Shown piece by piece: positions 1 to 64,000 of a stretch of DNA of 64,000 nt. How positions within the stretch are numbered: the first letter of the stretch is position 1; each line of letters opens with the position of its first letter. The stretch is from Antedon mediterranea (Eukaryota; Animalia; Echinodermata), in the NCBI RefSeq assembly GCF_964355755.1, contig NC_092680.1, positions 5,642,001 through 5,706,000 of the forward strand, in the 5' to 3' direction. A program made the translations under genes and the position numbers. The notes below the pieces were generated by a model, which saw nothing but the letters and a program-made list of their open reading frames with translations, was not told the DNA's origin and searched no databases.

Positions 1-200
1 ATCTATTAATCTTTCTCATTTCAGTACGTAATTATTACATTTCTAAAGTTACTGTGTTTACGTTCAGTTATTAACAGAAAACGGTTTTAAAATGGAAAGT
101 TTTAAAAAAAAAGTAAATATCTTGGACTGGTGTTATTGGTGGTTAAAACTTGAGGTATTTAGGCCATGCTAATGTTACTTTTTTTTCGTCTTATTTTTAG

Positions 201-2028
201 CCCTCCAAAATTATACCTAAACTATGTTGTAACAATGTGGAAGAATGCATTGACAAAAGAGTTAGAAGGTCAACCATTGACAGGATGGGGGATAATAGCA
301 TGTGAAATACTAAATGGACTCATAAATCAGAAGGTAAATATTGCTCCCTTTCCTCAAATTTAAGAAATTTTGGATAGGGTTTAATAAACTTTACAACAAT
401 ATTATACTTGTGCTGTGTGTTACAACTGACTTTAATCTTGAATTTTAGGCATTTTGTATTAAAGATACGTAATATCAAATAACATCCAATTCATCACTAA
501 TTCTTCCTATCATTATCGTTTTCTTCGTCTTATTTTTTGGCTAGAATGGAATAATGACTTGAGAAATGCATTATAAATTATTGTTTATAATAATAACTTT
601 AATAATAATAATGTACACATAAAAATATACATACATACATTTTCAGCAGAAAAAAAAAATACAATTATTAAATAATTATGTTTTATGTGCACATTTTAAA
701 TGTTTGTAACATAATATTCTTTTAAAATATTTTTTTCACTTTTTGTGAGTGTTTTTATTTCATTACAGGCTTCTATGTTTGATATGACTGAGTTAGCCCC
801 GGGTGTAATGACTCTAATACGGGCGGACATCGATAGGTTAACTTCTTCTGCGTGTAGAGTGATATCATCCATGTACGAACAGATAGACGCACTTGCGCCG
901 TGGACAGAAGAACTCGTTGACCTTTTTTTAGACAACGATGAGATGTGTACTAGTATAGGAAGTATGTGATCAGATTAACGCTGCATTCACACTCTTTCAC
1001 AAGCGGAAGGCGGCGCCATTTTGTTCAATATTGGAAAGTGATTTTAAGAAATAAACGGTGCCGTCTTCCGTCTCGTAAAATGGAACAAGTTTGAATATAG
1101 CGTTAATAATCTCGATGTACGCCTATTAGTATTTAATCATCAATGAATGATAATGAAAATAGTCCATGTTATTAAACTAAATTTGAATTTAATAGTCTTC
1201 ATTATGACGTCACATTACCTAATTATCATATCAGCTCAAAATTATACAATAAGTTGGAACCATTGCATACAGTACACTGCTATATTATACACAAAGAATT
1301 ATAACGTAAAACAACATTGTGTATCTTTCAAAAGAACTTATTACTTTTGAAAGTATTTTAAAGACACAACTTATTTAGTCTACAACTTATCAATGGAAAT
1401 AGGATTTTTTCTTCTTCGTTGTCAATAAACCATTACTTTTATTATTGCCATCGGTCCCTTAATTTGTAGGAACATCAACATATTAATTAATTAAATTTCA
1501 GTATATCACCAGGCGGTTTAGAATTACTATTCTTTGCCTAATTTGTTTATATATATATATATTATTTTTTTGCACTTTATTTGTAGTGTCATTAAAACCA
1601 CTGTATATTAAATGTCCTGAGAAGATTATGAGTAAAATGGATTTAATCTTTGAAAAGTTACCGGACCTGGATGCGAACAGGAAACGATACCTTTATCTTT
1701 TCTTTGACAATATTTCGAAAACTTCCACTAAGGTAAGGCAAGAACAAACTGATTCATGGTCCAAACTTTGTCTTTACTTTTGAAACATCTCTTCAGTTCA
1801 AATCAAACATGTTTTCAAACAATATGACAATAAGGATTTATTTAATCATTATTACTATTATCAGTATTTATTCCAGCAATGGTGAGCTGAGATTTTATAG
1901 GTCTAAAGAACTGCAATAACATAAATTACGGTAAAAGCAAAACAACCAAATTCTTGCACCTGACAATGTAATCTTCAATTTGAAAATATATCAGTTATAT
2001 GCAGATACACTGATGTGGTTTTTAAGAC

Positions 2029-2061
<33 letters not shown>

Positions 2062-5000
2062 AATAATATTAATAATTCAATTCCAATGTGATGACACACA
2101 CAACATATTTAAAATAATACGGAATTATTACTTTGTTTTCAAAAGTCTTCATTGTTTATTTTCAAAACCCATCCAGTATTCCAATGTGTCAGCCGATTTT
2201 CGGATCTGTATCTACAATTTGTCGAGTATCAAATATATACAATGTATCTTGTCTTTTACATGTGACGTCTATATCATAGGCCATATAAGGCCATATAATA
2301 AGCCTCAACTATACATTTATCTAAACTTCCGTGATGCAGACGCCACATATGAAACTGTATTATGAAATTTGAATAGATGATACTCGACAAAATAATGTCA
2401 TTGGGCAAATACATTACAACATTAGGCATATTGGTCTACAACAAAATAAGTGAGTGCATTATTTACAATCTAATATTTATGCTATAGTCTTGTTCTTTTT
2501 TACAGACATTTGTGCCACATATTGATACCTTAATTGAAGATATCAATGAGTCGGATATTCGACACAAAGTTCTTATGGTGCTGTGTGAAATTGCGGCGAA
2601 ATACCCAGAAAAATTTGTTAATCATATTGAAAGTCTTACTGGGCTATTAGATTCCGATTCAAACACAGTGTACTTCGTAGATAAGATAGTTGCCAGTGTT
2701 GGAACCGTTAATAAGGTACGTGGTGGAAATTCAAATGTAAACGAAAAGTGCCTTTTGATATTGAATTTGCAATTTGTTAAGTTTATTTTACTTTCCTTTT
2801 CCTAATTTTATAGGAATGGGCAATCAAAATCCTAAAGATTTTAATTGATCAGCTTCAGACAGTACAAACGTGCTACCATGTCTACGTTTTAATGGAGTTG
2901 AAAAGAATAGGACATATATTTCCTGAATGTTTAACAGAATATAGAAAAGAAATAGAGGCCATGAAGGGAAGTTCACAGACGGGGATAAAAGACATAGTGA
3001 TTCAACTCATTGATGTTATGGAAGGAAGAACGTAAGTAACTTGAGAAATGGAAAATCAAGCGCATGGAAAAGGGACTTTGGGGTGTAGAGGTTGGAAAAA
3101 AGCTTTATTCTTGGGAAGATACCCACACCCCAATTCGGTCCCTTCCTAAAATCCTGTGTCCGCACCGTTAAATGATGTCCTGGTGTTTTTTTCTCTATAC
3201 GATAGTTTGGAAGGTTTACACGAGAACATTGTAGACCAGCGAGAGGACATCGAGGTATTGGATACACGGGTGACAAACACAGAAAATAACGTTGCAGAAG
3301 TTACAGAGAAAGTTGAGGAACAAGGAAGGGAAATAACGGCTGTTAAAACAGACGTTGCAGAACAAGGACAGAAATTGGAAGAGTTAGAAGAAGTTGTAGA
3401 TGAAACTGTTTTAAAAGTCGACGACATAGATCATAAAGTAAGATTTATTCTTCATATTTAACATTTTAGATGGGACCTACGTGTTATGTGATTATAAGAA
3501 ATTAATAAATAAAAAAATTTAAAAAATGGATGAAAGATTGCAATATTGAAGTAAAATCCTCAACATGAAAAAATCGTCTGACAAATCTGCATTTTCTAGA
3601 CGATTACTAATGCACCAAAATGGTCACGTGATGTTTCAAAACTACTAAATCCAGAAGCTGACTACGATTGGAGATTTTTGGCGATACGTCTCGGCTACTC
3701 GGGGGAGGACATTCGAAACTGGGCGTTGTCACCCGACCCGACTATGGCAATTCTTGCCGAATGGTACACGACCCATAAAAGTAGTGATGCAACATATGCA
3801 ATACTGACGGCGTTAGAAGATATGGGACAAGCAGAGGCTGTAAAGATAGTTGAAGAATCTTTAGAACAAGCAGGTAATCAAGCACACATAAATAAAAATA
3901 CAATTTATTTTTAGTTTTTTTCTCAAGAACGAATAATGTATAATCATTACTGTATAATGAAAAGCAATCGTGTTCCTAATTCAGATTTTTATTGAAATTA
4001 TAGATGCAATGGTTCCAAAATTAGAACCCGGAATATCAGAGAAACCGCCAAAAGTATTCATTAGTTACCAATGGGATCATCAATCTGAGGTGAAGGCTAT
4101 AAGAGATCATCTTGAGATGGCAGGATTTGCTTGCTGGATGGACATTGGTCAGATGGGAGGTGGAGATAATTTATATGCAAAAATCAACGAAGGAATGAGA
4201 GCTGCTAAAGTTGTTCTATGTATGACAACTGACAAGTATTCAAAATCTGAAAACTGTAACAAAGAGGTAAAAAGAAATTTACTGATTAACTAGGCTATAT
4301 CTCTACGACGCTTTCAACAAATTATAGCATTATTTAAATTACTTTAAATACTAAATACTTTATTTTGTTTATCCTCATTACAGGTGAACTTGGCGAATCT
4401 GCTCAACAAGCCAATCATACCGATCCTTATTGAGCGTACAGTCTGGCCTCCGGAAGGACCAATGAGCATGCTTTTTGCTCAGCTTCTTTACATCCAATTT
4501 TTCACGGATAAGCATAACGTCAGAGGAGATAAATTTTGGGTTGATACCAAATTTTGCGAGTTATTGGCGCAAGTTAGTTATTATGCTGCTCCCGATCTTG
4601 ACAAAATTACTGACGGTAAGTGAAGATTCTATTTAAATATTGAATGTCCTACTGTAGCCTTTTCTTCCTTTGTGTATTTTATGTTTCAGAAGTATTCGAA
4701 ACGTATTATAACCACCTAATATCATTGATTGATTTACGAATCACGTTTTTCTTTTTTCAGAATACAAAAGTTGGGTACCAACTGTTGAAGCACCTGAGCA
4801 AGAAATAAAACAAGCTAAGAAAGATGATAAAGGCGGTGAAACCAAAGTGGTAGAATCTGAGCAGGTAATTTTCACTAATTATACAGGAGTATACAAAAGG
4901 TATTTAACGTAAGCTCACAAACATACAAATAGTAATATTAGAAATAATACGCCCTTGTAATCTATATATAAGGGCAAAATTCGGTAAATCACGCGTTATT

Positions 5001-6684
5001 TCTAGAATGTTTACTCGGTAGTATATAAAGTTCGTTCGTACTTTCGGTCCTGATTTTAACCACCTGAAGTAACCCTGTTTACTAATTAAATTGAGTTCGA
5101 TAATTAGTTATTGACAATTAAAACGAATTTAGGTTCAACAATTTGCCCCTAATAGTGGTGTTTTCCGTGGTATAAACTGTCTAATGGATGTCCATCTTGA
5201 AAAATACCCGCACACAATAATACGAGGATGCTTCGCATTTTCTTATCTCCTCCTACGATAATTGGTTTAATGGCTGAAAACCATTTGTTTACAAAACAAA
5301 AGTTTGTTTAAAATGAGTCCTTTCGGAAGTAATTTTCAGGGTGCTAATTTTAGTTGACTACATAAATCATCGTGTCTATTTATTCGTTTCTGTAAACGAC
5401 AATGTATTATACTAGTCCTGCGGTACGTACATTTGAAATCGCCAGTTTTTTTACGCTGAAATTACTGTGTATTCGAGAACGTCCATCTGGGCACGACCTA
5501 GATGGTACCCGAGCGAAGCGATCTAGTTATATTAATTACCCTTTATTGAGATGCATTGATTAATGTATTGCTCTACAAATGGGTTCATTTACAAAACGCT
5601 ATCAAGTCACTAACTTAATAAACGAATAGCTTTTCCTAATTTATTACCAGTTCTGTTCTTTACTTAGCAAGCGGAAATCGAACCAGAAGTCTTCATATCA
5701 TACCAATGGGATCATCAACCACAGATAAAGGTCTTGTACCAACGACTGACCAGTCTTGGTTACTCGTGTTGGTTGGATATCAAACAAATGGGCGGAGGAG
5801 ATCCACTGTATAGTAAAATCGACAAAGGTCTTCGCAAAGCTAAGGTAAGTCAATTCAACTCTATTATTTACATACTACTAACTATTGTAAATAAACAATA
5901 ATATAATAATGTACCTAACCTACCTAAATATTCGAATACTAGCTAAAGGACACAATTAAGTGCCACCGTACTTTTTTTCAATGTATGTACAATGTTAATA
6001 CTATATAAAAACGCGAAGATCGTACTATCAAGGTTAATTATTAGGTTTAATATTTTGTCTATATGATTTTTATAATAGGTTGTAATTTCCTGCGTTACAC
6101 CGAAGTATTCATTGTCCGCCAACTGCCGTCGTGAAGTCAGTCTATCAGATGCTCTCCGTCGACCAATCATTCCAATCCTTCTCCAGCAGATGGCGTGGCC
6201 ACCAGAAGGTCCAATGAGCATGACATTTACGCAACTTCTCTACATTGACTTCACCAAGGAGTCAAGTCAGGAAAGTTTTATCGACGAACAATTTGACGAA
6301 CTTATTATAAAAATTAATGAACATGCGCAGGCTGTAGAAGGTAAAACGTCTGCGAAACTATCTACACCTGATCAGCCGAAACCAACATCGGAAGATTCGA
6401 CACCTGAAGAACCAAAGTTCGAAGATCCGAATCACGAAGAATCAAAATGTGAAGATCCAAAACCTGAAGAACCAAAGTTCGAAGATCCGACACCCCAAGA
6501 ACAACAGTTCGAAGATCCGACACCCCAAGATCCAAAACCCGAAGATCCAAAACCCGAAGAACCAAAACCCGAAGAACCGAAACCCAAGGTACATGCTCCT
6601 AAAGAAATACCGCGGCAAACAACCCCTAATCCACCTGAACCAAATAAACAACACAACAAATCTAAGGCATGTTGCGTTTTATGA
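201..6684 (+). CDS. HEAT/ARM-like - coiled coil - Death - TIR - TIR - EDPKP repeat - CaaX protein, paralog 1 (5' part lies before the window)
   Basis: 12 exons with GT-AG boundaries and consistent phases: 201-333, 769-961, 1587-1732, 2506-2715, 2814-3031, 3206-3437, 3600-3873, 4004-4266, 4384-4615, 4761-4864, 5668-5844, 6079-6684. Death-like motif [19 protein letters not shown]...AILAEW. TIR box1 VFISYQW occurs twice, with WMDI/WLDI and NCNKEV/NCRREV. Ends KSKACCVL-stop. The first 11 exons match paralog 2 in length. Confidence 0.9.
976..1106. mobile_element. Small degenerate MITE-like inverted-repeat element
   Basis: ttaacgctgcattca...tgaatatagcgttaa ends, plus an inner gcggaaggcggcgcc / ggtgccgtcttccgt pair. 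Only the left half survives in paralog 2 (about 16305-16356), so it predates the duplication. Confidence 0.55.
4961..5526 (+). mobile_element. Non-autonomous Helitron (short derivative)
   Basis: Starts TC(TATATATA), ends CTAG, sits between A and T with no TSD. Absent from the matching paralog-2 intron (about 21430). Both ends match the element at 39527-36983. Confidence 0.85.
6386..6590 (+). repeat. Coding 15/30-bp tandem repeat ([10 protein letters not shown]) in paralog 1
   Basis: Repeated gaagatccgaaaccc/gaagaaccaaagttc-like units. Confidence 0.9.
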
Positions 6685-7491
6685 CTTTTCATCAAAACGT
6701 TCCGTGTTTTTGTATTATCATTTAATATTTCCTAGCTTTTAAAGCATCCCCTAAGTTCAATGCATTTTGTCCACGTTGTGTATAACACCAATTGGTGCAA
6801 CTCTAAGCTAAAAGTTTAGATTTCATTTGACTAAAGTATCTTAAACATTTGTTTAGGCATGGAGAAACTAATGGTGTATTCATGAATAAAAAAGAAACAA
6901 TGTAGGCCTACCTTCCTCTTCCATGTCTGGTGTACTAACATCGTCTTGCAGTAGGCATATATTTCCAATTGTCTATAGCATTAGGTGAAGGCCACGAACG
7001 ACACACACACGTAATAATGACTTAAAATTCCTCAACAAATTCTCTAGCTTGTAACTCAAAACGGATCTAGCAAAAATAAGCAATTACATTAATTAAAGAT
7101 GAAATGAATGAAGAGATATCTTGTAAGGTCTATTTCCAGGCCAGGCCAGGCCAGCCCAGCCGGAGTAGTAAATGGACCTCTCGACCGGCGACGAGGTTGT
7201 AACGTAACGTGACGTATTATGACGATAAGCCCACTGAATAGCACTTTCAATTTTCCGCATTTCTTTGTTACGTAATTTTTAAAGTAGAATCTCGGTGTGA
7301 CGTAATCAGTTAATTTGCCAGTTCACAGTTTCCAAAGCTATTATGTGCGTATCTTACACGTTAAATAAATAAATTGGCGTTTTCATGTTTGATATTTCAT
7401 AAAATGAAATCAAATCAAATCTATTTTAAAGCTAATTCTACATTATTAATGAAGTTTTTTTCTTCAGATTATACAAAAAATGTACAATATT

Positions 7492-7589
7492 TTAACTTAC
7501 CGGAAGAGGTCCAAGTTCAACGACCTGAGTATTATGTTTCCTTGGGTCATCCTTTAAAAAACAACAAAGAGCGCAAGTGATAGATGTGC
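7492..7589 (-). pseudogene. Orphan duplicate of one NEDD4 exon (51 bp, 7501-7551) with both splice sites and flanking intron
   Basis: ttaacttaccggaagaggtccaagttca...ttgggtcatcctttaaaaaa...aagtga-gatgtgc is near-identical to 35561-35658, with a few substitutions in the exon. Confidence 0.9.
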
Positions 7590-7662
7590 TTTTAGCTTAA
7601 TATCTGAAGATCCGAAATCCAAAGATAATAATCAGTGCAATACTAATTTTTATTTTATTTAA

Positions 7663-7745
7663 TTTTTAGTCTATAGCTCTATGTCGGTTGGTCGGTCGGT
7701 CGGTAAATCCTCAAATTTGCGCACGCCATGTATATGGCCGTGTTG
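7663..7745 (+). mobile_element. Short HINE/DINE-1-like (Helentron-associated) repeat
   Basis: ttttag start, (GGTC/GGTT)n core, ctcaaatttg-gcacgc, ends tatggccgtgtt. A second copy is at 51488-51620. Confidence 0.55.
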
Positions 7746-8636
7746 TGATTGAAATCAGTGTGTATTGTATTTTAGGTCTTAGAAGACTCCCTTGAAAATA
7801 TTACATGTTATTCTTTTATTATAAAGTTTGATTTTTCCCATCTGTTCTTCTACAGTATCTTGATTAAATTAAAGCTATGCTTACCTTACCTTTATCTCAA
7901 GATTTATTAGTCGATTTTTATAGAAGCTGTTTCATTATATTTTCTTTAATTAGAAGTAAAATAATTAATTACCGTTTCAAACTGAATCTAATTTAATGCA
8001 AATGTACAATAAAATAGTGTTTTTTAAAATTATAATTTACAAAAAGGTATTGAAAAATAATTATATATTATATATTATATAGTAGTTTAATTTATGTGAA
8101 GTAGTTGACTATACATGCTGCATGTTGTATTTTCTCTAATTATTTAGTTTATAACTATGGATTATGGTTATTATGAATTCATGAAATAAAAAATAAAATA
8201 AATTTTAAGTGTGTGAAATATAGTGTTTGTAATTTGATTCTTCAAATAATAATAATTATTATATTCAAATACACTTATTCTGCACGAGTGTGTTATAGCA
8301 ATTATATGGGCTTTATGGTTGAACTTGAAGGACGTACTGAGGTAAGGAAAAATAATTTTAAAAAAATTAATTATATATAATATATATATATATATATATA
8401 GAATTAATGTTCTTTGCCTGATTTGTTTATATATATTTGTATCTCCATTGAGCCAGCCACTGATACCCACAGCATTGTCATTTTTTCAGTTATTTGCCTT
8501 TGGAATTATATATATATATATATATTTATACAGTAGGCAAAGAACATTAATTCTAAACCGCCCGGTGATATACTGAAATTTAATTAATTAATTTGAAACG
8601 ATAAAGATGAGGAAATCTGTGAGAATGAGAAAAAGT

Positions 8637-8708
8637 CGCCCCAACCGAGACTCGAACTCGGACCGTCTGCTTGATATGCAGTTGCCCTAACCATTAGACC
8701 ACTGGGGC
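8637..8708 (-). tRNA. tRNA-like cloverleaf, anticodon ATC; probably a tRNA-derived repeat head or pseudo-tRNA
   Basis: GCCCCAG-TG-GTCTAATGGTTAGGGC-A-ACTGC-ATATCAA-GCAGA-CGGT-CCGAG-TTCGAGT-CTCGG-TTGGGGC-G, 72 nt. A and B boxes intact, followed by a T5 run. Non-canonical A32 and a 27:43 mismatch. Confidence 0.55.
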
Positions 8709-8998
8709 TTTCATGGTATTGTTCAAACTCGATTGGATAGCGACTCTTTAACATTCTCGGCGTGGTACGGCGGAACAGCACTAGTCCTCAGTTGTACACA
8801 CGCGCACCAGAGATCAAATTGATACGCCCTCATCTTACAGTATTTTTATTCACGAGGCGGGATCTCCGAAGAGATACTTTTATATATAAACACAGTAGGC
8901 AAAGAACATTAATTCTAAACCGCCCGGTGATATACTGAAATTTAATTAATTAATTTGAAACGATAAAGATGAGGAAATCTGTGAGAATGAAAAAAAGT

Positions 8999-9070
8999 CG
9001 TCCCAACCGAGACTCGAACTCGGACCGTCTGCTTGATATGCAGTTGCCCTAACCATTAGACCACTGGGGC
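8999..9070 (-). tRNA. Second tRNA-like cloverleaf (ATC) with one acceptor-stem mismatch
   Basis: Same sequence 362 bp away. 3' end is TTGGGAC-G, followed by a T7 run. Confidence 0.45.
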
Positions 9071-9367
9071 TTTCATGGTATTGTTCAAACTCGATTGGAT
9101 AGCGACTCCTTAACATTCTCGGCGTGGTACGGCGGAACAGCACTAGTCCTCAGTTGTACACACGCGCACCAGAGATCAAATTGATACGCCCTCATCTTTC
9201 AGTATTTTTATTCACGAGGCGGGATCTCCGAAGAGATACTTTTATATATAAACACAGTAGGCAAAGAACATTAATTCTTATTAATTTAAGTATTTATATA
9301 AACACATCGGGCAAAGAACATTAATTCTAAACCGCCCGGTGATATACTGAAATTTAATTAATTAATT

Positions 9368-9420
<53 letters not shown>

Positions 9421-10229
9421 CCAGTAAATAAAATAATAAGATGACACTGAGAGCGATTTCTATCTATTATAATAATCTACCTTACATCCTCACCATGGCA
9501 ATATTATTATTTGTAGCGTAATCAATAGGTGTATTTTAGGCCTATTGTTGATGATGCGGGTCAGTGATTCATAGCTAGCAGGATGTGCGCATTGAGTCTT
9601 TCAGTAAGGTGGTATAACCATGGACAATATTTAGCAGAAACAAGCAGTATGTGTAAGGTTGATACTGTGCTATAGCTAAGGTAAATATGATAATTAGCGC
9701 TTTTAAGAACGTGAGATAGGCTATTCTAGTAATACTGAACAAGCAATTAATTATCTGGGTACCAGTTCTGATTTCATGTCATACAATATGCATATCAGGC
9801 ATGCCTGTGGATGTTGTCGGAAAAAGACTAAGTTTTTTTTTACAGATTATTACTATAGAGTATGAATACTGTAATTGAAGGATTTTTTTAACACATTGAA
9901 GCCTAAAACTCAAGTGATAATAATCCATGCTTTTTTTTAATATAACTAATATTGAAGTAACTAAAGATACGAAATACTGTATTAGTAATACTTTCATACA
10001 ATAGGACTACAAAGCATAATAAGGGAAGCACCTCTTTACCGACCGACAACTAAGCCCTTGCGTAGATTATAACTCGAGTGTGCCTTATGCATTGTTTCCG
10101 ATACGATGGGATATTATTATGTGTTTAGGAATGTTGAAATGTTGGGTTACTTATGACAAAAATAAAGTCATTGCAGTTACTATAAAAGAAGTGAACCGCG
10201 TTATTTTAAAATTTTTAGCGAAAATAACC

Positions 10230-13200
10230 ATGAAACGGGCAGAGGTCGAAGCGGTTGTAGTTGAAATCTCAGAATCAATTGAGGATTTTAAGTACATGCC
10301 AAAACTGATTAAAGCAGTGACTGAATTTGAAGAAGAGGAGGATGTCAGAAGGCGGAACATGCGAGTATTAACAAATGTCATTGACAAAGTACTTTCTGCC
10401 GCTAAAAAAAGGTTTGTCATACGACATTTTATTTAAACTGTTTTAGTTATTTGAATAACTAAACAGGCCTAGTAGCATGTAGGCCTAGTTACTAAGTTAA
10501 GCTAAGTAACTGACTTCAAGGAATGGTATATATAAGAATATTTAAGAGCGTATTTATTTACTCACACAGAATCCTCCTAATTTGTTATAAGTTATTGGTG
10601 GACAAAACTTAAAACATTATAATTTACTTCATTACTTTACTAAAGCGTGTGGTTCCCACTACTAGCGACGCAACGCAAGGACGTAACGCAACGCAAGTGA
10701 ATTGACCAATCACAAGCGATGGCTTATTCGCTTGTGACTGCTAACTGTCTATAACTTCGCTTGTCATTGGTTAAAACGCTTGCGTTGCGTTTACGTCCTT
10801 GCGTTACGTTCTAGTGGGAACCAAGCTTTAAGGGCTTAACAGCAAATAGTTCAGTACGGTACATAAGAATAGACGGATACATTATTTATAGACTTACTAC
10901 CATATTTAAATGAAATAATGACTAATTTAACATATTTTTCTTTTAAATTGTTGAAATATGTATTTAAATTTGTTTGGATACAGCAAGGGTAAAGAGTCTA
11001 AAGCATTCGCCGGACTTGCAGTTGCCATGGCAGAGACGAAGATGTATACGTACTGTAGCAGACTGGAAACTATATTTAAAGACCGGAACATCGTCAATTG
11101 GAAAGTAAAGCTATTTCTTTATTTTAAAGGTTCTCCCCCAAAGTCTAGATTAAATTAGGATAAATTACTTATCTTAGAAATTCATGTTTTAATTTGTTGG
11201 CAATGGAGAGAGACAGAGTAAGGAATGGTTGCCGCATTCTCACTCTTTCTCCTATTGGTCGTTATGTGGACGCGCTGCCCGGGCTTCATCCAGTAAAAAT
11301 CGGAATTCCCCGCGCTATGTGCAGCCATTGATAGGGCACTTTATATCATGTGATATACACAGTCGTTCAATCGATGACCGGAATCTCTTTATGTGTTTTA
11401 TTTTGTTTACCAATTTTAATTGGTCAAAAACTTAAGACCACTTAAAAGTAGTCGTAAGGTTTTTTTTATGAACGAATACTCTCAATAAAATTCCTAATTA
11501 GTATTATTATATTATCTATTATTCTTCAGTTTTTCTTCAGTTCTCAGGCCAATATATTTTTAATTTTTTATCTTGTTTATTAAGGACCACTCAACAGAAG
11601 CTATACAAATAATAGAGTCATTCATGGAACCAACAATGACTGACCATGAACATGCTAAAGAAAAAAGATATTTTAACATAGAAATGGTCGCAGCATTTGT
11701 GTAAGTAGGCCCTACAGTACGCTTAAAGATCTATTTTCCCCCTGAACATTTTTTTTAATATGCCATTTTAATATCACATAATAGTTATTTACATTGAACA
11801 AAAATTGAACTGAAAATAAATTATTTATCTTTATTTTTAAAAAAAATAGTCAAATTTACAAAAGCCCGTTCGGGCCACTAGTTAATTATATTTTAAGAGC
11901 TGTTACCAGGTGGCCGCCAGATAACTATCTAGCGGACGCCACTTAATTATCTGGCGGAAGCCACTTAATTATCTGTCTGTATTGCATCAACAAGTATGTT
12001 TGCTTTGACATACACTATGACGGCAAATACAATGTTGACGCAAATATTGGAACTTAGATTTAACGAAAAAAATATTGGCATGGTAAAAATGCAATTATTC
12101 GAGATATATCCTATTTTTTATAATTTACACTTTATATTAGGGCTCGGAAATATTTGGGTAATTTATCCTATTTTATTTATAATTTGGGCTTGGTTATGCT
12201 TAGGTAGGACTTGACCTGGGCTATGGGCTTTTGTCACAAGAGAATGTACAGTGTCTGGCGGTCAGATGACGCAATACAGACAGATAATTAATGGCGTCCA
12301 GAAGATAATTAAGTGGCGGCCGCACGATAATTAACTGGCGGCCGCCAGGTAACAGCTCTTAAAATACAATCAACTAGTGGCATGAACGGGCTTCCGTACA
12401 AATTGGCAGCCGGTTGAATTTAACCGTTTGTCAATTTTGAAAACAATTTTTTCGGGGTTTTTTTCTATGGAAGGGATTAACATTGGTAAAACTATAAAAT
12501 ACCTTATTCAAAGTCTAATATTAATTTTTTTTTTCCTAATTTTTTTTAGACAACAATACATCTTTAATAATAAATAACATTATACAAATAAATGGTGTTT
12601 TTCTGTGTATCCCTCTATTGACAGTATTAACACCTTTCTACCTAATTAAAAATAATTATACAGTATTTACTGTCTTTTATTCATTTATTTGTACATTTTA
12701 TTTTTCTAATATTTGACAGCACCGAACATTGGTACATTCTTAAAAAATATGTTTTAAAGTGGATGCAATAACATTACAGAATCCTTCCATCATTTTTAAC
12801 ATAGTATAGGCATATTAGGCCTAACTTAATTCATAATTAAAATCGAATAAACATAAGAGAGGTTTCGCAATCTTACGAATACGATAACGAAAACGGATAC
12901 GTCACACATTTTGTGAAACTTTTGAGCTGATCCCCATTTCATATTCGTAAAGCGTATTTGTGTTGACGAATATCACCAGTCATATTCGTAACTACAAAAC
13001 GAGTAGGCCTATAGTTTTTGATCTATTTTGCACATTTTGCATTTGAATCAGGAATGATTCATGATTATAATATAATTATACTTTTATTGAAAGTAATTTA
13101 CTAAAGTAATTTACTAAAATGCCAGGTAAATTTTGATAAATAGCAATTTTTAAAGTCTTCACTCGCTTTGATGTTACGCTCGGCCTAGGCAGCCAAGCAC

Positions 13201-16200
13201 CAAGCAACACGTACTGCGCTTCCCTCACATTTACCGCAGTCATATTTTGGGAGGCGCCCTCAATATTTCGTTGCAATGCGAAACTTTTTTACTGGCTTAC
13301 GAAAAACGAATACGTGTGCGTGACGTATCCGTTTTCGTTATCGTATTCGTAAGATTGCGAAACCTCCCTATTAACATAGAAAAAGGATCAATAACTATAA
13401 AAGCATATTAGGCCTACATCGTAATACGGTCTGCTCGATGGAGTTTGATCGACAATACAAAATAAACGCTTCAATTTGAAACACAAAGCTAATTTAAACG
13501 TATTATATTGTTTAAATAATAATATACAATTTAATCATTACTGTATAGTAACTTTTGTACAGGTGATATTCGTCTTTAACTGTTTTTCTTTATTTTATAG
13601 ACGAGATAAGGTGGCTAAGAAAATTGAAATCAAGCTTGTACAACTGTTGATAAATTGTCTTGAGAAATTCAACTATATTAATCTTAAGGTTGCTTTAGGA
13701 TTGACATATCGCTGGGATTTTAATGTTGAAGTAAGCTATTTATAGTTTAATCTCGTATCTAAGAAAGTTTAGATATTACTAAAAGGCTAGATTGATTAAA
13801 GATGTAGGCATATTGTCCCTTGAAACACAAAAAAAATGAAGGTCAAAATATTCTAAATTTAAATTGGCCATATCAAAGTAATATTAAAGTTATTCACTTT
13901 AAGTCGAAAATTTACGTATTTAACAGGTAAATTAATTTGATTACATTTCGTCTGGAAAATCGTCGCGAGCGAAAGTAAACAAAGATTTCAGAACACGAGT
14001 ATGCATTATGTGTGATGCTAATTAGGATAGTTTACAACTCGTCACGGTTGAAAAGGTGTTTTCACATAGATCGCGAGAAGTTTTATGATTATGCATACAG
14101 AGTAGCCAAATTAGCGTGTTGCATTATGAGATATGTTTTGATCGAAACTTTGACTGGAAGTCAAAGTTATTTTTTTAACAAAAAAGTATGTATTTCAGTT
14201 AAATGATTTTTTCTTCGACAAATTTTTGGTGATAGTTAATAACTATTATGATACTTCAAAATTACCCACATTTTTCGAAATATTTTTTTAAAATTTTTTT
14301 GGAATTAGTCAAAGGAACAATACATCTTTAACATTTGTAAACACGACAGTAATAGTAATCAATCGATGATAAGGTAAATTTATTCATAGCATGTGTGCTA
14401 TACAGACTAGCAAGCAAAGCTTTACGGCTAGTTACACTTTCATTAGAAAGGTATATACTACGGAAGTTTTTCTATAATATCTGTACATTTTTAACTGGCT
14501 GTAATTGGCACATTAATCGAATCTATTATCAAACAAAAACTACAATACTTTGGACATATTGCCAGACGGGATGGAGATAGTATGGAGAAAATGATTATGT
14601 TTGGGAAAGTTGAGGGGAAACGAAAAAGAGGAAAACAGAGACCCAGATGGATTGATGGTATAAGTGGTGCTGCAAACCGACCAATAATCAGTTGCTACAA
14701 TGAAGCTCAAGATCGGCAAGAATGGAGACACCTCATCAGAATGGTCACGAGTACTCAGATATGAGTAGAACGACGAGAGAGTAATTGAATATTATATAAA
14801 TAGTTCTAAGGCATTAGGAACTTTAAACCGCCAATTAATTTACAGAATTGTTTTTATATTCTTATTTGATGGAGATCCTGAGATGATCTGATACCGGTGT
14901 TTTTTTTTTGTGTCTGTCTTTGTATTTAAACTTATTTTATGCAATTGATTTTGTAACTATGGACGTCCGTTTCCGAAATAAATACAAAATGAATGAAATG
15001 AAATAAACGGAAGATTATGTTCGATCATGTAATTTCAAATAGGGCATTTGCTAACGAAATTAACTACTCTGTAGAAAGCTAATGCTTGTGTTTTCAAATG
15101 GGTTATCTAATCGATAATTAATTGTTACTTAAAGGACAGGACTATTATACTCAAGTTAATAAAGACTATTGATGAGTGGATGACAACATTTGATGATATA
15201 ATGGCAAAAGACAATCGTCCCCTCGAACTAAGGCTTGTGGAAGAGTCGTTGGAAATTGCATTTGAATCCAACTGGTAAGAAACCAAGCTTTTGAACGATA
15301 AGCCATTGTTTTAGTTTTTCACCTTAGACCTATTAATCTTCCTTATTTCAGTACCTAACTAATTACATTGTAAATTTACTGTGTTTACGTTCAGTTATTT
15401 AACAGAAAAACGGTTTTAAAAATGAGAGTTTAAAAAAATGAAGTAAATATCTTGGACTGGTGTTACCGGTGTTTTTAAACGAAAGCGGAAAAAACGAATG
15501 ATTTGAGGTGTGTAGGCCATGTTAATGTCATTTTCTCCCATTTTTTAGCCCTCCAAAATTATACCTAAACGATGTTATAAGAATGTGGAAGAATGCATTG
15601 ACAAAAGAGTTAGAAGGTCAACCATTGACAGGATGGGGAATAATAGCATCTACAATAATAAATAAACTCATCATTCCAAAGGTAAATAATATTGCTTTTA
15701 ACTTTACAAAGTACTCCTATTTCTCATTTTGGACAGAGTTTAACAAAACATTACAACAATATATATTTATGTTGTGTGTTATAACTTTAATCTTGAATTT
15801 TAGGCATTTTGTATTAAAGATACGTTATATCAAATAACGTCCCATTCATCACTAATTCTTCCTATTATCATCGTTTTCTTTGTCTTTGGCCTGAATAGAA
15901 TAAAAATACTAAAATTTATTATTATTATACATTATTGTTTATAACTTTAATATTAATGTACATAGAAATATGTATACATACCAGCTGAAATTAATACGCT
16001 GACATTAATTAAATATTTGTTTGGTTCACATTTGAAATGTTTGTAACAGGACATTCTTTTCAAATATTTTTTTTGGAGCGTTTTTATTTCATTTACAGGC
16101 TTCTATGTTTGATATGACTGAGTTCGCCCCGGGTGTAATGACTCTAATACGGGCGGACATCAAGAAGTTAACTTCTTCTGCGTCTAGTGTGATATCATCC

Positions 16201-19200
16201 ATGTACGAAAAGGTGGACACATTTGTGCCGTGGACAGAAGAACTCGTTGACCTTTTTCTAGACGACGATGAGATGTATACTAGTATAGGAAGTATGTGAT
16301 CAGATTAACGCTGCATTCACACTCTTTCGCAAACGGAAGGCGGCGCCATTTTGTTCTATTATTATTATTTAATCACCAATGAATAATAATGATATGGTCA
16401 ATGTTATTAAACTAAATTTGAATTGAATAGTCTTAATGATGACGTCATATTGTCAAAATATCATATCAGCTCAAAATATATAATAAGTTGGAACTATTGC
16501 ATACATTTATAGTACAAATTGTTGCCGGGGTATATTATACAAAGAATTATAACGTAGGCCTTGTTACAACCGTTAATGTAGAAAACGCCAGCTAATGTCG
16601 AAACAACCGTTAATGTAGAACAACCCACCGCTTATGTAGTAAAACCTCCAGCTTATGTAGAAACACCAACAGCTTATGTAGAAAATAAAAATCAACACCA
16701 GCTAATGTAGAAACAGTCAACAGCTTATGTAGTAACGAAAATTGCCTCCCAGCTTATGTAGTTACTATCGCCAGCTAATGTAGAAAATGTTATACATTTT
16801 ACAAATGCATCGATCTTTACTTAGCTATCAGTCTTTCCACCTTTCGTAAGCAACCAACTTTCTAAAACGACCCACATATCGTAACCAACCATCTCTGTTA
16901 AGAGACCCTTTCACATAATCGACCACCTCTCGTAAGGGATCACCTCCTCTCATAAGGGACCACTTCTCATAATCGACCACCTCTCTCGTAAGCGACCACC
17001 TCTCGTAAATGACCACCTCTTTTAAGGGACCATGACCTCTTTCTCTCTTTTAAAGAACCACCTCTCTTAACGTCCCCACCTCTCGTAAGTGACGACCTCT
17101 TTTAAAGGACCACCACCTCTATTAAGGGACCGCTTCTTATTGACCACTTCCGAGAGGTGGTCGATTATGATAAATGGTCCCTTAAAAGAGACGGTGGTCG
17201 TTCAATAGAGGTGGTCACTTACCAAAGGTCGTTGTGAGAAGCGGTTCTTTAATAGAGAGAAAGAGGTTGTGGTCCCTTAAAAGAGGTGGTCACTTACGAG
17301 AGGTGTGGTCGTTAAGAGAGGTGGTCGCCTACGAGAGGTGGTCGATTATGAAAAGCGGTTCCTTATGAGAGGAAGTGATCACTTACGAGAGGTGGTCTAT
17401 TATAAGCAGTGGTCCCTTAATAATAGAAACGGTGGACGTTCAATAGAGGTGGTCACTTACCAGAGATCGTTGTGACGGGAGATAGTCGATTATGAGAAGC
17501 GGTCCTTTAATAGAGAGAAAGAGATCGTGGTCCCTTAAAAGAGGTGGTCATTTACGAGAGGTGTGGTCGTTAAGAGAGGTGGTCGCTTACGAGAGGTGGA
17601 AAGACTGATAGCTAAGTAAAGATCGATGCTTGCACATGAATTATAGACATTTTTGTAAAATATATAACATTTTCTACATTAGCTGGCGATAGTAACTACA
17701 TAAGCTGGGAGGCAATTTTCGTTACTACATAAGCTGTTGGTGTTTCTACATAAGCTGGAGATTTTACTACATAAGCGGTGGATTGTTATACATTAACGGT
17801 TGTTTCGACATTAGCTGGCGTTTTCTACATTAGCGGTTGTAACAGGCCTAAATCAAATATTTGTGTTGAAAAGAAAATCTTTCAAAAAGAACTTATAATT
17901 ATGTTGAAAATTATGTCCATTATACAAACATTATTTAACTTCTAAATATAGTCTACAACTTACCAATGGAAACTAACTTGAAAATGTTTTCTTTTTCTTC
18001 GTCAATAAACCCTTACTATTATTATGGCCATCAATTATTAAATTTGTAGGAATATTAAACAATTATTATTATTTATTTTTAGGTTCATTAAAACCACTGT
18101 ATGTTAAATGTCCTGAGAAGATTATGAGTAAAATGGATTTAATCTTAGAAAGGTTACCTGACATGGATGCGAAAAGGAAACACTATATTTATGTTTTATT
18201 TGACAATGTTTCGAAAACTTCCACTAAGGTAAGGCAAGAACAAACTGATTAAATATTCCTATAGATAAACAACTGGTCCGAACTGGTCCGAACGTGGTCA
18301 TAATTTTGAAGACATGCACTATCTTCAGTTCAAATCAAAACACTAGGCACAATATAATAAGCGGCAGGTCCAAGAGCTTGTTTAGAGAGCGCCCATTGCC
18401 ACCTCTCTACAAACTTTAAAGTACACTAAATCCTTTGTTAGCCTAAACCCTTAATAGTAATTCAGAGCTGTACCGTTGATCGAAAATTCACTGCGGTCAT
18501 CCTCAAATCCAAGATGGCGTTCAAAATTGCCGGCATTTCTAACACAAGCCTAAGGTTTAAAAACTGTACATGTTATCAAACAATATGAAAATAAGGATCT
18601 ATTTAATTATTATGATTATCATTTCACCATAGTTAAAGGTGACCCAGAAAGGGTGAGCTTATTTTAAAGGACCCTCAACAAGACAAGACGACACACAATA
18701 ACAAACAATATAAACAAAATATAAGCAAATTAAAATGTATCTAATCTTCCATGATACAGACTCCCCATGTGACACTGTATCACGGAATTTGAATGTGATA
18801 CTAAAAAAATAATGTCTTTGTGGAAATACATCACAAAACGACGCATATTGGTCTTTAAAAAAATAAGTAAGTGCATTACGCCAATTTACTATGTATTATT
18901 ATAATATTTATGCTATAGTTGTTTTATTACAGACATTAGTACCACATATTGATACTATCATTGAAGATATCAATGAGTCGGATATTCGATACCAAGTTCT
19001 CATGGTGCTTGGTGAAATTGCTGCGAAATACCCAGAAAAATTTGTTAATCATGTTGAAAGTATTAATGGGTTATTAGATTCCGAACCAAACACAGTGTAC
19101 TACGTAGATAAGATAGTTGCCAGTGTTGGAACCGTTAATAAGGTACGTGGTGGAAATTCAAATGTAAACGAAAAGTGCCTTAATATTGAATTGACAATTT

Positions 19201-22200
19201 GTTAAATATATTTTACTTTCTTTGTTCAAATTTTATAGGAATGGGCAATCAAAATCATAAAGATTTTAGTTGATCAGCTTCAGACAATACAAACGTCCTA
19301 CCAGGGTATCGTTTTAATGGAAATGAAAAGAATAGGCCATAAATATCCTCAATGTTTAACACCATACAGAAAGGAGATAGAGGCCATGAAGGGAAGTGCA
19401 CAGATGGGAGTACGAGACGTGGTGATTTCACTCATCGATTTTATGGAAGGAAGAAGGTAAGTCACTTGAGATGGACGTACAAATTCTGTTTTTCTCACGA
19501 AAATCAAGCGCATGGGAAAGGGAAACCTTTTGGGTTGTTAAGGTTATCAAAAAAAGCTTTATTCTTGGGAAGATATCAACACCTCAATTCGGTCCCTTTC
19601 CAACATCCTGTGTCCGCACCGGTAAATGATGTGCTGGTGTTTTTTCTCCTCAATACGACAGTTTAGAAGGTTTACACGAGAACATTGTAGACCAGCGAGA
19701 GGACATCGAGGTATTGGATACGCGAGTGACAAACACAGAAAATAACGTTGCAGAAGTTACAGAGAAAGTTGAGGAACAAGGAAGGGAAATAACGGCGGTT
19801 AAAACAGACGTCGCAGAACAAGGACAACGATTGGAAGAGTTGGAAGAAGTTGTTGATGAAACCGTTGTAAAAGTCGACGAGATAGATCATAAGGTAAGAT
19901 TTTATTCCTTATATTTAACATTTAAGATGGGATTAACAATCCTTTTCATGTGATTCACACAAATTATAGACTTACAGTACGTGTGATGTGATATGATAAG
20001 ATAAGAAATGGATGAAAAGATTGCAATATTTAAGTAAAAACCACATATCTATGACAACATTTCTGACAAAATCTATTTTCTAGACGATTACTAATGCACC
20101 AAAATGGTCACGTGATGTTTCAAAACTACTAAATCCAGAAGCTGACTACGATTGGAGATTTTTGGCGATACGTCTCGGCTACTCGGGGGAGGACATTCGG
20201 AACTGGGCGTTGTCACCGGACCCGACTATGGCAATTCTTGCCGAATGGTACACGACCCATAAGAGTAGTGATGCAACATATGCAATACTGACGGCGTTAC
20301 AAGATATGGGACAAACAGAGGCTGCAAAGATAGTTGAAGAATCTTTAGAACAAGCAGGTAATCAAGAACACATAAATACACATTTTCTCATTGACAATTA
20401 ATATATAAACATTACTGTATAATGAAAGCCAATCATGTTTCTAATTCAGATTTTCATTAAAATTATAGATGCAATGGTTCCAAAATTAGGACCCGAAATA
20501 TCAGAGAAACCGCCTAAAGTATTCATTAGTTACCAATGGGATCATCAACCTGAAGTGAAGGCTATAAGAGATCATCTTGAGATGGCAGGGTTTGCTTGCT
20601 GGATGGACATTGGTCAGATGGGAGGAGGAGATAATTTATATGCAAAGATCAACGAAGGAATGAGAGCTGCTAAAGTTTTTCTGTGTATGACAACTGAGAA
20701 GTATTCGAAATCAGAAAACTGCAACAAAGAGGTAAAAAGAAATTTACTGATTAACTAGGCTATATCTCTACGACGCTTTCAACAAATTATAGAAATCTTA
20801 CTCACATGGTAACTTTAAATACTAAATACTTTATTATGTTTATCTTCATTACAGGTGAACTTGGCGAATCTGCTCAACAAGCCAATCATACCGATCCTTA
20901 TTGAGCGTACAGCCTGGCCTCCGGAAGGACCAATGAGCATGCTTTTTGCTCAGCTTCTTTACATCCAATTTTTCACGGATAAGCATTACGTCAGAGGAGA
21001 TAAATTTTGGGTTGATACCAAATTTGCAGAGTTATTGGCGCAAGTTAGTTATTATGCTGCTCCCGATCCAGAAAAAATTACTGACGGTAAGTGAAGATTC
21101 TATTTAAATATTGAATGTCCTACTGTAGCCTTTTCTTCCTTTGGGTATTTTATGTTTCAGAAGTATTCAAAACGTATTATAACCACCTAATATCATTGAT
21201 TGATTTAGGAATCACGTTTTTCTTTTTCAGAATACAAAAGTTGGGTACCAACTGTTGAAGCACCTGAGCAAGAAATAAAACAAGCTAAGAAAGATGATAA
21301 AGCCGGTGAAACCAAAGTGGTAGAATCTGAGCAGGTAATTTTCACTAATTATACAGGAGTATATAAAGAGTATTTGACGTAAACTCACTAACTAAATAGT
21401 AAATATTAGAAATAATAAGCCCTTGTAATCATATTAATTCAATAATTTATTGCTGATTGTAGAGATGGATTGATGTGTGCTCTACAAATGGGCTTATTTA
21501 CAAAATGTTATCAAGTCACTAACTTAATCAACCATAGCTTTTCCTAATTTATTACCAGTTTTGTTCTTTACTTAGAAAGCGGAAATCGAACCAGAAGTCT
21601 TCATATCATACCAATGGGATCATCAACCACAGATAAAGGTCTTGTACCAACGACTGACCAGTCTTGGTTACTCGTGTTGGTTGGATATCAAACAAATGGG
21701 CGGTGGAGATCCATTATATAGTAAAATTGACAAAGGTCTTCGCAAAGCTAAGGTAAGTCAATTCTACTCTATTATTTACATACTACTATTGTAAATAAAC
21801 AATAATATAATAATGTTCCTAACCTACCTAAATATTCGAATACTAGCTAGTGTTCTAAAGGACACAATTTTAGGTGCCACCGTACTTGTTTTATGTATGT
21901 ACAATTTTAATACTATTTAAACACGCGAAGATTGTACTACCAACGGTACTCAATGCACAGTTGAGGTTAATTATTAGGTTTAATATTTTTGTCTATGAAT
22001 TGTATTATAGGTTGTTATTTCCTGCGTTACACCGAAGTATTCATTGTCAGCCAACTGCCGTCGTGAAGTCAGTCTATCAGATGCTCTCCGTCGACCAATC
22101 ATTCCGGTCCTTCTCCAGCAGATGGCGTGGCCACCAGAAGGTCCAATGAGCATGACATTTACACAACTTCTCTACATTGACTTTACCAAGGAGTCAAGTC

Positions 22201-22898
22201 AGGAAAGCTTTACCGACGAAAAATTTGACGAACTTATTACAAAAATTAATGAACATGCACAGCCTGTAGAAGGTGATACGTTTGCAAAACCATCTACACC
22301 TGAACGAGTTTCTGATCAGCTGAAACCCACATCCGAAGATTCGAAACCCGAAGAACCAGAGTTTGAAGATACGAACCCCGAAGAACCAAAGTTCGAAGAT
22401 CCGAACCCCCAAGAATCAAAGTTCGAAGATCCGAAACCCGAAGATCCAAAACCCGAAGAACCAAGACTCGAAGATCCGAAACCCAAAGAACCAAAGTTCG
22501 AAGATCCGAAACCTGAAGATCCAAAACCCGAAGAACCAATGCTCGAAGATCCGACACCTAAAGAACCAAAGTTCGTAGATCCGAAACCCCAAGAACCAAA
22601 GTTCGAAGATCCGAAACCCGAAGAACAAAGGTTCGAAGATCCGAAATCTGAAGAATCAAAGTTCGAAGATCCGAAATCTGATGAGTCAAAGACCAAGGAT
22701 CCGAAATCCGAGGAAGCAAAGACCGAAGAACCGAAACCAGAGGACGCAAAGTCTGAAGATCCGAAATCCGAAGAATCAAAGTCCGAAGATCCAAAACCCG
22801 AGGTACATGCTCCTAAAGAAACACCGCGGCAAACAACCCCTAATCCGCCTGAACCAAATAAGCATCACAGAAAATCTAAGGCATGTTGCGTTTTATGA
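10230..22898 (+). CDS. HEAT/ARM-like - coiled coil - Death - TIR - TIR - EDPKP repeat - CaaX protein, paralog 2 (apparently complete, about 1252 aa)
   Basis: 17 coding exons: 10230-10411, 10984-11104, 11585-11700, 13601-13730, 15135-15274, 15549-15681, 16099-16291, 18083-18228, 18933-19142, 19239-19456, 19662-19893, 20084-20357, 20469-20731, 20855-21086, 21231-21334, 21576-21752, 22011-22898. Total 3759 nt, in frame. ATG in ACCATGA context just after an acceptor at 10218. The first five exons have no in-window paralog to confirm them, so they are less certain. Confidence 0.88.
10642..10829. mobile_element. MITE (PIF/Harbinger-like)
   Basis: TIR aaagc..tggttcccacta / tagtgggaaccaagcttt. Subterminal acgcaaggacgtaa / ttacgtccttgcgt. 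Confidence 0.75.
11727..12563. mobile_element. Kolobok-like non-autonomous element carrying a nested MITE
   Basis: ttaa|agatctattttccc ... acaatacatct|ttaa termini. Related to the element at 13800-14327. Confidence 0.55.
11859..12396. mobile_element. MITE with long TIRs, TA-flanked
   Basis: aagcccgttc..ccactagtt-att-tattttaagagctgttacc is mirrored by ggtaacagctcttaaaatacaatcaactagtgg..gaacgggctt. Subterminal taattatctggcgg repeats. Confidence 0.8.
12857..13368. mobile_element. MITE, about 510 bp, about 47-bp TIR (Harbinger-like)
   Basis: gagaggtttcgcaatcttacgaatacgataacgaaaacggatacgtcac and its reverse complement at the other end. A near-identical copy in opposite orientation is at 33898-34397. 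Confidence 0.9.
13800..14327. mobile_element. Kolobok-like non-autonomous element
   Basis: ttaa|agatgta..tattgtccc ... ggaacaatacatct|ttaa. Confidence 0.55.
14535..14782 (+). mobile_element. RTE-clade LINE 3' fragment
   Basis: Translates [42 protein letters not shown]...AQDRQEWR, the typical RTE ORF C-terminus. Confidence 0.85.
16557..17848. mobile_element. Foldback-type DNA element, about 1.3 kb, imperfect palindrome with modular subrepeats and TA TSD
   Basis: ta|ggccttgttacaaccg...cggttgtaacaggcc|ta. Outer cagc(t/a)atgtag repeats and inner gaccacctct repeats are mirrored on both arms. The empty site ataacgTAaaac is at 1307-1308 in paralog 1. Confidence 0.9.
22335..22803 (+). repeat. Expanded coding 15/30-bp tandem repeat ([10 protein letters not shown]) in paralog 2
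   Basis: Same units. The last-exon ORF is 284 aa here versus 190 aa in paralog 1. Confidence 0.9.
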
Positions 22899-24244
22899 TT
22901 TTCATCAAAACGTTCTGTGTTTTTGTATTATCATTCACTCTTTCCCACCTTTTAAAACATCCCCTAAGTTCAATGAATTATGCATCATTTGGTGCAACTC
23001 TAAAGTTAAAAGTTTAGATTTCTTTTGAATAATGTATCTTAAACATTTGGACATGGAGAAATTAATGGTTTATTAACATGAATACAATAAAAACAATGTA
23101 GGCCTACCCTTTTCTTCCATGTCTGGTCTAGTCTAACGTCGTCTTGCAGTATATTTCTAATTGTCTAAAGCGATGATAATGTTCCTGCAATATTGCAAAC
23201 TCATTGTACTTTTAGGAAACGAATTAAAAATATAACGACCAAAAATTCCTCAAAGAACTTCCGAACATTGAACTCAAAACGGCAATGTATCTATCAAAAA
23301 ACAAGAGCAATTGCACAAAATAGAAACAAGTGGAGAGATCTTGTAAGGTGTATTCCTATGTCAGCCCATATGTAAAATGACGTATAGCACTTTCAAATTT
23401 CCGCATTCCATTGTTACGTAATAGTAGTAGAATTTCGTTGTGACGTGATCAGTTTAATTGGGCAGCTCGCAGTTCAACTCTTTCGCAAGTTTAACTGATA
23501 ACATTTAAGTGTAGGCCTATGTGTATGCATATCTTTTTTATTTTAAGGCAATATCTAAATTATTTATGAAGTTTTTATTCAGATTATATAAAAAAAGGTA
23601 CCGGTACTTTTAAACAATATTTTAATGTATAGATGGTAGTATACTAGATGTAGGCCAGAATAGCCTATAAACTATGATGTAACTATAAGCAAAACTTTTC
23701 TTTATTAAATAATTATATAACTGCAGGTTGTTGGAATTCAGATCTGTCTTAGTAGAGGAAAGCAAGTAATGTATCATTAAAATAATGTGTAATTATAATT
23801 GCAGCAATACTTTTTAAAATTTTAATTTATTTGATTTATAAACATTTATAATATCAATAATATGTACAGGTATATTATATAGACACGGTATAAAAGGAAC
23901 ATGTATTTAAATTGTCACTGTAATGAAGTATAGTTTTATTAATTTCAAAAAGGAAGAGTTTTTATATAATATTTATATATACATCAGACATAGCCTATAC
24001 CTTCCATTGGAGAAAATGCTTTGGACGGTTGTTTTACTCATAACAAACCCAACTAGGCACATTATACATTTCTATTTATATGATCTGGTTTTCATTCAGT
24101 ACTCTATATTTTATTCTGTATCCATTATTATAACCACGAAAGGAATTGTTTTTCTATAAATTATATTGCAAATATGTTTTACTCTGCTTTGTTATTCAGG
24201 TCTTGGAAATAAAACGACTCTTTGAATCTAAAGTACTACTGTCA

Positions 24245-24396
24245 AGCCGATTTTCCACTAGGTGAATTTGTTGGCGCGTAAGCGTTAGCTTATACGCATA
24301 TTCATGTTTCCATCTTTCAAATCCATCTTTACGCATGCGCATATAAGCTGACGCGTTTGATTCTCGCTAACAAATTCGTCTAGTGGAAAATCGGCG
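24245..24396. mobile_element. Small MITE
   Basis: gccgattttccactagg-gaatttgtt-gcg / cgctaacaaattcgtctagtggaaaatcggc. Confidence 0.75.
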
Positions 24397-26598
24397 TCAG
24401 GGCTCATTTTGTGGATATGACATTCGAAATAAAAGAAGTTTAATCTATCGAACATTTTACTTGTCACGTTATTTTAAAAACTAAGCGTGTTGCCTATACA
24501 AATCACGGCCGGAGAGATGAACTTTATTTCAGGATTGTGACTGAGCAGTTTAGAACATCTCTAAGTTTTTCTGTTAAATTTTTTGTTGAAAAATGGAAAA
24601 CAAAAGGAAACCAATAAGTTGTAGATTTTTCCAAAATTTATTATGGAGTAATATAAAGATAGAAGTAGATATCCATTGATATCAGTTTTGTAGTGAATAT
24701 AGCAACACAATCAGAAACACCTCATAGCTGTCTATATATAAGATTACAGTTAACACAAACAATTACACAAATGAAAACCGGAGAACAAAGTTAGTGAAGA
24801 TAAGAATGCCTACATGTAATTGTAATATCAACATCAAACACATACTGTATGTATATTAAGCAAAATATCATTCCCTCTGGGATGTCAAATCTTATATTTC
24901 ACCTCTAAGCAGGCAATATGTGTATAATAATACACACTTTAGATTTAGTGTGGAATATGATATATTAACTAAACTAAAAAAGAGAGAAAATAAATATTGT
25001 TTAGTATAATAGTGGCCTCTAATCCAGAGTTATTGGTTCGAATCCTGCTGTGCCCATGTAAGCATGCCCATGTAAGCGTTCAGATGGCTGAACCTGGTAA
25101 TAAGACTCGCTGTATCAGGCATGCGTTATTTCTTGACAGGTATAAAACTGTTGCATGTCGAAATACATTCCAATTAATTTGTCTAAACTAAAACTTCATC
25201 AGTGGACCATCATCATTATATTATGCAATGCAATGTACACACAATGCTGATGACACAATAAATGCTACAATATACATTTTTTGGGTTAAAAATAAATAAT
25301 TTAGTATATTGCCTACTAAACTTGGACAATGGCAGTAAAGTTTAAAAAAAAATTGTATCTGGTTTTGTTTGTGAGCTTTTCTTATTTTTCTGCATTAGCT
25401 TTTAACAGAAATTATTTGTGCGAACTGCCAAATTGTAAAAATCTACTCAAATTATGAAAAATAACTTGTTATTAGGCTGGTCTAGTTTAACTTGCTCGGA
25501 TAAGTAAGTAAAATCTGTACAAAATCATCCATGAATTATTATATATTCATATTTACTATACTTTAAAAAAATTTATATACAGTTTATATATTATAGATTC
25601 TTACACAAAACTAGTTTGAAATTGATTAAAGTAATTTAAATTACTTGAAGTTTAGTTAAGTAACTTCATTTGTTTAAGATGAGGAGCCAAAATATACATA
25701 CACAACTTACAATTATTAGTAATTAACACACAATATTAAATAATCCTTCACAGCAAAGTTGCCCATTGGCTATTAGCAGTTAATTGACCAGTGACTTCCC
25801 ATCTTTAATAACATAATTGCTTATAGTATAATATAGTACTTTGAGTAAAGTAGTTCACACTAGCTTCATATGCAGTGGATTACTTGCGAACAACTTTAAT
25901 CTCCCCCTTTGTGTCAAATGTTCTCATAGGTCTGTCAAAAATGATAAGTGGACCAGTACACCCACTTTCGTTGATCCATAGGGTTATAGAAATATGCCGA
26001 TCTTATAGCTATGTTTCTAGCGTCTCTACCTTGACTCAGTGGGATAACGCAGATGACTGCGGCCCCTGGTTTAGAAACCCTAAGTGGCCTCTGTTGTTTT
26101 TAGCATTTTCGACATATTTTAATGCCTGTTTTATCCTCTTGGCATGCACTGCTCAGGGCCGCCAAACCTCCACGGGTTTAGCCAGTAATTTTACGCCACT
26201 GCCTTGACTACAATTACTATATTATTTTATTTATTTCCAGTGTGTTATACTTTTGTCTATTCTATGTTACTGTATTTTGAATGTTTACTATAATTCATAA
26301 TATTTAATAGGTTTAAAAAAATCTGTAAAAAAAATCATTTATTGAAGATAATTTGGTTTAAAAATTAATCTACTTCATGATCTATAATGACATTATTAAA
26401 ACTTTATACTTTTGTCGACCATCTTTTATAACAATTTTAAACAAATCAGCTTGATTAGCTTTCCCCAAGCAAGACTATTCAGTAGAAGAAGATTTAAATA
26501 ATGCATATTATTTTGGCTTTAAAAACATTTACAAAAGAATTATGATACAGTTATCGGTCTTTTTACAATAGATTTCATTTCATTGGACTATTTTGTAA

Positions 26599-51034
<24,436 letters not shown>

Positions 51035-51487
51035 CGTAGATATTTTACAAATTACGTATTATTTCTGGTGGAGTACTTTTCCATTCTACTCATAAAATTT
51101 TCCATTCTGTTAATAATAATCAATTTTAGCCTACTAACACGGTTTATATTCTGGGTAGTCTACTTATTAATAAAATGATAGAGCACCATGGGTAACCGGT
51201 CAACGAGCTTTGTGGGTCATCAGGCCAGCATTTATAAAGCTTAAATTTGGAATGGTCAATATTGATACATGATACTTGAAATAAAATTATATTTTCTTAT
51301 ATTAGGCGGCAGGCTAATTAAATATTTCACTTAAATCAACAAATTTAAGAATCTTTATGCCAATATTTTAAAATATATATATCACTTTAATGTTATTTTT
51401 AATATCATGGGGAATCAACCGGGAATCAACCGGGAATCAAGTTTAGAGGTAGCCTAACGGTCATAAAAAAAAGTATTTACCATATCT

Positions 51488-51620
51488 TTAGTCACGTGTG
51501 CAAACGCGACTCGACTCTACAGCTCACTATGTCGGTGGGTCGGTTGGTTGGTTGGTCGGTCGGTAAAACTAACTCAAATTTGAGCACGCGAGTGCAGCTA
51601 TGTATAATTATGGCCTTGTT
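51488..51620 (+). mobile_element. HINE/DINE-1-like repeat, second copy
   Basis: tttagtcacgtg...ctatgtcggtgggtcggttggttggttggtcggtcggtaaa...ctcaaatttgagcacgcg...tatggccttgtt. Confidence 0.55.
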
Positions 51621-52410
51621 ATTTTTCGCACTTTGGCTACACTCTACCATGGTTGGGTCTTCATAAATTGCACTCATAAGCACTTTGGCCATAAACAAGT
51701 GGACCTTTTAAAATCAGTAAAGTACTTAGGCCCAAGTCTAGTAAATTAATTGGGGATTAGAAGACGGTCTCTCTACACATTGATTGTCGATTAAGGCATA
51801 GTACGTCCAGTAGTGCTAATTCATTTGTATTTATGAAATGAAAAATAGTAGGCCCCTACAAAGAATAATAAATTTTTATTAAAGACGGACTATATTTTCC
51901 CAGAAGCGATCATACAAATATTGAAAGTTTGATTTTATTCATTGTTATATTTCATATTTTTGGGGGACAATATACATCTTTCTTAATTAAGTATTACCAG
52001 TTAAGTAGGTCAAGGAAGACTATATGAAGTTCTACGTTAGATTGCTTGTGGTTTTATAAATTGAAATATCACAAATTTCAAAACTGTTGAGGTATTGAGG
52101 GCGCTAACAGAACACAATATTATTGTCAGTATGCAAAAATTTGTATTACTGAATATTGCTTGCTTTGTATGTAAGTTTGCTTAAACGTGATAGAACCTCT
52201 CTTTTGAAACAAAAGGGGACCGGGAAACAATATACCAACCCCTATTCAAGGGACACTCCCTAAGTTGGGTCTTGAATGTGTCACTGTGTTCTACTTTTCC
52301 TGTACTGTATAGTATTATAAATATCCATTGAGGTCCCAAACATTCAACAATGTAGTTTAGTGTTTGTTTTTCTGCTGCAGCAAATTTAAGTATTCTCAAA
52401 TTATATACTT

Positions 52411-52551
52411 AAGCTCTGTCTACACCATTAAACTAGTTTCACCAAAATGTTTGATGTGCCCAAACATGGTAATGATATGACATCATCATGTCCATATATG
52501 GGCACATCACATGTTTTTGTCACATAAAGTTTGATAGTGTAGACAAGGCTT
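52411..52551. mobile_element. About 150-bp MITE family copy
   Basis: aagctctgtctacacca...gtttgatagtgtagacaaggctt. Confidence 0.85.
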
Positions 52552-53578
52552 TAGTATAGTACAATGATGTCAAAGTGGGGCAAACACCTGACCAATTTAG
52601 CTCCCTGCGACACAAGCTACTTTGGAATAGATATTAATTATCATCCTATAAATTTGATTACAAACAATAAATGAAATAAAATAAAAATAACACAAGAAAA
52701 TGCCTTCTTATCTGGATTCATGTTTTAATGTCTTCTGAAAACCGATAACTTACAACTATACACAGTGAATGTGAAAAACATACATAACACTTGACAACGC
52801 ATACCCGCCTAGGCAGCAGCTTCATATGAGCAGGTATTCAATAGGTAAATAACAGCTTCTTTGAACACGAAAAATATAACTAAGTAAACCCAAAGAAAAA
52901 AAGCCCATTCCATCTAAACTACAAGGAACAAAATAGAAATTGTACAAGAGAGATAGCAACTAATTATTAATCAAACGATTAATAAACCACACTAGCAACA
53001 GTAGGCTTGAATGGGAAGCACAATAAATGTTAATAAATAAACTCTGTCCAACTTCAATTCCCCACCTTTATGTAATTTCAAATTAACAATGTTATGTTAC
53101 TAAATACAGTACAGTATACAAATAGCGGAAGATTTACAAATGAACTTCTTTTAAATATGGAATCGGGCAAGTTGTGGGAAAACAGAAAACAGTAATTTGT
53201 TATCATATTCATGTTACACTTCTTATTAACTGTTCAACTAAGGGGTGTAAATTTTACATCCAAAAGCAGAATTACAGAAAACATTATTTCTTTATATTTT
53301 CTGATAAAGCATCTATGGTAATCCTTAATACCAATGTCATATGATCTATATTTTGTTTTTAGCTCATATAAAAAGATATATCTCATTTCAAACTACAATA
53401 CAAAGAGACCATTTGTTCAACAGATTAGTTAGTGCTAATAGTATTACTACACCAAAGTAAATTACACACTGGACTGCTCACAAACTCCGTTAACTTTTTC
53501 ACAGTATACATCTTTTACACTGAAATGATACCACCAAGCAGTCAGTCAATAAGACTATGACTTCTAATGGTTCGGATA

Positions 53579-53717
53579 AAGCTCTGTCTACACTATCAAA
53601 CTTTATGACAAAAAATGTGATGTGCCCATATATGTACACGATGATGGCATATCACTGCCATATTTGGGTACATCACACATTTTTTGTCAGACTAGTTTGA
53701 TAGTGTAGACAGACTTA
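53579..53717. mobile_element. About 150-bp MITE family copy
   Basis: aagctctgtctacactatcaaact...agtttgatagtgtagacagactt. Confidence 0.85.
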
Positions 53718-56115
53718 TGATTTAAGAATACTGGTGAGTTTTCCACACAATTTGACAGCTGTTGGTATCAATTCTATACCCTTGTTTTGTTTCACTAAAC
53801 ATAGCAAATAAAGAAGCTGTCTACTGTTATCCTTTAGTCCTATTAATCTAATAATACAGTGTACCATACATCAGAATTTCTATTTCTCATCTTTGTATTT
53901 TGATAGGAGATAATTTATATGAACATGCGATGCAATTGTGAAAGGTTTATGTACGTACAAACAAATTCTGTTGTTAATTATCAAATATATTCATCCTTAT
54001 TATCTAGCCCTCATCTGTGCTTTATTATCATAATTATTAGTTAATTTTGAAATATGGACATTGATATGCAATTTTATTTAAGCTTGTGAAATTTTAATCA
54101 TTTGATTCATGTTGGGCTATAAAAATAGTGTTTTAATGTGCAAAAGTAATATAAGTGAATATTAACTTATACCTATACAAGCCTGGACAATTGAAAAACT
54201 ATTTTTTCCCTTTCATAATATTATGCTTTTATCATAAATTTACAATAACAAATTTGTTAATATAATTTGTTACTTCTTATTACCGGAAAACAATATTGAA
54301 CTGTCTTGAGTTTTTGTAAATGTTTAGTTTTGTATTTGAAATTCTTACAAATCGTGTCAAAATTATTCTATTGCAGTTGCTACATTTTACTGTAATAACT
54401 TATGATTTTAGATTGTTTCAATGTAGTTATAACTCAATGGTTTACGAGTCAGTCACTGCAAAAAAACAGTGTGCATAATTAACCAAAGCAGCTTGATTAA
54501 GAATTAAATAAAAACAGGTAAACAAAATGCAGTTACTGCAGTAGAATAAGAATTACAACATTTCGGTAACATGATCTGTATGAATTATTCTATAGCTCCA
54601 GAGTTCATGTATGATAATATTTCCCATCTATGACAATCCTATTGTTTTTGTATTCAATTGTATCATTCAATTCCAACATTTGTCCAAACAGAGGAAGTAA
54701 CTTTCTTTTAAGGAAAAGGCGGAGTGGTAGAATATTAAAAATTTAAACAAAAGGTTAAAGGTTAATAATGGCATGTACACTGTCATGTAATTGACAATAT
54801 ACACAAAAAACTGTTTTCTTTCTAATTTTACCTTTAATATTAATCTACTACAGGTAATCACAAAGAAGGGATTTTTTTTTTATCAAATATTTTGACAATG
54901 CAACAACTGATTCATAATTTAACTTTTCTATTATTACAATTTCTTTTTTTTAATAATTATGAATCACTTCATTGATCATTTTCTTTTATTAATACAGAAA
55001 TTCTGGATGGATTTATAGACTACATTAATAATCACTAATTTACTGCAGTAATCCCATCTTTAATGGCAATTATGTTTTACAGCAAAAATTAACCTAGGCA
55101 TTCCAATTTCAATTCTTAAAACCCCAACACCATTTTCCTACAAAATTTCTTAAATTACAATGATAACCACATTTTGTAGTAATACTCCCCTCTAACACTC
55201 AATCCATGTGTTAGTCTTTTTGTACCAGACTCACTTGATTTTGCCATATTTTATAACTGATAAAAACATTTTGATATTTTTCAATCCCAACTTGATCACT
55301 TAATCCTCTAAGCTGTTGAAAATACAAACATCCTGAAAACTATAATTAGCTACGATGGACAGGCTGCGACAGTACACATGATGTGTAATGGAACACATTA
55401 CTACATCCAACAGTCATTCATATTTCATCTTTGCTACAAAACAAAGCCCCACCTACCAATATTTCTTGGTAAATGACATAATGAAAGGTTGATTGATGTC
55501 TAACTTGCATTAAGTAATACATCCAACAATATAAAAGAACCTTCACATCAGCTAGGCTGCATCATTTAAAATAAAATACAACATTTAGACCCAGAGCAGC
55601 GACGACGAGGAGCTCATCTGATCAGTTAGTATCACCTCAATCATCCCCGCTGCTGCAATACTTCATTTATAACTGCTAGAATAATGAGTGTAGGTGTGAA
55701 AATAAGATTTTCCCTGAGCAGTGTTTTTTTTTCTCAATAGCAGCTTAATATACGATATCTTCTTTTGACAGCTATATTGCTACAAATGTACAATATGTTC
55801 TGCTAGGTTACAGCAAAACTATAACACAGCTGATGCTAGCCACTTTGTTTAGTAGTTTGATATTTTATACTGCTGTCGAAATACATTTTATCCTCATTTT
55901 AGATAGAGTTCATACATTGTACTTCTTTTAGGCTAAAAAAAGCCGGCTAAGGGGCTTCTTAAACAGGGCACAACAGATAACACATCTTTGCTACGTTTGC
56001 TTTGCTGTTCATATAATCAGCATACTAAATGCAGTATTCATTGATTATGTTCACAATGCAGAATATTTCAATCGATTTAACAATGTGATGATGATGATAT
56101 GGCACAATGGTTTGT

Positions 56116-61835
<5,720 letters not shown>

Positions 61836-63601
61836 CTGTGGAGAATGAATTTGCACAGATGAAATGTGTATAATCACATTTAATATATTATTTGGTACTG
61901 GTACATTACAAAAAAAGATGTTGAACATTTAAAGTACTGTATCATTCTCATATAACCTCTCAGAGTCATTTTTGTTTTAAAATCAACTTTTCGAAATACC
62001 ATTTCATATCTGGCACAATTTTCTACGTTTTTCTATTTCGATACATTTTTGTTAACTGATTTAAAGTAAAAACATGGCTGGCAGTGAGTGCGTAAAAGTA
62101 ATATGAAGAATCAAATACGACAACAATGTTTATTAAGTATACAATTATATAAATTGTACAACTTAAAGGTTTCATTAGTGAAATTTGACAATAAAACATC
62201 GTTTGAACAGCATGTCATTATAATTTTCATACAAATTTGTCATAAAGTAAATGTCAAACACATAGAATATTCTAAAGAATATATAATTATTTATATCTTC
62301 TATATGTTCCATTTATAATTTATAGTAATTTCATACTACACTGTACCCAGACTTAGAATCCAGGTCAGTTATAGAAAGGTCGAGTAGACCAGTTTAGTGT
62401 TTTGTATACCCAAAGTAGTAACTCTTCCTTGGCATTTTACGAAATGCTATATTGGAGAATGTAATAATATTGTTGGAAATATACTACTATACAGACACGT
62501 CGTATACCTGACATTAGCATATGGAATAGCTTCAGAATTTAACATAATGTTTCCCATGATTAAAGTGACAGTCATGCCAAGTGTATCAAGTGTTTTTAAA
62601 TATTATACAGTAATTTATTGTTATCTTTGATAATTTAATATTTCTTTTCGGCCGATCAAAACAGAAGCATTTTTATTTTAAGTATTATGATATAATTTAC
62701 ATGATGTACACTATATGATGGTTCCTACGATTAAACCATGTCGGTTTCCTATAATAATTGATTATTCAGTACTTTCACATTACAGTATATTAGGCTAGTA
62801 TAGTAACTACTGTAGTATTAACCAATCAACAAAAACATTTCAAGAATGCCAATTACAAATTATAGGGTTAAAATTAATAACAATCATTTTCAATTTAGTA
62901 ACTGTCCCTTTAAGATCTCTTGCATTAAATTACATTTGCAAGAAACTCTACTTACTTTGTTCACCTGTTCAAAAATGTTAATCTTAATTATCTCAATCAG
63001 GTTTATCAAAATCTTACAAATTAACATTTCAAAACCCATAATACTACAGTATACAAAATATAATAATTAATATTAATCAAATTTGATTTTTACCATTTTT
63101 TAAAGATAAAATTTCATAAATAGAATATAAATCTCGAACCAGGTGTGTTAAATAAAATTGTTATTATTACTGTAATTAAATTGATTTCTTAAAACATCCT
63201 TTTTAACTCAATAAAATGTAAAAATAACAATATTATAAATATGAAAGTCATCTCATTTGTATACAGTATTGAAGGTACTGTAGCTTTAAATGCATACTGC
63301 AATATAATGTTAATTCTACTGGGACTGTATTAGAAAAGAAAGACAAAGAACATCAGAAAACCTAAATACTGTAGCTTTGTTCTACTGTAATGTTAACCAA
63401 TATATTTCCATGATTCTATAATAGCAGGATCAGTTAACAATTTATTTATTTGATCGATATACAGTACTAGTATTTTTAGTAATCATACAATAATAAGATA
63501 CTGTAAGTTAATTTGATTGAAGTTTTAAATACAGTTTATATAATTGGGTATTATTGGTTTGTGGGCTTCTATTCTGAGAACCAAAATGCAGTGAATCACC
63601 T

Positions 63602-63851
63602 AAGGCCGGTTAACACTGAACAATGACATGCAAAGCGACATGCGTCAAATCGAAGCGGGTTGCATAAAGCTTGAAAAAGTTGCAACTCTAGCGAATTAAA
63701 AAGCGGAGCCTTTGCTAGTTCCGATTTTACCGCGTTGAAGTTGAGAATCAAACGATGCCTACAAGTTTGATTTAATGTTCACACTGAAATCGTCTGTCGC
63801 GACAAAATTACAGTTCGAATTGCTGCTCTGCGTTCAGTGTGCACCGGCCTT
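63602..63851. mobile_element. MITE (PIF/Harbinger-like)
   Basis: taaggccggttaacactgaac / gttcagtgtgcaccggcctta. Confidence 0.75.
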
Positions 63852-64000
63852 AAATATAAGAGTTTGTGCACAATTTTTATATTTGAAATAATATTTAAAG
63901 AGTACAATTTTCCCAATCTGTTAATATTATATCCAAAGATATGGAAATTACATTTAAATGTCATTGCTAATTGCTATTTATTTATATTTAAAGACTTAAA

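Follow-up and report, generated by a model that had tools for sequence, protein, structure and literature searches.

Tandem ecTIR-DC6 genes in a crinoid combine a fast-changing HEAT/ARM solenoid with a conserved Death-TIR-TIR half

The proteins termed ecTIR-DC6 were defined by a long ARM-like amino-terminus, a Death domain in the centre and a pair of TIR domains (Gerdol et al. 2017, as given in the available portion of PMC6836662), and the same portion carries the suggestion that they transduce TLR signals in clam gills. In sea-urchin TLRs selection acts on the concave face, and echinoderm TLR families diversify fast, according to the accessible part of PMC3367398. Members of the ecTIR-DC6 family include the 'MyD88-like protein L1' of S. 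purpuratus (P0011) and Aplysia LOC101858605 (P0060). We found the architecture in echinoderms, hemichordates, molluscs, a nemertean and a leech, together with a rotifer protein arranged Death-TIR-TIR; 44 short TIR-only matches were not counted as standalone genes, the six examined being possible fragments. A profile search using words from the amino-terminus returned just five crinoid proteins. The genes are already known yet unstudied; the family is retained across molluscs, echinoderms and hemichordates, and has so far been classed as a MyD88-like adaptor with no assigned function. In the literature searched, taken apart from the defining paper, we found no report for ecTIR-DC6 of a CaaX tail, a coiled coil, a conserved Glu or inner-face diversification.

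The window analysed here, a 64-kb stretch of DNA, contains two tandem crinoid genes, both on the + strand, whose records are named Antedon mediterranea. These are further members of the family: from amino- to carboxy-terminus they encode a HEAT/ARM solenoid, coiled coil, Death domain, two TIR domains and a CaaX tail, which is the described ecTIR-DC6 architecture. Copy A is represented by its last 12 coding exons (6-17; 201..6684), GT-AG exons in open frame, with exons 1-5 upstream of the window, and its first 805 codons in the window are identical to P0004 residues 247-1051. Exons 6-10 (201..3031; 201-333, 769-961, 1587-1732, 2506-2715 and 2814-3031) encode the second half of the solenoid, residues 247-546, as assigned from the predicted structure and structure matches. 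Exon 11 (3206..3437) encodes a predicted coiled coil, with weak coiled-coil families below the Pfam cut-off and a model helix at 547-600, and exon 12 (3600..3873) the Death domain (PF00531, E=1.4e-9), which scores above cut-off over residues 637-709 and has the p75NTR Death domain as its best PDB match. TIR1 lies in exons 13-14 (4004..4615, Glu802 codon at 4264-4266) and TIR2 in exon 16 and the start of exon 17 (5668..6312, Glu992 codon at 6133-6135). A 30-bp repeat coding an acidic/Pro tail follows, in 6.5 copies in A (6391..6585) and 15.6 in B (22334-22801), and both genes finish with a CaaX-type end, Cys-Cys-Val-Leu-stop in A, with a basic patch before it (6670..6684; B counterpart 22884-22898). 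Copy B (10230..22898) has 17 coding exons and encodes 1252 amino acids with the frame intact; in the public model, P0001, exons 1-3 are missing and extra intron-6 sequence is included. Exons 6-10 of B (15549..19456) align with A 201-3031. A low-divergence tract runs from the end of intron 13 to the start of intron 15 of A (4334..4893; counterpart in B ~20800-21365). Rfam matches in the window were tRNA-like repeats only, with none inside this tract.

In the predicted structure, residues 1-546 form a helical solenoid, mostly at pLDDT 80-95, which matches ARM structures (Z 21, with an rmsd of 3.5 across 250 residues) as well as HEAT proteins and resembles the trunks of adaptin and coatomer; an ESM Atlas search returned generic HEAT look-alikes. 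No NACHT, NB-ARC or LRR Pfam family was detected at E<=0.1 in six of six proteins and the predicted model has no LRR strands, while no SAM Pfam family was found in six of six, the coiled coil and Death domain occupying that stretch. Inspection of P0004 by eye revealed no visible signal peptide or transmembrane segment. In MyD88 an amino-terminal Death domain is followed by one carboxy-terminal TIR; here Death starts at about residue 630 and there are two TIRs. A complex prediction for the P0005 solenoid with TIR-TIR, in which alignments were not used, scored 0.01, a value that speaks neither for nor against a contact.

Both TIR stretches match PF13676 (E=6e-48). Their PDB matches are SARM1, at weak E-values of 2e-4 to 7e-3, a set of bacterial TIR proteins among which is the NADase AbTIR, and also Cat1; neither a MyD88 nor a TLR TIR was present among the 12 and 45 PDB sequence matches. 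Foldseek placed TIR-1 and SARM1 as the top two matches, at low whole-model TM-scores of 0.10-0.24. Glu802 of TIR1 aligns with the Glu of the HKEIV motif of SARM1, which we take to be E642, and this residue is present in TIR1 in 55 of 58 full-architecture family members and in TIR2 in 55 of 58, while 53 of the 58 carry it in both. At the other end of these 58 proteins, 50 carry Cys at position -4, a CaaX-type motif (Cys background 1.7%), and 42 end in Leu or Ile; of the 30 named proteins with the motif, 26 have a basic patch of three to five Lys/Arg within their final 15 residues. The protein is likely to be lipid-anchored through predicted prenylation, and the pattern of divergence described below suggests a family of membrane-anchored, SARM1-like sensor-enzymes, more probably than one of simple adaptors.

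The initial annotation had reported that the copies diverge sharply in the amino-terminal helical region and are near-identical in the coiled coil, Death and TIR domains, and its counts were reproduced. Exon 2814-3031 differs from 19239-19456 at 20 of 73 amino acids and exon 201-333 from its counterpart at 9 of 44, against 3/77 in the coiled-coil exon, 3/91 in the Death exon and 1/59 in the first TIR2 exon; all the peptides quoted are present. Pooled differences were 63/300 for exons 6-10 and 22/505 for exons 11-17 (Fisher p=5e-13), the last exon being restricted to its first 78 codons, ahead of the repeat tail. The solenoid half has a dN of 0.111 and the effector half 0.020, a front end evolving about five times faster, with equal dS (0.124 and 0.112, p=0.77). 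In these pairwise comparisons the maximum-likelihood dN/dS was 0.97 for exons 6-10 and 0.18 for the effector half (p=1e-14). Because dS is equal in both halves while dN/dS differs in this way, the contrast is produced by selection and not by conversion of the effector half. The solenoid value has a profile interval of about 0.67-1.42 and is indistinguishable from 1 (p=0.88). Single exons vary: in exon 10, the showcase of the contrast, dS is also high (0.226), giving dN/dS of 0.68, while the 2.7 of exon 7 rests on 1.5 synonymous differences and was left unused. The contrast is family-wide, with ortholog pairs at 6.9-, 5.0- and 5.7-fold and A/B likewise within 5-7-fold.

Changes within the solenoid are unevenly placed. 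Inner and outer labels were assigned by DSSP together with the HEAT motif and an alignment to beta-adaptin rather than from coordinates, and under this partition, chosen after seeing the data, A and B differ at 44/164 positions in inner segments and 19/136 in outer ones (p=0.007). Strict DSSP helices gave 37/130 and 17/118 (p=0.009), and 3 of 300 circular label shifts reached the observed count, the unshifted one included. The maximum-likelihood dN/dS was 1.33 for inner and 0.58 for outer helices (p=0.0012), the outer value lying below 1 (p=0.035). The inner helices by themselves are not above 1 (p=0.17; 1.18 without the tract, p=0.42), which counts against diversification. Of the 27 changes assignable to A, 23 are in inner segments (p=0.0015), and in residues 158-246, which were not used to form the idea, 19/37 inner and 14/52 outer positions differ (p=0.026). 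Different repeats appear to have been altered in the two copies, in B mainly residues 102-246 and in A mainly the inner helices of 247-546. Five independent paralog pairs have pooled inner/outer odds of 1.53 and six ortholog pairs 1.03 (p=0.015 for the difference), falling to p=0.05-0.08 without the A/B pair and not repeated in residues 158-246 (1.83 and 1.46). Two conservation measures disagreed: by one, A/B changes fall equally often at conserved (20/104) and variable (13/64) sites, and by the other they are depleted at conserved sites (13/100 against 24/98, p=0.045).

Upstream, exons 3-5 are the most divergent part of the solenoid. Copy B (11585..15274; 11585-11700, 13601-13730 and 15135-15274) differs there from P0004 at 16/39 (plus a 16-residue deletion, exon 3 being 16 codons shorter than in A), 17/43 and 16/47 amino acids. 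The dN/dS of exons 4-5 was calculated without a dS of their own, as the DNA of A lies outside the window there; if they share the age of the gene it is 2.0 (p=0.002), or 1.8 without the tract (p=0.012), with no use of helix labels, and about 0.55 in exons 1-2. Were dS 0.30 in exons 4-5, even the inner-helix excess would vanish. Here 14 residues are common to A and B but missing in the three other crinoid proteins, while B shares 0-2 with any single one of those, and so exons 4-5 of B were not borrowed from these three older copies. Diversifying selection, which the initial annotation had proposed, is suggested by exons 4-5 and the inner/outer asymmetry, but within 201-3031 it is not established, dN/dS there being 0.97.

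The initial annotation had also proposed that gene conversion homogenised the effector half. Conversion as the main cause of the contrast is already largely refuted, and we consider it very unlikely that it maintains the likeness of the entire effector half against a background of normal ageing in the 5' half. Fourfold sites differ at 9/87 in the 5' half and 19/189 in the 3' half, dS reaches its peak among the exons in the coiled-coil one (0.25), the same contrast is seen between single-copy orthologs, and a model with different ages and a single dN/dS was rejected (p=1.4e-5), whereas shared age survived (p=0.69). What conversion likely explains is the tract 4334-4893 alone, ~560 bp in which 6/300 neutral sites differ against 9.6% overall (permutation p=2e-4). 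Its fast-evolving linker is identical in A and P0002 (0/38 differ) although 14/38 differ from P0005, and both the tract and the linker are what conversion of the whole half would also produce. The near-identity noted for 4267-4760, two short introns and exon 14, holds in that the introns are unusually alike (4/96 and 3/135 strict columns), but as a local tract and not as a property of the effector half. The 3' introns outside the tract are somewhat closer between A and B than those of the 5' half (49/553 against 138/1061, p=0.014), which speaks somewhat for such conversion and could also mean that the copies are older, and the solenoid dN/dS lower, than calculated. Trees of the amino- and carboxy-terminal halves (23 of 30 sequences; alignment A1 held 30 of 35 matches, with P0020, P0028, P0029, P0031 and P0032 omitted as partial) differ just in the short branch placing P0002 and P0005, which was not taken as evidence of conversion. 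More improbable still is that A and B are alleles wrongly assembled in tandem. They are adjacent and share an architecture, and in run X1 the B-specific contigs are shallower (depth 38-50) than the A-specific ones (55-69), but within A the same run shows a distinct bubble of two alleles (43.4 + 27.8), run X5 (organism B) has an A-like piece (155 nt, 5 differences) as well as B-like pieces, and four records sit on one 22.27-Mb contig. The first pass of the read comparison was dominated by intron repeats, with 40 of 570 differences listed. For the A-like piece of X5 two differences were listed, both replacements and too few to use. In run X8 (presumed RNA) the Death-exon changes match P0005. X8 also yields a TIR1 piece in spliced form that departs from B at 25 letters, and it shows no junction across A exons 9-11, a blank that carries no information on expression.

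A serious rival, which we hold to be possible but not probable, is relaxed constraint, under which the solenoid evolves fast throughout the family and the copies, redundant after duplication, drift neutrally there, perhaps with sensing lost and the effector half still useful. A dN/dS near 1 and the equal contrast in orthologs fit this view, as do the replacement in A of residues kept across echinoderms (M382L, P455S, F541V), the 16 residues lost from B, and exon 14, inside the tract, with 6 nonsynonymous and 2 synonymous differences. Set against these are the constraint on the outer helices, unlike the inner ones, the inner placement of the changes assignable to A, the excess over 1 of exons 4-5 at the age of the gene beside the low value of exons 1-2, and the open frames and canonical splice sites of all 17 exons of B and the 12 of A in the window; a relaxation confined to the inner face would remain compatible with these points. 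We think it unlikely, though less so than conversion, that the protein is an adaptor or scaffold relaying signals of host receptors, as proposed for ecTIR-DC6, its solenoid co-evolving with fast-changing host partners and sensing nothing itself. Death plus TIR recalls MyD88, the clam-gill suggestion and the fast diversification of echinoderm TLRs are both in line with it (from the portions of the sources cited above), and adaptin and coatomer trunks bind host proteins. However, the TIR and Death domains, the would-be contacts to TLRs and kinases, are the conserved parts, the PDB matches lack MyD88 and TLR TIRs, and the Glu is kept in both TIRs.

Our preferred reading, to which we give a probability of roughly one half, is that these tandem ecTIR-DC6 paralogs have a solenoid evolving at close to the neutral rate and purifying selection elsewhere, with changes concentrated in the predicted inner helices, and that the solenoid serves as a sensor, its binding face diversifying once the gene has duplicated. 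We infer this ligand-sensing role because of the rate contrast and the concentration of changes in inner helices. In such a sensor, geranylgeranylation at the CaaX tail and basic patch would keep the protein at a membrane, on its cytosolic side, and a protein ligand, from a pathogen or an altered one of the host, would dock on the inner face of the solenoid. Binding would then free the coiled coil and Death domain or cluster them, so that the TIRs come together and cleave NAD+ as SARM1 does, and/or the Death domain recruits a partner. More tentatively, ecTIR-DC6 proteins could be overlooked animal intracellular immune receptors without LRR or NACHT, each a prenylated HEAT-solenoid membrane sensor, possibly a decoy of the adaptin/coatomer trunk, joined to a tandem TIR NADase, with the inner face re-tuned after each duplication across echinoderms. 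The rate and motif pattern points to a sensor-enzyme instead of an adaptor, and A and B make a natural pair in which the output module is near-constant and the candidate binding faces differ. Should this hold, animals would have a counterpart of plant TIR-NLRs, and the SARM1-like design would exist in a second form.

Sea-urchin TLRs and plant TIR-NLRs likewise pair a variable solenoid with a conserved TIR in tandem duplicates, but A and B have HEAT/ARM repeats instead of LRRs, no NACHT/NB-ARC family in Pfam, and few copies per species among their family matches. MyD88 has the same order of Death then TIR, to which A and B add a 550-residue solenoid and coiled coil in front and a second TIR, with a Death domain closest to that of p75NTR. 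SARM1 and TIR-1 share a helical-repeat regulatory domain, an oligomerising middle and a TIR with a catalytic Glu, SARM1 being the nearest animal TIR in the PDB. They differ in having two SAM domains where A and B have the coiled coil and Death domain, one TIR rather than two, and an amino-terminal mitochondrial signal in place of a carboxy-terminal CaaX; they are single-copy metabolite sensors, whereas the solenoid of A and B is larger, fast-evolving and found in multigene clusters. The nearest system is ecTIR-DC6 itself, treated as a possible TLR adaptor in the available parts of that literature, unlike the sensor reading here, and having the same long ARM-like amino-terminus, central Death domain, two TIRs and invertebrate range as copies A and B.

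Self-comparison revealed that window 1-7,330 recurs at 15,330-23,474. Copy B (10230-22898) comprises 17 coding exons, all GT-AG, in an open frame of 1252 aa, and the last 12 exons of copy A are visible in the window (201-6684). Using the Death exon as query we retrieved 35 proteins. P0004, the record of copy A, is identical to it across all 805 codons compared, and P0001 corresponds to a truncated copy B model. These two Antedon mediterranea records share a 22.27-Mb contig with two further Antedon copies, P0002 and P0005. Both A and B are backed by contigs from sequencing run X1 and by pieces in X5, a run from a second organism, and are therefore taken as true paralogs. Another X1 contig looks like a second allele of copy A: at residue 424 (window 2560 and 2566) it encodes Gln, the residue of B, where A has Lys. 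One or more of the A-specific replacements may thus still be segregating.

Pfam placed a Death domain and two TIR_2 stretches above cut-off, with an Adaptin_N match (residues 211-489) below threshold. In the AlphaFold2 model (mean pLDDT 73.5, pTM 0.47) the chain forms a confidently predicted helical solenoid up to residue 546. Residues 547-600 make one long helix, and behind it come the Death bundle, two TIR folds and a tail without ordered structure. Searches by fold and by profile matched ARM/HEAT proteins, beta-adaptins, SARM1/TIR-1 and bacterial TIRs. Such an architecture has been assigned to ecTIR-DC family 6 (PMC6836662), reported as raised in mussel gills (PMC5549309); an Aplysia member is given as MyD88-like with an Armadillo fold (PMC9334734), and ecTIR-DC functions are presented only as hypotheses (PMC6321704). 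Because the architecture is already described, A and B are new members of it. A profile search found the full domain order in 58 of 182 proteins examined, with a glutamate in both TIRs in 53 and a C-terminal cysteine at -4 in 50; the motif with this cysteine is absent from the other 8, some of which may be incomplete models. In the main texts of mostly non-subscription literature we found no publication on the CaaX tail, the TIR glutamate or the selection pattern. Long proteins from amphioxus and others (P0126 and related matches) combine Death, a single TIR and a CaaX-type end, which suggests related prenylated TIR families.

The amino acid differences between A and B counted by hand in the initial annotation were all correct on recount. 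Across the solenoid exons 6-10 (201-3031 in A) 63/300 residues differ, with dN 0.111 and dS 0.124, versus 22/505 in exons 11-17, the effector half, with dN 0.020 and dS 0.112. When both halves were given a common age in a codon model (0.116 neutral changes per site), dN/dS came out at 0.97 and 0.18 respectively, the former stable at 0.92-0.97 under three codon-frequency schemes. The proposal that conversion homogenised the effector half would call for two ages and a single ratio, which the codon model rejected (p=1.4e-5), and we place the probability that the contrast is due to selection rather than conversion at about 0.93. Near-neutral sites differ at 239/2488 positions, and a single stretch is excessively similar, 4334-4893 (6/300 near-neutral sites, p=2e-4). 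The linker within it is fast-evolving as a rule yet exactly the same in A and P0002, which fits conversion among three copies. The similarity may instead reflect a conserved non-coding element, although Rfam gave no match inside 4334-4893. Outside this tract the 3' introns are slightly closer than the 5' introns (8.9% vs 13.0% differing), which could result from older partial conversion or from biased alignment of the long introns on the 5' side.

The sharp contrast noted initially is real but not special to A and B, as orthologs also show it. The solenoid-to-rest distance ratio was compared among 27 pairs. A/B gave 6.1, two Asterias species gave 6.9 and orthologs from sea urchins 5.0-5.7. Deeper pairs fell at 2.3-3.9, three pairs from Diadema at 9-21 and two from sea cucumbers at 1.0 and 1.9. 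Across the family the solenoid generally evolves fastest. The Diadema paralogs P0012 and P0014 differ from P0019 by ~50% in the solenoid and 1-2% in Death and TIR (ratio near 20), and argue more strongly than the Antedon locus for conversion or selection.

Helices were labelled using DSSP, the beta-adaptin alignment and the Pro-kinked motif of the A helix. In HEAT repeats the A helix is outer and the B helix inner (PMC3190738). The p-values are not corrected for the several partitions that we tried. Within residues 247-546 the inner segments carry 44/164 differences and the outer 19/136, with maximum-likelihood dN/dS of 1.33 and 0.58; deeper ortholog pairs show the opposite trend (inner 0.27 vs outer 0.42, p=0.007; 0.48 vs 0.62, p=0.015). 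Of the 63 differences, 27 can be assigned to A (23 inner) and 22 to B (10 inner), with 14 unassigned. The inner bias reappears in residues 158-246 (p=0.026), where the changes lie mostly in B (18, against 6 in A; 9 unassigned) and orthologs lean inwards as well. For exons 1-5 B codons were set against A residues and one age was assumed, which fits the 19/173 differing columns at the end of intron 5. On this assumption dN/dS was about 0.55 in exons 1-2, 2.0 in exons 4-5 (p=0.002), 3.6 in their inner segments (p=1e-5), and 1.65 for all inner segments of residues 158-546 (p=0.008; 1.46 without the tract, p=0.047). We lean slightly towards a contribution from adaptive change on the inner face.

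A NEDD4-type ubiquitin ligase gene (26599-49400, minus strand; HECT and WW exons match Pfam, C2-like exons by eye) is directed towards copy B. A 2380-nt contig from X8, a guessed RNA run, spans 22520 onward at depth 149 with 4 differences; it may derive from the 3' end of B or from an overlapping 3' UTR of the ligase gene. One ligase intron holds a minisatellite (47133-47656) and, after it, part of a reverse-transcriptase zinc-binding domain (PF13966; 47696-48319). The large exon of a p66/GATAD2-like gene lies at 58099-59283 (minus strand), with P66_CC above cut-off and a GATA finger just under. At 8519-9278 lies a 362-bp tandem repeat with units 98% identical. Every unit includes a tRNA-like stretch, called as Asp and carrying the unusual anticodon ATC; it is likely a tRNA-derived SINE or pseudogene. 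The 1.3-kb insertion in B intron 7 (16556-17850), an imperfect palindrome built of short repeats, resembles a foldback element and reaches high depth in each of the four runs compared. Two copies of a MITE-like ~515-bp element (12856-13370 and 33896-34398), 92% alike, have 53-bp terminal inverted repeats.

For the A and B proteins we infer ligand sensing, autoinhibition, catalysis and prenylation. The tail is predicted, with good confidence, to be prenylated, and its lipid would form the anchor; geranylgeranylation is the usual outcome for a CaaX box with a final Leu. In SARM1 the ARM domain keeps the enzyme inactive and NAD+ is cleaved via E642 once the TIRs meet (PMC7688312), and its TIR clusters with mainly bacterial TIRs (PMC13142454). 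PMC7075850, PMC4346834 and PMC2575513 offered no specific detail beyond this. The Antedon proteins may follow a SARM1-like logic, in which the coiled coil and Death domain would be the clustering unit; that the TIRs are active NAD+ enzymes is putative, at even odds. Sea-urchin TLRs show selection on the concave face and a conserved TIR (PMC3367398), a pattern that A and B may share.

What the first reader, a model, noticed from the sequence alone, without database searches (positions are those of the whole stretch)
10230..22898. Candidate undescribed immune receptor: membrane-anchored HEAT/ARM-like - coiled coil - Death - TIR - TIR - repeat stalk - CaaX protein, tandemly duplicated
Seen: a phase-consistent 17-exon gene with about 530 aa of amphipathic helical sequence, a heptad coiled coil, a Death-like domain, two TIR domains, an acidic/Pro repeat and terminal CCVL; no signal peptide or TM segment is evident. 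Established: MyD88 is Death-TIR, SARM1 is ARM-SAM-SAM-TIR, and TLR/IL-1R are TM-TIR; none has this order, twin TIRs or a CaaX box. Inference: a cytosolic, lipid-anchored sensor-effector in one chain, SARM1-like in logic, with the helical domain as sensor/autoinhibitor, coiled coil plus Death as oligomeriser, and the TIR pair as effector. I recall similar Death-TIR-TIR tails in uncharacterised invertebrate proteins, some Roco-type, but cannot verify this here.
Basis: partly seen in the sequence, partly recalled or inferred. Interest (0 to 1): 0.9.

Follow-up and report, generated by a model that had tools for sequence, protein, structure and literature searches.

The report
Membrane-anchored twin-TIR invertebrate sensor-enzyme
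This feather-star gene belongs to a widespread invertebrate family so far filed as "MyD88-like", but its conserved enzyme-type TIR domains, conserved lipid-anchor signal and fast-changing front half suggest it is likely a membrane-tethered sensor that would cut NAD+ when triggered, rather than a signalling adaptor.

Summary
Observation confirmed. A phase-consistent 17-exon gene (10230-22898, 1252 aa) encodes ARM/HEAT solenoid, coiled coil, Death, TIR, TIR, disordered repeat and CCVL. A tandem paralog lies at 201-6684. It is not undescribed: relatives occur in echinoderms, hemichordates, amphioxus, molluscs, annelids, a nemertean and rotifers. They are deposited as sea-urchin 'MyD88-like L1/L2' and listed as Armadillo-containing MyD88-like genes in Aplysia. 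That label fits poorly: the MyD88 TIR motifs tested are missing. Both TIRs keep the glutamate that aligns with SARM1's catalytic one (102/102 and 101/102), and their closest listed solved relatives are mostly NADase TIRs. The CaaX box is a family trait (105/122). A sister Neuralized-Roc-COR-Death-TIR family also keeps CaaX (34/35) and Glu (35/35), so Death-TIR-CaaX looks like a reusable membrane effector behind different front ends. Between the two tandem copies the solenoid evolves about five times faster than the core (dN/dS 0.83 vs 0.17). Best reading (0.55): a prenylated, oligomerisation-activated TIR NADase sensor, SARM1-like in logic. Enzyme activity, ligand, immune role and splicing of this copy's first nine introns are unshown.

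The parts
10230..19456 (+). Exons 1-10 (10230-10411, 10984-11104, 11585-11700, 13601-13730, 15135-15274, 15549-15681, 16099-16291, 18083-18228, 18933-19142, 19239-19456): ARM/HEAT alpha-solenoid, ~aa 1-530, fast-evolving putative sensor/regulatory part
   Evidence: dN/dS 0.83 over the part shared with the upstream copy
19662..19893 (+). Exon 11: heptad coiled coil (aa ~531-607), Val/Ile at a and Gln/Thr/Val/Leu at d, trimer-like
   Evidence: profile hits include gp26, Lpp, sigma-1 and GCN4 variants, whose trimeric state is recalled
20084..20357 (+). Exon 12: Death domain, closest solved relative p75NTR
   Evidence: Pfam PF00531 E=1.4e-11
20469..21086 (+). Exons 13-14 (20469-20731, 20855-21086): TIR1; catalytic-position Glu786 at 20729-20731
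21231..21334 (+). Exon 15: flexible inter-TIR linker
   Evidence: low pLDDT in the paralog model, low conservation
21576..22260 (+). Exon 16 (21576-21752) and the start of exon 17 (from 22011): TIR2; catalytic-position Glu976 at 22065-22067
22334..22801 (+). Acidic/Pro 30-nt tandem repeat (15.6 copies): disordered tether, copy-specific length
22863..22898 (+). Basic patch followed by the CaaX box CCVL (Cys1249 at 22884-22886) and stop
   Evidence: Cys at -4 in 105 of 122 family rows
201..6684 (+). Upstream tandem paralog, exons 6-17 (the rest lies 5' of the window); its translation is the exact C-terminal part of P0004
16555..17850 (.). Foldback-type inverted-repeat insertion in intron 7, absent from the paralog's intron 7 (1791 vs 625 nt); not part of the coding unit

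Best explanation
The gene encodes a solenoid-coiled coil-Death-TIR-TIR-CaaX protein that is likely prenylated onto the inner face of a membrane and likely works as a one-chain sensor-enzyme, whose paired TIR domains would cleave NAD+ once clustered. SHOWN: domain order, no TM segment, family-wide CaaX with an upstream basic patch, near-invariant active-site-type residues in both TIRs, a fast-evolving solenoid on a conserved core, tandem duplication, and reuse of the Death-TIR-CaaX end in a Roco-type sister family. INFERRED: geranylgeranylation (X = Leu in 80 of 105), with possible palmitoylation of the second Cys of CCVL (recalled rule for CCaX ends). The coiled coil likely pre-assembles trimers. 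A cue bound or sensed by the solenoid (pathogen product, modified host protein or membrane damage; unknown) would release the Death domains to cluster on the membrane and line up the TIRs. The output would be NAD+ depletion or a cADPR-type signal leading to defence or cell death.
For: The Glu is present in TIR1 in 102 of 102 and in TIR2 in 101 of 102 aligned family members, with invariant or near-invariant F-x-S-Y-Q-W and W-x-D-x-x-Q-M-G-G-G-D motifs. It aligns with the Glu of SARM1's alphaC helix. Closest solved TIRs by sequence: PdTIR, SARM1, Cat1, AbTIR; by fold: SPARTA TIR-APAZ, SARM1, Hydra TRR-2, RPS4. PADLOC hits are prokaryotic defence TIR-like models. CaaX in 105 of 122 rows against a tail Cys background of 0.3%; mean 3.1 basic residues in the 10 upstream positions; 3 of the 17 rows without CaaX (Haliotis) carry an N-terminal Cys cluster instead. 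dN/dS between the two window copies: solenoid 0.83, coiled coil-to-TIR2 0.17, Fisher p=7e-6. Sister Roco family: CaaX 34 of 35, Glu motif 35 of 35; its TIR groups with TIR1 at SH-aLRT 99 in a quick tree. Non-TLR animal TIRs with this Glu can make cADPR (bioRxiv 10.64898/2026.04.20.719644).
Against: A Glu is not proof of activity: only 12 of 61 Glu-bearing animal TIRs were active in that preprint, and TLR2, IL-1R9 and IL-1R10 have it yet were inactive. dN/dS 0.83 is not above 1 (p=0.50 against neutrality), so relaxed constraint explains it as well as ligand-driven selection. The monomer models give no confident inter-domain packing (pTM 0.54 and 0.38), so autoinhibition is unsupported. There are no expression or challenge data. 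In divergent paralogs the Glu is lost in 6 of 27 hand-picked TIR1 and 2 of 27 TIR2 domains. The Foldseek matches to full-length SARM1 have TM 0.10-0.14 and rmsd above 30 A: shared parts, not a shared assembly.
Confidence: 0.55

Rival explanations
1. A non-enzymatic adaptor or brake in Toll-like receptor signalling. The CaaX tail would place it at the membrane, as the lipid-binding tails of TIRAP or fly MyD88 do, and the Death and TIR domains would bind or sequester TLR/MyD88/IRAK components.
For: Death directly followed by TIR; existing annotation as MyD88-like; arthropod MyD88s carry a C-terminal localisation domain (PMC7075850); many Glu-bearing TIRs were inactive in tests.
Against: MyD88 motifs are missing: Box 1 0 of 102, betaE CDYT 0 of 102; an RDxxPG string occurs somewhere in only 2 of 102 proteins, while the family's own BB-loop motif is in 102 of 102. 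The Death domain is closest to p75NTR (E=3e-08) and hits MyD88 only at E=0.012. No MyD88/MAL TIR appears among the listed fold matches. Recalled, not seen: Chou et al. 2023 found that only the canonical sea-urchin MyD88 activated NF-kB.
Confidence: 0.2
2. An enzymatic TIR protein with a non-immune job, such as a SARM1-like degeneration or wound/membrane-stress programme, or trafficking-linked signalling through its adaptin-like solenoid.
For: All enzyme and membrane evidence applies equally. SARM1 itself acts in axon degeneration. The solenoid's best sequence hits are adaptin HEAT repeats, and the Death domain resembles the neurotrophin receptor p75NTR.
Against: Repeated lineage-specific duplication (four Antedon proteins on one contig, several per genome in Haliotis, Dimorphilus and Branchiostoma) and a fast-diverging front half are more typical of immune receptors than of mostly single-copy SARM1 (inference).
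Confidence: 0.17
3. The family is real but this particular copy is a decaying duplicate, or its exons 1-3 are not spliced as modelled.
For: RefSeq models this copy without exons 1-3 and with intron-6 sequence. Exon 3 is 16 codons shorter than in the paralog. The spliced contigs seen differ from this copy and match paralogs.
Against: All 17 exons are open, in phase and bounded by AG/GT. Exon 1 is 88% identical to the paralog's protein. The core shows purifying selection since the duplication (dN/dS 0.17), though a pairwise value cannot assign this to one copy.
Confidence: 0.08

Closest known systems
'MyD88-like protein L1/L2' of Strongylocentrotus purpuratus (UZG77129.1, UZG77126.1) and the Armadillo-containing MyD88-like genes of Aplysia (LOC101850562, LOC101855561, LOC101858605; PMC9334734)
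   Same: Same family: full architecture; L1 is 70% identical over the coiled coil-to-TIR2 region and ends in CaaX.
   Different: Nothing in kind. The Aplysia passages seen mention the ARM fold but not twin TIRs, the catalytic Glu or CaaX. The sea-urchin paper could not be read.
SARM1/TIR-1 (ARM-SAM-SAM-TIR NADase)
   Same: Helical solenoid, then oligomerisation module, then Glu-bearing TIR, in one chain; SARM1 ranks at or near the top in sequence and fold searches.
   Different: Coiled coil plus Death instead of SAMs; two TIRs; C-terminal CaaX; lacks SARM1's BB-loop and EE-loop motifs (0 of 102); multi-copy.
MyD88
   Same: Death domain directly followed by a TIR.
   Different: The MyD88 TIR motifs tested are absent; a 530-800-aa solenoid and a coiled coil precede the Death domain; second TIR; CaaX; enzyme-type Glu.
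Neuralized-Roc-COR-Death-TIR proteins ('neuralized PATS1' of Saccoglossus; an Antedon member is P0314)
   Same: Homologous Death-TIR end with Glu and CaaX; its TIR groups with TIR1.
   Different: Neuralized-Roc-COR front end instead of solenoid plus coiled coil; one TIR; mostly CxxCaaX (28 of 35).
Plant TNL receptors and prokaryotic SPARTA/Thoeris/Cat1 TIR enzymes
   Same: Variable sensor coupled to TIRs activated by oligomerisation (established); similar TIR fold.
   Different: No STAND ATPase, Argonaute or CARF domain; lipid anchor; Death domain.

Membership tests
MyD88 (TIR group 23 of PMC7075850) | Death domain at the N-terminus followed by one C-terminal TIR | tested here: not met
   Death starts at ~aa 607, behind the solenoid and coiled coil; two TIRs follow
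MyD88 (TIR group 23 of PMC7075850) | Box 1 FDAFICY, Box 2 RDVLPG, betaE CDYT | tested here: not met
   Motifs; found in 0, 2 (anywhere in the protein) and 0 of 102 rows
MyD88 (TIR group 23 of PMC7075850) | Recruits IRAK and activates NF-kB | not testable with these tools
   Needs cell assays; Chou et al. 2023 not held
SARM1 (TIR group 24) | ARM and/or SAM repeats before a C-terminal TIR | tested here: inconclusive
   An ARM/HEAT solenoid is present; no SAM hit on any exon; Death, coiled coil and a second TIR are extra
SARM1 (TIR group 24) | BB loop E(R/K)LEAG and EE loop H(D/E)YQ | tested here: not met
   Motifs; 0 of 102 for each
Catalytic (NADase) TIR domains | Glutamate in helix alphaC at the catalytic position | tested here: met
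   Aligns with the SARM1 Glu; 102/102 and 101/102
Catalytic (NADase) TIR domains | Glu-dependent NAD+ cleavage | not testable with these tools
   Needs a biochemical assay; whether a member is in Table S4 of the 2026 preprint could not be seen
CaaX-prenylated proteins | Terminal Cys-a-a-X, conserved, with an upstream basic or second-Cys signal | tested here: met
   CCVL after a basic patch; 105 of 122 rows, aliphatic a2 in 104 of 105
CaaX-prenylated proteins | Actual prenylation and membrane localisation | not testable with these tools
   Needs labelling and imaging
Roco proteins | Roc-COR tandem | tested here: not met
   No Roc or COR hit on any exon or in the precomputed domains of P0001/P0004; present only in the sister family
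TLR / IL-1R | Ectodomain, TM segment, TIR | tested here: not met
   Max KD19 1.24; no LRR or Ig hit
ARM-containing 'MyD88-like' invertebrate family (sea-urchin L1/L2, three Aplysia genes) | Homology over solenoid, Death and TIR regions | tested here: met
ecTIR-DC families (invertebrate conserved TIR proteins) | Assignment to one of the numbered families | not tested
   Defining paper not among the 3 papers found; only citing passages were seen, so the family may already carry such a number

The most novel reading that the evidence does not exclude
Invertebrate bilaterians carry an overlooked class of prenylated intracellular immune receptors, built from a portable Death-TIR-CaaX NADase cassette fused to interchangeable sensors (a diversifying ARM/HEAT solenoid plus trimeric coiled coil here, Neuralized-Roc-COR in the sister family). 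They detect infection or damage at membranes and answer with NAD+ cleavage or cADPR-type signals: an animal counterpart of plant TIR-NLRs that has been mis-filed as MyD88.
Probability: 0.35. Interest if true: 0.85.

Novelty: new variant of a known kind. Interest (0 to 1): 0.62.

Why it matters
A recent preprint shows that many animal TIRs can be enzymes but leaves open which full-length proteins use this and how they are switched on. This family offers a concrete, ancient, multi-copy candidate with a testable design (sensor, oligomeriser, two active-site-type TIRs, lipid anchor). It is present in farmed and model invertebrates (oysters, abalone, sea cucumber, sea urchin, amphioxus, Aplysia, Biomphalaria). 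It would also mean that reported 'MyD88 expansions' in invertebrates partly count a different kind of protein.

Tried and rejected
No whole genome was held, so the places of the other two Antedon paralogs (P0002, P0005) are unknown; only two copies map to the window. No RNA holder was listed as such. Laying contigs on 9440-16500 gave no usable exon joints because high-copy intronic repeats filled the tables; this is no evidence either way. The intron 7 junction was not covered by either laid stretch. Complex prediction of the coiled coil-Death trimer was not available: no verdict. The ESM Atlas did not answer. The wide VIA-align search was busy. The careful tree did not finish; only the quick tree is used. 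Four short 'TIR-tail-CaaX only' proteins nest within TIR2 and are unnamed gene calls, mostly on long contigs; I treat them as likely last-exon fragments, not a separate family. No vertebrate, tunicate, arthropod, nematode or cnidarian name appears in the listed rows, but the lists were cut (120 of 252, 120 of 158, 150 mostly unnamed of 16,325), so absence is not shown. Positive selection on the solenoid was not shown. No paper describing the architecture was found in searches; subscription journals are mostly not covered, and only included 'CAAX' as a term. Earlier scan notes: none.
Full report
Gene model. Seventeen AG/GT-bounded exons between 10230 and 22898 splice in phase to 1252 aa with one terminal stop. 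The window matches Antedon mediterranea RefSeq proteins: the Death exon is 100% identical to P0001, and exons 6-17 of the upstream copy (201-6684) translate to the exact C-terminal part of P0004. RefSeq's model of the focal copy (P0001) starts at exon 4 and keeps intron-6 sequence. In run X1 (RNA by guess), contigs join exons 10-11, 11-12, 12-13, 13-14, 14-15, 15-16 and 16-17, i.e. 7 of the 9 introns in the stretch laid; X2 and X4 show none of these joints. These contigs differ from this copy and come from paralogs, but they link the last solenoid exon piecewise to the coiled coil, Death and both TIRs. A 6907-nt contig encoding a complete 1185-aa relative (P0017) is most simply a spliced transcript (inference). 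Splicing of introns 1-9 of this copy was not seen.

Anatomy. Pfam finds Death on exon 12 and TIR_2 on exons 13, 16 and 17. AlphaFold2 of paralog P0004 with a 102-row alignment (mean pLDDT 79.8, pTM 0.54) gives a continuous helical solenoid to residue ~545, a long helix, a Death domain, two TIR folds and a disordered tail. The solenoid matches armadillo repeats (Z 21.3, rmsd 3.5 A, 250 residues) and, by profile, HEAT proteins and adaptins. The coiled coil has Val/Ile at a and Gln/Thr/Val/Leu at d, and its profile hits include gp26, Lpp and sigma-1. That these are trimers, and that this pattern favours trimers, is recalled; the trimer itself could not be modelled. The Death domain is closest to p75NTR. 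There is no TM segment. The tail repeat has 15.6 units here and 6.5 in the paralog and is unconserved across the family: a tether, not a domain.

Family. A search with the coiled coil-to-TIR2 region found 252 proteins; the 120 listed come from echinoderms, hemichordates, amphioxus, molluscs, annelids and a nemertean; rotifer and leech members appear. Several genomes hold multiple copies; four Antedon proteins lie on one contig. The family is named in databases and print: S. purpuratus 'MyD88-like protein L1/L2', and three Aplysia 'MyD88-like' genes with an extra Armadillo-type fold (PMC9334734, passages seen), which are my P0064, P0065 and P0144. The same passage lists a ROCO-bearing 'MyD88-like' gene. 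Chou et al. 2023 (citation seen) probably covers L1/L2 but was not held; my memory that only canonical MyD88 activated NF-kB there is recall.

Enzyme-type TIRs. In 102 aligned members (20 of 122 rows left out as short, partial or fused models, among them P0001) the alphaC Glu is present in 102 TIR1 and 101 TIR2 domains, and it aligns with SARM1's Glu. The nearest solved TIRs are PdTIR, SARM1, Cat1 and AbTIR by sequence and SPARTA TIR-APAZ, SARM1, Hydra TRR-2 and RPS4 by fold. The MyD88 and SARM1 signature motifs of PMC7075850 (sections 49 and 35) are absent, so this is neither family. Against over-reading: in bioRxiv 10.64898/2026.04.20.719644 (parts 1-3 of 6 and passages read; supplements not visible) 12 of 61 Glu-bearing animal TIRs were active, among them echinoderm, mollusc, rotifer and lancelet ones, and TLR2 was not. 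Whether any was of this family is unknown. Among 27 hand-picked family proteins that include divergent paralogs, the Glu is lost in 6 TIR1 and 2 TIR2 domains.

Membrane anchor. A Cys stands at -4 in 105 of 122 rows (tail background 0.3%), the last residue is Leu in 80, and on average 3.1 basic residues precede it. Of the 17 exceptions, several look truncated, five pulmonate-snail rows end in basic runs, and three Haliotis rows carry an N-terminal Cys cluster instead, which suggests that membrane attachment is kept by other means (inference).

Sensor-effector signature. Between the two window copies dS is similar (0.13 vs 0.12), but dN/dS is 0.83 in the solenoid (exons 6-10) and 0.17 from coiled coil to TIR2 (Fisher p=7e-6). 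The four crinoid proteins compared are 50-74% identical in the solenoid and 88-99% in Death and TIRs. This fits a diversifying sensor on a fixed effector, but also relaxed constraint.

A portable cassette. The profile search of 1.84 billion representatives returned, below the family, proteins with Neuralized-Roc-COR-Death-TIR. Among the 35 Roc-bearing rows listed, 34 end in CaaX and 35 keep the Glu motif. In a quick tree of 76 TIRs (43 hand-picked proteins; no SARM1 or MyD88 outgroup; midpoint root) their TIR groups with TIR1 (SH-aLRT 99), apart from TIR2.

Verdict. The feature is real and well built, and belongs to a named but apparently uncharacterised and likely mislabelled family. It works most likely as a prenylated, clustering-activated TIR NADase sensor (0.55); rivals are a TLR adaptor/brake (0.2), a non-immune enzyme (0.17) and a decaying copy (0.08). 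I found no description of the CaaX anchor, twin enzyme-type TIRs or shared cassette in nine literature searches, but two key subscription papers could not be read. Other papers consulted: PMC4346834, PMC2575513, PMC6321704, PMC5549309, PMC5877582, PMC13673367 and PMC10210618 (passages only) and bioRxiv 10.64898/2026.09.21.753143 (abstract only); none of what I saw describes this architecture.

Noticed in passing
P0001 / window 10230-16291: The RefSeq model XP_071965604.1 appears wrong at its 5' end: it omits exons 1-3 and reads through part of intron 6.
   Followed up: yes
window 16555-17850: A ~1.3-kb foldback element with internal 17-21-nt subrepeats in intron 7, absent from the paralog's intron.
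   Followed up: partly
window 8519-9278: A 362-nt tandem duplication between the two gene copies; each unit holds a tRNA-like sequence called Asp(ATC) by ARAGORN (8637-8708, 8999-9070, minus strand), likely a tRNA-derived SINE.
   Followed up: partly
window 10650-10830, 11790-11990, 12856-13370, 13790-14300: Very high-copy short elements in introns 1, 3 and 4, several with inverted ends (MITE-like); 12856-13370 recurs inverted at 33896-34398.
   Followed up: no
window 14495-14761 (+) and 47696-48319 (+): LINE-like fragments: the second hits zf-RVT (E=1.3e-07); the first resembles a LINE C-terminus from recall only and has no Pfam hit.
   Followed up: partly
window 39582-39914 and 49068-49358 (-): A WW-domain exon (E=3.8e-13) and an upstream exon that looks like the start of a C2 domain (no Pfam hit); possibly a NEDD4-family ligase gene.
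   Followed up: partly
window 58102-59283 (-): P66_CC plus GATA zinc finger: a GATAD2/p66-like gene.
   Followed up: partly
P0114, P0117, P0124 (Haliotis): Paralogs that lack the CaaX box but carry an N-terminal Cys cluster, a possible switch of lipid anchor.
   Followed up: partly
P0214 (unnamed Logan contig): A 2023-aa protein with seven TIR domains, all with the Glu, followed by WD40 repeats.
   Followed up: no
P0156, P0158, P0161, P0162, P0168, P0172: Divergent paralogs in which TIR1 has lost the Glu; TIR2 keeps it in all but P0172, so these may be enzyme/pseudo-enzyme pairs.
   Followed up: partly
P0162 (Ptychodera): A family member joined to LSM14-FDF-YjeF_N domains at its N-terminus; probably a fused gene model.
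   Followed up: no

Follow-up and report, generated by a model that had tools for sequence, protein, structure and literature searches.

The window analyzed here is a 64,000-nucleotide stretch of the genome of the crinoid Antedon mediterranea, and it carries two tandem paralogs on the forward strand. The downstream one, gene B (10230..22898), has 17 coding exons (10230-10411, 10984-11104, 11585-11700, 13601-13730, 15135-15274, 15549-15681, 16099-16291, 18083-18228, 18933-19142, 19239-19456, 19662-19893, 20084-20357, 20469-20731, 20855-21086, 21231-21334, 21576-21752, and 22011-22898) and encodes 1252 amino acids; the region 20469..22260 is its TIR1-TIR2 end. Gene A (P0004; 201..6684) lies upstream with 12 exons in the window, and its 5′ end lies beyond the window, upstream. 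The frame of gene B is open throughout, every intron is bounded by GT-AG, and the last 978 amino acids are identical to P0001; the first exons were placed by homology to paralogs. Contigs of run X1, presumably an RNA run, span six of the introns. Once joined, these contigs show 10 to 15 differences per exon from gene B, and therefore come from a paralog or an allele. The open frame and purifying selection rule out a pseudogene, and the introns and a neighboring GATAD2 gene rule out a bacterial origin of the window.

The protein consists, in order, of a HEAT/ARM solenoid, a coiled coil, a death domain, TIR1, TIR2, acidic repeats, and a CaaX box. The alpha-solenoid (amino acids 1-530; 10230..19456) forms helical repeats in the structural model, and a Foldseek search with it matched SARM1 and importin-alpha; it is a candidate sensor or autoinhibitory part. 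Between the A. mediterranea paralogs, dN/dS is 0.90 in the solenoid (amino acids 231-530) versus 0.17 and 0.11 in the TIRs (Fisher's test, P = 5e−5); a solenoid value near 1 would fit relaxed selection and diversification equally well. The following exon (amino acids 531-607; 19662..19893) is modeled as long helices and has many weak Pfam coiled-coil matches, all under the cut-off. The death domain (20084..20357) matches PF00531 (E = 1.4e−11). At the 3′ end, a coding tandem repeat rich in Glu, Pro, and Lys (22334..22801; period of 30 nucleotides, 15.6 copies) is modeled as a disordered tether (pLDDT < 50), and the terminal CaaX box CCVL (22884..22895), preceded by basic residues, is a predicted geranylgeranyl anchor. 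Both the full-length model of P0001 (pTM 0.44) and a model of an ortholog's TIR pair (mean pLDDT 55) score too low for domain packing to be read from them.

A Pfam scan matched TIR_2 (PF13676) twice and Death once. TIR1 (amino acids 713-853; 20510..21055) and TIR2 (amino acids 903-1039; 21588..22256) are each encoded by two exons and are 52% identical over 138 amino acids. In TIR1, FISYQW starts at 20522, [11 protein letters not shown] at 20600, SENCNKEV at 20711, and the WPPEG motif at 20915; in TIR2, FISYQW starts at 21600, [11 protein letters not shown] at 21678, SANCRREV at 22047, and the WPPEG motif at 22128. Each motif occurs four times in the window (two TIRs in each of two paralogs), against 0 to 0.05 times per shuffled window over 60 shuffles. 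The motifs and the Glu residues quoted in the initial annotation were thus all recovered where it had placed them, as was the difference between the paralogs before KYS (E775 versus D). In all, genes B and A differ at six positions in TIR1 and four in TIR2, and gene A has both Glu codons (4264-4266 and 6133-6135). The internal duplication that had been noted is real and also ancient: the nearest neighbor of each of 275 TIRs (275/275) has the same index, and the separation of TIR1 from TIR2 in every taxon rules out a recent duplication.

Three positions in each TIR can be compared with known NADases. Glu786 of TIR1 (20729..20731) lines up with SARM1 E642, as had been suspected, in sequence alignments of the two orthologs P0048 and P0046; its codon is the last of its exon, with the next residue, Val, read from the intron (GTA) or from the following exon (GTG). 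In P0001, the Glu residues (695 and 885) fall in the predicted helix after beta-C (H690-701 and H880-891). Asn782 (20717-20719) stands where SARM1 has W638. Trp807 of the WPP motif (20915..20917) occupies the position of SARM1 W662 and, by spacing, of AbTir W227, and is predicted to be the adenine-side half of the site. The TIR2 equivalents are Glu976 (22065..22067), Asn972 (22053-22055), and Trp997 (22128-22130).

Relatives of gene B occur in molluscs, annelids, flatworms, rotifers, echinoderms, hemichordates, and amphioxus, and are annotated in databases as "MyD88-like." Two TIRs are found in 138 of 142 family members, a death domain in 140, and Cys at position −4 in 122, of which 92 end in Leu; short matches to TIR2 only were taken as gene-call fragments and excluded from the two-TIR counts. 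The family member P0026 is 77 to 84% identical to the A. mediterranea protein in the death domain and TIRs. Glu is kept in 138/138 TIR1 and 137/138 TIR2 domains (in the one exception, the SYQW and GGGD motifs are gone as well), and the adenine-side Trp in 137/138 of each. SYQW is invariant and specific to the family, and the BB-loop region reads W-x-D-x-x-QMGGGD. One cluster contained a 43-amino-acid "Pseudomonas" sequence, which was excluded as a probable artifact of clustering. No relative was found in a viral contig database, and a literature search, with the original "MyD88-like L1," ecTIR-DC, and bbtTIRC papers outside its reach, found no functional study of the family.

By sequence, the nearest TIRs of known structure, AbTir, SARM1, Cat1, and SPARTA, are NADases, and both half-sites of known TIR NADases, the Glu side and the W662/W227 side, are kept in the family. 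The initial annotation had taken the motif S-x-N-C-x-x-E-V as a sign of the enzymatic type, an argument that finds no support here. The motif is not WxxxE, having Asn where W638 of SARM1 and W204 of AbTir stand, and Glu is present in >70% of all TIRs and >90% of TLR1/2/6/10, without tracking activity. In a 2026 screen, 61 animal TIRs carried the Glu; activity was seen for 12 of them, and 49 gave no signal in Escherichia coli (bioRxiv 2026.04.20.719644). Given that >70% of TIRs carry Glu and that 12/61 were active, conservation of Glu alone says little. The nicotinamide-stacking Trp, whose position is the most informative for separating active from inactive TIRs, is missing from both TIRs of gene B, and at the adenine side SARM1 W662A has a modest effect only. 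Fold searches bear out the TIR folds, but the fold is no better guide: search Z scores are similar for SARM1 (14.8), MyD88 (14.1), and Hydra TRR-2 (15.5), and therefore the TIR fold does not separate enzymes from adaptors. The initial division was itself outdated in treating TLR TIRs as scaffolds, since the TLR4 TIR makes cADPR in E. coli.

We considered whether the protein is instead a nonenzymatic adaptor or inhibitor of Toll-type signaling: its partners at the membrane would be MyD88, IRAK, or TLRs, bound through the death domain and TIRs, with Glu serving structure or assembly. The Death-TIR layout, the database name "MyD88-like protein L1," the filing of Aplysia orthologs as MyD88-like with an ARM fold, and the silence of most Glu-bearing animal TIRs in the screen are all in line with this reading. 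Atlas look-alikes were MyD88 clusters (0.86-0.87), a lead only, and amphioxus bbtTIRC, which according to a review binds MyD88 and damps signaling, may be an analogous case. However, the family lacks the MyD88 Box 2 motif RDVLPG, and fewer than 10% of MyD88 proteins carry the Glu. The closest solved structure to the death domain is that of p75NTR, and no MyD88 or IRAK chain is among the nearest solved chains listed. Together with the selective loss of Glu from TIR1 described below, these observations make an adaptor rather unlikely in our estimation.

The Asn also bears on the product. The suggestion of a signaling-nucleotide enzyme was the weaker half of the original claim: an aromatic residue precedes Glu by four positions in 12/12 characterized cyclases, and the family has Asn there in 138/138 TIR1 and 136/138 TIR2 domains. 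Synthesis of cADPR, 2′cADPR, or 3′cADPR is therefore highly improbable, even though cADPR is the product of most active animal TIRs in the screen, one of them from an echinoderm. Somewhat less remote, though still improbable, is a pocket for a nucleotide other than NAD+, which would hydrolyze cADPR as Raw does or sense an ADPR-type signal that switches the death domain on. The Asn found invariably where a Trp would stack on nicotinamide, the invariant SYQW, and a death domain suggestive of a protein output agree with such a pocket, as does Raw, which needs both TIRs and cleaves cADPR, not NAD. Yet Raw belongs to a separate TIR family with different catalytic residues, and AbTir W204A is still able to cleave NAD+.

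The strongest new evidence on the pairing of the TIRs comes from 18 proteins that form a divergent clade. TIR1 has lost Glu in 17 of them (Gln in 16, Leu in 1) and retained the adenine-side Trp in all 18, whereas TIR2 has kept Glu in 18/18 and changed Trp to Tyr in 15 of the 16 that have that column. Loss of Glu from one TIR only is not expected if the residue is purely structural. Column conservation in the C-terminal half of TIR1 is higher than in the core family (0.90 versus 0.72), and in TIR2 it equals the core value (0.70), so that relaxation of TIR2 would be read from one conservative Trp-to-Tyr change. The linker between the TIRs is 13 to 24 amino acids long, compared with 47 to 53. The pattern fits one composite site with a catalytic TIR2 and a partner TIR1, and lends partial support to the initial proposal that a covalent TIR pair forms a composite site. 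This reciprocal clade counts as one event. Among 156 two-TIR proteins, Glu is missing from TIR1 alone in nine, from TIR2 alone in two, and from both in one; the nine TIR1-only losses fall in at least four places on a quick tree, and the difference between four and two independent losses is not significant. The divergent clade was the best-scoring match for none of 80 metagenome loci. A scaffold BE interface, too, would be expected to conserve a BB loop opposite a beta-E face.

On balance, we lean toward a membrane-anchored, SARM1-like NAD+ hydrolase in which the two TIRs likely share one active site. Prenylation and the disordered tail would tether the protein to a membrane, and the fast-evolving solenoid would keep it off and sense a trigger, upon which the coiled coil and death domain would cluster molecules. 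The composite site would form when TIR2 docks, through its BB loop and Glu, on the WPP/beta-E face of TIR1; in proteins such as this one, with both TIRs intact, a neighbor's TIR2 could complete the Glu site of TIR1. Because the cyclization Trp is Asn here, plain hydrolysis is likelier than cyclic signals, and the product would more probably be linear ADP-ribose and nicotinamide, that is, NAD+ depletion. The role is possibly in immune defense. More tentatively, and with considerable doubt, we propose that the family represents immune receptor-enzymes widespread among invertebrates, each a single prenylated chain, that have been wrongly filed as MyD88-like, with a diversifying HEAT sensor coupled to a covalent TIR pair that has its own composite NAD+-cleaving site, and expanded in tandem arrays in molluscs, annelids, rotifers, echinoderms, and amphioxus, and with one lineage combining a catalytic TIR and a pseudoenzyme partner.

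Few animal TIRs have been shown to be enzymes. The 2026 screen assayed TIRs in isolation, a limit stated by its authors (bioRxiv 2026.04.20.719644), and a site split over two linked TIRs would escape such screens. If the enzymatic reading is true, a second system that depletes NAD+ in the manner of SARM1, with variable sensors, exists in invertebrates, and many of the "MyD88 expansions" in the genomes of molluscs and echinoderms need re-reading. The clade with one lost Glu yields exact residue predictions, and hence a cheap test.

Among known systems, SARM1 and Caenorhabditis elegans TIR-1 share with gene B an N-terminal helical solenoid, an oligomerizing middle, and a TIR with FISY, Glu, and a WP motif. 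They have SAM domains and one TIR, whereas gene B has a coiled coil, a death domain, and two TIRs; Pfam scans of eight family members at an E-value threshold of 0.01 found no SAM domain. Gene B further differs from SARM1 in its Asn for W638, in its C-terminal CaaX box and tandem gene arrays, and in both TIRs lacking the EE-loop motif H[DE]YQ. The Strongylocentrotus purpuratus "MyD88-like protein L1" and the Aplysia ARM-fold "MyD88-like" genes (three loci, P0112, P0122, and P0148) belong to the same family and were filed as adaptors by domain content; the parts of the sources that were accessible contain no enzymatic test, twin-site analysis, or mention of CaaX. MyD88 likewise has a death domain N-terminal to its TIR, but gene B has Glu-bearing TIR_2-type TIRs without Box 2, a p75-like death domain, a long solenoid, and a second TIR. 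Amphioxus bbtTIRC has two TIRs and two death domains; the amphioxus family member P0137 has one death-domain stretch by Pfam.

Drosophila Raw and C. elegans OLRN-1 also have two TIRs per chain, proposed to form one catalytic pocket, and Raw is thus a precedent for a two-TIR pocket within one chain. By description, they are set apart as cADPR hydrolases of another TIR family, with DD1/DD2 dimerization domains and no death domain or solenoid. AbTir, the nearest solved TIR by profile, shares the GD-x-L BB loop and has a split site, with Glu from one TIR and Trp from the next; unlike gene B, it is a single TIR that works in filaments as a WxxxE cyclase producing 2′cADPR. The closest sister Death-TIR module is that of the Neuralized-ROC-COR-Death-TIR proteins of molluscs and amphioxus, which have SYQW, GGGD, Glu, WPP, and often a CaaX box, but carry one TIR behind a ROCO GTPase where gene B has two.

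The region singled out in the initial annotation lies in AT-rich animal DNA with introns, and its two TIR domains are encoded by five exons. Each TIR motif quoted there was located at its stated position and occurs four times across the window, once per TIR in both paralogs, versus 0 to 0.05 per shuffled window. The joined 17 exons of the gene under study (gene B; 10230-22898, + strand), separated exclusively by GT-AG introns, form an open frame of 1252 aa. Its product consists, in order, of a HEAT/ARM solenoid, a coiled coil, a death domain, TIR1, a 50-residue linker, TIR2, Glu/Pro/Lys repeats and a terminal CCVL. The two TIRs are 52% identical and carry Glu786 (TIR1; 20729-20731, + strand) and Glu976 (TIR2; 22065-22067, + strand). 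The tandem paralog, gene A, ends at 6684, and four Antedon mediterranea paralogs are listed. The last 978 aa of the product are identical to the A. mediterranea database protein P0001, whose model starts later and contains intron-derived residues: within 10230-16291 it lacks the first three coding exons indicated by paralog homology and translates a portion of the 15682-16098 intron. Six introns are bridged at GT..AG by contigs of X1, a presumed RNA run; because these contigs show 10 to 15 differences per exon, they confirm the exon arrangement of a paralog or allele rather than expression of gene B itself.

We defined a family of 142 proteins from 49 matches among 66 candidates and the best 120 of 185 matches of a second search. 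Among the matches listed, members come from echinoderms, hemichordates, amphioxus, molluscs, annelids, a nemertean, a flatworm and a rotifer; 138 of the 142 have two TIRs, 140 have a death domain, and 122 have a Cys four residues from the C-terminal end (background Cys frequency, 1.7%). In these 122 listed proteins, the residue at -2 is aliphatic in 120 and the terminal residue is Leu in 92. CaaX boxes ending in Leu are generally geranylgeranylated. In five scallop members, including P0059, a WW domain is fused N-terminally to the twin-TIR protein. One member bears the database name "MyD88-like protein L1," and three Aplysia members are catalogued as MyD88-like with an ARM fold in PMC9334734.

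The putative catalytic Glu is kept in 138/138 TIR1 and 137/138 TIR2 domains of the listed two-TIR members, and its proposed correspondence to SARM1 E642 was borne out in sequence alignments of orthologs, in which the Trp of WPP occupies the SARM1 W662 position. However, the claim that the motif marks an enzymatic type did not hold: Glu alone is ordinary, being carried by >70% of all TIRs without tracking activity (PMC7075850, in part). In an animal screen, 12 of 61 Glu-bearing TIRs were active, with mostly cADPR as product (bioRxiv 2026.04.20.719644). Four residues before the Glu, where SARM1 has W638 and AbTir, a bacterial TIR NADase, has W204, the family has Asn (138/138 TIR1 and 136/138 TIR2, among the matches listed). 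All 12 characterised cyclases are reported to have an aromatic residue there, and AbTir W204A to retain NAD+ cleavage (bioRxiv 2022.05.07.491051). The Asn thus argues against cyclic signals, and hence against the proposed signalling-nucleotide enzyme; a synthase of a cyclic signal is very improbable. It also weakens the case for catalysis, without excluding it.

In AbTir and SARM1, the active site spans two TIRs, combining the Glu and BB loop of one with an adenine-contacting Trp of the next (bioRxiv 2022.05.07.491051). With distant members added from the top 150 of 16237 profile-search matches, and 10 partial proteins left out, 156 proteins had two near-complete TIRs: Glu was kept in both TIRs in 144, lost from TIR1 only in 9, lost from TIR2 only in 2 and absent from both in 1. 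On a quick tree with 49 rows, the losses confined to TIR1 are scattered over at least four positions. The sea cucumber paralogs P0044 and P0045 show the reverse of the usual pattern, with TIR1 intact and TIR2 decayed.

A divergent clade, in which TIR1 lost the Glu and TIR2 kept it, grew after further search to 21 proteins, 18 with both TIRs, joined by a linker of 13 to 24 residues. At the catalytic place of TIR1 there are 16 Gln, 1 Leu and 1 Glu; SYQ and GD are lost, while the Trp is kept in 18/18 and C-half conservation is 0.90 versus 0.72 in the core family. In TIR2, Glu, SYQ and Asn are kept in 18/18, Tyr replaces the Trp in 15/16, and the C half has a conservation of 0.70, not below the core-family level. 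Judged by sequence, this pattern is what a single composite site, with TIR2 catalytic and TIR1 as its partner, would leave; the split counts as a single event. The clade adjoins bdelloid rotifer members on the quick tree (SH-aLRT, 91), and its proteins (P0281-P0292, P0157, P0160) come mostly from metagenomic contigs, on which the genes were called at full length (1100 to 1330 aa). The core family, including gene B, retains each of the four half-sites, which makes a second, intermolecular site possible.

With slightly better than even confidence, we predict that the gene B product hydrolyses NAD+ in the manner of SARM1, is prenylated and autoinhibited, and has a composite site formed by TIR2 and TIR1. 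The solved TIRs listed as nearest by sequence are AbTir, TcpB, PdTIR, Cat1, SARM1 and SPARTA, and the list includes neither TLR nor MyD88 TIRs; structure searches with the family TIRs did not discriminate enzyme from adaptor. A Toll signalling adaptor or inhibitor (compare amphioxus bbtTIRC; review PMC6043800, in part) is rather unlikely. A pocket for another nucleotide, ligand-binding or like that of Raw, the Drosophila two-TIR cADPR hydrolase (PMC13455253, in part), is decidedly doubtful. Further related papers are PMC11874154, PMC6321704, PMC13142454, PMC4346834, PMC2575513, PMC9092222 and bioRxiv 2026.09.21.753143.

Comparison of gene A with gene B gives dN/dS values of 0.90 for the solenoid, 0.08 for the coiled coil, 0.30 for the death domain, 0.17 for TIR1 and 0.11 for TIR2 (solenoid versus TIRs, Fisher P = 5e-5). 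Across species, solenoid identity falls to 20 to 39% outside crinoids, whereas the TIRs retain 52 to 86%. Family genes also form tandem arrays in several genomes. This combination resembles immune receptors with a variable sensor and a fixed effector; relaxed selection on the solenoid fits the same rates too.

A sister ROC-Death-TIR family (P0210, P0211 and relatives) has the Glu in 14/14 proteins checked and a CaaX-like C-terminal Cys in 10/14, and P0211 has Neuralized and COR domains as well; different sensors precede a shared Death-TIR-CaaX module. P0208 and P0258 contain seven and six TIR repeats, respectively, with Glu in most. Elsewhere in the window are an exon that encodes a WW domain and has a signal-like start (39582-39914, - strand; PF00397, E = 3.8e-13) and a GATAD2/p66-like gene (58102-59283 and 61280-61873, - strand; P66_CC, GATA finger), of which an acidic upstream ORF may be a 5' exon. 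A retroelement fragment (47696-48322, + strand; zf-RVT) adjoins a tandem repeat (47133-47656), an insertion within one intron of gene A (4969-5282) has an inverted copy at 39192-39509, a 398-bp direct duplication at 8519-9278 is near-perfect, and a dispersed family of ~150-bp elements with inverted ends spans 27109-60892.

In the parts of the literature available, no functional study of the twin-TIR family was found; supplements of the animal TIR screen (bioRxiv 2026.04.20.719644) may include members. Annotation had already recorded the twin-TIR family, animal TIRs with enzymatic activity are by now established, and Raw provides a precedent with two TIRs. The present analysis adds the half-site evidence, the absence of the cyclisation Trp, the conservation of the CaaX box and the fast evolution of the solenoid.
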